Source of the DNA: an uncultured Sediminibacterium sp.
Lineage (GTDB): Bacteria; Bacteroidota; Bacteroidia; Chitinophagales; Chitinophagaceae
Assembly (NCBI GenBank): GCA_964460235.1
Contig: CAYWPM010000009.1
Coordinates: 28,189 to 92,188, forward strand
DNA: 64,000 nucleotides
Direction of reading: 5' to 3'
In this document: positions 1 to 64,000 of the stretch, one piece after another
Position numbering within the stretch: position 1 is the first letter of the stretch
Layout of the letters: every line of letters begins with the position of its first letter
Translations under genes and position numbers: made by a program
Notes under the pieces: generated by a model
What the model saw: only the letters and a program-made list of their open reading frames with translations
What the model was told of the DNA's origin: nothing
Databases searched by the model: none

Positions 1-1503
1 CATGTTCAGCTGGTTCTTACCTTTTTTGCCGATCAGCTCATCAATAGGCACAGGTTCGTAACTCAGGTATTGTGCACTCAGCAGGTCCATGCTGCGCCGG
101 CCCTCCGGCTCTATGACATAGTGGGCGAGCATGGTATCAAAAATATTTCCGGCCAGCTCTTTCCCGTACCATTTCAATACGAGCATATCGTATTTCAGGT
201 TCTGTCCCACCCAGGTGATCTGTTTGTTACTGAACAGCGGATCAAACTGGTCAAGGATCTTGTGGGTGGCTTTCTGGTCTGCGGGACAAGGGATATAAAA
301 GGCTTCTCCTGGCCGATAAGAAAAACTCATGCCTACCAGTTCAGCGTCGTTGGCGTCGATATTGGTGGTCTCCGTGTCAAAGCAGATCTCTTTCTGTTGT
401 AACAGGGTCTTTACCAGGTCATCGATCGCGTCTTTTCCTTCTACCAGTTGGTAGTTGTGTTGGGTGTTATGGATATTCTTCTCTGCCAGCAGTCCGGCGC
501 TTTCTTCTCCCATGAGAACGGGTGCCGCTTCTTTTTTAGACGCTGATTCCTTTTTTCCCTGCGAAGGAACATGGTTACCAAAGAGGTCTGTTTGAATAGA
601 TTGCGGAGCTGCATGAAAAGCGTTGAACTCATCGCCCAGGATCCGTTTACCCAATGTTTTGAATTCCAGTTCTGTGAACACTTCCACCAGGGCCTCCTTA
701 TTCCATTCTTTCAGGCGATAATCCTCTTCATGGAACTCTACCGGAACATTGGTGATGATGGTGGCCAGTTTTTTACTGACGATGGCCAGCTCTTTCCCGT
801 TCCGCACTTTTTCTCCCAAAGCACCCTTGATGTTATCTGCGTTGGCAAGGATATTCTCCAGCGTATCATATTCCTTCAGCAACTTGGCGGCTGTCTTTTC
901 TCCTACACCGGGTATGCCGGGTATATTGTCCACCGCATCTCCCATCAGGCCCAGCATATCTACCACCTGTTCTACGCGTTTGATATCCCATTTCTCACAG
1001 ATCTTTTCTGCCGTCAGGATCTCCTCCGCATTTCCGAATGCCGGTGGTTTATAGATATATACATGCGGGTGTATCAGTAGCTGTCCATAGTCCTTGTCTG
1101 GCGTGACCATGTATACTTCATACCCTTTATCGGCTGCCTGCCAGGCTACGGTCCCGATCACATCGTCGGCCTCATAGCCATCCAGTTCCACTACGGGTAT
1201 ATTGAATCCCTTGATGATCCTTTTGATATCCGGAATGGCATCCAACAGGTCTTCCGGCGCTTCCTGGCGGTTGGCCTTGTAATCGGTGAAGTCTACATGT
1301 CGCTCAGTGGGTGCATGCGTATCGAAACAGACCGCCAGGTGCGTGGGTTTTTCTTTGTTGATGAGTTCGAACAGTGTGTTGGTGAACCCGAACTGTGCAT
1401 TGGTGTTCCTTCCCTTGGAAGTGATACGGGGATTGCGGATCAACGCATAATATGCCCGGTAGATCAATGCCAGCGCGTCTAGCAGAAATAGTTTCTTACC
1501 CAT
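1..1503 (-). CDS. polA: DNA polymerase I, N-terminal part (runs off the left edge)
   Basis: Not in the ORF track because it has no stop in the window. Manual translation from ATG at 1503 gives MGKKLFLLDALALIYRAYYA...DYKANRQ...GYEADDVIGT...VTPDKDYGQL, the PolA 5'-3' exonuclease motifs. Confidence 0.95.
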   Translation of the reverse strand, partial: MGKKLFLLDALALIYRAYYALIRNPRITSKGRNTNAQFGFTNTLFELINKEKPTHLAVCFDTHAPTERHVDFTDYKANRQEAPEDLLDAIPDIKRIIKGFNIPVVELDGYEADDVIGTVAWQAADKGYEVYMVTPDKDYGQLLIHPHVYIYKPPAFGNAEEILTAEKICEKWDIKRVEQVVDMLGLMGDAVDNIPGIPGVGEKTAAKLLKEYDTLENILANADNIKGALGEKVRNGKELAIVSKKLATIITNVPVEFHEEDYRLKEWNKEALVEVFTELEFKTLGKRILGDEFNAFHAAPQSIQTDLFGNHVPSQGKKESASKKEAAPVLMGEESAGLLAEKNIHNTQHNYQLVEGKDAIDDLVKTLLQQKEICFDTETTNIDANDAELVGMSFSYRPGEAFYIPCPADQKATHKILDQFDPLFSNKQITWVGQNLKYDMLVLKWYGKELAGNIFDTMLAHYVIEPEGRRSMDLLSAQYLSYEPVPIDELIGKKGKNQLNM

Positions 1504-1569
1504 GGGGCTAAGGTAGTAAATGCAGGTGATAGTCCATAGTGCACCAGGAAGAGCGGCGGGCAGGAAAAT

Positions 1570-1600
1570 AAAAAACCTCCGGGATCTCCGGAGGTCTTTT
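1570..1600 (-). terminator. Intrinsic terminator after the amidohydrolase pair
   Basis: ACCTCCGG/CCGGAGGT stem flanked by A and T runs. Confidence 0.7.
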
Positions 1601-1617
1601 CTTCTATCGGTATTGTT

Positions 1618-2958
1618 CTATTTGATACCGTATTTATACTTATAGCGTTCGTAGAGTTGTCTTTGTTTGTTATCGAGACTGACCTGGCGTCCCTGGATGA
1701 AGGCATCGGTCACGGTGCTGCTCTTCATATCCAGCAGGTCGCCCTCGCTGATCACGATATTGGCGTCCTTACCAGCTTCGAGTGAACCGGTCCTGTCGGC
1801 GATCCCCAGGATCTTGGCCGCGTTGAGCGTGATGGCCTGTAAAGCCTGCTCTTTGGTCAGGCCATAGGTAGCGGCAGTGCCTGCATTGTAGGAAAGGTTA
1901 CGGTAGCGCGCGTTATCGCTGCCATCGTTCAGTGCAAACAATACACCGGCTTTCTGTAATACGGCGGGTGTCTTGTAAGGCTGGTCTATGTCATCATCCT
2001 CTGTGGCGGGCAATGCATGCTGCTCGTTCAGGATAACGGCAATATTATTGGCTTTCAGCAGGTCTGCTATCTGGAAGCTTTCACTGCCGCCTACGATCGC
2101 TACATCAAAACCAAACTCTTTTACGAAGTCTATGGCTACCAGCATCTGTTTTACCTGGTCGCCATGAACAAAGAGCTTTTGTTTTTTATCGAAGAGTTTA
2201 CGCAACGCTTCGAATTTCAGGTTCACGTTTTCGTGTGTGGGTTCCTGCAGGTAGGCTTTTGCCTGGCGGAAGAAAGATTTGATCTCTTCTACCTTATCCA
2301 GTGCTGCTTTGGCAGGATCTGCCGGTGCGTTGATGCTGATGCCGAGCTGCGCCAGTAGGGCCGGAGGAATACCACCACCCCTTCTGCCGCCAAAACGGTT
2401 GATGAAACTGGGCATGCTTACATGAAGACCGCCGTCCATATTGTATGCGGCATCTTCCCAGTTCCATGCGTCAAGCTGAACAACGGTGGAGGAACCACTC
2501 ACTGATCCGCCGGCCGGAACAATATTGGCCAGCAGGATACCATTGGAACGTAATACGCCGATCACGCGGGAGTCGGTGTTATATGCAGTGATGGAACGGA
2601 TATTGGAATTGTACTCGCCCAGTTCCGAAAAATCATTACTGGCGCGTACACCTGCACCGATCTCTTTCAGACCCACATCGGTTGCGGGAAGGATCAGGCC
2701 GGGATATACATGTTTGCCCTTGGCATCTATCACGGTTGCCCCGGCAGCCGCTGTGATATTGGTGCCCACATTGGTGATCCTGGATTGGTTGATCTCGATG
2801 GTGGCATTTTCCAGAACGGTCCCGTTACCTACGTGAACGGTTCCGTTGGTGATATAGATACGGCCCTTGTTCTCTTTGGCCGGGTATACAACTTCCTGTG
2901 CCTTGGTTAAACCGGCGACCAGAAGTAATACGCTGAGTGTGCTGAATATTTTTTTCAT
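1618..2958 (-). CDS. Secreted amidohydrolase-family protein
   Basis: Signal peptide; IDAKGKHVYPGLI and GSLEAGKDANIVI amidohydrolase motifs. The metal-binding HxH is not visible. Confidence 0.85.
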   Translation of the reverse strand: MKKIFSTLSVLLLVAGLTKAQEVVYPAKENKGRIYITNGTVHVGNGTVLENATIEINQSRITNVGTNITAAAGATVIDAKGKHVYPGLILPATDVGLKEIGAGVRASNDFSELGEYNSNIRSITAYNTDSRVIGVLRSNGILLANIVPAGGSVSGSSTVVQLDAWNWEDAAYNMDGGLHVSMPSFINRFGGRRGGGIPPALLAQLGISINAPADPAKAALDKVEEIKSFFRQAKAYLQEPTHENVNLKFEALRKLFDKKQKLFVHGDQVKQMLVAIDFVKEFGFDVAIVGGSESFQIADLLKANNIAVILNEQHALPATEDDDIDQPYKTPAVLQKAGVLFALNDGSDNARYRNLSYNAGTAATYGLTKEQALQAITLNAAKILGIADRTGSLEAGKDANIVISEGDLLDMKSSTVTDAFIQGRQVSLDNKQRQLYERYKYKYGIK

Positions 2959-2969
2959 AATCTGTCGGT

Positions 2970-5900
2970 TTATTTGTTGAGGGTTTCGGCGTCTTCGGTA
3001 TGGATGGTATACAAACCATCTTTGTGGTCATGGTCGCCGCAGCTTAACAGTACCTGGAAGCTGGGTTCTGCTGGCCTTACCGGACCACCGCTTCTTTTCT
3101 CACCGATCATCTTCTGTGTCAGGCGGAACCTTTCACTGCTGATCTTCTTGCGCTGCTCTGCGTCTTTCTCCCTGTCGAAGTATACGATACCGTCAACAAT
3201 TGTCTTTTCTGATTTGGCATAGATGCTCAGCGGGTTGTCGCTCCAGATCACGATGTCTGCATCTTTACCGGCTTTCAGGCTTCCTACCTTATCATCTACG
3301 TGCAGGGCTTTGGCCGGGTTCAGGGTTACCATTTTCAGGGCATCTTCTTCAGATACACCACCATAACGTACCACTTTACCTGCTTCCTGGTTGAGGCGAC
3401 GGGCCATTTCCGCATCGTCTGAATTGATACAAACATTCAGACCCACTTTGTGCATGATGGCAGCATTGTAGGCGATGGCATCAGTAACCTCTACCTTATA
3501 ATAATACCAGTCAGAGAAAGTAGAAGCGCTGGATCCCTGTGCCTTCATCTTATCGGCCACTTTATATCCTTCCAGGATATGCGTGAATGTGTTGAATTTG
3601 AAGCCATATTTATCACCGATTCGCAGGGCGGCAGTGATCTCACTCTGCACATAAGAGTGACAGGTAATGAAACGTTTCTTATTCATGATCTCAACCAGCG
3701 CATCCAGTTCCAGGTCACGTTTGGTCTTAGGATCGGTCTTCAGTGCTTTCTCATAATCCTTTGCACGTGCAAAGGCGTCGTTCAGCACTTCTTCCACACC
3801 CATACGGGTATCCGGGAAACGGTTGTTGCTGGTAGAAGTGGTTCTTTTCACGTTCTCGCCCAGCGCAAACTTGATAAAGCCATCAGCACCTTTGAACTTC
3901 AGGTCTTCATCATTCGCACCCCAGCGCAGTTTGATGAGCTGTGTTTGTCCGCCGATGGTGTTGGCAGAACCGTGCAGGATATGAGAAGAGGTAACACCAC
4001 CGCTTAACTGACGGTAGATATTGATGTCCTCTGGGTTCAGGTTGTCTGCGATCCTCACCTCAGAAGTTACGGATTGTCCGCCTTCGTTGATGGAGGATGC
4101 GGCAATATGTGAGTGTTCGTCAATGATGCCGGCAGTTACGTGTTTACCGGTAGCATCGATCACTTTCGCGCTAGCGTCTGTGATGTTCTTGCCCACTTTG
4201 GCGATCTTGCCGTCTTTCACCAATACATCGGCATTCTCCAGTTTGCCTTCTTTTTCGTTGGTCCAAACAGTTGCATTTTTGATCAACAGGTTTTCCTGCT
4301 TAGGTGCTTCTTCCCAACCATAGCCATCAAACGGAAACGTTACTTTCGATAAACGCTGTGGAATATTCGGACGTCTTCTGGCCGATGAGTCTGTAGCAGC
4401 AGTTCCTGAAGAGACAAAGGATGCGGTCCAGGTGATCTTGTGACCGGCGGTATCTTCTCCGTATCCGTTCCAGTTATTGCCATTGGCCACACCACTTAAA
4501 CGGTATTGCGCTGCTGCAGCGCCACCGCGTGCACCACCAAATCCGCCGCCGCCCATAGGAGCTCCAGCTGCAGGTCTTCTGGCGGGTACGGTAGAGAAAC
4601 TCAGTTTCACCTGTTTGCCGTCAAAGCTGAACTTGCCGGTAAGGGTATCTTTTCCGATCACGTTGGCAGCAGCGGCACTTTTCACGTCGAGACTATAGGT
4701 AACGGCGCCTGAAGGAGTGTTCAGGGTAAGGTTATAGATCCCTTTCACATCATACCAGGCATCTTCCTTCACACCATATTTATCTCCCTGGATCCAGTTT
4801 TGTAAGATGGTGGTCTTTTCTGAGAACACCGGTCCGTTGGTGATCAGGAAATTGGCCAGTTTGCCGGTCTCTAGGCTACCTACTTTATCGTACACACCCA
4901 ATAAGGTAGCGGGTGTTTTTGTAAGGGCTTCCATGGCTTTTGTCTCCGAAAGACCCATTTCAATCGCTTTACGCAGGTTGGTCATGAACTGCCTGGCATC
5001 GCGCAGGTCTGCTGTGGTGAGACAGAAAGGGATATTCGCTTTTTCAAAAGCGGCAGGATTGGTGGGTGCCAGTTCCCAGTGTTTCATATCGCCCAGGGAT
5101 ACCGAACGTGCATCGTTGGGGTCTTCCACATCCATTGCCTGTGGAAAGTTGAGTGATAAGATATAGGCGCTCTTGGTTCCGGCGATCTCTTTGATACGCT
5201 GGTATTCATTACCGCCGCCCTTGATGATATATTGTGTACCGAATTCTTTCGCGATCCTGTCGGCACGCAGGTCGTTCCATTTGTCTTCTGCTTCGAAGAT
5301 CTGTGGAAGCGACTGGTTGTCGTTCCATGCCTGCAGTGAAAGGTTCACCCCTTCTTTGGCCGGTTTGTTCTTGTACCACTGCGCATCCAGGTAGGTCTGG
5401 CGAAGCAGGGCGATGGAACCCATCATACTGCTGGGGTAACTCTGCGTGGACGTACCGCGGTTGAATGAATAATGAGCCGATGCTCTTTCTTTCAGCATTA
5501 CCAGGTTCTCGTTCTGGTTGGCGAGGGTAACCACGGTTCCGGTTCCGCGGGCGATACCATCCTTTACATGGGTCAGTACGGCACCGAAACCGATATCGCG
5601 GTAAGACCTGGCTTTGGCATCATCCACAGAGAAAACCTTGGCAGCATCTGTTTCGGGTTTGATGGCCTGGTTCCATCCATAGGCACCCTTGGTATTGGAA
5701 CTGATCTGTGCTGGTGCGTTGAAGTTGAAACCACCCATGGACCGCTGTGGCGCAGCGATACCATAATCACTATAGATATCTATGAAAGAAGGATAGATAT
5801 ACTTGTCCTTACAGTCCACCACTACCGCATCTTTCGGTATCACGATACCCGTAGTGCCTACGGCAACGATCTTACCGTCGCGGATCACCAGGGTGGCGTT

Positions 5901-6056
5901 GTTGAGGGTGTTCTGGGCATTGGTGACGATGGTGGCGTTCGTAAAAGCATAACAGCCTTCGCGTTTGTCAGCCACCCCGTTCACTGGGAATGTTTCCTGG
6001 GCCTGCAGCAATGCAGCAAACAGCAACCCGGAAAACAGGAGCTTGATTTTTCTCAT
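2970..6056 (-). CDS. Secreted two-domain amidohydrolase-family protein
   Basis: Signal peptide; two repeats of the fold; AGIIDEHSH in the second domain; GSLKAGKDADIVIW. Confidence 0.85.
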   Translation of the reverse strand: MRKIKLLFSGLLFAALLQAQETFPVNGVADKREGCYAFTNATIVTNAQNTLNNATLVIRDGKIVAVGTTGIVIPKDAVVVDCKDKYIYPSFIDIYSDYGIAAPQRSMGGFNFNAPAQISSNTKGAYGWNQAIKPETDAAKVFSVDDAKARSYRDIGFGAVLTHVKDGIARGTGTVVTLANQNENLVMLKERASAHYSFNRGTSTQSYPSSMMGSIALLRQTYLDAQWYKNKPAKEGVNLSLQAWNDNQSLPQIFEAEDKWNDLRADRIAKEFGTQYIIKGGGNEYQRIKEIAGTKSAYILSLNFPQAMDVEDPNDARSVSLGDMKHWELAPTNPAAFEKANIPFCLTTADLRDARQFMTNLRKAIEMGLSETKAMEALTKTPATLLGVYDKVGSLETGKLANFLITNGPVFSEKTTILQNWIQGDKYGVKEDAWYDVKGIYNLTLNTPSGAVTYSLDVKSAAAANVIGKDTLTGKFSFDGKQVKLSFSTVPARRPAAGAPMGGGGFGGARGGAAAAQYRLSGVANGNNWNGYGEDTAGHKITWTASFVSSGTAATDSSARRRPNIPQRLSKVTFPFDGYGWEEAPKQENLLIKNATVWTNEKEGKLENADVLVKDGKIAKVGKNITDASAKVIDATGKHVTAGIIDEHSHIAASSINEGGQSVTSEVRIADNLNPEDINIYRQLSGGVTSSHILHGSANTIGGQTQLIKLRWGANDEDLKFKGADGFIKFALGENVKRTTSTSNNRFPDTRMGVEEVLNDAFARAKDYEKALKTDPKTKRDLELDALVEIMNKKRFITCHSYVQSEITAALRIGDKYGFKFNTFTHILEGYKVADKMKAQGSSASTFSDWYYYKVEVTDAIAYNAAIMHKVGLNVCINSDDAEMARRLNQEAGKVVRYGGVSEEDALKMVTLNPAKALHVDDKVGSLKAGKDADIVIWSDNPLSIYAKSEKTIVDGIVYFDREKDAEQRKKISSERFRLTQKMIGEKRSGGPVRPAEPSFQVLLSCGDHDHKDGLYTIHTEDAETLNK

Positions 6057-6162
6057 GATTATATTGTTGGTTTTGGAAGAGTACTAAAACTACTGAAATC
6101 GGTTAATTGTGAAAACCATTCATCATAAATTCGGTAAAGTCGGTTTCTGGTCGGTGAGCCGG

Positions 6163-7188
6163 CTACTTCTTAAAAGTGCCCGCATCCACATCCTTGATAA
6201 AACTGATCAGTCCCGGGAAATAAGTAGGCTGGTCATCCCACATGGCACCGTGGCTACCATTGGGACAGATCACGCTTCTGCCCTGTTGCACCTGAGTGGC
6301 CATCCATTTCATGTGTTCGGGATCCATGGTGTCGTGTTTGCCGCCGATGGTCAGAGTGGGCACTTTTATTTTAGGAAGGTCCTTGCTCCGGTCCCAATTG
6401 GCCAATCTTCCGGAGATACCGAACTCTGAGGGGCCCTGCATCATCGTATAGATTTCTCCATTCATATGGGGGAAGGCTCGCTGAACTGCATTCGGCCAGG
6501 GTTTCACGCGGCAGAGATGTGCTTCATAAAAGCCGGTCAGGAGTTCCATGTATTTCGGATCGGTATAAGCGCCCCTGGCTTCCATGGCACGTACCGTGTC
6601 CACCACTTTTGGATCCATCTGTTTGGCCAACACTTCTCTTGCGTACTTGCCATATTCCGGGCAGCTGCTCATCATATTGCTGATGATCAGTCCTTTGATA
6701 TGATCCTGGTATTTCAATGCATACTCCATGGCAAGGATCCCGCCCCAGCTGTGCCCCAGCAGATAAAAATTATCTTTATTCAGACCCAGTGCTTTCCGTA
6801 CCTGCTCCACTTCCTCTACAAAACGTTCGGTGGTCCAGAGGCTGCTATCCTTGGGCTGTTCGCTGAAGTACGAGCCTAACTGGTCGTATTCGTAGAACTC
6901 TATTCCCTCCTGCGGCAGAAAACTTTCAAAGGATTCAAAGAATTCATGTGTACCGCCCGGACCGCCGTGCAGTAGCAACACTTTGATCTTGGGGTTATTG
7001 CCAAAACGTTTGGTCCACACGTTGAATTTACCAACGGGGGTTTCTATGGGTATGAGTTTTACACCACCGGTCTGTATACCTGTGTCAACAATGGCATGGT
7101 AATCTTTTACAGAGAGTGCGTTGCTGTCTGTTTGTTTACAGGAAAACAATAACAGTACCAGCCCGAGCAGGGTGAGCATAGGTTTCAT
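6163..7188 (-). CDS. Proline iminopeptidase-family alpha/beta hydrolase (lipoprotein)
   Basis: LLHGGPG, YDQLGS and GHSWGG nucleophile motifs; LLFSC lipobox; start taken at MKPMLT. Confidence 0.88.
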   Translation of the reverse strand: MKPMLTLLGLVLLLFSCKQTDSNALSVKDYHAIVDTGIQTGGVKLIPIETPVGKFNVWTKRFGNNPKIKVLLLHGGPGGTHEFFESFESFLPQEGIEFYEYDQLGSYFSEQPKDSSLWTTERFVEEVEQVRKALGLNKDNFYLLGHSWGGILAMEYALKYQDHIKGLIISNMMSSCPEYGKYAREVLAKQMDPKVVDTVRAMEARGAYTDPKYMELLTGFYEAHLCRVKPWPNAVQRAFPHMNGEIYTMMQGPSEFGISGRLANWDRSKDLPKIKVPTLTIGGKHDTMDPEHMKWMATQVQQGRSVICPNGSHGAMWDDQPTYFPGLISFIKDVDAGTFKK

Positions 7189-7228
7189 AGCAGAATCGTT
7201 TAGGAAACCTAAGTTATCCAATAATTGA

Positions 7229-9097
7229 TTAACGGCCCATATAAACCATCAGGATCTGTACATCGCTGGGGTTCACCCCGCTGATGCGGCTTGCCTGGCC
7301 GAGGGTGGCTGGTCTGATCTTCTTGAATTTCTGTAAGGCTTCGTTGGAGAGGGCGTTCACCTTGTCATAATCAAAAACCGGCGGAATGGCCATGTTCTCC
7401 AGCTGGCTCATCCTGTCAACGATCTCCTGCTCCTTTTCAATATAGCGTTCGTATTTGATCTGGATCTCTGCCTGCTCCAGTGAGTCGGCTTGGTGCATCG
7501 CTAACGCAGCCTGTAAGGTTGGAACTGAGTTAAGCAAAGATGGCAGATCAACATTAGGACGTAAGAGCAGTTTGGCGATCTTTTGTTTCTCGGATACCGG
7601 TGCCGAACCGATGCTTTCGAAATAAGGATTCACCTGTTCCGGTTCTGCGCTGGTATCAGACAGTGTTTTTTTGATGGAACCCACTTCGTTCTTCTTGCGC
7701 GTCACTTCTGCCATCCTTTCGTCTGAAGCTAGGCCGAGTGTATGGCTGATCTCTGTCAGGCGCAGATCGGCGTTGTCCTGGCGCAGCAGCGTGCGGAACT
7801 CGGCGCGGCTCGTAAACATACGATAGGGTTCTTCGGTGCCCTTGCTGATCAGGTCGTCGATCAATACACCGATATAGGCTTCACTTCTTTTCAGGATCAA
7901 CGGCTCCAGGCCTTTGGCGTTCTGGTGTGCGTTGATACCGGCCATCAGTCCCTGGCAGGCAGCTTCCTCGTAACCGGTGGTTCCATTGATCTGTCCGGCA
8001 AAGAACAGGTTGGCCAGGTTCTTGGTCTCCAGGGAATATTTCAATTGTGTAGGTGGGAAGTAGTCGTATTCGATAGCATACCCCGGGCGGAAGATGCGGA
8101 CGTTCTCAAAGCCCGGAACAATACGAAGGGCTTCGTATTGAACTTCTTCCGGTAAGGAAGTGGAGAAGCCATTCACATAGATCTCGACCGTGTTCCATCC
8201 TTCCGGCTCCACAAACAGCTGGTGACGGTCGCGGTCTGCAAAACGGTTGATCTTGTCCTCGATGCTGGGGCAGTACCTAGGACCGATACCTTCAATTCTT
8301 CCCTGGAACATCGGGCTCCTGTCGAAACCGGTTTTCAGGATATCATGAACGGTATCGTTGGTGTAGGTGATCCAGCAGCTTCTTTGTGCTTCCGGTTTGA
8401 TGCGGGGTGTATTGATGTAAGAGAATCCAACGATCTCATCGTCACCCTTCTGTTCCTCCATTTTGCTGTAGTCGAGGCTGCGGCCGTCTACCCTGGGCGG
8501 TGTTCCGGTTTTCAGACGATCGCTCTCAAAACCATATTCCACCAGTTGTTCGGTAATACCGGTTGCGGCTTTTTCGGCAACCCTGCCTCCGCCGAACTGT
8601 TTCTCACCAATATGGATGATACCATTTAAAAAGGTTCCACTGGTCACCACCACAGACTTTGCCTTTACCTCGTGACCCAGACCGGTCACTACGCCACAGG
8701 CTTTGTTTCCTTTGATGATGATGGAGCGGACCATGTCCTGGTAAAAATCCACGTTCGGGGTTTTCTCCAGCATCTCGCGCCAGGTGGCTGCAAAGAGCAT
8801 ACGGTCGTTCTGGGTACGGGGGCTCCACATGGCGGGTCCCTTACTCCGGTTCAACATCCGGAACTGGATCGTACTCAGATCGCTGACGATCCCGCTGTAA
8901 CCACCCATGGCATCGATCTCCCGAACGATCTGTCCTTTGGCAATTCCACCCATGGCCGGGTTACAGCTCATCTGGGCGATGGTCTGCATGTTCATGGTCA
9001 CCAGCAACACTTTGCTGCCCATATTGGCGGCAGCAGCGGCAGCCTCACATCCGGCGTGCCCGGCGCCTACAACGATCACATCATATTCAGGAAACAT
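7229..9097 (-). CDS. mnmG: tRNA uridine-5-carboxymethylaminomethyl modification enzyme MnmG (GidA)
   Basis: VIVVGAGHAGCEAA, MSCNPAMGG, GPRYCPSIEDK and AGQINGTTGYEEAA motifs. Confidence 0.98.
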   Translation of the reverse strand: MFPEYDVIVVGAGHAGCEAAAAAANMGSKVLLVTMNMQTIAQMSCNPAMGGIAKGQIVREIDAMGGYSGIVSDLSTIQFRMLNRSKGPAMWSPRTQNDRMLFAATWREMLEKTPNVDFYQDMVRSIIIKGNKACGVVTGLGHEVKAKSVVVTSGTFLNGIIHIGEKQFGGGRVAEKAATGITEQLVEYGFESDRLKTGTPPRVDGRSLDYSKMEEQKGDDEIVGFSYINTPRIKPEAQRSCWITYTNDTVHDILKTGFDRSPMFQGRIEGIGPRYCPSIEDKINRFADRDRHQLFVEPEGWNTVEIYVNGFSTSLPEEVQYEALRIVPGFENVRIFRPGYAIEYDYFPPTQLKYSLETKNLANLFFAGQINGTTGYEEAACQGLMAGINAHQNAKGLEPLILKRSEAYIGVLIDDLISKGTEEPYRMFTSRAEFRTLLRQDNADLRLTEISHTLGLASDERMAEVTRKKNEVGSIKKTLSDTSAEPEQVNPYFESIGSAPVSEKQKIAKLLLRPNVDLPSLLNSVPTLQAALAMHQADSLEQAEIQIKYERYIEKEQEIVDRMSQLENMAIPPVFDYDKVNALSNEALQKFKKIRPATLGQASRISGVNPSDVQILMVYMGR

Positions 9098-9119
9098 AGT
9101 CGGCAAAGATAAATCAGGC

Positions 9120-9737
9120 TTATTGGCCTGCGGTGAATTTTCTAAGGATTTCCCTTTCTAATAAAATGTCGGAAAGCGGGGTGCCCTGGTTCAGACTGGC
9201 CAGTTCCTCCCGGTCCAGGGTACCGATGGTTTCCAGTTTTTCTTTGTTCTCGATGAGGAACTGTTCAATGGCCGGGTGATTCTTTTGACGGGACTCTTCA
9301 ATGCTTTGGATCTTCTCCAGCATTTTCTGGCAAAGTCCAAAACCTGTTGCCTGATACAGGTCCTGGAAATAAGATCGTACAGACAGGATATCGATCCGGC
9401 CTCCCCGGTCCTGTTCAATAGGTTCTACCCGCATATTGACGAAGCTCCAGCAGAGTACCAGGTCTTCCTCCACGGCATAATCAAAATAGGTTGAGGGAAT
9501 GATATGGTCGAACTGCCAGGCTTTCCCGAAGTTCTCCCAGGAGAGCCCTTCCGTGAACTGGCACTCGAACCATTGACGGAGGGTGGCGCTGTCCAGTCCG
9601 AAATAATGGGCATAGGCCTCACTTGGCAGGTTCTCCAGCACATACCTTCTATAGGCCAGTTGCCATTTTCTTTTCTCCCGGGTACGGAGTAAGGAGTCGG
9701 TGATCTCTTCCTGGGGTGTCCATCTTTTTCTTGCCAT
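9120..9737 (-). CDS. Hypothetical protein with HNH-like (endonuclease VII-type) motif
   Basis: Start taken at MARKRWT; contains QFTEGLSWENFGKAWQFDHIIP...CWSFVN. Confidence 0.6.
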   Translation of the reverse strand: MARKRWTPQEEITDSLLRTREKRKWQLAYRRYVLENLPSEAYAHYFGLDSATLRQWFECQFTEGLSWENFGKAWQFDHIIPSTYFDYAVEEDLVLCWSFVNMRVEPIEQDRGGRIDILSVRSYFQDLYQATGFGLCQKMLEKIQSIEESRQKNHPAIEQFLIENKEKLETIGTLDREELASLNQGTPLSDILLEREILRKFTAGQ

Positions 9738-9751
9738 ACCCAAAATTACTG

Positions 9752-9829
9752 TGTTCCGGGGTGAAACTGGGATTCGTGGAACCATTTTTAAAATGAATGT
9801 TCCGGGGTGAAACTGGGATTCGTGGAACC
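9752..9829. repeat. Two perfect 32-bp direct repeats (9752-9783, 9798-9829) with parS-like half-sites
   Basis: TGTTCCGGGGTGAAACTGGGATTCGTGGAACC occurs twice, 14 nt apart. The parS resemblance is partial. Confidence 0.85.
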
Positions 9830-9835
9830 TGGGTC

Positions 9836-10498
9836 CTATTGCTGACCGGCAAAGTCCTGTACCAGAAACCATTGATCCTTACCATACAAGGCCGTACCAA
9901 CTCCTATTTCCCTCAAAACTGGATCGAGCAGGGTTTTCCGGTGGCCCAGGGCGGGAAGGTCTATGTCTAAATACAGGAGGACAACGGAGAGCAAGATGCT
10001 CTGGCTGCTGATGGATACGTTTTCGTTGGCCATTCCACGGATACCCGCTATCCGCATCCGGGTAGCAAAATCGTTTCCGTTGGTAGAAATATGACTGGCG
10101 CCGGCCAGGTTGGCTGCCATATCGTTGGCATGTGCCTGGGCGGTCTTAACCAGAATGGGGTTTAGCCGGAACATGGGAAGTGGTCCTGCCTGGAGTAAGC
10201 CCTGTTTCAGACTGCGGGCTTCGGGTGTTTGTAAGCGGGGGAATAGTTGTATGATGGGTGCCGCGGCACTGTCCCAGAATTTTTTTGGGTTGTTGCGGCT
10301 GTAATTGGTCCAGTAAAACAGTTCTTTGGCCTGTGGGGATAGTTTCTGGTATCCGGGTTGTGCAAAATTCCAGCGGTCAACAACGGAGTCCCGGGTAACC
10401 GGTCCGGGTATGGGCCTGACTTCCAACTCAACTACCGATACCTGGGAAAAAGAGAGAATGGGTAGGAAACACAAAAAAATGACCAGTGCCTTAGGCAT
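9836..10498 (-). CDS. CAP (SCP) domain secreted protein
   Basis: Signal peptide; AQAHANDM, HIS, NENV, GHRKTLL and EIGVG CAP motifs. Confidence 0.85.
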   Translation of the reverse strand: MPKALVIFLCFLPILSFSQVSVVELEVRPIPGPVTRDSVVDRWNFAQPGYQKLSPQAKELFYWTNYSRNNPKKFWDSAAAPIIQLFPRLQTPEARSLKQGLLQAGPLPMFRLNPILVKTAQAHANDMAANLAGASHISTNGNDFATRMRIAGIRGMANENVSISSQSILLSVVLLYLDIDLPALGHRKTLLDPVLREIGVGTALYGKDQWFLVQDFAGQQ

Positions 10499-10931
10499 GC
10501 ATTTGCTGTTTCTCAAATAAACGCAAATAATGATCTTCCATTTTCCGCATCAGTTCGATTTCACTTTTCTTTTTGTCTTTATACCCGCATAGGTGCAGGG
10601 CGCCATGAAAGATCACCCGTACGATTTCTTGCCGGTAGGTTTGTTGCAGGTTACGGGCATTGTCTTTGACCCGGTCGAGACTGATATATACTTCCGCCTC
10701 TACCGGCTCCCCTTTTTCCGACAGGCCGAAAGTGATGATGTCCGTATAGTAATCGTGCTGCAGAAAATCACGGTTCATTTGCAGCAGGAATGCATCTGAG
10801 CAAAACACGTAAGTGATGGAAGCAAGCGCCTGCTTTTCTTTTTTGAAGATACCGGCAATAAAAGCTTTGAGTGCGGATCTGCCTGGCAGCTGCAGGCTTC
10901 TGTCAGCTGAACGGAACTGTACGTTGGACAT
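10491..10931 (-). CDS. ybeY: rRNA maturation endoribonuclease YbeY
   Basis: HDYYTDIITF and HGALHLCGYKD motifs. Confidence 0.95.
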   Translation of the reverse strand: MSNVQFRSADRSLQLPGRSALKAFIAGIFKKEKQALASITYVFCSDAFLLQMNRDFLQHDYYTDIITFGLSEKGEPVEAEVYISLDRVKDNARNLQQTYRQEIVRVIFHGALHLCGYKDKKKSEIELMRKMEDHYLRLFEKQQMHA

Positions 10932-10998
10932 AATGATGTATTACTCCAAAATTCGTAACAAAATGCTATGCTACCGCTTTACCTTTAAATATTAATTA

Positions 10999-11241
10999 GT
11001 GGAAATGAAACGATTGTCAGAATTAGCCGTGGGCCAGCAAGCAGTGATCCATTCGTTCGAGAAAGATGAGATATTTATCAAGTTGATGGAAATGGGTTGT
11101 GTTCCCGGAGAACAGGTGAAAGTGGAACAGGTGGCCCCCCTGGGAGATCCGATATCCATATCTGTGGCCGGTTATCACTTGAGCCTTCGGATGAACGAGG
11201 CGCACAGTATCTTTGTAGAAGTAGCGCAACCTCTTAATTAA
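10999..11241 (+). CDS. feoA: FeoA family protein
   Basis: KLMEMGCVPGE...APLGDPI...LSLR. Confidence 0.9.
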   Translation: MEMKRLSELAVGQQAVIHSFEKDEIFIKLMEMGCVPGEQVKVEQVAPLGDPISISVAGYHLSLRMNEAHSIFVEVAQPLN

Positions 11242-11260
11242 TTGATTATCAATTTGTTAG

Positions 11261-11830
11261 ATGAAAGTTGGTCTGTATTTTGGCTCTTTTAACCCCATTC
11301 ATATCGGCCACCTGATCGTGGCCAGTTATGTAGCCAACCATACCGATGTGCAACAGGTCTGGTTTGTGGTATCGCCACAGAACCCGCTGAAACCCTCTTC
11401 TGTATTATTGAATGAGTATGACCGACTGAACCTGGTTCACCTGGCGGTGGAAGACGACCTTCGGTTGAAAGCTTCCGATGTTGAATTCAAACTGCCGCGC
11501 CCCTCGTATACCATTGACACACTTACCTACCTGCAGGAAAAATATCCGCAACATGAATTCTTGGTGGTGATGGGTAGCGATAGTTTTCAGAACCTGCCCC
11601 GCTGGAAGAATTTTGAACAGCTGGTGAAGAACTATTCCTTCCTCATTTACCAACGACCGGGTTTTCCGATAACCGATAACTGGAACGCGAAACACCTGGT
11701 ATTGGAGGCTCCCCTGTTACAACTCTCCGCCACTGAGATCCGCGATACGATCCGCAACGGGAAAACGATCCGTTACCTGGTTCCGGAAAAAGTGCGCGAA
11801 GAGATCGAGCGGAATGGTTATTATAAATAG
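11261..11830 (+). CDS. nadD: Nicotinate-nucleotide adenylyltransferase
   Basis: GSFNPIHIGH, PSYTIDTL, VMGSD and LSATEIR motifs. Confidence 0.96.
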   Translation: MKVGLYFGSFNPIHIGHLIVASYVANHTDVQQVWFVVSPQNPLKPSSVLLNEYDRLNLVHLAVEDDLRLKASDVEFKLPRPSYTIDTLTYLQEKYPQHEFLVVMGSDSFQNLPRWKNFEQLVKNYSFLIYQRPGFPITDNWNAKHLVLEAPLLQLSATEIRDTIRNGKTIRYLVPEKVREEIERNGYYK

Positions 11831-11896
11831 TGTCGTTGTTTTGTACAAAACAGATTTCTAAAATAATACCGTACTTGCAGGTAACAGAGCCGGGTT

Positions 11897-12817
11897 ATGA
11901 AAAAAATTTGCTACCTCTTTCTTGTGTTACTGCTGCCAGCTGTTTCTCATGGCCAGGCAAAGAACAAACTGGGTATGCTCGAATACCTGGTGAATGCTAC
12001 GATCAAAATACAGACAGTTGACAGTGTGGTCAAACGTGACGGGAAAGAGATCTACTACGGCGGCTACAGTACCGGTTTCTTTTTTCTGCTGGACACACGC
12101 AATGGAAAAGTTCCTTCCATCATCACAACAAGAACTGCCGTGCAATCGGCGCAGTCGCTCAACTTTTTTTTCCTGGAAGCGGATACGGCGGGCCTGCCTC
12201 TGTATGGTAAGGAGCGACAGGTCACCATTGCCCGGAAAGAACTGCCGATCCTTTTCCATCCCGAACCCAACGTAGACCTGGCCCTGATCCCGATCAACCC
12301 TGTGATCGATGGCCTGGCCAGGCAAAAGATCCGGATCAGTTATCACAGTCTTGACGAATCCATCATCCCTTCCGACTCTGTCATGAACAGGCTGAACGTG
12401 TCGGAGGACCTGATGATGATCGGACACCCTTCCGGCATCCGGCCTGAATTCAACGGGGTGCCCTTTATAAAAAAGGGCGTGAGCGCCACACCGATGTTTC
12501 TGGATTACCACCAGCAAAAAGAGTTCCTGGCAGACATTCCCCTATACGATGGTGCAGCCGGTGCGCCGGTGATCCTCTACCAGATCAACTATAACGACCG
12601 TTACGACAAACGAACGATCGCGCAGCGTTTGTTCCTGGTGGGGATCAATTATGGTGCCCTCTCCGATGGTTACAGAACAAAAACGGTCCCACGTTTAACG
12701 CACGTGTTAAATGGTGAGGAACTGGGGTCAACTGAAAAGATATTTGATGCGGCCATCATCGTCAAATCACAAAAAATACTCGACTTCAGAAAATTACTGG
12801 AGGTATTCAAAAAATAA
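11897..12817 (+). CDS. Secreted trypsin-like fold protein, catalytic His and Ser apparently replaced
   Basis: STGFF, DLALIP and MIGHP are present. The His position reads TTRTAV and the Ser position reads DGAAGAPV. Confidence 0.65.
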   Translation: MKKICYLFLVLLLPAVSHGQAKNKLGMLEYLVNATIKIQTVDSVVKRDGKEIYYGGYSTGFFFLLDTRNGKVPSIITTRTAVQSAQSLNFFFLEADTAGLPLYGKERQVTIARKELPILFHPEPNVDLALIPINPVIDGLARQKIRISYHSLDESIIPSDSVMNRLNVSEDLMMIGHPSGIRPEFNGVPFIKKGVSATPMFLDYHQQKEFLADIPLYDGAAGAPVILYQINYNDRYDKRTIAQRLFLVGINYGALSDGYRTKTVPRLTHVLNGEELGSTEKIFDAAIIVKSQKILDFRKLLEVFKK

Positions 12818-12956
12818 AACGCCCCTTGTTCTCTTTTTCTTTTTTACCTCTTATTGAAACATCCTCCATGATCATTACACTTGGCGATTGTCTGGAAAAG
12901 GGTTCGATAAGAGAAGGACAAAAGAAAAAGAGAGAAAGAGAACTTAGGGGGAAATA

Positions 12957-12988
12957 AAAAAGGGAGACAATTTGGTTGTCTCCCTTTG
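12957..12988 (-). terminator. Intrinsic terminator downstream of rho
   Basis: AAAGGGAGACAA/TTGTCTCCCTTT stem. Confidence 0.75.
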
Positions 12989-13006
12989 TATAAGTTAGGG
13001 TCGCTG

Positions 13007-14611
13007 TTATCGGTTCATCGACATCAGGAACTCTTCGTTGTCTTTGGTTCCGCGCATACGTTTCAGCAGTTCGCTCATGGCTTCTTCGGTGTTCATATCG
13101 TTGATGAAGAGGCGGAGGATATTCATGCGCTGCAGTACTTCCTTGTCGAGCAGCAGGTCGTCGCGACGGGTAGAAGAACCGGTGAGGTCGATGGCAGGGA
13201 AAATACGCTTGTTGGCCAAACGGCGGTCGAGCTGTAGTTCCATGTTACCGGTACCTTTGAATTCTTCAAAGATCACTTCATCCATTTTACTTCCCGTTTC
13301 GATCAGGGCCGTTGCCAGGATGGTGAGTGATCCGCCGTGTTCAATTTTACGGGCGGCGCCGAAGAACTGTTTGGGTTTCTGCATGGCGTTGGCTTCCACA
13401 CCACCAGACAGTACTTTACCGGATGCCGGAGCAACGGTATTGTGTGCACGTGCCAAACGGGTGATGGAGTCGAGCAGGATCACCACATCGTGTCCGCATT
13501 CCACCAGGCGTTTTGCTTTCTGCAGTGCGATGGTGGATACCTTAACGTGTTTTTCTGCGGGTTCATCGAAAGTGGATGCGATCACTTCTGCGCGTACACT
13601 GCGTTCCATATCGGTCACCTCTTCCGGACGTTCATCGATCAGCACCACCATCAGGTAACACTCGGGGTGGTTGGCTGCAATGGCGTTGGCCACTTCTTTC
13701 AGCAGCATGGTCTTACCCACTTTGGGTTGCGCCACGATCAGTCCACGCTGGCCTTTACCGATGGGGGTAAAGATGTCCATGATACGGGTGCTGTAGTTAT
13801 TGGAAGTGGTGAACAGGTTCAGCTTTTCGAAAGGGAACAGCGGGGTCAGGTAATCGAACGGTACACGGTCGCGAACTTCGTCCGGGCGTTTGCCGTTGAT
13901 GCTGTCAACCTTTAACAGGGCAAAATATTTTTCACCTTCTTTGGGAGGACGGACCGCACCATGTACGGTATCGCCTGTTTTTAGACCAAACAGTTTGATC
14001 TGAGAAGGGGAAACGTATACGTCATCCGGGGATGATAAGTAGTTGTAGTCTGAGGAACGTAAGAATCCATATCCATCGGGCATCATTTCCAATACACCCT
14101 CGCCCAGGATCACACCTTCGAACTCGATGTTGAATGCGGGTTCTTTGCGCTGTTGTTTGGCGGGGTATTGGTGCTGGGGCGCATCTGGCGTTGTGCCGTT
14201 CTCGCCGGGCTGGTTGGCTTCGGTTGTAACAAGGGTATCTGCTGCAGCTTCCGTTCCTTCCTGGGGCTGCGGTGCGGTATCTGCCTTGGCGGTCTGCTGA
14301 CGGCCATCTGTTTTGCCTTTACGGGCCGGTCCTTTGCGGGGTGCTGCTTTTTCTGCCGGGGCGGGCGCTTCCTGCATCACTTCAGCTTCTTCGGTTCCGT
14401 TGGTGGTCTTTACCGTAACGGGTTTGCGCTGCCGGGCGTTCTTTTTCTTGGGGTCTTCTTTGGTCTCACTGGCCTGCAATGCCTGGCTGTCCAGTATTTT
14501 GTAGATGAGCCCCTGTTTGTCCAATTTTTTGGCTCCGCTGATGTTCAGTTGCTCAGCAATATCCAGCAACTCAGGCAGGAGCATGTCATTTAATTGCAAA
14601 ATGTCGTACAT
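13007..14611 (-). CDS. rho: Transcription termination factor Rho with polar N-terminal insertion
   Basis: [37 protein letters not shown] and [11 protein letters not shown] motifs. Confidence 0.98.
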
Positions 14612-14867
14612 AAGAAATAAAATCTGTTAATAGGGGAAATTCAATTTGTCAAGGGTTAAAAATCCAGTCTAAGGAACTTTGGAACTCAGATCGGGTTGTG
14701 ATTGTTTGAGCGGAAAGAGAGTAAACAGGTTGTGTCGAGAGCGAATTGAAGACCGAACCGGTTTGGTTTCCAGTGCAATGTTAAGCCAGATTTTCGGAAA
14801 ACAAACATTTTTTTGGGCTTTTTAGGCTTAGAATCCTGTTAAAACACGGTTTGGCGGCCGGTTTGGT

Positions 14868-14875
14868 TATCTTTG
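14868..14875 (+). promoter_or_regulatory. Bacteroidota -7 promoter element upstream of asnS
   Basis: TATCTTTG matches TAnnTTTG. No correctly spaced -33 TTTG was found. Confidence 0.5.
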
Positions 14876-15020
14876 CGGTCCGAAATATTGGCGGACCGGC
14901 GGATCATGGATTGGCGGATCATCCCAAACCCATTCATAAGACCGCGACCCCAGATTCAGCAATGAACAGATGAACATTCACTCATCCGCTCATTCACTCA
15001 TTCACTCATTGACAGACAAC

Positions 15021-16460
15021 ATGTTTAACAAGAGAACCAAGATCAAACAACTGCTCGCCACCGGTGCGGCAGGACAGGAAGTGACCGTAATGGGTTGGGT
15101 ACGAACCTTTCGTAACAACCAGTTTATCGCATTGAACGATGGCAGCACCAATCATAACCTGCAGGTGGTGGCTACACTGGGAGAATTTGAAGAGGCTTTG
15201 CTGAAACGCCTCACCACCGGTGCTTCTGTGAAAGTGACCGGCCAGGTGGTTCCTTCTGTGGGTAAGGGACAGAGCATTGAAGTAAAAGCTGCGACCATTG
15301 AGATACTGGGTGACAGTGATGCGGAGAAATATCCCCTACAGCCCAAAAAACACAGCCTGGAATTCCTGCGTGAAAAAGCGCACCTGCGTTTCCGTACCAA
15401 TACGTTCGGGTCGGTATTCCGTATCCGCCACTCGCTGGCTTTTGCGGTGCACCAGTTCTTTCACCAGAAAGGTTTTGTGTACCTGCATACACCCATCATC
15501 ACCGCCAGTGATGCAGAGGGTGCGGGTGAAATGTTCCGCGTAACCACATTGCCGATGGATAATCCGCCACGTAACGAAGACGGTTCCATCAACTTCAAGG
15601 AAGACTTTTTTGGCAAGAGCGCCAACCTTACGGTAAGCGGTCAGCTGGAAGGTGAGCTGGGCGCCATGGCATTCAGCGAGATCTATACGTTCGGACCTAC
15701 TTTCCGGGCAGAGAATTCGAATACCACCCGCCACCTGGCCGAGTTCTGGATGATCGAACCGGAAATGGCTTTTCATGACCTGGAAGACAATATGAACCTG
15801 GCGGAAGAGTTCATCAAATACCTGATCCGGTATGTGATGGACAATAACCGCGAGGACCTGGAATTCCTGGCGCAGCGACTGGCCGAAGAAGAAAAACAGT
15901 TGCCGCAGGACAAGCGCAGTGAACTGGGCCTGATCGAGAAACTGGAGTTTGTGCTGAACAACGATTTCCAGCGGCTTACTTACACAGAAGCGATCGAGAT
16001 CCTGAAAGAGAGCAATCACAATAAGAAGAAGAAATTCCAATACCTCGTAGAGGGCTGGGGTGTGGACCTGCAGAGTGAGCATGAGCGTTACCTGGTAGAG
16101 AAACACTTCAAGAAACCGGTGATCCTGACCAATTATCCAAAAGACATCAAAGCGTTTTACATGCGCCAGAACGATGATGGCAAAACCGTAGCGGCCATGG
16201 ATATACTGGCGCCGGGAATCGGAGAGATCGTTGGTGGGTCGCAGCGGGAAGAGCGCCTGGACAAACTGGAGCAGCGCATGAAAGAAATGCATATCCCCGC
16301 GGAAGAGCTGAGCTGGTACCTCGATACCCGCCGTTTCGGAACCGTGCCGCATGCAGGTTTCGGACTGGGATTTGAGCGGATGGTGTTGTTTGTGACGGGC
16401 ATGACAAATATCCGCGATGTGATCGCTTTTGCAAGAACACCCAATAACTGTGAGTTCTAA
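15021..16460 (+). CDS. asnS: Asparagine--tRNA ligase
   Basis: [28 protein letters not shown] and [11 protein letters not shown] motifs; start taken at MFNKR. Confidence 0.97.
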
Positions 16461-16475
16461 GGGATTGAACATACG

Positions 16476-16512
16476 AAAGCCGGGGTTGGGAAACCAATCC
16501 CGGCTTTTTTTT
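16476..16512 (+). terminator. Intrinsic terminator after asnS
   Basis: GCCGGGGTTGG-GAAA-CCAATCCCGGC followed by a T run. Confidence 0.85.
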
Positions 16513-16592
16513 GCCCGGAGGTCTCATGACCGGTCCCGGGTAAAAATTTTGAAAATCCTTCCCAATAATGTGGATTATTTGTGAAATCCCCC

Positions 16593-16600
16593 TACTTTTG
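16593..16600 (+). promoter_or_regulatory. -7 promoter element for tRNA-Phe
   Basis: TACTTTTG (TAnnTTTG) ends 21 nt upstream of the tRNA. Confidence 0.6.
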
Positions 16601-16621
16601 CTGCCCCGAAAGGGTGAAAAA

Positions 16622-16694
16622 GGTGCGGTAGCTCAGTCGGTAGAGCAAAGGACTGAAAATCCTTGTGTCGCCGGTTCGATCCCGGCCCACACCA
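16622..16694 (+). tRNA. tRNA-Phe (GAA)
   Basis: 73-nt cloverleaf: D arm GCTC/GAGC, anticodon arm AAGGA-CTGAAAA-TCCTT, T arm GCCGG-TTCGATC-CCGGC. CCA is not encoded. Confidence 0.97.
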
Positions 16695-16696
16695 CA
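16648..16696 (+). repeat. att core copy in the intact tRNA
   Basis: AAGGACTGAAAATCCTTGTGTCGCCGGTTCGATCCCGGCCCACACCACA, identical to 48945-48993. Confidence 0.97.
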
Positions 16697-16704
16697 AGAC
16701 AGAT

Positions 16705-16738
16705 AAGGCTTTCATGCGATTAGCATGGAAGCCTTTTT
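16705..16738 (+). terminator. Element-supplied terminator behind the tRNA
   Basis: AAGGCTTTCATGC/GCATGGAAGCCTT stem plus T run. Confidence 0.7.
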
Positions 16739-16745
16739 CTTTGGT

Positions 16746-16767
16746 GGTACAACATAGGTACAACAAA
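16746..16767 (+). repeat. Candidate integrase arm-type site, left copy
   Basis: GGTACAACATAGGTACAACAAA (tandem GGTACAACA), identical to 48825-48846. Confidence 0.8.
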
Positions 16768-16856
16768 AAGGCACAGCTGTTTCCTGTCCTATGTATAGAG
16801 AGAGCCATTTTTGAAATGGCATTGTTTCTCAGTAACTTGTATTAAAATTATTATTT

Positions 16857-17126
16857 GTGCAAGTAATCTGTCTCCAGGAAGATGCATTCTATGCTCTGAT
16901 TGATAAGGTGCTGGAGCGCGTTAAGGAAAGGAATGGCAAAACAGAAGACAAATGGATTGGCTCAGAAGAGGCAATGAAGAAGCTGCGGATTACGAGTAAA
17001 ACAACACTTCAGGAGTTACGCGATGGTGGCGAAATTCGGTTTTCGCAACCACGGAAGAAGGTCATATTATATGACAGTGATTCAATAAATGAATACCTCG
17101 AGCGGCACGCACGAGAAACTTTTTGA
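16857..17126 (+). CDS. Excisionase-like HTH protein
   Basis: KWIGSEEAMKKLRITSKTTLQELRDGGEIRFSQ pattern. It would be divergent from the integrase across attP in the circle. Confidence 0.85.
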   Translation: MQVICLQEDAFYALIDKVLERVKERNGKTEDKWIGSEEAMKKLRITSKTTLQELRDGGEIRFSQPRKKVILYDSDSINEYLERHARETF

Positions 17127-17127
17127 T

Positions 17128-17379
17128 ATGGAAACAGAAATTGAACCATCGAAAGAGTTTACCAAGGGCTTTAATGATGCCTACCTATTGGCAATGGCGG
17201 AGCCTGTGTTATTGGCTGATATTTCCCAAAGCGTGAATCCGGAGAGCGAATATTTTGATGGATTTTTCAGCGGGAAAGAGCAGTGGGAACTTGAGCAAAC
17301 CAAACTTCAAGAAAAGGAAATCCAAGATATACGAAATAGGGCAAACGAGCATGGACGTGATTTAGAAAGGGGTCGGTAA
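17128..17379 (+). CDS. Hypothetical acidic protein (83 aa)
   Basis: ATG immediately after the xis stop; FTKGFNDAYLL...YFDGF. Confidence 0.7.
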   Translation: METEIEPSKEFTKGFNDAYLLAMAEPVLLADISQSVNPESEYFDGFFSGKEQWELEQTKLQEKEIQDIRNRANEHGRDLERGR

Positions 17380-17413
17380 TACCGAATATTTTCTAATCCT
17401 AAAATGTATCACT

Positions 17414-17620
17414 ATGTCTGATTGTTCTGATTGCGGCGGTAGCGGCAAAGTTGCTTGCAGCAAATGTGATGGAACCGGAGAGGTTCGAAACAGTTCATAC
17501 ATTCCTGTTATTGCTGAGGTAACTAACCTCGCAAATGATTGGGTAACGTGTCCATATTGCCACGGATCGGGTGAGCGTACATGCTCACGATGTGATGGTT
17601 CAGGATATGATCCTGATTAA
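17414..17620 (+). CDS. Stand-alone DnaJ-type zinc-finger microprotein
   Basis: Four CxxCxGxG repeats in 68 aa (CSDCGGSG, CSKCDGTG, CPYCHGSG, CSRCDGSG). Confidence 0.85.
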   Translation: MSDCSDCGGSGKVACSKCDGTGEVRNSSYIPVIAEVTNLANDWVTCPYCHGSGERTCSRCDGSGYDPD

Positions 17621-17669
17621 ATTCAATGAAGTAATTATTGAATGGGAGTTATTTTTTTAAGAGTAAGGG

Positions 17670-17740
17670 TAGGGTTGCAAGATTGCATCTCGCCATGGCG
17701 ATATTGATGCTCTCTTGCGGGGATGTATCCCCGACCCCTC
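17670..17740. other. Candidate origin of transfer (oriT)
   Basis: Nested inverted repeats GCAAGA/TCTTGC and GCATC/GATGC around the palindrome TCGCCATGGCGA, followed by the CGGGGAT/ATCCCCG hairpin; next to the relaxase. Confidence 0.55.
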
Positions 17741-17767
17741 TTAGCAACAACGCCGCAGGCGATGGTG

Positions 17768-18709
17768 CTATCGCTCTCTATCGCTTTCGGCTTTAGTTGG
17801 TTGAGCTTTGGAAGGTGATGTAGTTGTAGTCTCCTGCTCAATAATCCTTTCGGGATTTTTTCTTTTGCGTAGTTGCTGTAATGCTTCTAACTCTTGAATT
17901 TCTATTGATGGTTCGGATGGTTGTATAACGTCTTCAATGGTGGGAGCTACCATTTGTGGAACCAGAGCATCTGTATCTACACCCAATTTTGAGAATCGAA
18001 ATTTTTGCTCTCCGGCAAACTTTATTCCAGTTAATTTCCCTCCTCTATAATATGGTTCGTGTCCTGCCTGTTTTAGTTCTTCTAAAACAGACTCCAAAGA
18101 AGTGGCATTCACCGAAGCACTTTTGATTAGGTCAATCAATTCCTGTTTTTTAGAAGCGCGACCTCCTCGGAGATCAAGAGATGGGCTTGCCATATAAACT
18201 TCGCTTTTGCCATGTTCGGGAAGCGAATTAATAAGTTCTGGATATTTTTCCTGTTGATAGGATTGAAGAGCCAGTTTTATATGTTTGAATTCTTCGCGAG
18301 AAATTCTATTGCTTTCGCCGGTACGATATTTAGTACCAGATTGTACCAGGTGAATATGCGTGTGCTCTTTTTCATAATGTACGGCTCCGATATACATACT
18401 ATCGCCTCCTCGGAGCTTCATATATTGTTTCGCAATATCATTGAGCATCTGTTCGGTAATTACGCCTTTGTCCTTATTTGAAAATGAAAGGACGGTATGA
18501 AAGAGCTTTACATTATCGCTTCTATTATTGATGCGTAAGGATTCGTTTTCCTTAAATTCTTTGATCCATTCCTCCATCGAATTTGAGCGCAGATTCTTCT
18601 TTATTAGCACAGGGTTTTTATCTTCTGCTACCAGTCGAGATGTATCATTAAATAGATATTTGATAAGCTGACCAGCCCCAGACCGTCTACTCATAGATTT
18701 AACTATCAT
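17768..18709 (-). CDS. Relaxase/mobilisation nuclease (MOB-P-like)
   Basis: N-terminal IKYL tyrosine, HTVLSF and the VHYEKEHTHIHLV His motif. Confidence 0.88.
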   Translation of the reverse strand: MIVKSMSRRSGAGQLIKYLFNDTSRLVAEDKNPVLIKKNLRSNSMEEWIKEFKENESLRINNRSDNVKLFHTVLSFSNKDKGVITEQMLNDIAKQYMKLRGGDSMYIGAVHYEKEHTHIHLVQSGTKYRTGESNRISREEFKHIKLALQSYQQEKYPELINSLPEHGKSEVYMASPSLDLRGGRASKKQELIDLIKSASVNATSLESVLEELKQAGHEPYYRGGKLTGIKFAGEQKFRFSKLGVDTDALVPQMVAPTIEDVIQPSEPSIEIQELEALQQLRKRKNPERIIEQETTTTSPSKAQPTKAESDRER

Positions 18710-19254
18710 ACAGATTCTGTTGTGTTGATGATGGAAAGAATCTTTTCTTTTGCATTTGGACGCATGGAGATGAGTTCCGTAATATGCTGCTCTAATGACT
18801 TAGGATTGTGGAGGGCAGATAGGATGGAATGCTCAAGCGAGTAGAAGTGATCAATTGCCTGCTTTCCTTCTGCCATGGAAAGGCTGTCTGATTCTATAAG
18901 CTCTTGGAGGGCGTTAAGTGTAAGTCCGATAAGTTGCCCAATACTTCTCACCGCTTTACCGTCGGGTACAATATAAACGGAATCGATGTAGGCTAAAGTT
19001 GCCTGTTTGATGAACCGAGTTCGGCTTGTATGATGGCGCTTTGCAGCATCGTCTAAAATCTGTAATTCATCATCATTCCATGATGTAATAAATTCTGTTT
19101 CGGCAGATCGTTTTGCTTTTCTCCATGCGGCTTTGTATGTTGCCCAATATTGTTTTTTAGCTGCGGAAATTTCTTCCTCAGTTCCCTGTTCCAATATGCC
19201 GAGTGATTCGAGGTATTGATACACATTTTGTTGTATGGGCTTTCCCGATTTCAC
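18706..19254 (-). CDS. MobC-like relaxosome accessory protein
   Basis: 4-bp overlap with the relaxase; RHH-like segment ELQILDDAAKRHHTSRTRFIKQA. Confidence 0.55.
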   Translation of the reverse strand: MKSGKPIQQNVYQYLESLGILEQGTEEEISAAKKQYWATYKAAWRKAKRSAETEFITSWNDDELQILDDAAKRHHTSRTRFIKQATLAYIDSVYIVPDGKAVRSIGQLIGLTLNALQELIESDSLSMAEGKQAIDHFYSLEHSILSALHNPKSLEQHITELISMRPNAKEKILSIINTTESV

Positions 19255-27755: not shown

Positions 27756-30146
27756 ATGATTGAAAAAGTACAATATCTTGTATCAATTGGTAAGTTTCGT
27801 AACTATCAAGCAACTGGGGTTGTAACATTTAAGAATCTTACTTTGATATATGCTGATAATGGTAGTGGGAAAACCACGCTTACGCGAGTGATAAAATCTC
27901 TATGCAAAAACGATGCTGATTTAATTCGCAGAAGAATTTCTACTGGTTCTAGTACCGCACAATCAGCACAAATATGGTCAACAGATAGTTCCGGTACAAG
28001 AATTATACATAGTTATTCTGCTTCTGGTTGGAACTCCCCACTTTCAAATGTTGAGATTTTCGACATTCACTTTGTAAATGACAATATTTATTCTGGATTT
28101 GAGTTTACAGACGATCACAAAAAACGGTTACATCAATTTGTAATGGGGGCGCAAGGTGTAACTTTACAGCTACAAATTGAGCAAAATAAGGCGGATAAAA
28201 CTCGACAACGACAACTAATAGAGTCTCTAAATCAACAATTATTAAATGCTGTAGGAAATGGATTGACCCCTGAAATGATTCCTGGTTTTTTAAATTTGCC
28301 AAATACTCCGAACCCTGCGATAACACAAGAAATTGCTGATGCACAAGCAGCATTAATAAGTGCAAATGCAAATTCAGCTATTCAGGCAATGACTGGATTA
28401 CAACCGCTTCAACCACTTACAACTACATTTAATTTTGGAAAATATGAGGTTGATGTGCAAAACAATACTCATACAATTCAAGATGCTACGTTGAAACAAT
28501 TGTTTGAAGAGCATGCCGCAGATCTTTCTTCAAATAGAATTGAAAACCCGGGGGATTGGTTAATGAAGGGATTTCAATATACCGAATCAAAACATGAACA
28601 TACAAATGAGATAAATTGTCCATTTTGCCAAAGACCCTTTGAGGATGAGATACAAATTTTAAATGCATATGCTCAAAAATTTAATGATGCATTCAATCAG
28701 TATATTCTTGATATAACTTTGGGCTTAGAATAAATACAAAGGGTAAATATTGATTCGTTTATTCAATTGATTAATCAAAGAATCGCTGCAAATACTGCAA
28801 TAATCGCTACCTGGAGCTCTTTTCTCCCTTCTGCCACAATCCCCTCATTCGCTGTTTTGCCAAACGAAACAACATTTCGTGCTTTATATGGTGCAGTTGT
28901 AAATGATCTTTCGGAAAAAAATAGAAATCCATCAGCTTCAATTTCACCTAAAAATTTGCAAGATTTTAGGCAAATGATTGCTGATATAAATTCGGCAATT
29001 GCAACCTCAAACTTACAGATAGCGGCTTATAACACTGAAATTTCCCGGTTTAAAGTCGGTATACAAACTGTATCTACAGCACAAATGGTTTTGAATGTAG
29101 CTCGAAGAAAAGGACTTCGATCAGATGCCACCATCGATGCACTCTGTACACGTATTAAACAAGAAGTGGCAGTTTTAAATAGATTAGATGCTGCATATCG
29201 TCCTTTGGTGCAAGCGCAAGAAGCTGCTGTGGCAACATTCTTTACCAACTATGGAGCAAGAATTAATCATTATTTACAAAACGTTTTTAAAACGCCATTC
29301 CAAATTGTAAATATTGCAAATGTTGCACCACAAGGAAGAGCTACACAGAGTAAGCTGGGCTATTCTTTAACTATTAATGGAATTGATATATCAAACGATC
29401 CTGCTGCCAACACAAATCTCAAGGACACCTTGAGTGAGGGCGATAAAAGTACAATAGCTTTTGCATTTTTTCTTTCTAAATTGGACATAGACCCTGCCAT
29501 TGCAGATAAGATTATAGTTTTTGATGATCCACTATCCAGTTTTGATAGAAATAGAAAGGCCTACACAGTTAGTTTATTGCGTGGCTTACTTCCAGTTGCT
29601 AAGCAATTAATTGTTTTAAGTCATAATGAGCATTTCTTACATAGCCTCTCCACAACTCATATTTCTGCCGGTCAAAAAGTTACACTTTGGATTTCTCAAA
29701 ATTTCACAGCAGGAACTTCAGAAATTCACCCTCTTGATTTGGATACTATGGTTGAAAATGATTATTTCCGAAATTTAAAAGAGCTTGATGATTTTTTAAG
29801 TTCCCCAAGTATGACAAAGAAAGATTACGTTCTTGGATTAATTCGGTTGGTATTGGAGTCGCATATAAAATTCAAGTTTCGGCGTCAGCTTTTAACTACT
29901 ACAGGTGGCCCTACTTTTGGGGCCTTAATAACGCGACTTACAAGTGCAGGAGTAACATTTAGGGATGCAAATACTGCTGGTGTAATAAGCTCTCTTCGTT
30001 TATTGAATGATATTTCTTGGCAACCCCATCATGGTGGAGTTCAACCAGCATATCCAGTAGGAGGAATTGACCCGATCAGTATGACAATAACAGAACTTGC
30101 TAATTGTATTACAGACACGTTTGCCTTAATAGAGAATAGATTATAA
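27756..30146 (+). pseudogene. RloC-like Rad50/ABC ATPase-HEPN anticodon nuclease interrupted by one in-frame TAA (28731-28733)
   Basis: The two track ORFs share a frame. Motifs: ADNGSGKT, CPFC hook, LSEGD signature, FDDPLSSFD Walker B, LSHN; HEPN-like RLVLE and RLLNDISWQPHH. Confidence 0.8.
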
Positions 30147-30212
30147 CTCGCTTTCTTTATTTTACTAGATGATTTGTTGAATAATACATTGTAAAAGTAT
30201 TAGCCTCGGCGA

Positions 30213-33053
30213 TTAACCATTTAGTAACCCCCCAATTGTTGACGTAATTGTTATTCTCTCTGTTTTTAGAATTACATACTCCCAAGGCTTTGTAATTCCG
30301 TACTTCCCTACGTTTTTTGTTACTATTTCGCAATACCTCTCCGCTGTTGTTTTCTTTGCCTGCACATCGAAGTCATCTATTTCACTTCCAGGCTTCACTT
30401 CAATAAGTACAATTTTGTTTTCAAGCTCAACAACAAAATCTGGTTCATATCTGTGATGAGAATTGCCCAATTCGTCTCTCCAAAACAAACCTTCAAACTG
30501 TCTTGGTGATGGGCGAAGCCAGTCTTCTACTGCCGGGTCTTTATCTAACAAATAAGCTAACCGAACTTCATCTGACGAATCAAAGCGATACATTGAGTGA
30601 CAGGCTTTAGAGAAACCGGTATATATTAAATCCTTTGAAAAACGGTTTATTTGTGATTCAAGGGTTACAGGTTTTTCTTCCTGTGTCTTCGAAATATTGT
30701 ATGGATCTAAGTATGGACGGGGCTCCCCAATAGTGGATTCCAAAAACCCTTCTGAGAGATATTTATTATGAGCAACAATTTGGTCATAGATTTCTTTAGC
30801 AATCTGACGAAAGTTGTTTTCAATCATCATTTTTAAAGAATTATCATCACTTACAAAAGTCCTATAGTATTCAGTAGCTTGATTAGCAAGCTTTAATAGA
30901 AGTGGGGTTTGATTTGGATCTTCGTAATCAACCAACGGAAAATCAACCAATGCTGCAATGATGGTATTTTCTGGACTTTGTGCTCTTCCCTCTCCTAAGC
31001 TTGAAACTCTTGTTTGTTCCTTCTCTGGGGCGCCAGCAGTTGTATTGCCAAATAAATCTAATTCGCCCTTGGCCTGTAATCGCTGAGTTAAAATGGATGT
31101 TTCAGAGGAGTAGCGAGTAAGTTTTGAAGTATTCAAATCAAAATCTTCAATAGTAGCTTCTCCATAATTAGGAGTAAGTATGAGGCGTGGAATAGCAATA
31201 TTTCTAACCTCAATAGCCTGCGCAGATTGACGGCTAATATTTTGTAATTCTTTTCTAACTGGTTCACTAAAATTATTAAACAGCGTTCCTTCTTCAAAAG
31301 ACAAATCTGCTACTAAGCTTTGAGCTTCTTTTTGATTATTAAAATCAGTAAAGCTTCTTTGAGAAATGGTCTGTTTGGCAATAGCTTCTACATATTCATT
31401 TGTTTTCGTCTGAATGGTCGCTTCAATCACATCCTTTGGTGTATCTTCTTGAACTAAGGATGATATTGCTTTAGCTGCTTGTGCAACTAGCTCTTTCATC
31501 ACAACCTCATTGGAACGAATATTGTCTTGAATGCTTACAACGGCAGCGGATTGAACTTCAATAACCTGTTTAATTGATTTTGTTTCTTCTGTAGTAACGT
31601 TTTCAATATTTGTTGGCTGAATAAGTTTTGAGTCCTTCGCTTGTTCTATAATCTTTGCATAGTTATCATGGGCAACAATCATAACTCTATCAACATATTT
31701 GTTTCCGGTTCTTTCTCCATAAGGTAAACGGAGGCCTCGACCAATGGTTTGTTCAGTTAATATTTCTGAAGCAGAAGATCGGATTGGAGCAATAGTATAA
31801 ATGTTTGCAACATCCCACCCCTCCTTAAGCATATTTACATGAATAACAATTTCAACAATATTATCCTTGTCTTCTAACGAAATTAATTTTTCAATAGTTT
31901 CATCTGCTTCCTCACCTTTAGTTTTTGTATGCACCTCAATAACCTTCCCCATGTATGCACCTCCCCTAAACTTATCGCTATCTATCAAAGCACGAAGTTC
32001 AGATGCGTGAGTAATATCTTTTGCTACCACAAGCATTACCGGCTTAATTACTCTTTTATTATTTTCATAGGCATATTCCTTTAGTGCTGTTTTTGTACGT
32101 TCATGAAAATATGCAGCCAGTTGTAATTTACGAGCATCAGTTTCAATTGAGTTTGAATCCCATTGATTAAAGTTTACATCTGCTTCAGTGCCTACCCATG
32201 GATCTTTTACGAATCCATCTCTAATAGCATTCCCAAGTGGATAGCTATAGAAAATATTTTTCATTAGTTCGGGCTCTTTCGTTTTTCCTCGCCCTATTGT
32301 GTTTCCTGTATAAGGGGTAGCAGTAAATTCTAAGCCAAAAAGAGGATCAATTCGGTCAAGTGAACCTAATGCCGCATCTGCATGATAATGATGCGATTCA
32401 TCCATTAAAACAACTAAGTCATTTAATGAGGATAGATAGTCAAAATATGATTCGCCAAGGGTTTCACTGAATTTAGTAATCCCCTTCTCTTGCTCAATGT
32501 CTTTTTGCGCAAACTGCTGAATATTAAATATATTTATTTGAATCTCATTTCCAAAAAGACTAGCGTTTGCTTGATTTTGTTCAAAATTATCTTTAGTGAT
32601 AACCCTTGCAGAGCTACTGTTTATTTCTTCTATTCCTCGAAAAACGTATTTTGGATTATTTGATCTGCTGAAATCTTCAACTAACTTTCTATATATAGTA
32701 TTTCCCGGAGCAACCACCATAAAGTGCTGAATTCCATACACTAAATGTAGATAAGCAACAAACGCACCCATAAGTCGAGTCTTTCCCACTCCTGTAGCAA
32801 GAGCAAATGTGTAGGCAGGAAACGTTCTCTCAAACGCTAAAAAGTCTTTTGTTTCGGGTTTTAATTCTACATAAGCCTTTGTGGCGTTTTCGATATTAGC
32901 ACAAGAGCCCCTGTGCTCTCGATTTAATCGAGTTAACATCATTTGCCCAGCATCAGATTCTAGGTATTCAGAAAATAGTACGAGACTTTGCGCTTGTGGG
33001 GTACGCAAACTCATTGCATTTATAATATATTGAAGCGCTTGTGGATTTGTCAT
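30213..33053 (-). CDS. Type III restriction enzyme Res subunit
   Basis: ATGVGKT, DESHHY, MLKEGWD, EQTIGRGLR and C-terminal YEPDFVV...IEVK. Confidence 0.9.
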   Translation of the reverse strand: MTNPQALQYIINAMSLRTPQAQSLVLFSEYLESDAGQMMLTRLNREHRGSCANIENATKAYVELKPETKDFLAFERTFPAYTFALATGVGKTRLMGAFVAYLHLVYGIQHFMVVAPGNTIYRKLVEDFSRSNNPKYVFRGIEEINSSSARVITKDNFEQNQANASLFGNEIQINIFNIQQFAQKDIEQEKGITKFSETLGESYFDYLSSLNDLVVLMDESHHYHADAALGSLDRIDPLFGLEFTATPYTGNTIGRGKTKEPELMKNIFYSYPLGNAIRDGFVKDPWVGTEADVNFNQWDSNSIETDARKLQLAAYFHERTKTALKEYAYENNKRVIKPVMLVVAKDITHASELRALIDSDKFRGGAYMGKVIEVHTKTKGEEADETIEKLISLEDKDNIVEIVIHVNMLKEGWDVANIYTIAPIRSSASEILTEQTIGRGLRLPYGERTGNKYVDRVMIVAHDNYAKIIEQAKDSKLIQPTNIENVTTEETKSIKQVIEVQSAAVVSIQDNIRSNEVVMKELVAQAAKAISSLVQEDTPKDVIEATIQTKTNEYVEAIAKQTISQRSFTDFNNQKEAQSLVADLSFEEGTLFNNFSEPVRKELQNISRQSAQAIEVRNIAIPRLILTPNYGEATIEDFDLNTSKLTRYSSETSILTQRLQAKGELDLFGNTTAGAPEKEQTRVSSLGEGRAQSPENTIIAALVDFPLVDYEDPNQTPLLLKLANQATEYYRTFVSDDNSLKMMIENNFRQIAKEIYDQIVAHNKYLSEGFLESTIGEPRPYLDPYNISKTQEEKPVTLESQINRFSKDLIYTGFSKACHSMYRFDSSDEVRLAYLLDKDPAVEDWLRPSPRQFEGLFWRDELGNSHHRYEPDFVVELENKIVLIEVKPGSEIDDFDVQAKKTTAERYCEIVTKNVGKYGITKPWEYVILKTERITITSTIGGLLNG

Positions 33054-33084
33054 AAGAAAATAATTTTGCTAAATCTTAATTAAA

Positions 33085-34683
33085 TTACTCGTAATCTTCT
33101 TCTTCAAAATCTTCAAATTCAGCTTCTTTAATGGGTAATAAATAGTCTTTTTTACCAAATTGGCAAGCCTTTAGAATTGATTGTGGTATTTTTTTGATTG
33201 TAATTCTTTGATCTAATCTTTCACATCCTGGTTCATATTTTTTAGGGCAAATTAAAAGGGTCTCATTTGTTTGCAAATGAGTTGCTATTTGTTGAACCAT
33301 TGCTACCGTAAGAAGTTGAGTTGTAATATAAATACTATTGTTACCCTGACCCTTTCCGTGTTTCCAATATTCTGTAGAGCTAGGAGCGAATGTATAGTTA
33401 GATAGCTTACACATAGCTTTAATTAGTTTTGTGTTATCGTAATAACTATCAATTACGTTATTTCCGAATTCGTCAACTGTTATGAAACTAGGTGATAATT
33501 CATAAAACCTATATCCACCACCACCTTTCCAAGATACCATCTCTGAAACGCCTCCATCATCAATACCCGAAACAACTTTATCTAGTCGGACTTTGCAGTG
33601 TGTATAAGCATGATCTCCCATTTCAATTCCTATATATTGTCGATTCATTTTGTGTGCTACGGCTATAGTAGTTCCAGAACCAAGAAATGAGTCTAATACT
33701 ATCTCACCCTCATCGGTTGATAACTCAATTATTTTCTTAATTAACCTTTCTGGCTTAGGTGTTCTAAAAAGACTAGTTACTGGAATATCAGGAAAAAGTT
33801 TTTTGAGTTCATATTTTGCCTGTCTATTGTGCCCGGTTTCATTTACATCTACCCATAGGGTTGAAGGAGGTAAGCCCTCCATATCTTTCAAATAAGTTCG
33901 TCTAATTAGCCTTGTTTGATCTTCTGAAAATCTAATTTCACCAGTTTTCATTTTTTCCAGTATTGTTTCATAAGACCATCTCCAACCATTTGGTGGATGT
34001 TTAATAACATTTCCATTAGGCGTAGTTATATTATATTGCAGTGTAGGTCTAAGTCCCGGATTGTTTACGGGGTTTCCATCAAACCAAGGCCCCCTTGGAT
34101 CATTGTCTGGATTTTTAAAATGCTTTCGCTTAGCATCGTCATTTAAGAATTTAGGTCGCCATCCTGGTTTCTTGCTATAAACCAAAATTTGATTGTGATC
34201 CAAGGAGAACTGAGTAACATTATTATTGCTGTTATCTGTTGTTTTCCAAATGACCGTAGCCACAAAGCATTGCCTACCAAAAATCTCATCACATAGGACT
34301 TTGCAATAGTGGACTTCATTTTCATCAAGAGTTATCCAAATACTTCCATCCTCAGACAATAGAAGGTTTAAAATTTCTAATCTGGGCTTCATTAGACTAA
34401 GCCAAGAGGAATGTTCAACACTATCATCATAATGTTCAAAGGCATTCCCTGTATTATAAGGAGGGTCAATATAAATACATTTAATAGCGCTTTCAAATTC
34501 GGGAAGGAGTGCTTTCAAAGCAAGTAGATTGTCCCCATGAATCAGCATGTTTTTACTGGAAACATCTCCAAAAGAAAGCTCAATATTCTCCTCAATTATT
34601 CGAGGTTCAACATTTGAAATATTATATTCAGGATTTTTCTTTCCAATCCATGATAACTCCAGCTTTTGATTATTAGTACTCAT
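33085..34683 (-). CDS. Type III adenine DNA methyltransferase (Mod)
   Basis: YIDPPYNTG, TPKPERL and DSFLGSGTT motifs; start taken at MSTNNQK. Confidence 0.92.
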   Translation of the reverse strand: MSTNNQKLELSWIGKKNPEYNISNVEPRIIEENIELSFGDVSSKNMLIHGDNLLALKALLPEFESAIKCIYIDPPYNTGNAFEHYDDSVEHSSWLSLMKPRLEILNLLLSEDGSIWITLDENEVHYCKVLCDEIFGRQCFVATVIWKTTDNSNNNVTQFSLDHNQILVYSKKPGWRPKFLNDDAKRKHFKNPDNDPRGPWFDGNPVNNPGLRPTLQYNITTPNGNVIKHPPNGWRWSYETILEKMKTGEIRFSEDQTRLIRRTYLKDMEGLPPSTLWVDVNETGHNRQAKYELKKLFPDIPVTSLFRTPKPERLIKKIIELSTDEGEIVLDSFLGSGTTIAVAHKMNRQYIGIEMGDHAYTHCKVRLDKVVSGIDDGGVSEMVSWKGGGGYRFYELSPSFITVDEFGNNVIDSYYDNTKLIKAMCKLSNYTFAPSSTEYWKHGKGQGNNSIYITTQLLTVAMVQQIATHLQTNETLLICPKKYEPGCERLDQRITIKKIPQSILKACQFGKKDYLLPIKEAEFEDFEEEDYE

Positions 34684-34688
34684 GTTTC

Positions 34689-37664
34689 TTATATTATTTT
34701 CCACCGAATTGTAAAAAGATTTTCAACTATTGCTTTCTGTTTTAGTCGAGCCTCTATTGTTTCAAGTAATTGTTCTTTTTTGATTTCAACTTCATCCTGC
34801 GCTTCATAAAGTTTTCTTCTCATTTCATTTCGCTTTTTCTCCATATCCTTAATCTCTCTCTGCGCTTTTAACTTTTCTTCCAGATTAATAATCTTCTTTG
34901 CAATTGTTTTTGCAGTTTTAATATCAATATCAATTTTTTTGAGATCGAGCTCTAATCCTTTTTTTACATCATCAGACCAGCTATCCAACTTCTCAACTTC
35001 ATCATCAAAGAAATCTCCATTTCTTTCAGCGATTTTACCGGAGACAAAAGTAATAAACTGTTGTTCCAGTTCAGAAAGCTTTTGTTTCTCTGTTTCAGAA
35101 ATAGAAGTAGAAGTTATTCCGTTCGTGGGAAGAGAGAAGATTTTCTTTATTATATCAGATTCAATTGGATTATTCGATTCATCAAATGCCGAAAGAATAA
35201 TGTTGTCTTCATCTTCAAAAGCAGAAACGGTATAGTTTGAAACTTTCAATACACCTCCTTTGCCAATATAGGGTTCTAATACTGAAATTTTCGAAATGTT
35301 ATTTGAATAGTCAAAGGTAATTTCTGCTTCTTCTACCTTTTTTGCTTTCACATCCTTTAAGATGCGTTGAGCCAAAGAATGTCCGGGTCGATAGATGTGA
35401 GCATCATCTACATTCTTTCCTATGCGATAAGGGCCAGGATCAATGTGTTCATTCGGAAATGGGCTTTCTTTCAATGAAAAAGAGTATTCGTTTTCTGCAA
35501 ACTCTGCCCTATCGTTTAAATAGTATCTGGTAACATCCCACAACCAACGATTATAAGTAGATAAGAAAGCTTCTCCTTCACGTTTATTGATTTTGAGTTT
35601 ATCGTGTACTTCTGTATCAAAGTTTTCCAAAAGCTTTTGTCGTGTGTCTGACAAGCTGCTTTGGATGCTTTCATCCATTTCATATTGAAGTTCATCAAAG
35701 GCTTTGTTTATATCTTCTGACGTTCGGCAGGTTTGATATATACCTGCGATACGTTTCTCAAAATCTACACCAGACTCAATAGTTCCTAATACCTCGTCAC
35801 TTGCACCAAATACTCCTTTAAAGAGCTTGAATTTTATATCTAAAAGATCATATACACGTTGGTCTGCGGCGTTCTTTCTATTAACAAAGTTAATCACCAC
35901 TACATCGTGCTTTTGTCCGTAGCGATGGCAACGACCAATTCGCTGCTCAATTCTTTGCGGATTCCATGGTAGATCATAGTTAATAATGAGAGAGCAAAAT
36001 TGAAGATTAACTCCTTCAGCACCTGCTTCAGTTGCAATCATTATTTCTGCTTCTTCTTTGAAGTAGTCGATAAGGGCGGCACGAGTATCGGCTGTTTTAG
36101 AGCCTGTTATCTTATCGGTATCTTTATTGCGAGCAAGCCAGTTTGTATATATTTCTTTTGATTTGTCATCATTGTTAGAGCCATTAAACAAGACAATTTT
36201 TCCTTTATAACCATTGTTAGCCAAAAGTGTTTCAGAAAGATATTTCTGAGTAATTGTAGATTCGGTAAAAATGATGGCCTTCTTTTTAGCACCGAGTTCT
36301 TGTGTCATTTCAAACCCTTTTTTAAGGGCTGTGAGTAACGCCTCACCTTTAGAGTTTGTAAAAATGTTCTGTGCTAAATCACGAAAGCGAATAAGGTCAG
36401 CTTTTTCTTGCTCCATTGCCACTATGTCTTCTGGAGTAAAAGCTTTCTTTTCCTTTGCTCCTTTTTCATCCTCATCGTCCTCATCTTCATCAATCCAGTC
36501 ATCGGCAAGGTCTTCAAATGTTTCGAAGTTTTGCTCTAAGCCTTCAATTGGTATATCGGTTGGCGTTGCATTCGCTTTTGCCTCTTTTATCAATTCGCCC
36601 ACCTTATATACTAAGCCGTTAAGTGTGCTTGCAATAGCAAATGAGGAAGAAGCTAAAAGTTTTCTCAAAATGAGTGTCATCAATTGTCTCTGACTAAACG
36701 GAAGTGCATAGAGCTTTGGTCTTTGTAAATACTCGGACATTCCATCATAGAGTTCTGTCTCATGGTCTGTTGGGATATAGTCTTGCGTTATTGGCTTTCG
36801 TTCCGTGTAGTTAATGTATTCCAATACCTGTCGGCGGAGTGTTCGAATACAAACGGGCTTTAGGCGGTTTCGCAAGTCATTGAACATCTCTTGCTTCGGC
36901 TCAATGAGTCCGACTTCGTTTTCATAGATATCCTGTTCTTTTGATACCCGAGCATAGTTTGATTTGAAACTTTTTAAATCACCGAATACGTGGTCATCAA
37001 TAATACTTACTAACCCATATAGTTCTAAAAGCGAATTTTGCAGTGGTGTTGCGGTGAGCAGAATTTTAGGAGCATCAACTAATGCATTCTTTATTTCACG
37101 AGCAATTTTATTGCTTGTCTTATAGACGTTTCTGAGGCGATGCGCCTCATCAATAATAGCGAGATCCCACTTAGTTTGTTTTATATACGGTGCTTTTGCA
37201 CGAGCAAAGTGATATGAACAGATAACGATTTGCCCATCTTGATTGAAGGGATTTAAGTTTACGTCTTTGATATATTGATTGAATGATTTTGCTTCAAGGA
37301 TAATGGACGGCAAGAAGAATTTTTCGAGCAATTCATCATTCCATTGTTTTCGCAAGCTTGAAGGAACAATCAAAAGAATTTTTCTCTTTCGTTCCGCCCA
37401 CTTCTGAGAAAGTACCAATCCGGCTTCAATCGTCTTTCCGAGACCCACTTCATCAGCTAATATTGCTCCTTTTGATAATGGTGATTTAAACGCGAACAAA
37501 GCAGCCTCAATTTGATGCGGATTTAAGTCTACCTGAGCATTTGAGAGGGTTGAGGAAAGCTTTTCCAGGCTATCAGAGGCACAACGCTTGGTAAGCTCAT
37601 ACGCAAAGTATTTCGCATGGTAATCACTGAGTCCGTGGTTTTGCCGGCCTTGAGCAGAGGTCAT
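34689..37664 (-). CDS. SNF2-family helicase co-transcribed with mod-res
   Basis: DEVGLGKT, DEAH, TATPLQN, EGVNLQ and EQRIGRCHRYGQ motifs; 5-nt gap to mod. Confidence 0.92.
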   Translation of the reverse strand: MTSAQGRQNHGLSDYHAKYFAYELTKRCASDSLEKLSSTLSNAQVDLNPHQIEAALFAFKSPLSKGAILADEVGLGKTIEAGLVLSQKWAERKRKILLIVPSSLRKQWNDELLEKFFLPSIILEAKSFNQYIKDVNLNPFNQDGQIVICSYHFARAKAPYIKQTKWDLAIIDEAHRLRNVYKTSNKIAREIKNALVDAPKILLTATPLQNSLLELYGLVSIIDDHVFGDLKSFKSNYARVSKEQDIYENEVGLIEPKQEMFNDLRNRLKPVCIRTLRRQVLEYINYTERKPITQDYIPTDHETELYDGMSEYLQRPKLYALPFSQRQLMTLILRKLLASSSFAIASTLNGLVYKVGELIKEAKANATPTDIPIEGLEQNFETFEDLADDWIDEDEDDEDEKGAKEKKAFTPEDIVAMEQEKADLIRFRDLAQNIFTNSKGEALLTALKKGFEMTQELGAKKKAIIFTESTITQKYLSETLLANNGYKGKIVLFNGSNNDDKSKEIYTNWLARNKDTDKITGSKTADTRAALIDYFKEEAEIMIATEAGAEGVNLQFCSLIINYDLPWNPQRIEQRIGRCHRYGQKHDVVVINFVNRKNAADQRVYDLLDIKFKLFKGVFGASDEVLGTIESGVDFEKRIAGIYQTCRTSEDINKAFDELQYEMDESIQSSLSDTRQKLLENFDTEVHDKLKINKREGEAFLSTYNRWLWDVTRYYLNDRAEFAENEYSFSLKESPFPNEHIDPGPYRIGKNVDDAHIYRPGHSLAQRILKDVKAKKVEEAEITFDYSNNISKISVLEPYIGKGGVLKVSNYTVSAFEDEDNIILSAFDESNNPIESDIIKKIFSLPTNGITSTSISETEKQKLSELEQQFITFVSGKIAERNGDFFDDEVEKLDSWSDDVKKGLELDLKKIDIDIKTAKTIAKKIINLEEKLKAQREIKDMEKKRNEMRRKLYEAQDEVEIKKEQLLETIEARLKQKAIVENLFTIRWKII

Positions 37665-37841
37665 AATAATCGGGATTCTAACACTTTAAAGTTCAAAAAC
37701 AAAGACAAAACTACTGGTTTAGTTGGGGGTTATTTCATATCACCTTGGATATCAATAAATAAGCCTCTGGTCTCCTTCATTTCCGAGTGGTATGTCTAAA
37801 TCAGCAGTTATATTATAAAGGTATGATATGCGTGGTTTATC

Positions 37842-39017
37842 TTAAAGAAGAGTTTTTGCGCTAAACGCCCGACTGGTCATGCCATCAATCATCAACTTGA
37901 GATAAATTGAATAGCGAGGAAGGTTTATGAGATCTTCTGCTGTAAAAACGGGGTGAAAAATCTGAGATATGGTTTCGGCATCTTTTGCACCAATTTGGAA
38001 GCAAATAAGTGTTCCAACGTTTCCCAAAATGGACTCTTGGGTTTCTATAGGAAACTGATCTAGATATTGATTTGATAGAAATAAGCCGAGTTTAAATTTT
38101 CTGCACTCGGAGAGCATTTGAGCAAACGAAGTGGTTACAAATGTGTGTGCCTCATCTATAAAAAGAAAAAATGGCTCACGTTCTTCTTCAAGCAATCGTG
38201 CTTTCTTCATTGAAGCAATTTGGATGCAGGTTATAAGCATTGAACCGAGAAATGAACATGCTTGTTCGCCTATATGTCCTTTACTGAGATTGACGATGAG
38301 GATTTTCTTTTGATTTACAATGTCATTTATTGAAATACTTCCAGATCGTTGACCAATAATTCTCTTGATAACATCATTTGCAATAAAAGCACCGGATTTA
38401 TTTAATATGGCCGATACCGCTTCGCTTTTTAAACTTGGGCTGTATTTATCAAACTCATCATGCCAAAAAGATAAAATTGATTGATCAAATATTGAATTAA
38501 GCATTCCCTCTCGATAGTCTTTATCTGTTAAGAGAGGTTGAATATCCAAAAGGGTTGTGCCGGGGTTTTCTAAGAGAGTTAAAATACAAAAACGAAGAAT
38601 GTATTCTAATCGGACGCCCCATGAGTTTCGGAATATGTTTTGATATACAGATACAATCTCAGATGCGAGAAGGTGTTTCTGGTCTAATTGTTCATCAAGA
38701 GGGTTAAAGGAAATGAGGTCATTTGTATTTGTTGCATCGAAATACACAAGATCATCCTTTCGACTTTCTGGTACATATTGCACTAAAAGGCTTGCAAGTT
38801 GTCCGTGGGGGTCAATTACGCATACTCCGTGCCCATGGCGCATATCTTGGATGGCCATATTCTGAAGCAGTGTAGATTTACCTGTACCGGTTTTCCCAAA
38901 GCAAAAGATACCCGTGTATCGGTCTTTTGTTTTAATACCAAACCGCTGATTTGTATTACGCCAATTTGTTTGTGCAAAGTAGGTGATCGAATTGTCAGCA
39001 TGATGTTGTCTTTCCAT
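37842..39017 (-). CDS. Second coupling-protein-like ATPase (TrwB/VirD4/DUF87-like)
   Basis: GKTGTGKST, IDPHG, FNPL and LFIDEAH motifs; start taken at MERQHH. Confidence 0.8.
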   Translation of the reverse strand: MERQHHADNSITYFAQTNWRNTNQRFGIKTKDRYTGIFCFGKTGTGKSTLLQNMAIQDMRHGHGVCVIDPHGQLASLLVQYVPESRKDDLVYFDATNTNDLISFNPLDEQLDQKHLLASEIVSVYQNIFRNSWGVRLEYILRFCILTLLENPGTTLLDIQPLLTDKDYREGMLNSIFDQSILSFWHDEFDKYSPSLKSEAVSAILNKSGAFIANDVIKRIIGQRSGSISINDIVNQKKILIVNLSKGHIGEQACSFLGSMLITCIQIASMKKARLLEEEREPFFLFIDEAHTFVTTSFAQMLSECRKFKLGLFLSNQYLDQFPIETQESILGNVGTLICFQIGAKDAETISQIFHPVFTAEDLINLPRYSIYLKLMIDGMTSRAFSAKTLL

Positions 39018-39129
39018 CTCATACCTAATCTTATGAAACGTACTCGAATACTGAAGCCTGAAAATTATTTGCCTACTACAAACTATTACCTCATAATCAA
39101 TTTTATACTGCTTATCCTTATTACTACGA

Positions 39130-40026
39130 TTAACCAAGTTGATTGAGTGGATGCTTAATAATTTGACCACGAAGGTGTTCAGTTGTCGCTGAAAGGTAAA
39201 TAGTTGTTGTAGTGATATCAGAATGTCCCATCATTTTAGAAAGACTGAAAATGTCACATCCTCCTTCTAACATAAGAGTAGCGAACGTGTGGCGTAGCTT
39301 ATGAATACCAAATTCAATACCTGAAATTTTCTTTAGCTGGCTAACTATTATTTGAAGCACACGCTCATCTATTTTGCACTTCCCTCTATCGGTTGCAAAA
39401 AACTCGGGACAAACAACATGATGCTTTGCCCTTTCTTCCAGATAGGACTTCAAACTTTGCGCAAGTCCAATAGACATTGGTATAACCCGATCTTTTTTCC
39501 CCTTGCCCCAACGAACAAAAACCGACAGATTTTCAATATCAACATCTGTAAACTTCAAATTTAATAATTCGCTTTTCCGAAGACCTGCGAATAAAAACAT
39601 AGAAAACATGGCGTGGTTTCTCTTACGAATAAATCTTGTCTTATATGGGTAGTTATATACTATGTCAAGAATTCTTAATGCCTGCACTTTTGAAAGCCCT
39701 TTCGGAAGACTTGTTTCTTTCTTGGGACGCTGAATATTATCGATAGGATTAAATGTTAATAACCGATTAGCGATGCACCATTTAAAGAAAACATTAAGAG
39801 TAATGCGAATACAACTAAAACTTGATGATTTCCAATGCTGAATTGTCATACCATTGAGAAAGTATGATCGAACGTTCTCTTCGGTTATTTCAGAGCACTG
39901 GCTAATATTCGCATGTCTTATATAGGATCGGAGGGTCTGTTTATATCGCCTTATTGTGGGCAATGAGTAATTAAGTAAATATTGAGACTCTTGATAAAAT
40001 TTTGATGCTGCAATACTGATATCCAT
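39130..40026 (-). CDS. XerC/D-like tyrosine recombinase A
   Basis: GLRKSEL, GKGKKDR, HKLRH and MGHSDITTTTIY give a full catalytic set. Confidence 0.93.
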   Translation of the reverse strand: MDISIAASKFYQESQYLLNYSLPTIRRYKQTLRSYIRHANISQCSEITEENVRSYFLNGMTIQHWKSSSFSCIRITLNVFFKWCIANRLLTFNPIDNIQRPKKETSLPKGLSKVQALRILDIVYNYPYKTRFIRKRNHAMFSMFLFAGLRKSELLNLKFTDVDIENLSVFVRWGKGKKDRVIPMSIGLAQSLKSYLEERAKHHVVCPEFFATDRGKCKIDERVLQIIVSQLKKISGIEFGIHKLRHTFATLMLEGGCDIFSLSKMMGHSDITTTTIYLSATTEHLRGQIIKHPLNQLG

Positions 40027-40592
40027 TGAATAACTCTTCCAACCCTAAATTGACACTTACCCATTAAAGTGATTTAATTACAGTCATGTTCGGAAATTTC
40101 AACTACCTGTTTATTTTGAAAAGTAGTATCTGCGGAGTCAAAAACTACGATTCTCCCTTTTCTTATAAGCCTTTTTATCAGTTAAGCTAAGTACCTGATT
40201 ATGGGAGATAAACTAGGATGTCTCTTTCTCTTAAAATAGCTTTATTTATCAAACTATTTTCGACAATTGATAGGTTTTCCGAATCACATTGCAACTACCC
40301 GTTTTCAGTCACTTTTTGTGTCAGTTTAAGCCTCCGACAGGAGGCATTTAGGATAGGAAATTAATTTAAATAATAAGTACGGGTTAGATTTATTATACTT
40401 TAAAACTGCGTCGTATCCAACCTATAGATTTTATCTAGGATACAGTTTTGAACCCATTTCTTAAAAATCGAATAAAATTAAAACAGCATATTTATTTATC
40501 TTTTTCTTCTTGTTTCCGTGCTTGTAAAACGGATGATAATTATTGGCATTTGTATATAATATTCCCTAATTTGTTATATAATCGAATAGTAA

Positions 40593-42293
40593 ATGCCAAC
40601 TATCCATCGTCTCAATATTAAAAATTTTCGAGGAATTAAGTCTTTTGAACAAATATTTTCATCTGACTTTGTTTGCCTTATTGGAAGAGGAGATGTAGGT
40701 AAGTCAACTATTTTGGAAGCTATATCACACGTACTTTCTCCTAACTGGAATATTACATACTATGATAATGATTTTTATAATTGTGACTTAAATAACACAA
40801 TAGAAATTGAAGCAATTATAAAGGATTTACCAGCAACACTCATAACTGAAGAAAAATTTGGCGGATATATTAATGGCTTAAATACTGATACAAACAAAAT
40901 CGAAGAGGAACTAGAAGATAATCATGAAAAGGTACTTACTATTCGTCTGGAGGTAGATAAAGATTTAGAACCTAAATGGAGTGTTGTGTGTGACAGACAT
41001 GACCCTAAGCCAATATCTGCAACGGATCGAGGTAAGCTAAATATGTTTATGACTGCTGATTCAGTAGATCGTCACTTCTCATGGAGTAAAGGAAGCCCAC
41101 TTTATACGCTATTTAAAGATGTTGAAGGAACAACTTCAATAGAGGAGAATTTAATACTCGATGTATTAAGAACTGCGAAGACATCTATCGATGGATCTTT
41201 CTCTAAATTGGACGCTACGACACAGGTTATTAAGGGAGTAGCTTCAATAATGGGGCTTGAGCTCAATAACGCAAACACAACAATTGATTTCAGAGATATT
41301 GCTATTCGCGACAGTAAAGTTTGTCTTCATGATGGCAAAATTCCATTAAGATTAAAAGGGAAAGGATCTCGCCGCTTGGCCTCTATAGCAATACAAACTG
41401 CTATAGCTGCATCTGGAGGGATCATTTTGATTGATGAGATCGAACAAGGGCTAGAGCCGGATAGGGTTCAGAACCTTGTGAGCATTCTCAAAATGCAAAA
41501 TGAAGGCCAAATATTTATTACAACACATTCAAGAGATGTAATTGTTGAACTTGAAACAAAGGATTTATACTTATTAAGTACTAATGGTTCAAAACTAACG
41601 CCAATTGCCTCAGATTTGCAGGGTGTTATTCGTGCAAATCCAGAGTGCATGTTCGCGAATAAGATTTTGGTATGTGAAGGCGAAACGGAAATAGGTGTCT
41701 GTAAAGCTTTAAACAACTTTAGAATTAGCACTGGCAAGAAAAATGCAGCCCATCTTGGGGTTAGGTTTGCAAAAGGTGTAGGTAGTGCCTTTATAAAATA
41801 TAGTAAAAGTTTCAAAGCACTTGGATTTCCAACAGCGGTCTTTTGTGATTCAGATGATGCTGGCATTAATGCCGAGAAATCCGAATTAACACGTTTAGGT
41901 ATAACAATTTTTGACTGGGAGATTGGCGATTGCCTGGAAGTTGCATTATTTAAAAGTGCTTCAGTTGATTTGGTTAAGAAAATGCTTGACTTAGCTGCAC
42001 AAATAATTGGTGAAGAGAATAATATTTCTGCAAATACAGCATTTGAACAACAAATTAAAACAAGCATTTCGAGTAAAACGGGTAACTCATTTCCACAACT
42101 CCTTTCGAATGAAGTTTTAACAAACGAAATGCGCATAGCGATTGGGGTGTCGGCATCTAAAAAAAACTGGTTTAAAAGAATTTCAAAAGGTGAACGATTG
42201 GGTAATCTCTTATTTGCAAATCAGTCAGAGCTAGGGCCTGCAGTGATACAAATGTTTTCTCGACTAGAAGAGTGGATTGATAATGGATCATAA
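40593..42293 (+). CDS. gajA: Gabija GajA-like OLD-family ATPase/TOPRIM nuclease
   Basis: IKNFRGI, GRGDVGKST, LIDEIEQGL, TTHS; TOPRIM VCEGETE and DSD. Confidence 0.82.
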   Translation: MPTIHRLNIKNFRGIKSFEQIFSSDFVCLIGRGDVGKSTILEAISHVLSPNWNITYYDNDFYNCDLNNTIEIEAIIKDLPATLITEEKFGGYINGLNTDTNKIEEELEDNHEKVLTIRLEVDKDLEPKWSVVCDRHDPKPISATDRGKLNMFMTADSVDRHFSWSKGSPLYTLFKDVEGTTSIEENLILDVLRTAKTSIDGSFSKLDATTQVIKGVASIMGLELNNANTTIDFRDIAIRDSKVCLHDGKIPLRLKGKGSRRLASIAIQTAIAASGGIILIDEIEQGLEPDRVQNLVSILKMQNEGQIFITTHSRDVIVELETKDLYLLSTNGSKLTPIASDLQGVIRANPECMFANKILVCEGETEIGVCKALNNFRISTGKKNAAHLGVRFAKGVGSAFIKYSKSFKALGFPTAVFCDSDDAGINAEKSELTRLGITIFDWEIGDCLEVALFKSASVDLVKKMLDLAAQIIGEENNISANTAFEQQIKTSISSKTGNSFPQLLSNEVLTNEMRIAIGVSASKKNWFKRISKGERLGNLLFANQSELGPAVIQMFSRLEEWIDNGS

Positions 42294-43701
42294 AACCTTT
42301 ATAGAGAAACGAAAGGCATTAGCTATTGCACCTGCTGGGCATGGGAAAACTCATGCAATAACCGATTGCATGACTCAGATATTAGGTCGACAACTTATTT
42401 TAACGCATACCCACGCAGGTGTTGCGTCTTTGAGAGATAAATTAAAAAAACAAAATATTTCCTCAAAAGCATATAACCTCGAAACAATAACGAGTTATGC
42501 GCAAGCAATTGTACAAAATTTTTATACTGGAAAAGATATTCCCCCGCCAGAATCTGGTAAAACTTATTATGCATTCCTTATTGAAAAGGCAACGAGCTTG
42601 CTTAACAAGAAACCCATTAAAGATGTAATTGCGGCAACATACAAAGGCTTATTTGTTGATGAATATCAAGACTGTACAATCTCGCAACACACCTTTATTA
42701 TGAAACTGTCCGATATTCTCTCAACAAGAATTTTTGGTGACCCGCTCCAAGGTATTTTCGGTTTTAGTGAAGCGCTCGTAGATTTGAATGATAAAGAACA
42801 AATGGGTGATTTTTTAGAAGATAGAATTACCCTAAGTACACCATATAGATGGCGCGGTGTAAATGAAAATCTTGGAGAAACTCTAAAATCAATAAGAGTA
42901 GAGTTAGAATCAACAGATTCAGTTGACCTTTCTAAATATAGATTGGGCATGGAATTAATAATAGCCCCGGAAGCTGACTTATATAATGGGCAACGCGATT
43001 ATCATAAAAAAATCATAAGTCTACTAAACGATGAAAGTATTTTAATTATTGATCCAGATAGCACCAGTGTAACACCTCGAATAAAGAAAATCTCAAGTTT
43101 CCAAAATCGAATTAGATTAATCGAATCTATTGATGATAAATCATTTTATGACATTGCTAAAAAAATTGACCTAATCTCAACAGAAGATTCACCTTCAAAA
43201 AAAATCCGAGATTTAATAGCTGAATTACTTAGCCCTGATTCAATAATTAACCAATGGTTTGACTCCAACGGACTTAAATCATTTAAAAAGGAAGAAAAAA
43301 GGCAAGCTATACAAAAAGTAAAAGAAAGTTTAGATGATTTTTCACAGTCAAGAGATATTTCCAAAATTCCCCTCATTCTAAAAGGGGTAGAAAAATTGCC
43401 CAATATTAAATCTTATAGAAAAGAGTTATTTAAGGTTATATGTAGTGCCATTTATTTTGCAAAAGAAAACAATGTAACAGTTTATGAAGCTGTAGTAGTT
43501 ATACGGAATAAAACTCGGCGTGCAGGTAGAAAAGTTATTGGAAGGTGTATTGGAACAACTTTGCTTACGAAAGGGCTTGAGTTTGATACGGTAGTTGTTT
43601 TGAACGCACAAAAATTTGATAAAAAAAACTTTTACGTTGCGCTTACTCGTGCAAGAAAAAAACTTGTTGTTTTTGCAAATCAAAATGTCCTTTCATTTTA
43701 A
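42277..43701 (+). CDS. gajB: Gabija GajB-like UvrD helicase
   Basis: APAGHGKT, DEYQD, GDPLQ, KGLEFD and YVALTRA motifs; overlaps gajA by 17 bp. Confidence 0.82.
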   Translation: MIMDHKTFIEKRKALAIAPAGHGKTHAITDCMTQILGRQLILTHTHAGVASLRDKLKKQNISSKAYNLETITSYAQAIVQNFYTGKDIPPPESGKTYYAFLIEKATSLLNKKPIKDVIAATYKGLFVDEYQDCTISQHTFIMKLSDILSTRIFGDPLQGIFGFSEALVDLNDKEQMGDFLEDRITLSTPYRWRGVNENLGETLKSIRVELESTDSVDLSKYRLGMELIIAPEADLYNGQRDYHKKIISLLNDESILIIDPDSTSVTPRIKKISSFQNRIRLIESIDDKSFYDIAKKIDLISTEDSPSKKIRDLIAELLSPDSIINQWFDSNGLKSFKKEEKRQAIQKVKESLDDFSQSRDISKIPLILKGVEKLPNIKSYRKELFKVICSAIYFAKENNVTVYEAVVVIRNKTRRAGRKVIGRCIGTTLLTKGLEFDTVVVLNAQKFDKKNFYVALTRARKKLVVFANQNVLSF

Positions 43702-43761
43702 GAGTTTCGTATATCGGTCTTTTTATTACTTGTTTTGTAAAAGACTCAGATTAATAAACCA

Positions 43762-44697
43762 TTAAATAAAATCATCTATCATCATGTTTTCAACATCTGC
43801 TCTCATTTCATGAGTAGGTAAACAACGTAAATAAACAAGAGTCATTCTAATATCTGAATGTCCCATTAGTTGTTTTAGTTTAACAACATTATTACTTGAT
43901 TTCAGGAAGTTGACTGCAAAGGTGTGTCTAAATTGATGCAAATGAAATTTTATCCGTGAAGTTGCTTTAATTTTTTTTACTAACAGGTCTAAGCCGTCAT
44001 AACTTAATCGTTGATCTTTATACCTAGAGACGAATAAAAATGCCGTACTGTAATGGCGGCGTTCCTTTAGATAGTCTTTGAGATACATGCAAACGTGTGC
44101 ATGTAACGGTATAATTCTTGTGCGAGGAATTTTTGAGTTTTCCGCTCGCACAGTTAAAACCTTCCGTTCCATATCAATATCTCTTATTTGCAATAGCAAT
44201 AGCTCCTCACGGCGAAGGCCGCAAAAAAGAAGAGTATAAAACAGCGCAAGGTTTCTTTTCCTAAGTAACAGATTATTGCTTGAGTGATAATGTACTGCGG
44301 TCATTATTTTTTCAACTTCTTCCTTTTTGAGATACTTCAAATTGTCATAAACGACTGAAGGCCTCCGCATACCTAAAAAAGGACTTTCTGATATGTACTT
44401 TCGTATGCGTAGCCATTCAAAGAAATTATGCAACTTGCTCCAATACGTTCTAACTGTGGATTTTTTGATACCCTCTTGAAGTAAGCCGAAATGGCGTGTT
44501 CGTTTTCTATCTTCAAGTGTTTTAAAAAATCTAGTTATCATGATTGGCGTTAATGTTTCTAACGTTAAATCCGGAATAACTTTCATAAGAAGCTTAAATG
44601 TTTCTTTATACCCTCGAATAGTCTCAGGTCTAAGTTTCCTAGAATATTCGCATTCAAGAATATATTCATCAAAAAGCTGATAAATGGTTTTTCTCAT
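43762..44697 (-). CDS. XerC/D-like tyrosine recombinase B
   Basis: GLRREEL, HQFRH and MGHSDIRMTLVY motifs. Confidence 0.93.
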   Translation of the reverse strand: MRKTIYQLFDEYILECEYSRKLRPETIRGYKETFKLLMKVIPDLTLETLTPIMITRFFKTLEDRKRTRHFGLLQEGIKKSTVRTYWSKLHNFFEWLRIRKYISESPFLGMRRPSVVYDNLKYLKKEEVEKIMTAVHYHSSNNLLLRKRNLALFYTLLFCGLRREELLLLQIRDIDMERKVLTVRAENSKIPRTRIIPLHAHVCMYLKDYLKERRHYSTAFLFVSRYKDQRLSYDGLDLLVKKIKATSRIKFHLHQFRHTFAVNFLKSSNNVVKLKQLMGHSDIRMTLVYLRCLPTHEMRADVENMMIDDFI

Positions 44698-44734
44698 ACT
44701 ATCAAAACCTTATCATTCTTTTATGACATTTTTA

Positions 44735-45365
44735 CAGACTGCAATATTTCACATATAGCAAAGTTTTTCATTGTATTGAAAATATTTGCTTTGCTCTTGT
44801 AGGAAAATGAATAATTTTAAGGTAGATAGGAATATATGAATAGGATATCAAGAGCTTTACAGTCCGGCTGGAACAGTTTGCGCCAACCACAGTCCTTCGA
44901 AAAAGGAACTGCATTTGAAGATTTTGTTGAAAATGAAATCTTTGATGAATCGCAATATCAAATAATTCATAAGACGAATTCCTATGCAACCAACTCACAC
45001 CGTTTTGTTGAGAGTAGCTTACTCCCCGATTTCTTATTCCGAGATAAGGTAACAGGAAGAGAGTTTTATGTTGAATGTAAGTTTCGCTCTTCACTTAATC
45101 CAGATGGTAACTATGATTGGTGCAACGATCAACAACTTGAACGGTATTTACAACTGCATCAAGAAGTGCCCGTATTTGTTGCACTGGGTTTAGAAGGTGT
45201 TCCAGAGAAGCCCGGAGCTGTTTTTCTAATCCCCCTTCACTATTGTTCATATACCTCACTATTCCCAAGTCGCCTCAGTGAGTATGAATTATTTTATATA
45301 CCACTCTCACCAAACTATCTTTGGTCTCGACTTTAGCAAACGCTAAAATATTTCAGACTGCAATA
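44735..45365. repeat. 12-bp direct repeat CAGACTGCAATA (44735-44746, 45354-45365) flanking the nuclease gene
   Basis: Exact match in both intergenic flanks, 619 bp apart. Confidence 0.75.
44836..45336 (+). CDS. PD-(D/E)xK restriction-endonuclease-like protein
   Basis: KGTAFEDFV...LPDFLF...VECKFRS. Confidence 0.8.
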   Translation: MNRISRALQSGWNSLRQPQSFEKGTAFEDFVENEIFDESQYQIIHKTNSYATNSHRFVESSLLPDFLFRDKVTGREFYVECKFRSSLNPDGNYDWCNDQQLERYLQLHQEVPVFVALGLEGVPEKPGAVFLIPLHYCSYTSLFPSRLSEYELFYIPLSPNYLWSRL

Positions 45366-45425
45366 AACTGTTAGACATACATACAATGTGAAAGACACTG
45401 TTCTTTCACAATTAAATCAATTTGT

Positions 45426-46310
45426 ATGTCTGTACAAAAAAAGCAGCCCCACGATGTCTATACACTTGTAACAGATATCATTGTCGCTCAATTGGAAAAA
45501 GGGATAATTCCTTGGAAAAAGACGTGGCAAGAAGCCGGTATTCCCCGCAACCTCGTTACAAACGTAGCGTATCGAGGAATCAACGTTTGGCTTCTGTCTG
45601 CTCTTAACTACCAAAAGAACTTCTTTTTAACATGGCACCAACTCAAAAAAATTGGTGGCTCAATTCACAAAGGTGAGTTTGGTCATGTAGTTGTGTTTTG
45701 GAAGCTTCTTGAAAAGAAACATGATAGTGAAGATGATACTCAGAAAAAAGCAATTCTTCGTTATCACAAGGTATTTAATGTTGCGCAGTGCTATAACTTG
45801 CCTTTGGGGCTACTGCAAAGATTAGATGAAGTAGACAAAGAAAAAAACACGATTGAAAGCTGTGAAGACATTGTTTCACTAATGCCACAGCGTCCAACAA
45901 TCTCTCACAAAGGAGATAAAGCGTATTACGATCCGAAACAGGATTATGTAAATGTTCCAACCTTACATTGCTTTGTGGATGCAGAGAGCTATTATAATGT
46001 TCTCTTCCATGAATTAGTACATGCAACTGGACATAGTAGTAGACTTAATCGCAAAGAGTTGGTTGAACCAGTCGTATTTGGATCTCTCCTTTATTCAATT
46101 GAAGAGCTGACTGCAGAAATTGGTGCTTCGTATTTGCAGTCAATTGCCGGTGTATCATCCCAAAAACACATTGAAAACAATGTGGCATATATCCAGGGGT
46201 GGTTGAAGCAATTGCGCAATGATAAACGATTCATCATTTATGCAAGTTCACAGGCGCAGCGTGCGACAGATTTCATTTTGAACGTATCCTACGATTCAAA
46301 GCCCGAGTAA
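45426..46310 (+). CDS. ardC: ArdC-family antirestriction/ssDNA-binding protein
   Basis: IPWKKTW, YRGIN, VFNVAQ, the zincin-like HELVHATGH and EELTAE. Confidence 0.88.
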   Translation: MSVQKKQPHDVYTLVTDIIVAQLEKGIIPWKKTWQEAGIPRNLVTNVAYRGINVWLLSALNYQKNFFLTWHQLKKIGGSIHKGEFGHVVVFWKLLEKKHDSEDDTQKKAILRYHKVFNVAQCYNLPLGLLQRLDEVDKEKNTIESCEDIVSLMPQRPTISHKGDKAYYDPKQDYVNVPTLHCFVDAESYYNVLFHELVHATGHSSRLNRKELVEPVVFGSLLYSIEELTAEIGASYLQSIAGVSSQKHIENNVAYIQGWLKQLRNDKRFIIYASSQAQRATDFILNVSYDSKPE

Positions 46311-46320
46311 TCGGGCTTTT
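46298..46320 (+). terminator. Terminator after ardC
   Basis: GCCCGA-GTAA-TCGGGC followed by a T run. Confidence 0.8.
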
Positions 46321-46399
46321 GTTTTTGTGCCATTCATTTTTCATAAGCAAAATTATTTCAGTCTTTCTTCGAGTAGCGAATTCTTGATATTGTTATCGT

Positions 46400-46675
46400 A
46401 TGGAAGAGGAACAACGACCAATTCCAAATAGATTAAAACTGTATCGCATACGATACGGTTATTCTCAACACGATGTAGCAAACTTGTTGGGGTTGCAAAC
46501 AACAAGTCAAATTTCGCAATGGGAAAATGGATTCATAATGCCGAACGCAATTAACTTATTTAAATTAAGTATGCTCTATCGGACAATTCCAAATGAGTTG
46601 TATTATGAGTATCTATTCGAAATTCGCGATGAGCTACTAGCACATGAGCCACCACTTAAAGTGGTGCAGATTTAA
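46400..46675 (+). CDS. XRE-family HTH regulator
   Basis: LKLYRIRYGYSQHDVANLLG...ISQWENG. Confidence 0.9.
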   Translation: MEEEQRPIPNRLKLYRIRYGYSQHDVANLLGLQTTSQISQWENGFIMPNAINLFKLSMLYRTIPNELYYEYLFEIRDELLAHEPPLKVVQI

Positions 46676-46703
46676 TCTTTCTTATTGGATCTAAATTAAA
46701 AAC

Positions 46704-46755
46704 TATTAAAATCGACGACGATATAATCGATTTTAATATAAAAAACGACGACGAT
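46704..46755. repeat. 12-bp perfect inverted repeat plus CGACGACGAT direct repeat
   Basis: TATTAAAATCGA (46704-46715) / TCGATTTTAATA (46727-46738); CGACGACGAT at 46713 and 46746. Confidence 0.8.
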
Positions 46756-46756
46756 T

Positions 46757-47041
46757 GTGAACCGCTTTCAAGCAGAGTTAACAAAACAACTAATCCGAAT
46801 CAAAACTATGATGTATACCAATGAAGAAACAGCGTTGGCTCATGAAATCGCGACGGCCTTAAATGACCAAAAAGCACTTAGCCAACATTTAAAATATGTC
46901 AGACTATACCCTCACGATTCCCTGAGAATGATCTTAGAAAAGGTACTTAGTATTCCCAAAGACAAAATTCATACAAGTCGAGCGGCCTATTTTGTCTCTT
47001 TAGTTAAGCAGTTAAAATATTATGACTCTCCTCGGCATTAG
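46757..47041 (+). CDS. Hypothetical helical protein
   Basis: LAHEIATALND...LEKVLSIP...SRAAYFVSLV; its end overlaps the next gene. Confidence 0.6.
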   Translation: MNRFQAELTKQLIRIKTMMYTNEETALAHEIATALNDQKALSQHLKYVRLYPHDSLRMILEKVLSIPKDKIHTSRAAYFVSLVKQLKYYDSPRH

Positions 47042-47483
47042 TATTGGAACACGAACAACCGGCACAGTTTTATTAATCGATGGACGCCTGCGTGATTGGC
47101 ACAATCACACATTCTTAGGAAAATGGTCTAATAAGAAGTGCAAAAGAATGATTGAGCGATACGAAAAGCATATTAAGAAATATGGTGTTCGGATTATTAT
47201 TGCAAAGATTCCTCCACAAACACATCAAACAAAACGGATAAATCAGATTATCGAATCTCTCGATGAAGTCGTAAAGCAGCATAAGTGTTTCGTGCACTAT
47301 AAAACGAAGCGTGACTTAAAGCATGTTTTTCCAACGGCACTCAATCCGCATGAATTAGCTCAAGAAGCTGCTTCGCAATTTCCAGACCTTTTGCCCTTAA
47401 TGGAACGTGAGTTTAGAAATAAACGTCCGTATTATCTGAAAGTTTTCGAGGCTGCGCTTATAGCAGCAGCTCATGATAAATAA
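47022..47483 (+). CDS. RNase H/RuvC-like fold protein, first acidic residue apparently replaced
   Basis: LLGISIGTRTTG (compare ILGIDPG); C-terminal FEAALIAA. Confidence 0.5.
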   Translation: MTLLGISIGTRTTGTVLLIDGRLRDWHNHTFLGKWSNKKCKRMIERYEKHIKKYGVRIIIAKIPPQTHQTKRINQIIESLDEVVKQHKCFVHYKTKRDLKHVFPTALNPHELAQEAASQFPDLLPLMEREFRNKRPYYLKVFEAALIAAAHDK

Positions 47484-47486
47484 GTC

Positions 47487-48797
47487 CTATAAATTGACTA
47501 CCGATTCAAGAGCATCGTCTGCTTCCTTGTGAGTGAAATTCGATTGATAGCCTATAGTTGTTGTTACCGAGGAATGTCGGTACAGCTTTTGGAGCATTTG
47601 TATTGGTATACGATCTCCACTAATATTTCCAAAAGTGTGACGAGCGATATGCATTGTAAGTGTTTTTTCTATACCCGCTGCTGGTGCAACGTGTAATCGA
47701 AGGCACTTATCAATTTTACTCGTTTCGTCAGCAATCTTTTTTTGAATGGCGAAGCTATCTTCGCTTTCACTCAGTTTTTCTAACTCAGGGAATATATGTG
47801 CTTCCGAACTCTGTTTCCCTTTTTTATACCTGCTCAAAATAGCATGAGCTTTTTCGGGGAGCTTTAATGAGCCAGTCTTTTGGTTTTTCCCCATCGCATA
47901 ATAGAGTCGATTGTCTTTAATATTCGACCATCGTAAACGGAGAATATCTGACACCCGCATTCCGGCTAAATAGAAAGAAAATAACCAAAGGTTTCGTGCA
48001 TGAGCCTCTTTAGATCCTTCGGGAAATTCTAGTGCTTCTATTTGTTTAACCTCCTCTTCGGTTAGTCCTATTTTATTTGACGGAGGAAATTTGATTGAAA
48101 TTTTACCTTCTCCAAATGGAGAATCTGCTTTTACTGCTGCTCCTTCTTTTACTGCAAGGCTGAAGACAGATCGGATAGCAACAAGGTGATTGATGATTGA
48201 GCGTTCGCTCAATACGCTTTTCTTTATTAGGCGTTTTTCCAGATTCCGCATTTTTTTCCCTGGCTTTTTCTCCTCTACATTATACGTGATCTTATATTCA
48301 CTTTTCAGATAGAGTTTGAATTGTTGCAGGAGCGACACGGTTATATCAAAAAAGGCTTTATCGCTGTTTTTTAAGAATGTCTTAAAATGCTTTATTCGAG
48401 GTTTGTCGGCGGTATATTGATTGTATTTTCCGGCTTTTTGAAGGTTTTCAAGGTATAAATCTGCGATTGGAAAAAAGGTCAATCCCCTTTTCGGTTTAAT
48501 TTTTTGCTTTACTGCTTGGGAGCTCACCTTCTTTTCTTTCACTTCAAGGTCAATGGATGCAGCACTCACTTCCGCGATTCGTTTCACTATGAGGTTGTTC
48601 AAACGGGCAGAATTGGGGTGATTCTTTTTAACCCGCTGTTCTTTCGCGTCCCATTCAGTAGTCTTGATTTTGTGCCCAATATACATGAAGGAGGACTTAC
48701 GATCTGTGGTTATGCGGATGGCAAGCGGGAAAGTAGTTGGTAGTGTTCCATCCTTGTTTTTCTTCTGCCGAAGGATTACCTTTATTGATGAAGCCAT
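47487..48797 (-). CDS. Tyrosine integrase of the island (arm-binding, SAM-like and catalytic domains)
   Basis: Start MASSIKVILR; AGMRVSD, MGKNQK, HIARH and LYRHSSVTTTIGY motifs; adjacent to the att copy. Confidence 0.95.
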   Translation of the reverse strand: MASSIKVILRQKKNKDGTLPTTFPLAIRITTDRKSSFMYIGHKIKTTEWDAKEQRVKKNHPNSARLNNLIVKRIAEVSAASIDLEVKEKKVSSQAVKQKIKPKRGLTFFPIADLYLENLQKAGKYNQYTADKPRIKHFKTFLKNSDKAFFDITVSLLQQFKLYLKSEYKITYNVEEKKPGKKMRNLEKRLIKKSVLSERSIINHLVAIRSVFSLAVKEGAAVKADSPFGEGKISIKFPPSNKIGLTEEEVKQIEALEFPEGSKEAHARNLWLFSFYLAGMRVSDILRLRWSNIKDNRLYYAMGKNQKTGSLKLPEKAHAILSRYKKGKQSSEAHIFPELEKLSESEDSFAIQKKIADETSKIDKCLRLHVAPAAGIEKTLTMHIARHTFGNISGDRIPIQMLQKLYRHSSVTTTIGYQSNFTHKEADDALESVVNL

Positions 48798-48824
48798 AGC
48801 CACATTGAGTTTTAGAGCTATTAA

Positions 48825-48846
48825 GGTACAACATAGGTACAACAAA
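48825..48846 (+). repeat. Candidate integrase arm-type site, right copy
   Basis: Identical to 16746-16767. Confidence 0.8.
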
Positions 48847-48944
48847 GAGTGGTTTTGAGTGATTTTTTCTGATTTCTCATAAAATACAAATTCAATAAAA
48901 TCAATACTTTCAGTTCATATCAAACCATATAAAACCATATTTCT

Positions 48945-48993
48945 AAGGACTGAAAATCCTTGTGTCGCCGGTTCGATCCCGGCCCACACCACA
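48945..48993 (+). repeat. att core copy (3' half of tRNA-Phe)
   Basis: 49/49 identity to 16648-16696. Confidence 0.97.
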
Positions 48994-49002
48994 GATTACA
49001 AC

Positions 49003-49039
49003 AAAGACCCTTGTAAGTAAAACTTGCAAGGGTCTTTTT
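49003..49039 (+). terminator. Probable original tRNA-Phe terminator displaced by the island
   Basis: AAAGACCCTTGTAAG/CTTGCAAGGGTCTTT stem plus T run, right after the att copy. Confidence 0.75.
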
Positions 49040-49238
49040 ATTTAGGTCTACAGAGAGCATGCATCATTCGTGTCACCGTTTTCACTACAGAAGTCGAACC
49101 CTCACAAAGCATATCCATGATTATTATCATTTTTCATGGGAAGATTTCGAAGGAGCTTTGATGTATAAATAATTACGTTCTGTGCACTTCTGCACTTCCC
49201 CATCGGTTGGTAATCCTTCATATTTCAAATAAATAGAC

Positions 49239-50951
49239 ATGAGAACGAGATCAATTACCCAAAGTCTTCCATTATGCTTATTTGGACTGGTTTTATCTTT
49301 TTTATTCGCCTGTAACAAGAATGTTGCCGTAGGTGAATCAACTGCTACCACTGTTACGACCACGGCGGATCAAACGATCATTCCCGACCAGGTCCCAACC
49401 TATCCACACCTGATCGGCCCCAACGATGTTGCCTTGTTTTCCCAATATGGTTATGGCACCTGGCAATACGGGGCGGGTGTGCCTCATCAAAAAAGGATCG
49501 ACCTGATGCCCGCGAATTATTTAGGTAACTCTGTGACCAATACAGCGCTACTGGCCAACTTCTTTGCTATTTCTGATATTCATATTACGGATAAGGAATC
49601 ACCGGCACAGGCCATTTATTATGGGTACAAATGGGGCATTATCTCTGGTTATTCGCCTGCCATGCTTTACTCCACTCATATGCTTGATGCAGCAGTTCGT
49701 ACCATTAACCGTCTTCACAAAACAAAGCCATTTGATTTTGGACTTTCGCTTGGTGATGCTCTCAACAGTGGTCAGTATAACGAGCTGAAATGGTTTGTAG
49801 ACGTAATGGACGGAAAACTCATTAACCCTGATTCAGGAGAAAAGGATGACCCCAACCCCGGACCCGGTAACGATTACCAGGATGAATTCAAGGCAGAGGG
49901 CATTGACCCTACCATAAAGTGGTACCAGGCACTTGGTAACCATGACCACTTCTGGATGGGTATGTTTCCTCCGGATCAAAATATAAAGGATAAACTGACC
50001 GGTAACACTGTTCTGAATTTTGGGAACATGTTCAAAGATCCTTCCGGACTTAACAGCAGGGGTTATTATATGGGTGTGGTAAACGGTAAAACGCCCAATG
50101 TTGAAATTATTGGTGCAGGACCTGTGGGGAACTTTGCTACTCCTCCTGTTGTTTCACCCGATCCGAACAGACGTTTTATTACACGCCATGAATTCATGGA
50201 TGCATTTGTAAAAAGCAGCAGCTCCCCGGCGGGTCATGGTTTTACACCTGCAACCACCGCCTCCGGATTTGCTAATTATACATTTGAACCCAGGTCAGAC
50301 ATTCCATTGAAAGTGATCGTACTCGATAATACCAACAGGGACGATCGTGTTGTAACAGATGGATATGGCAAGGGATCTGTTGATAAAGAGCGCTACGACT
50401 GGTTGATCAACGAACTGGATAAAGGGCAGGCCGAAGGCAAACTCATGATCATTGCTGCACATATTCCCATTAAGGTAGTGCTCGAGCAAACATTAATTGG
50501 ACAAGCCATGACATGGAGCGCTTCTTCGTATAAAACCGAAGATGAAATGCTGGCAAAACTGCATACCTATCCTAACCTCATTTTGTGGGTAGCTGGACAC
50601 AGGCACCTGAGTGTGGTCACACCGCAAAAATCACCGGATCCTTCCAGGCCTGAACTCGGATTCTGGGAAGTGGAAACGCCTTCTTTGCGGGAATTTCCCC
50701 AGCAGTTCAGAGGTTTCCGGATAACCCGTAACAGCGATCAGACCATTTCTATTTTTGCTACCGATGTGGACCCGATTGCAAAAGAAGGGTCTTTGGCCGC
50801 AAAAGCAAGATCCTATGCTGTTGCTGCCAACCAGTTATTCAATATTGTACAGGAACCGATGCCTTCCGGAGTAGTAAACGCAGAACTCATTTTGCAACTT
50901 AGCCCGGAAATGCGTGCGAAACTGGACAACCTTGGAGTACCGATCAAGTAG
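49239..50951 (+). CDS. Metallophosphoesterase lipoprotein (TIGR03768-like)
   Basis: FLFAC lipobox; SDIHITDKESP, GD, GNHD and GHRH motifs. Confidence 0.8.
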   Translation: MRTRSITQSLPLCLFGLVLSFLFACNKNVAVGESTATTVTTTADQTIIPDQVPTYPHLIGPNDVALFSQYGYGTWQYGAGVPHQKRIDLMPANYLGNSVTNTALLANFFAISDIHITDKESPAQAIYYGYKWGIISGYSPAMLYSTHMLDAAVRTINRLHKTKPFDFGLSLGDALNSGQYNELKWFVDVMDGKLINPDSGEKDDPNPGPGNDYQDEFKAEGIDPTIKWYQALGNHDHFWMGMFPPDQNIKDKLTGNTVLNFGNMFKDPSGLNSRGYYMGVVNGKTPNVEIIGAGPVGNFATPPVVSPDPNRRFITRHEFMDAFVKSSSSPAGHGFTPATTASGFANYTFEPRSDIPLKVIVLDNTNRDDRVVTDGYGKGSVDKERYDWLINELDKGQAEGKLMIIAAHIPIKVVLEQTLIGQAMTWSASSYKTEDEMLAKLHTYPNLILWVAGHRHLSVVTPQKSPDPSRPELGFWEVETPSLREFPQQFRGFRITRNSDQTISIFATDVDPIAKEGSLAAKARSYAVAANQLFNIVQEPMPSGVVNAELILQLSPEMRAKLDNLGVPIK

Positions 50952-51129
50952 ACGTAAAAGGGATCGATTTACACGAGTGTAAAAATCAACAAGACCCGGG
51001 TCATATCCGGGTCTTTCTTTTGCCGCAATCATTTACCAACCGGATGGCCTGCCGGTTGATGCGATCCCCCGCCAAGCCATAATTTAATCCGGATCATAAC
51101 AATACCATCGTTTCGTTGTTGTTAGCTGT

Positions 51130-51816
51130 ATGAACAACTATCTTATCGTTGGAACCAGTGGTATTGGCAAGGCCTTATCTGCACAGCTGGCCGAAGAAAA
51201 TCAGGTGATCGGAACCTATTTCAGGAACCCGCAGACGGACAGCGGGAATCTGTCGTTTCATTATTTGGATGTACTGGACGAAAAGATGGATCTCAGTTTT
51301 GTTCCGGATAAGCTGGATGGCCTGGCCTATTGCGTGGGCTCTGTTAACCTGAAACCATTTTCGAGGATCCCGGTAGCAGAATTTGTAGAGGATTACAAAT
51401 TGCAGGTTGCCGGCGCTGTAAAGATCATACAGGCCTGTTTACCTGCGCTGAAAAAAAGCGGCCAGGCTTCCATTGTATTATTCAGCACCGTTGCTGTACA
51501 AACGGGTTTTAATTTTCATAGTATGGTGAGTGCCAGCAAGGGCGCCGTTGAGGGTTTGACCAAAGCACTTGCTGCAGAACTCTCTCCAACGATCAGGGTT
51601 AATTGTATCGCCCCTTCCATCACACAGACCTCTTTGACCCACCAGTTCCTGAATACACCGGAAAAAATGGAAGCGAATGCACAGCGGCATCCATTAAAAA
51701 GAATTGGTACCGACAATGACATTGCTGCAACGGCCGCATTCCTGTTAAGTAATAAAAGCAGCTGGATCACCGGTCAGGTATTTCATGTAGATGGCGGTAT
51801 CAGCAGTATCCGCTAA
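51130..51816 (+). CDS. Short-chain dehydrogenase/reductase
   Basis: VGTSGIG, SASKGAVEG and WITGQVFHVDGG motifs. Confidence 0.9.
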   Translation: MNNYLIVGTSGIGKALSAQLAEENQVIGTYFRNPQTDSGNLSFHYLDVLDEKMDLSFVPDKLDGLAYCVGSVNLKPFSRIPVAEFVEDYKLQVAGAVKIIQACLPALKKSGQASIVLFSTVAVQTGFNFHSMVSASKGAVEGLTKALAAELSPTIRVNCIAPSITQTSLTHQFLNTPEKMEANAQRHPLKRIGTDNDIAATAAFLLSNKSSWITGQVFHVDGGISSIR

Positions 51817-52341
51817 CCAGAATTGCAGATGTCCGTAAACGCTTTGTCGGTCTCGGTTCTATGAGTGTTGTAGCTGCACCAAACGGGTCGTTTTCCGATA
51901 GCTACACCTATCATGACCGATGTCGCTCCTGGTCTTGTGTCGGACCGGGTTTTCTGAACATCCTGTTTCAGCCGGCTAATTGATAAAATGAGGCAAGAAC
52001 AGCAACATGGGATATGAAATGTTTCTTTTTCGTCAAAATGTAATTTATGCGAACCGTTGATTATCAATAATTAATGCAGATTTTGGCTGTTTTTGTGTTG
52101 TTTACATAGATCTTATACTACGTTTTTTTCACCGGGGCTACGGAGTGGTCTATACGATGTTTACCCATCGATCTTCCTGATATCTATATGGGCCAATGTG
52201 CTCTGTTTACCCTTCCGGGCCTTGCATTCCTACTATTCTTTCACAAAATACCCTATTCGCCGGCCATGCTGCCTGTCGTCCCTTTGTACTGTAATCATTA
52301 TGCATGTTGATGCATGGTTTGCTGTACCAAAACTGTATTTG

Positions 52342-53484
52342 ATGAGGCTGTTCACCCCCAATACCCAATCAAAACAGGCCCCCGGGAAAACCATTTGTTT
52401 TTTGATCGGAGTTGCCTTTTTACTGCTTACCGCCTGCCAGAAACAGGTGGCATCCCCTGACGCCATTGTAGCCCATACTGAAATAAAGGATGGATCAACA
52501 TCCATCACGGGCTTTCGGGCTTCTGTACAGGCTGTCGTATTACAACAGTCGGGTTCCGAGAGTAATGCGATCAGTTTCAGCTGGACGCCTTTGCCCGGTA
52601 ACAATCCGCTTCGGTATACCATCGAAGCCGGCGCAGTACAATCTCATTTTTCAGAACCCATAGAGTTGGGCAGTTCCTCCTATGCCACAATAGGTTTTCT
52701 GGCGAAAGAGCTGAACCAGAAAATGAGCAGGTTGGTCCCAGCAGGCAAAAGCACCAAAGTGGAGATCAGGGTAAAAGCAACGGACCTGTATGGTGATCAT
52801 GAGGTACTTGTGTATTCAGAAGCTTTGTCTCTAGACATCACCACCTACCAGCCCATGACAGAATACGCCTATCCGCAATACATCAAATTACCCGGTAACT
52901 ACCAGGAATGGGAGTTGAGTAATGCGCCACAGATCGTAAGTGTAAAAAACGATGGTGAATATGAGGGATATATCAACTTCACCAGACAGAACCCTCAATT
53001 CATGTTCGTGAAAGGATGTAAATGGGAGATCGCCAATACATTCACCAACCTGGGTGCCAATAAGTTCGGTTTTGGAGGAACCCTGTTCTCCCTGACCGGC
53101 AACGCGGGCAGCTATTTTGTCAAAGCCAGCACCAATACGAATACCTGGAATTGTACGCGGATCGATAAATGGGGAATTCATGGAACCGCTGTAACCTGTG
53201 CCGGTGAAACAGATCCCGTCATGACATACGATGCTGCAACAGGCAAATACCTGATCACACTTGCGTTGCAGGCCGGTGAATTCAGGTTCAGGGCCAATGA
53301 TGATGACGCCCTGAGTCTGGGTAAGCAAACCCAAAACGGATACGATACCCCTTCTGCCAGCGGAAAGAATTTTACAGTAACGACCCCCGGTTACTACACC
53401 ATTTATCTGAATCTTTGTTCAGCAGGAAACTATGGATGTGCTTTCATCAAGGAGTTCAATGTTTTTGCCTGTGATAAACAATAA
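52342..53484 (+). CDS. SusE/SusF-like outer-membrane lipoprotein
   Basis: LLTAC lipobox; FSWTP...YTIE, LPGNYQEW, YEGYI and GEFRFRAN motifs; start taken at MRLFT. Confidence 0.75.
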   Translation: MRLFTPNTQSKQAPGKTICFLIGVAFLLLTACQKQVASPDAIVAHTEIKDGSTSITGFRASVQAVVLQQSGSESNAISFSWTPLPGNNPLRYTIEAGAVQSHFSEPIELGSSSYATIGFLAKELNQKMSRLVPAGKSTKVEIRVKATDLYGDHEVLVYSEALSLDITTYQPMTEYAYPQYIKLPGNYQEWELSNAPQIVSVKNDGEYEGYINFTRQNPQFMFVKGCKWEIANTFTNLGANKFGFGGTLFSLTGNAGSYFVKASTNTNTWNCTRIDKWGIHGTAVTCAGETDPVMTYDAATGKYLITLALQAGEFRFRANDDDALSLGKQTQNGYDTPSASGKNFTVTTPGYYTIYLNLCSAGNYGCAFIKEFNVFACDKQ

Positions 53485-53722
53485 CAGGCTGGCTGTGAAC
53501 ATTGCATGATAAGAGGAAATGGTACAGTGCCACGCGAGAGCGTGGCACTTTTTTTTGCTTTTGCATGGGCTGCTTTGATAAAGGGTGTACCAGTTTTTAA
53601 CCAATCGTTGTACAGTTGTACAATGGCATAGCTGGATACTAAGTTGTATTTTCGTAAAGGTGGTAGGTATGGTTTGTATCCGGATGTGCCATTCGCGTTC
53701 TCTCATCGATCAAAAAAACACA

Positions 53723-55948
53723 ATGACGCATTTACCCAATCTGATAAAGGACCTTGCATTGATCCTTGGCGCTGCCGGTGTGATCACTCTTTTCTTCAAA
53801 CGGATCAAACAGCCCGTTGTACTCGGTTATATCATTGCCGGTCTGCTGGTAGGCCCGAATTTCAAGCTCTTTCCCACTATCGTAGATATTGAAGGTATCA
53901 AGATCTGGGCTGAGATCGGGGTGGTGTTCCTGCTGTTTACCCTGGGCCTGGAGTTCAGCTTCAAAAAGCTGCTGAAAGTGGGCGGTTCTGCTGCCATTAC
54001 CGGTGTTACCGAACTGAGTTGTATGATGCTGCTGGGTTTTATGGCCGGCCAGTTATTGGGATGGTCAAATATGGATAGTATTTTTCTTGGCGGCATCATT
54101 GCCATCTCTTCCACCACCATCATCTTCCGGGCCTTTGATGAACTGGGACTGAAGGCAAAACAATTCACGACACTGGTCCTGGGGGTGCTGGTCATAGAAG
54201 ACCTGGTGGCCATCTTATTGATGGTGATGCTTTCCACCGTTTCGGTGAGCCAGCAGTTTGAAGGGATGCAACTTTTTCTCTCATTGCTGAAACTGATCTT
54301 CTTCCTGTGTTTGTGGTTCGTGATGGGCATTTTCCTCCTTCCCTCTTTTTTTAAGCGCGCCGGTAAACTGCTGAACAGCGAAACCTTATTGATCGTATCG
54401 ATCGGGCTTTGCCTGGGCATGGTAGCGCTGGCCGATCAGTTCGGTTTTTCTGCTGCCCTGGGTGCTTTTATCATGGGATCCATCCTGGCAGAGACCACAC
54501 AGTCGCACAAGATCGAGAACCTGGTGACTTCTGTCAAAAACCTGTTCGGTGCCATCTTCTTCGTATCGGTAGGTATGCTGATCGATCCGAAGATACTGCT
54601 GGAATACGCGGGTCCCGTATTGATCCTCACGGCCACGGTGATACTGGGTAAAACCATTTTTGTAAGCACCGGTGCCCTGTTCGCCGGCCGCTCCCTGAAA
54701 CAGGCGGTGCAGGCCGGAACCAGTATGTCGCAGATCGGTGAGTTCTCGTTCATCATCGCTTCTATGGGCGTGGCATTCAATGTGACCAGTTCTTACCTGT
54801 ATCCGATCGCTGTGGGTGTTTCGGTGATCACCACATTCACCACACCGTATATGATCAAACTGGCGGAGCCACTGTATAACCTGCTTTTGAAGATACTGCC
54901 ACCTAAATGGATCAATTCGCTGGAGACCTATAGCAGCAGTTCACAGATCATCAAAACGGAGAACAACTGGCGCAAACTGTTGCGCTTTTACCTGCAAACC
55001 ATCATCCTGAATGGGGTCATTATGATCGCCATGACCCTGTTGATCGTGAAATTCGCCGAGCCCTTTCTGAATGGTTATATCGGGAATCCCCTGGTCACCA
55101 AGATCATCTGTGCGGTGGTTGGATTGATCGCCATGGCCCCGTTCATCTGGGGTATTTCAGTGAAGAAGATGAAAAAGAGCATGTATGCCTCTTTGTGGCT
55201 TGACCAGAAATACAGCAAGGGTCCGCTGGTGATGATCGAGATCGCCCGCAATATCATTACCGTCTTGCTGATCGGATTCCTGCTTCGGCAGCTGTTCAGT
55301 CTTCCGGTGACCATTGGGGGAACTGTTTTGGTCATGATCATCGTAGGTGTCATTTTCCGTCAGCGGCTGCAGGTGTTCTATCACCGCATCGAGGACCGTT
55401 TTCTGCAGAACCTGCACGAAAAAGAAGAACTGGAAAAGAACAGGACCAAAAGTTATCTGTCACCCTGGGATGCCCACCTCACCAATTATGTGATCAGTCC
55501 GCATGTGGATTTTATCGGCAAGACACTGGAAGAACTGCAGTGGCGTGAAAAATACGGGATCAATGTGGCATTCATTGAGCGGGGTAATATTGCCAAGTTC
55601 GCCCCGTCCAGGACGGAACAGATCTTTCCTTTCGACAATATCGGCGTGATCGGTACGGACCAGCAGTTACTGGCTTTCAGCCAACTGATCGTTCCGTTTG
55701 AAGAGGGTGCCACTGACGAAAAAGAGCTGGTGGAGCTGGATAAGATCCTGGTAGATGAACATACCCGCCTGAAGGGGCTCACCATACGCGAATCGGGCAT
55801 CCGTGAAAAGACGGATGGCCTGGTAGTGGGTATTGAACGGAAAGGAGAAAGGATCCTGAATCCATCCTCACATACGCAGCTTGAGTGGGATGATATCGTG
55901 TGGATCGTGGGAAACCGTAAAAAGATCCAGCAACTGTATCACCCTTGA
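53723..55948 (+). CDS. CPA2 cation:proton antiporter with TrkA-C domains
   Basis: GYIIAGLLVGP, LFTLGLEFS, SSTTII, EDL and SQIGEFSF motifs; two C-terminal RCK_C-like repeats. Confidence 0.92.
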   Translation: MTHLPNLIKDLALILGAAGVITLFFKRIKQPVVLGYIIAGLLVGPNFKLFPTIVDIEGIKIWAEIGVVFLLFTLGLEFSFKKLLKVGGSAAITGVTELSCMMLLGFMAGQLLGWSNMDSIFLGGIIAISSTTIIFRAFDELGLKAKQFTTLVLGVLVIEDLVAILLMVMLSTVSVSQQFEGMQLFLSLLKLIFFLCLWFVMGIFLLPSFFKRAGKLLNSETLLIVSIGLCLGMVALADQFGFSAALGAFIMGSILAETTQSHKIENLVTSVKNLFGAIFFVSVGMLIDPKILLEYAGPVLILTATVILGKTIFVSTGALFAGRSLKQAVQAGTSMSQIGEFSFIIASMGVAFNVTSSYLYPIAVGVSVITTFTTPYMIKLAEPLYNLLLKILPPKWINSLETYSSSSQIIKTENNWRKLLRFYLQTIILNGVIMIAMTLLIVKFAEPFLNGYIGNPLVTKIICAVVGLIAMAPFIWGISVKKMKKSMYASLWLDQKYSKGPLVMIEIARNIITVLLIGFLLRQLFSLPVTIGGTVLVMIIVGVIFRQRLQVFYHRIEDRFLQNLHEKEELEKNRTKSYLSPWDAHLTNYVISPHVDFIGKTLEELQWREKYGINVAFIERGNIAKFAPSRTEQIFPFDNIGVIGTDQQLLAFSQLIVPFEEGATDEKELVELDKILVDEHTRLKGLTIRESGIREKTDGLVVGIERKGERILNPSSHTQLEWDDIVWIVGNRKKIQQLYHP

Positions 55949-56121
55949 TTTTCCTGCAAAATCCATTGTCTGTTTACGGACAGCAGATAAGCTATAATAT
56001 TACTAAATCCGGCTTGCCGATTCAATGACGAATGTCATTGATTACCGGCAGGTCATCAGGTAAATTCATAGGTCGGACAGGATATGGATATTGCGTCCAT
56101 CCTGTTATAAATCTATGCGTC

Positions 56122-57351
56122 ATGAAAAAGTTCTTTGTGCTGTTCAGCACACTATTGATCGGGGGGGCTTTGTTGTTTTCCTGTACCAAGAAGACCCTGA
56201 CCGAACCTGCTGCCGAAACATTATTACAGGAAAAACTACAGTCATCTGTAGACCTGATGATGACAAAATATAAGGCCAAATACCCGGGTTATCCGGGAGG
56301 TCTTGCATTGAAAGTGATCTCTAAGAACGGATCCTATTTTGTATCATCCGGTATGGAAGCCGGTACAACAGATCAGATCCATTTCCGGGCGGCCAGTAAT
56401 ACCAAGGCGTTTACGGCAACCGCTATACTGCTGCTGGCACAGGAAGGTAAACTGAATGTGGATGCAAAGATCATTGATACGATCCCCGGTACCAAAATGA
56501 CCTATGTTCCGCTGAACCTGCAGTATAATATCCCGTACCGTGACCAGATCACTATCCGGGACCTGTTGCAACACAGTGCCGGTGTATATGACGTCACCAA
56601 TGATTCCATACCGGTAACCGTTACAGCGAATGTGCCCTATATCGGGAAACATTACCTGGAGTTCATCCAGGAAACCGATCCCAATCACAATTTCAATTTT
56701 GATGAGCTGGTGGGCGTGGTGGCAACCTGTCAGATCGCGTATTCTGCGCCGCGTGTAAAACATAAGTACTCCAATACCGGCTACTCTATTCTGGGAAAGA
56801 TCATTGAAAGGGTTTCCGGCATGGGATACAACCAGTTCGTAACGGACCGGATCATCAAACCGATGGGCCTGGATCAATCGTCTATGCCTTATACGGGCAC
56901 AGATCGTTTATTACCCATGCCGTATGCAAAAGGCTATTTTTATCAGCCTGCCGTAATCGAATGCACCAATTCCAATATCTCGGGCAATATAGCGGAGGGA
57001 AACCTGGTCACTACGCCGGATGACCTTTGCCGCTTTATCCGTAAGTTGATGCGGGGAGAAGGTGTGTTGAACCTGAATACCGTGAACAATATCTTAAAGG
57101 TCTATCCTTCCGGAACACTGGGTGAGGGTAAGTATGCCTGTGGTATCTTTTACGTTCCTAACCTGGGCTGGGGACACAACGGTGCGCATGAGGGTTATCT
57201 ATCCAGGATGGTATCAGATCCAGATACAGACATTTCAGTGGTAGCATTCACCAATACCTGGAACACATCTGGCGGAATGGCCACCATATCTGAACAGCTG
57301 AGTAACCTGCTGGACGAGGCCTGCATGAATGCAAGGCTGATCGTACAGTAG
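56122..57351 (+). CDS. Serine hydrolase (beta-lactamase/class C-like family) lipoprotein
   Basis: LLFSC lipobox; SNTK (SxxK), YSN and HNG motifs. Confidence 0.88.
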   Translation: MKKFFVLFSTLLIGGALLFSCTKKTLTEPAAETLLQEKLQSSVDLMMTKYKAKYPGYPGGLALKVISKNGSYFVSSGMEAGTTDQIHFRAASNTKAFTATAILLLAQEGKLNVDAKIIDTIPGTKMTYVPLNLQYNIPYRDQITIRDLLQHSAGVYDVTNDSIPVTVTANVPYIGKHYLEFIQETDPNHNFNFDELVGVVATCQIAYSAPRVKHKYSNTGYSILGKIIERVSGMGYNQFVTDRIIKPMGLDQSSMPYTGTDRLLPMPYAKGYFYQPAVIECTNSNISGNIAEGNLVTTPDDLCRFIRKLMRGEGVLNLNTVNNILKVYPSGTLGEGKYACGIFYVPNLGWGHNGAHEGYLSRMVSDPDTDISVVAFTNTWNTSGGMATISEQLSNLLDEACMNARLIVQ

Positions 57352-57382
57352 TTCTCCGTTTGTTGCAGGTAGATGTGAATAG

Positions 57383-57418
57383 AACAAAGGGCGCAGAAAT
57401 CTATCTGCGCCCTTTGTT
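57383..57418. terminator. Bidirectional terminator between convergent genes
   Basis: AACAAAGGGCGCAGA/TCTGCGCCCTTTGTT, 15-bp perfect stem. Confidence 0.85.
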
Positions 57419-57447
57419 GATACCAGGTATCTGCTTTCAGTATCCTG

Positions 57448-58890
57448 TCAGAAATTATGAATGTAAGCCAGCATCAGACCTGTTGCAAAACGGGTGGCGC
57501 TGATCTTCTTGAGGCTACCCTCCAGGTTGTTCTCAACAGAGGGGTCGTCGAAGTTGACCATTTGCTCCAGTTGGTTTTTCCTTCCGTATGACAATAACAG
57601 TCCGGCCCTGAGATTGAATTTGCGCTTTTTAAAATTGGTACCTATCTGCATGTGATAAATGTCCCAGGTGGAGGTGTTTGAGCGGTAACCGTCCTCATTT
57701 TTAAAAGAGCGCACATCGGAGTAGTTGTAGTCGGTCCGCAGTGACAGGTAACCCATGATACGCTCCTTGAGCGGAAAGCTCACGCCAACAGAAAAGTTCA
57801 GGATCGACTTGTTCAGGTTCTTTAACTGCATCATAGAAGAAGTGAATTCGCCACCGATACCGGTGTCGGGACGGATAAAATAGTCGTTGCGGGGTGTGAT
57901 GACACTATATTCGGCAACACGCGAAAAATATTCAGCCGCAAAATACAGGTGGCCGCGGCCATAATCGTAGGTATAACCGCCTGCAACACTCAGGGGTGTC
58001 TTCCACCGGGATGCCAGTTTGGTTTGTTTGCTGTTGACGATCAGGAATTTTTCCGTGTTATTATCCAGCGGCAGATTGTTGACGCTGTATTGCACCAACA
58101 GGTCGGCCTTTGAAGAAAGGTGTATGGAAGGTGCTGTCACCAGCAGGCCCAGGTGGTGTTTGGGTGCCAGTTCGTAAGATAACCCGGCTTTGATGCCCAG
58201 GTTGAACACATTGCTGTGTACAAGGTAGTACTCTTCGATAGAAACCAATCGCTGGTCAAATCCCGCTGAAAGATCATTGCTGAGCACGCTGAGGGAAAGG
58301 TTGTGGTGAAACTCCTGCCGGCGGTTGGTGAAACTGAAAGAGACACCCATTGCCAGCTTTTTCGAGAAGGATTTACCAACGGCCAGCAGACCGGTGGTCT
58401 CATCTACCGTGTTGGCATGTACATATTGACCCACGTAAAATTCATTGCCGACACTGATCGATTCATCCAGGACGTTTACCATACCATCTCTCCTTTGAGA
58501 AGCGTTGAATTTCATCACCGGAGTGTTCATGATAGCATACGCAACCGTGATGGGTTTCTTCAGTTTTAGGTAGATGGTGTTGGATGCGATCACCGGAAGG
58601 ATGTAGGTAGACGTGGCTTTCAGGCCCAGCCCCAGTCCCGCACCATCGTTAAACTTGGTGGTTTGAAAATTGTAGATGCTGCCGCTGATATTGGATGCGT
58701 TTTTTGTATTGAATGCCAGCAATGCAGGGTTGTAGAATAAAACACCGCTGTCGCCATTCTTGGCAATGACAGCGCCGGGTGACATGAAACCTCCGGGTCC
58801 GTAAGCGTTTGACCAGTAATTGGCGTCTTGTGCGAGACAGGCTGAAGAGAGAAGGAGGGATACAACTGCGAGTATATTTTTTCTCAACAT
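57448..58890 (-). CDS. Outer-membrane beta-barrel (FadL-like)
   Basis: Signal peptide; YNPALLA motif, alternating strands and terminal Phe. Confidence 0.65.
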   Translation of the reverse strand: MLRKNILAVVSLLLSSACLAQDANYWSNAYGPGGFMSPGAVIAKNGDSGVLFYNPALLAFNTKNASNISGSIYNFQTTKFNDGAGLGLGLKATSTYILPVIASNTIYLKLKKPITVAYAIMNTPVMKFNASQRRDGMVNVLDESISVGNEFYVGQYVHANTVDETTGLLAVGKSFSKKLAMGVSFSFTNRRQEFHHNLSLSVLSNDLSAGFDQRLVSIEEYYLVHSNVFNLGIKAGLSYELAPKHHLGLLVTAPSIHLSSKADLLVQYSVNNLPLDNNTEKFLIVNSKQTKLASRWKTPLSVAGGYTYDYGRGHLYFAAEYFSRVAEYSVITPRNDYFIRPDTGIGGEFTSSMMQLKNLNKSILNFSVGVSFPLKERIMGYLSLRTDYNYSDVRSFKNEDGYRSNTSTWDIYHMQIGTNFKKRKFNLRAGLLLSYGRKNQLEQMVNFDDPSVENNLEGSLKKISATRFATGLMLAYIHNF

Positions 58891-58952
58891 GACGAAGAAT
58901 TTATAGAGTGAGAAACGTTTTTTCAGTAACTTAAGAGGGTAAAAGTTCACTG

Positions 58953-60950
58953 ATGAATTCTATGACAAAGTTGGTTAAAATTGTTCATATCCTGCTCATT
59001 TTATCGGCGTTATTCATTGAGAAAACGTCAATAGCGCAAGGCTTAAGTTTTACAAGACCCGCTAAAATTTTTACCGATCAGCAAACGGACCGGGAGCCCA
59101 GTATCATGGGTTTTGAGGGCAATTATTTTGTTGCCTGGAAGGAGACCGGATCAACCGGAAATATCCTGCTCAGCGATCTGGGAAAACAATATGATACCAC
59201 TGCTGCGGCGTCTGTGATCCGCATACCGGGGTCGGCTTCTTCCTTCGCTCCCCTGCTGCAACCTTTTCAGAACAGACTATACCTTTTCTGGATCAATCCC
59301 AAAGGCAGGATCCAATACCTGGTGCGTACAAAAGAGCAGGGTTTTGATCCGTCGGCGATCCATGAGATCCTGTTCACCGATCACGTAAAAATTTCATTGG
59401 GGATCGATGGTGCTGAGTTGGGGGAACAGCTGGTGTTGTCTACACATGCCGACAACAAAGAGACCTTATTATATGCATTGTTCCGGGTGGATGCAAACGG
59501 ATTGCTGCAGACGACCGGTCTTCATAAGATACCACAGGAAAGATCCAGGAACTATCCACATGTAACGGCGATCAATACTAACATAGCACGTTTTTGCTGG
59601 CAGGGAAAAAATGACCAGCTGTTTTTTGCCGATTATGACGCAAGCCGGAACAGCTGGTCCGAAGCAAAACCGAAAGGCAATTCACAGACACAGGTTTCGC
59701 CGGTGGTGCACCAGGTCTACAACTCTGATCAACTGTTCTATATCTGGAGAGGATATAAAAAGGACAGCCGCCTGTATTATAAAATGGGTGCGGGTTTTGC
59801 CAGTCCGCGGGGACACACGGAACTGCCGCCTTATTTTACCACCGACCTTCCGGTATCTGTCTGTAAAGTGGATGCGAATAATTTCCTGATGGCCTATACC
59901 GGCCCCGACCGCCAGTTATACCTCAGCAATTTTTCCGCTTACCAGCCTGCCAGGTGGATGGAGCAGGTATTGCAACCACATACCAGCAACAAAACACTGA
60001 AGGATATCGTGATACCTGGCTCGCACGATGCGGGTATGAGTGTATTAACCGCTACCGGGGGCCAGCAGAAAGGCACCATCAACGAGTGCAACACTCTTAC
60101 CCAGAAACTGAATATTGAGAACCAGCTGAATGGCGGTATCCGCATGTTCGATCTGCGCATCGGAACATTCAATAAAATGCTGTACACCAAACATTGTTCT
60201 TCCGACTGCATGGACGAGGCGCTGGGTGGTGGTTTTGGCGAAAGACTGTACCCGATAGCGACAGCTATCAAAAAATTCCTGCAAACCAATCCGCAGGAGA
60301 TTGTGATGGCCACATTCAGCCATTTCTGTGAAAAAGAGACACCGCTGGCCGGTTTGAAGGACAGCCTGATACACTGGATCGGGCAGGACCATATCTATGT
60401 TGCCAATACAACAACGATCGGGGATGTGCCTTTACGGGAGCTGGCCGGTAAAGCGATATTGAGTTTTGAGATACCCGACCAGAAAGATCACCGATTTCCC
60501 GGTTGTTCGATCGCAGACACATCAACCGCTTTCATCAATTTCCGAAGGGCTTACGCGGCTACCAATAAGATGAATGAACTGATCGAGAAGGAAAAGAACT
60601 TTTTTATCTCGCTGAATAATACCCTGAATAAAAACGACCTGGTCCGGCTCGACTGGCAGATCACGCAAAGTGCCGATGAAGCGCCGGTGATCTGTAATGA
60701 GTTCCAGGACGAAAAAATCAATCCGCTGGTGAATGGGGTCATGCTGCTGGCCAATGTGATCCGAAAGAACAAAAGCATCATCGATCACTCGATCGAAGGC
60801 AATAAATGGCTGCCGGTAAAACTGAATGAATGGATCAAAGAAGGTATCATCAACCGGCAGAACAAACCCAATATCGTATACGTTGATGTGGCCGGCGCCT
60901 GGATCACCGATTACTGCATTGACCTGTTGCGGACCAACCTGTACAACTGA
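58953..60950 (+). CDS. Secreted PI-PLC X-domain protein with N-terminal repeat domain
   Basis: IPGSHDAGM and GIRMFDLRI motifs. Confidence 0.8.
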   Translation: MNSMTKLVKIVHILLILSALFIEKTSIAQGLSFTRPAKIFTDQQTDREPSIMGFEGNYFVAWKETGSTGNILLSDLGKQYDTTAAASVIRIPGSASSFAPLLQPFQNRLYLFWINPKGRIQYLVRTKEQGFDPSAIHEILFTDHVKISLGIDGAELGEQLVLSTHADNKETLLYALFRVDANGLLQTTGLHKIPQERSRNYPHVTAINTNIARFCWQGKNDQLFFADYDASRNSWSEAKPKGNSQTQVSPVVHQVYNSDQLFYIWRGYKKDSRLYYKMGAGFASPRGHTELPPYFTTDLPVSVCKVDANNFLMAYTGPDRQLYLSNFSAYQPARWMEQVLQPHTSNKTLKDIVIPGSHDAGMSVLTATGGQQKGTINECNTLTQKLNIENQLNGGIRMFDLRIGTFNKMLYTKHCSSDCMDEALGGGFGERLYPIATAIKKFLQTNPQEIVMATFSHFCEKETPLAGLKDSLIHWIGQDHIYVANTTTIGDVPLRELAGKAILSFEIPDQKDHRFPGCSIADTSTAFINFRRAYAATNKMNELIEKEKNFFISLNNTLNKNDLVRLDWQITQSADEAPVICNEFQDEKINPLVNGVMLLANVIRKNKSIIDHSIEGNKWLPVKLNEWIKEGIINRQNKPNIVYVDVAGAWITDYCIDLLRTNLYN

Positions 60951-61355
60951 TCAGCTCAGCGATAACAATTCGGTATGGATCCCGATCGGGTTACTCAGTA
61001 TTTTATGAACAGGACATTTGTTGGCGATATCTAATAACCTCGCACGTTGTTCCTGATCCAGGTTCCCGATCAACCGGATCCTGCGGTTGATATAGGTTTT
61101 GTTCTCGCTGTCGTTCCTGTCCAGATCCAGATCGATCTTAACTTCCTGCAGGTCCCACTGTTTCCTGTCGGCATACATGCGTAGTGTGGCACTGGTGCAG
61201 GCAGCCAGTGCAGCGATCAGCAGTTCTTTGGGAGAAAATCCCAGGTCTTTACCACCCAGACCAAGGGGCTCGTCTGCGATCAACAGGTTACCGCTGGGAG
61301 ATTGGATCTCAACTTTATACAGATCGGTCTTGATGGAAGAAGATACTTTGTCCAT
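60951..61355 (-). CDS. OsmC family protein
   Basis: ADEP...GFSPKELLIAALAACT...KCPVHKIL. Confidence 0.92.
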   Translation of the reverse strand: MDKVSSSIKTDLYKVEIQSPSGNLLIADEPLGLGGKDLGFSPKELLIAALAACTSATLRMYADRKQWDLQEVKIDLDLDRNDSENKTYINRRIRLIGNLDQEQRARLLDIANKCPVHKILSNPIGIHTELLSLS

Positions 61356-61357
61356 GT

Positions 61358-62242
61358 TTATGCTTTTATACGTGTAGGATAAGGAACGAATTCAACGTCA
61401 TCTCCCTTTATTTTAGGGAACCGCTGATCGATCCAGTTCTGCCTGGCCGCTGCAAGGGTTTCTTTACTGCTGGAAACAAAGTTCCAGTCAATGAACCTTT
61501 CTTCCGGAAAAGGTTCACCACCGAACAGGTAAACAGTGGTATGGGCTTCGATCGTAAAACTGCAGAGTTTGCTTTCTTTGGCCACCAGGATCTGTTTGGG
61601 TTCATAACGGTTTCCATCGTTTTCTACTGAGCCTTCCAAAATATAGAGCCCGGATTCACCATAGAGTTCATGACCGATATGGATGCTCTGCCGTGTACTG
61701 CTTTTGATCTCCAGCAGATACAGTTTGCTGTATACCGGTACGGGCGATCTTCTGCCGAATGCCTCACCGGCAATCAGTTTATAACTTACATCCCCGTCCA
61801 TCCAGTAAGGGATATGGTTCTTGTCGACATGCGCAAAATTGGGTTCCATGTTCTCCAGCTCTTTGGGTAGTGCCACCCAGATCTGCAGGCCGTGCATGTG
61901 TTTTTCTGAATGACGCAGGTATTCCGGTGTTCTTTCTGAATGTACAATGCCTTTCCCGGCGGTCATCCAGTTCACTTCGCCGGGTTTGATCTCTATTTCA
62001 TTGCCAATGCTGTCGCGGTGCATGATGGAGCCGTCGAATAAAAAAGTAAGGGTTGACAAACCAATATGGGGATGCGGCTGTACATCAAAATTCTCTCGCT
62101 CGCTCATTTTAGTGGGGCCCATATGGTCGATGAAGATGAAGGGACCCACCATTCTTTTTTCCCGGAAGGGCAGTAACCGGCCCACCAGGAAGTTGCCGAT
62201 ATTGGCAGCACGCTCTTCTATGATCAGTTGGATGTTGGACAT
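61358..62242 (-). CDS. Pirin family protein
   Basis: PFIFIDHMG, HPHIGLST and WMTAGKGIVHSE motifs. Confidence 0.95.
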   Translation of the reverse strand: MSNIQLIIEERAANIGNFLVGRLLPFREKRMVGPFIFIDHMGPTKMSERENFDVQPHPHIGLSTLTFLFDGSIMHRDSIGNEIEIKPGEVNWMTAGKGIVHSERTPEYLRHSEKHMHGLQIWVALPKELENMEPNFAHVDKNHIPYWMDGDVSYKLIAGEAFGRRSPVPVYSKLYLLEIKSSTRQSIHIGHELYGESGLYILEGSVENDGNRYEPKQILVAKESKLCSFTIEAHTTVYLFGGEPFPEERFIDWNFVSSSKETLAAARQNWIDQRFPKIKGDDVEFVPYPTRIKA

Positions 62243-62368
62243 TAGGAAGGATTTCTATAAAGGTACGAAACAATACCGCCGCAAGTTGTTTCATAAAAAA
62301 TGCGTCTTAGCACCATCGCAGGAATCATCCCGCAAAGGCGCTAAGACGCGGTAAGTGTGGTTATTGAG

Positions 62369-63085
62369 TTATGGGTTGGTCGACCAGATAGAAGCATCTT
62401 TCACGAACACCCTCCTGTTCAGTTTCAGGTGGGCAACCAGCAGCTCTGCAAAATCTTCGGGGTGCATTACCCGGTCCTCGTTGTTGTTGATGAGGTTGGC
62501 GCTTTTGGCCAGGTCGGTCACCACGGTACTCGGGGTAAGTGCGGTCACGCGGATATTGTGTTTGCGTACTTCCTGCATCAATGAATCGGTGAGCCCCATC
62601 AATCCGAATTTGGAAGCACTATAGGCACTGGTAACCGGTGCGCCCTTTAAACCAGCAGTGGAGGATACGTTCACGATATCGCCCGTCTGTCTTTCGATCA
62701 TCTCGGGTAAAACGGCGCGGGTGGTATAGTATACGCCAAAAAGGTTCACTTTGATTTGATTTTCCCACTGTTCCGGTGTCAACTCCAGAAACTTTCCGAA
62801 TGCGGCGGTGCCGGCATTGTTAATGAGGATGTCGATAGGCCCCAGTTCCTGGCGGATCTTGGCCACGGCGGTATTTACTGAGTGGATATCACTGACATCT
62901 GCAGTGGCTACAGCCGTTTTGACTCCCAGCGCATTGATTTCCTGCGCTACCGCCTGCAGGTCTTTTTCGGTTCGGGCCACCAGGCCCACTTGTACACCTT
63001 CTTTAGCCAACGCAAGCGCTACCGCCCGTCCAATTCCTTTACCCGCACCCGTGATCAGGGCGGTCTTATTTTGTAATGATTGCAT
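62369..63085 (-). CDS. SDR oxidoreductase (3-ketoacyl-ACP reductase-like)
   Basis: [12 protein letters not shown] and YSASK motifs; start taken at MQSLQ. Confidence 0.9.
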
Positions 63086-63115
63086 ATGTTTTTTATTTAC
63101 AGGTGATGAGGAATT

Positions 63116-63192
63116 CGTGAGTCGTGAATCGTCAGTCGTCAGTGGTGAGTAGGCAAACATCTACTCTCACGTCTGACGATTCACGACTCACG
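63116..63192. repeat. REP-like intergenic hairpin with 20-bp perfect inverted repeat
   Basis: CGTGAGTCGTGAATCGTCAG (63116-63135) / CTGACGATTCACGACTCACG (63173-63192). Confidence 0.85.
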
Positions 63193-63247
63193 CAAAATTA
63201 CATTCCACGCCATTCTGAGTTTGTAATTTCTCTGTCATTGTTTGCCC

Positions 63248-64000
63248 TTACCAACCGAAACTCCATTTAAAACGCAGGTACCCGATATCCTGTAATCCCT
63301 GGAAGCTGCCCTGGTAACGGAGAAAAAAAGATTGCCAGATCAGATCGGCATCAAACTGTGGGGAAATATTATAACTGATGGACGGCGACAGAATAAGCAG
63401 GTCAAGCTGTGGGGAGTATACAACCGTGCAGCTGGCGATGCTGAGCGGACTGATCTCCTTGCGCCCGGCCAGCAACCAGCTGAACCGCGCCGGCATCAGG
63501 TTCCTGGAACTGAGGTTGAGGTTCAGTTCGAACGGATTGCTCAGGCTCCGGTTCAGGCCGCGGCTGTTGTACAGTCCGCCAACGGTCAGGTACCACCCGT
63601 GTTTGAAAGCATGGTCCAGTGCGAGCGTCAGGTTCAGTTGACTGGCCGAGTCATTGCCGGCAAAATAATATTGTGCCTCACCTTTAAAGCCTGTTTCCTG
63701 AATACTGCCCGCCCAGCCCATACCCAGTGTGGCCGCACCGTGATAGATACCGGAGATGAACTGCAGATCATAGTTCCACCTGTTCAGGAAATAACGTGCA
63801 GCAGCGATCTGTTTCTGGTTACCGCTGCTGCTGTACACAAATTCTACATGTGAAAAATCGGAGAGGTTATGTTGCAGGCTGACGGCATCGGACCCCGGTC
63901 GTTCTTCATAATCGATATCCAGGAAATTATAAGCATTGTAAATATCGTTCGGGTTCCAGATGGTGGCCATACCCCAGTTGATGCGCTGGCGGCCGATGCG
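63248..64000 (-). CDS. Probable outer-membrane beta-barrel protein, C-terminal part (runs off the right edge)
   Basis: The frame stays open to 64000 (RIGRQRINWGMATIWNPND); C-terminus YLRFKWSFGW. Confidence 0.65.
   Translation of the reverse strand, partial: RIGRQRINWGMATIWNPNDIYNAYNFLDIDYEERPGSDAVSLQHNLSDFSHVEFVYSSSGNQKQIAAARYFLNRWNYDLQFISGIYHGAATLGMGWAGSIQETGFKGEAQYYFAGNDSASQLNLTLALDHAFKHGWYLTVGGLYNSRGLNRSLSNPFELNLNLSSRNLMPARFSWLLAGRKEISPLSIASCTVVYSPQLDLLILSPSISYNISPQFDADLIWQSFFLRYQGSFQGLQDIGYLRFKWSFGW

What the first reader, a model, noticed from the sequence alone, without database searches (positions are those of the whole stretch)
39130..44697. Gabija inserted in opposite orientation between two co-oriented, catalytically intact Xer-like recombinases
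The recA-like naming does not apply: these are recombinases A and B, both on the minus strand, which look like a tandem pair split by a plus-strand gajAB cassette. The 566-bp gap at 40027-40592 holds CAACTACC twice (40100, 40292) and a GCCTCC-GACA-GGAGGC hairpin (40330-40345), which are candidate recombination sites. This may be a recombinase-served slot that swaps, excises or inverts defence cassettes.
Basis: partly seen in the sequence, partly recalled or inferred. Interest (0 to 1): 0.62.

Follow-up and report, generated by a model that had tools for sequence, protein, structure and literature searches.

The report
Gabija beside a two-recombinase attachment module
The two recombinase genes around the Gabija anti-phage genes are the conserved pair that normally flanks the attachment site of a widespread family of tRNA-targeting mobile islands, and Gabija sits in the short spacer where related elements also keep varied defence genes.

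Summary
In detail: intact gajAB (+ strand) lies between two minus-strand, catalytically intact Xer-like recombinases. I call them RecB (43762-44697) and RecA (39130-40026).

Comparison of 159 related loci shows what the pair is.
- In 47 of 60 co-oriented RecB->RecA loci the genes are only 317-749 bp apart.
- That gap is a conserved module: an AACAGGTCRT-type site (L), a tRNA 3'-half-like core, and a palindromic site (R).
- In CPR and other genomes the same genes lie at opposite ends of 1.8-9 kb islands, bounded by perfect 40-47-nt tRNA repeats. The gap is therefore attP.

The module lies inside a 32-kb tRNA-Phe mobilisable island that has its own integrase, and its tRNA-like core has decayed.

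gajAB lies between the RecB stop and site L. Ten of the 13 other cargo-bearing loci hold cargo at the same position (PDC-S06, PDC-M43, a DRT reverse transcriptase, a kinase, HEPN, IS21).

But all the sites lie on one side of gajAB and no repeats flank it, so recombinase-driven cassette swapping is not shown.

This scan found the same two-recombinase family earlier in CPR tRNA-Lys islands.

The parts
16648..16696 (+). attL core of the 32-kb host island (3' half of tRNA-Phe, gene at 16622-16695)
   Evidence: Perfect 49-nt direct repeat with 48945-48993. tRNA-Phe by ARAGORN. GC drops from about 0.50 to 0.30-0.43 between the repeats.
48945..48993 (+). attR core of the host island
   Evidence: Second copy of the 49-nt repeat.
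47487..48845 (-). Island integrase (Arm-DNA-bind_5 + SAM_5 + Phage_integrase), the likely integrase for the tRNA-Phe site
   Evidence: Pfam. It lies next to attR.
43762..44697 (-). RecB, simple Xer-like tyrosine recombinase (311 aa); the partner that sits at the distal end of related integrated islands
   Evidence: It lies inside the att repeats of integrated relatives.
43717..43745 (.). AT-rich hairpin in the 60-nt convergent gap between the gajB stop and the recB stop; possible bidirectional terminator
   Evidence: Sequence. Fold is weak, z = -0.7. Function is inferred only.
42277..43701 (+). gajB (UvrD-like helicase)
   Evidence: PADLOC GajB 2.4e-128, full length. Pfam UvrD domains.
40593..42293 (+). 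gajA (ABC ATPase + OLD-like Toprim nuclease)
   Evidence: PADLOC GajA 8e-163, 1-563 of 570. Pfam AAA_15/AAA_21 + OLD-like_TOPRIM.
40305..40592 (.). gajA upstream region plus the remnant of the ancestral recB-distal spacer, including the TTATTATTTAAAT-type motif (about 40355-40385) and the GCCTCC-GACA-GGAGGC hairpin (40330-40345)
   Evidence: Sequence. Similar AT-rich motifs follow the recB stop in cargo-free loci. Hairpin z = -5. The homology of this spacer is weak.
40292..40304 (-). Site L of the attP-like module (minus strand reads AAACGGGTAGTTG)
   Evidence: Aligns with the AACAGGTCGT-type L sites of 8 related loci. It is one of only two exact copies of the 13-mer.
40113..40291 (-). Central segment that holds a tRNA 3'-half core in relatives; decayed here
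   Evidence: Alignment A3. No match to any of the 37 host tRNAs above shuffled controls. No second copy in the genome.
40100..40130 (-). Site R: imperfect palindrome (ACTAC-N16-GTAGT) holding the second 13-mer, about 75-85 nt upstream of the recA start
   Evidence: Aligns with the RACGACC-N16-GGTCGTY sites of relatives.
39130..40026 (-). RecA, simple Xer-like tyrosine recombinase (298 aa); in relatives, the integrase that sits just downstream of the target tRNA gene
   Evidence: A tRNA gene lies 27-207 nt upstream and co-oriented in about 30 loci.
37842..39170 (-). FtsK/HerA/TraD-like ATPase that travels with the recombinase pair in Bacteroidota-type loci
   Evidence: Pfam TrwB_AAD_bind/DUF87. 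PADLOC mad8 5.7e-20. Adjacent to RecB or RecA in over 40 loci.
30213..37664 (-). Downstream co-oriented genes: DrmD-like SNF2 helicase (34689-37664), type III Mod (33085-34704), type III Res with a TnsA-like nuclease end (30213-33053)
   Evidence: These are context, not part of the recombination module.

Best explanation
RecB and RecA are the two recombinases of a cross-phylum family of integrative islands that target the 3' half of tRNA genes.

In the circular or unrecombined form of such an island, the attachment site attP lies between the recB stop and the recA start. It consists of site L, a tRNA-half core and palindromic site R. After integration, recA lies next to the tRNA, recB lies at the far end, and the cargo lies between them.

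In this window the module is carried unrecombined inside a 32-kb mobilisable island. That island is itself inserted in tRNA-Phe by a different, arm-binding integrase.

gajAB is an intact, self-contained Gabija defence operon. It has landed in the roughly 95-nt spacer between the recB stop and site L. This spacer is a permissive backbone hotspot where related elements hold other accessory and defence genes.

Shown:
- the family architecture and the att repeats in relatives;
- conservation of L and R;
- variable cargo at the same position;
- intact active sites in both recombinases.

Inferred:
- L and R are recombinase-binding (arm-type) sites;
- the two proteins act together;
- cargo enters the spacer by homologous exchange between the conserved flanks or by illegitimate recombination, not by a cassette-specific reaction;
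- the window's module can no longer use a tRNA target, because its core has decayed.
For: - Adjacency: 60 RecB->RecA co-oriented loci, 47 of them with gaps of 317-749 bp.
- Gap content: L site, tRNA 3'-half-like core (a full tRNA-Thr in L018, L023, L058 and L074) and palindromic R site.
- Integrated relatives: 14 loci read tRNA-RecA-cargo-RecB. Repeats of the tRNA 3' half are perfect or near-perfect: L016 45/45, L041 45/45, L061 44/44, L013 40/40, L045 43/44. Joining attR to attL in silico gives gaps of 364-395 nt, matching the observed gaps.
- Sites: AACAGGTCRT-type sites are about 7-fold enriched upstream of RecA. L, R and the palindrome partner share locus-specific variants: GGCC in L080 and L049, GTAGT in the window.
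- Linkage: RecA and RecB distance matrices correlate (Mantel r = 0.41, p = 0.001).
- Host island: 49-nt tRNA-Phe repeats plus its own integrase.
- Cargo position: between the RecB stop and the first site in the window and in 10 of the 13 other cargo-bearing loci.
- Cargo content: PDC-S06, PDC-M43AB, DRT UG17, PD-T4-6-like kinase, HEPN, IS21.
- No repeat flanks gajAB.
- Active-site residues are intact in both proteins.
Against: - No experiment or read data show that either protein recombines anything.
- RecA-only minimal islands exist (L065 1.8 kb, L052 3.4 kb), so RecB may not be needed for integration and its role is open.
- The tRNA-like core in the window is decayed and matches no host tRNA, and the core embedded in L049 does not match its host's tRNAs in full. 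The function of the module inside mobilisable islands is therefore uncertain.
- One cargo locus (L027) does have a 15-nt direct repeat around its cargo, and the module or its genes occur in inverted arrangements in other loci. Site-specific events near the slot do therefore happen in this family.
The exact insertion junction of gajAB is not defined.
Confidence: 0.65

Rival explanations
1. One reading: the recombinase pair actively serves the slot between them. It captures, excises or inverts defence cassettes such as gajAB by site-specific recombination at the CAACTACC-type sites, making an integron-like or shufflon-like platform.
For: - Cargo between the pair is variable and rich in defence genes.
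- The L/R sites are conserved.
- L027 cargo is flanked by a 15-nt exact repeat.
- L063 and L047 show tandem accretion at tRNA-like cores.
- Inverted arrangements of the module and of recA exist in other loci.
Against: - In the window and in 10 other loci, all recognisable sites (L, core, R) lie together on the recA side of the cargo.
- Nothing of 10 nt or more is repeated across gajAB.
- The third CAACTACC-type 8-mer (43590, inverted, inside gajB) does not extend to the 13-mer, and its count is at chance level.
- Integron integrase models score far below cut-off (107 against 265 bits).
- The cargo units are full operons with their own upstream regions, not promoterless cassettes.
Confidence: 0.15
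2. Inside mobilisable islands the pair has been re-purposed. Together with the adjacent FtsK/HerA/TraD-like ATPase it acts as a Xer/dif-like resolution or maintenance system on the palindromic R site, resolving multimers of the excised circular island. Gabija is then a passive insertion next to it.
For: - The ATPase is adjacent to the pair in over 40 Bacteroidota-type loci but absent from the small CPR islands.
- L and R are kept, with co-varying half-sites, even where the tRNA-like core has decayed (window, L011, L027).
- The two paralogous simple recombinases recall XerC/XerD, and the best structural relatives are XerA and XerD.
Against: - The att repeats in integrated relatives prove an integrase role for the family.
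- The position and orientation of the ATPase relative to the pair vary.
- There is no evidence that these islands replicate as multimers.
- The arms of R are palindromic only in their outer parts, and the 16-nt spacing is unlike dif.
Confidence: 0.12
3. The adjacency is accidental. RecB is the last gene of one integrated element and RecA is the first gene of a different one, piled up in tandem at the same tRNA-like site, with Gabija belonging to one of them.
For: - Tandem pile-ups do occur (L063, L086, L047).
- tRNA-derived fragments sit between the genes.
Against: - The same RecB-gap-RecA unit, with the same spacing, recurs in 47 loci from several phyla.
- The two proteins' divergences are correlated.
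- In integrated islands both genes lie inside one pair of att repeats.
- The window's unit lies inside an island bounded by unrelated tRNA-Phe repeats.
Confidence: 0.05

Closest known systems
tRNA-gene (tDNA) genomic islands with tyrosine integrases (Islander-type; PMC4383910)
   Same: The target is the 3' half of a tRNA gene. The island carries a replacement tRNA half. Perfect 40-47-nt att repeats bound the island, and the integrase gene lies next to the tRNA. All of this is seen in the integrated relatives.
   Different: There are two simple (arm-domain-less) Xer-like recombinases, one on each side of attP. Conserved AACAGGTCRT-type sites flank the core. Distribution spans CPR, Bacteroidota, Proteobacteria, Myxococcota, Chlamydiota and an archaeon at 50-60% RecA identity. 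In the window the module is embedded, unrecombined, in another island.
Variable-cargo hotspots in the conserved backbone of integrative conjugative or mobilisable elements and phage satellites (for example SXT/R391 hotspots; recalled from general knowledge, not read here)
   Same: The flanking backbone genes are conserved, the inserts differ at one intergenic position, and many inserts are anti-phage systems.
   Different: Here the hotspot lies inside an attachment-site region, between a recombinase gene and its presumed binding site. The exchange mechanism is untested.
Gabija (GajA ATPase-Toprim nuclease + GajB UvrD-like helicase)
   Same: Two overlapping genes give full-length matches to PADLOC GajA and GajB models with the expected domains.
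   Different: Nothing unusual in the system itself; only its location is of interest. This subtype is rare in the order (2 of 401 genomes searched). The other copy is not next to these recombinases, but a 40%-identical Gabija is cargo of an integrated RecA/RecB island in a Saccharibacteria genome (L045).
XerC/XerD-dif and the fimB/fimE-fimS switch (paired tyrosine recombinases)
   Same: Two paralogous simple tyrosine recombinases are encoded side by side next to their presumed site.
   Different: Scores are far below the XerC/XerD equivalog cut-offs (175 against 335 bits), and the genome has its own Xer candidates elsewhere. No inverted repeats bound an invertible segment in the window. Orientation differences are seen only between loci.
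Multi-recombinase elements: RIT (recombinase in trio), BIM, Tn554, GInt, strand-biased circularising elements (PMC3414803, PMC5385486, PMC10214605)
   Same: More than one tyrosine recombinase per mobile unit.
   Different: RIT has three abutting genes and terminal inverted repeats. BIM has one recombinase plus an SMC-like protein and is confined to Betaproteobacteria. Tn554 has a long TnpB. None is described as flanking a tRNA-half attP.

Membership tests
Gabija defence system | Adjacent GajA (ABC ATPase + Toprim) and GajB (UvrD-like helicase) genes | tested here: met
   PADLOC GajA 8e-163 (1-563 of 570) and GajB 2.4e-128. Pfam AAA_15/AAA_21 + OLD-like_TOPRIM, and UvrD domains. The genes overlap by 17 nt.
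Tyrosine recombinase superfamily (simple, Xer-like) | Catalytic R-K-HxxR-H/W-Y, and a core-binding plus catalytic domain without an arm-binding domain | tested here: met
   The residues are invariant in alignments A1 and A2 and align to XerA 4a8e. Only SAM-like N and Phage_integrase domains are found.
Chromosomal XerC/XerD dimer-resolution recombinases | Score above the NCBIfam equivalog cut-off, and a single-copy housekeeping context | tested here: not met
   RecA scores 175.6 against a cut-off of 335; RecB scores 115 against 330. Both lie in a low-GC island, and other Xer-like genes are found on contigs C2 and C5.
Two-recombinase tRNA-targeting islands (family defined here and in earlier notes of this scan) | The RecA homologue lies just downstream of, and co-oriented with, the target tRNA. 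RecB lies at the far end. Both lie inside direct repeats of the tRNA 3' half. | tested here: met
   Met in relatives L016, L041, L045, L061, L013 and L046. The window's proteins are 50-65% identical to these.
Two-recombinase tRNA-targeting islands | In the window itself: a recB-attP-recA module with L site, tRNA-half core and R site | tested here: inconclusive
   The L and R sites are present and align. The core is decayed and matches no host tRNA.
Integron | IntI-type integrase with its extra domain, attI next to intI, and cassettes each ending in an attC hairpin | tested here: not met
   The integron integrase model scores 107 against 265 bits. No repeated attC-like element bounds gajAB. The cargo carries its own upstream region.
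Invertible DNA switch (fimS- or shufflon-like) | Inverted repeats bounding the segment, and both orientations present in one population | not testable with these tools
   No convincing inverted repeat lies around gajAB or the module. Opposite orientations are seen only between different loci. No reads are available.
RIT / BIM / Tn554 multi-recombinase elements | Three abutting recombinase genes with terminal inverted repeats (RIT); recombinase plus SMC-like gene (BIM); long TnpB plus TnpC (Tn554) | tested here: not met
   There are two genes only, about 380 bp apart in the ground state, and tRNA direct repeats instead of terminal inverted repeats.
Backbone hotspot of an integrative mobilisable element | Conserved flanking genes with different inserts at one intergenic position across related elements | tested here: met
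   14 cargo-bearing loci, 11 of them with cargo between the RecB stop and site L. The contents differ.

The most novel reading that the evidence does not exclude
The recB-attP-recA unit may be a portable landing pad. Its tRNA-like core and L/R sites would let RecA/RecB-type islands and cassettes dock into any larger element that carries the unit. The pair would then work as an integron-like, cross-phylum (CPR to Bacteroidota to archaea) acquisition platform for defence genes, and the recB-to-L slot would be filled by a still unrecognised site-specific reaction.
Probability: 0.12. Interest if true: 0.8.

Novelty: new variant of a known kind. Interest (0 to 1): 0.5.

Why it matters
- Gabija itself is ordinary.
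- The comparison shows that a very conserved pair of simple tyrosine recombinases flanks a tRNA-half attachment site. RecA averages about 60% identity across CPR bacteria, Bacteroidota, Proteobacteria and an archaeon.
- This pair forms a mobile unit that ferries defence genes.
- The unit also rides, unrecombined, inside larger mobilisable islands, where the spacer beside it has become a defence-gene hotspot.
- I found no paper describing this architecture in three library searches.
- If both proteins are needed, this would be a compact heteromeric integrase system with arm-type sites but no arm-binding domain. That is worth a biochemical look.
- The module is also a practical marker for finding new defence cargo in poorly studied phyla.

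Tried and rejected
The closest homologues (66-73% identity, Logan contigs) could not be examined, so the exact gajAB insertion junction is undefined.
- A global alignment of the 30 short gaps gave no usable consensus. The module was found only through tblastx and translated T-arm signatures.
- Rfam finds nothing in 37000-49500 of the window.
- BIM and RIT were considered from the literature and rejected. The Riemerella 10K island uses an IntN1-type integrase and is unrelated. Pipolins were considered and are not comparable.
- No RecA homologue was found in PLSDB plasmids or INPHARED phages.
- No second copy of the window's attP region and no tRNA match was found in the host genome.
- The embedded core of L049 does not match its host's tRNAs in full.
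- The group I intron call for the interrupted tRNA-Thr genes in relatives is weak (12.7 bits against 50).
- The inverted CAACTACC inside gajB (43590) was rejected as chance.


Full report
**1. What is in the window**

The finding lies in a low-GC block (0.30-0.43 against about 0.50) running from about 17 kb to 49 kb. The block is bounded by a perfect 49-nt direct repeat, at 16648-16696 and 48945-48993. The repeat is the 3' half of tRNA-Phe (16622-16695).

An arm-binding tyrosine integrase lies next to the right repeat (47487-48845). The block also encodes:
- a relaxase and a coupling protein;
- Shedu and a split AAA_13/PDC-S06 gene;
- a type III Res/Mod pair preceded by a DrmD-like SNF2 helicase and a FtsK/HerA/TraD-like ATPase;
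- ArdC.

It is therefore a roughly 32-kb integrative mobilisable island loaded with defence genes.

Gabija is intact by full-length PADLOC matches. RecA and RecB are 31% identical. They are simple Xer-like tyrosine recombinases with every catalytic residue conserved. They score far below the XerC/XerD and integron-integrase cut-offs, and the genome has other Xer-like genes elsewhere.

**2. The pair elsewhere**

Both proteins have hundreds of homologues at 50-70% identity, several on the same contigs. I fetched 80 loci around RecA homologues from species-representative genomes and 79 around RecB homologues from metagenomes. I mapped the window's proteins and the tRNAs on them.

| Arrangement | Loci | Spacing between the two genes |
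|---|---|---|
| RecB followed by co-oriented RecA, short gap | 47 | 317-749 bp |
| RecB followed by co-oriented RecA, with cargo | 13 | 1.2-8.1 kb |
| RecA, cargo, RecB (reverse order) | 14 | 3.5-9 kb |
| Convergent arrangements | 9 | 13 bp-1.0 kb |

The hosts are strikingly diverse: Patescibacteria/CPR, Bacteroidota, Gamma- and Alphaproteobacteria, Ignavibacteria, Myxococcota, Simkania and Methanoperedens. No homologue occurs in the plasmid or phage collections.

RecA is the more conserved partner (mean pairwise identity 60%, against 43% for RecB). The two distance matrices correlate (Mantel r = 0.41, p = 0.001), so the genes travel together.

**3. What the gap is**

Translating the short gaps revealed T-arm-like signatures. 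ARAGORN and Rfam call a complete tRNA-Thr about 30 nt upstream of RecA in L018, L023, L058 and L074.

Reading the gaps and aligning them shows a common module with three parts:
- a site L of the AACAGGTCRT type, about 95 nt after the RecB stop;
- a central piece with a tRNA-Lys-like 3' half;
- a site R, about 50-65 nt before the RecA start. R is an imperfect palindrome (RACGACC-N16-GGTCGTY) whose right arm repeats L.

Such sites are about seven times more frequent in the 450 nt upstream of RecA than elsewhere in the loci. L, R and the palindrome partner also share locus-specific variants (GGCC in L080 and L049).

In about 30 loci RecA sits 27-207 nt downstream of, and co-oriented with, a tRNA gene (Thr, Lys, Ala, Pro or Val).

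In the RecA-cargo-RecB loci the whole unit is bounded by repeats of the 3' half of that tRNA:

| Locus | att repeat (matches/length) |
|---|---|
| L016 | 45/45 |
| L041 | 45/45 |
| L061 | 44/44 |
| L013 | 40/40 |
| L045 | 43/44 |

Site R lies between attL and RecA, and site L lies between RecB and attR. Joining attR to attL in silico gives RecB-to-RecA gaps of 364-395 nt. That is the size and order of the gap module.

The gap is therefore attP, and RecA and RecB are the recombinases that flank it. Minimal RecA-only islands also exist (L065 and L052), so the role of RecB is not settled.

Earlier notes of this scan (e1-841026, e1-843028) reached the same architecture from CPR tRNA-Lys islands. 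I reproduced it independently here.

**4. Reading the window with this key**

The two CAACTACC copies are the reverse complements of sites L (40292-40304) and R (40100-40130, with its palindrome partner ACTAC...GTAGT). They are 192 nt apart and in the usual order relative to RecA. The 13-mer occurs nowhere else in the window. All three half-sites carry the variant GTAGT instead of GTCGT.

The central core has lost its T-arm. It resembles no host tRNA more than shuffled sequence does, and it has no second copy in the genome.

gajAB, with about 290 nt of its own upstream DNA, sits between the RecB stop and site L. No direct or inverted repeat of 10 nt or more spans it.

The GC-rich hairpin at 40330-40345 is real (z = -5). 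It lies in what looks like the remnant of the ancestral RecB-distal spacer, it has no conserved counterpart, and I cannot assign it a role.

**5. Is the slot special?**

In 10 of the 13 other cargo-bearing RecB->RecA loci the cargo is in the same place, between the RecB stop and the first AACAGGTC-type site. Cargo identified in that slot:

| Locus | Cargo between the RecB stop and site L |
|---|---|
| Window | Gabija (gajAB) |
| L004 | PDC-S06 / AAA_13 |
| L083 | PDC-M43A/B |
| L010 | UG17-type defence reverse transcriptase |
| L027 | PD-T4-6-like kinase with a PP2C phosphatase |
| L012 | HEPN protein |
| L015 | IS21 |
| L044, L049, L076, L138 | unknowns |

In L073 and L047 the cargo follows a tRNA-Lys instead. 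L073 carries a caspase-helicase with a dCTP deaminase. L102, also unknown cargo, has no recognisable site, so its position could not be placed.

A different Gabija (40% identity) is ordinary cargo of an integrated island in a Saccharibacteria genome (L045). The only other copy of the window's Gabija type in 401 genomes of the order is not near these recombinases.

The spacer is thus a recurrent defence-gene hotspot, comparable to backbone hotspots of conjugative elements.

There is some evidence that site-specific events happen nearby:
- a 15-nt repeat around the L027 cargo;
- tandem accretion at tRNA-like cores in L063 and L047;
- inverted modules or recA genes in some loci.

None of this is seen around gajAB.

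**6. Verdict**

The mechanism proposed is not supported by the anatomy.

Best reading (0.65): gajAB is passive cargo in the recB-to-attP spacer of an embedded, probably retired, two-recombinase integration module.

Rivals:
- an active cassette platform (0.15);
- a re-purposed Xer/dif-like resolution system working with the adjacent ATPase (0.12);
- accidental tandem ends (0.05).

Three literature searches and four papers gave no description of this architecture.

**Limits**
- There are no reads and no experiments.
- The closest relatives could not be fetched.

Noticed in passing
L010 about 6320-6500; L012 about 9680-9975; L015 about 9710-9970: tRNA-Thr(GGT) genes just upstream of RecA (or after RecB) are interrupted in the anticodon loop by a conserved insertion of about 220 nt. 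It looks like a group I intron. Rfam Intron_gpI spans the whole model but reaches only 12.7 bits (cut-off 50).
   Followed up: partly
window 16746-16770 and 48825-48849: A 25-nt direct repeat (GGTACAACA twice in tandem; 24 of 25 identical) lies just inside both ends of the 32-kb island, and one copy overlaps the integrase start. These are likely arm-type sites of the tRNA-Phe integrase.
   Followed up: no
window 44732-44746 and 45351-45365: A 15-nt repeat (TTWCAGACTGCAATA) flanks the 166-aa ORF 44836-45336, which has no Pfam, NCBIfam or PADLOC match. It lies upstream of both this ORF and ardC, so it may be an operator rather than a cassette boundary.
   Followed up: partly
window 30213-39170: recA is followed on the same strand by a FtsK/HerA-like ATPase (best PADLOC hit mad8), a DrmD-like SNF2 helicase (1.4e-206), a type III Mod, and a Res with a TnsA-like nuclease end. 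This RM-plus-helicase operon fits no single named system. A 38%-identical SNF2 gene directly follows RecA in a Doudnabacteria locus (L029).
   Followed up: partly
L117, L118, L134, L111, L131 (metagenome contigs): A variant arrangement reads RecB-> tRNA-Lys <-RecA (convergent). In L118 a second, inverted tRNA-Lys copy lies 1.6 kb away. This suggests inversion between inverted att sites.
   Followed up: no
L063 5513-10885 (same contig as L086): The order is RecB-L-core-R-RecA1, then 2.3 kb, then a second core plus R plus RecA2 (67% identical to RecA1), with a truncated core fragment beside the full one. This is a tandem pile-up of RecA-type units at an embedded attP.
   Followed up: partly
L065 (about 1.8 kb) and L052 (about 3.4 kb): Minimal islands bounded by perfect 43-47-nt tRNA repeats contain RecA but no RecB. 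RecA alone may therefore suffice for integration.
   Followed up: no
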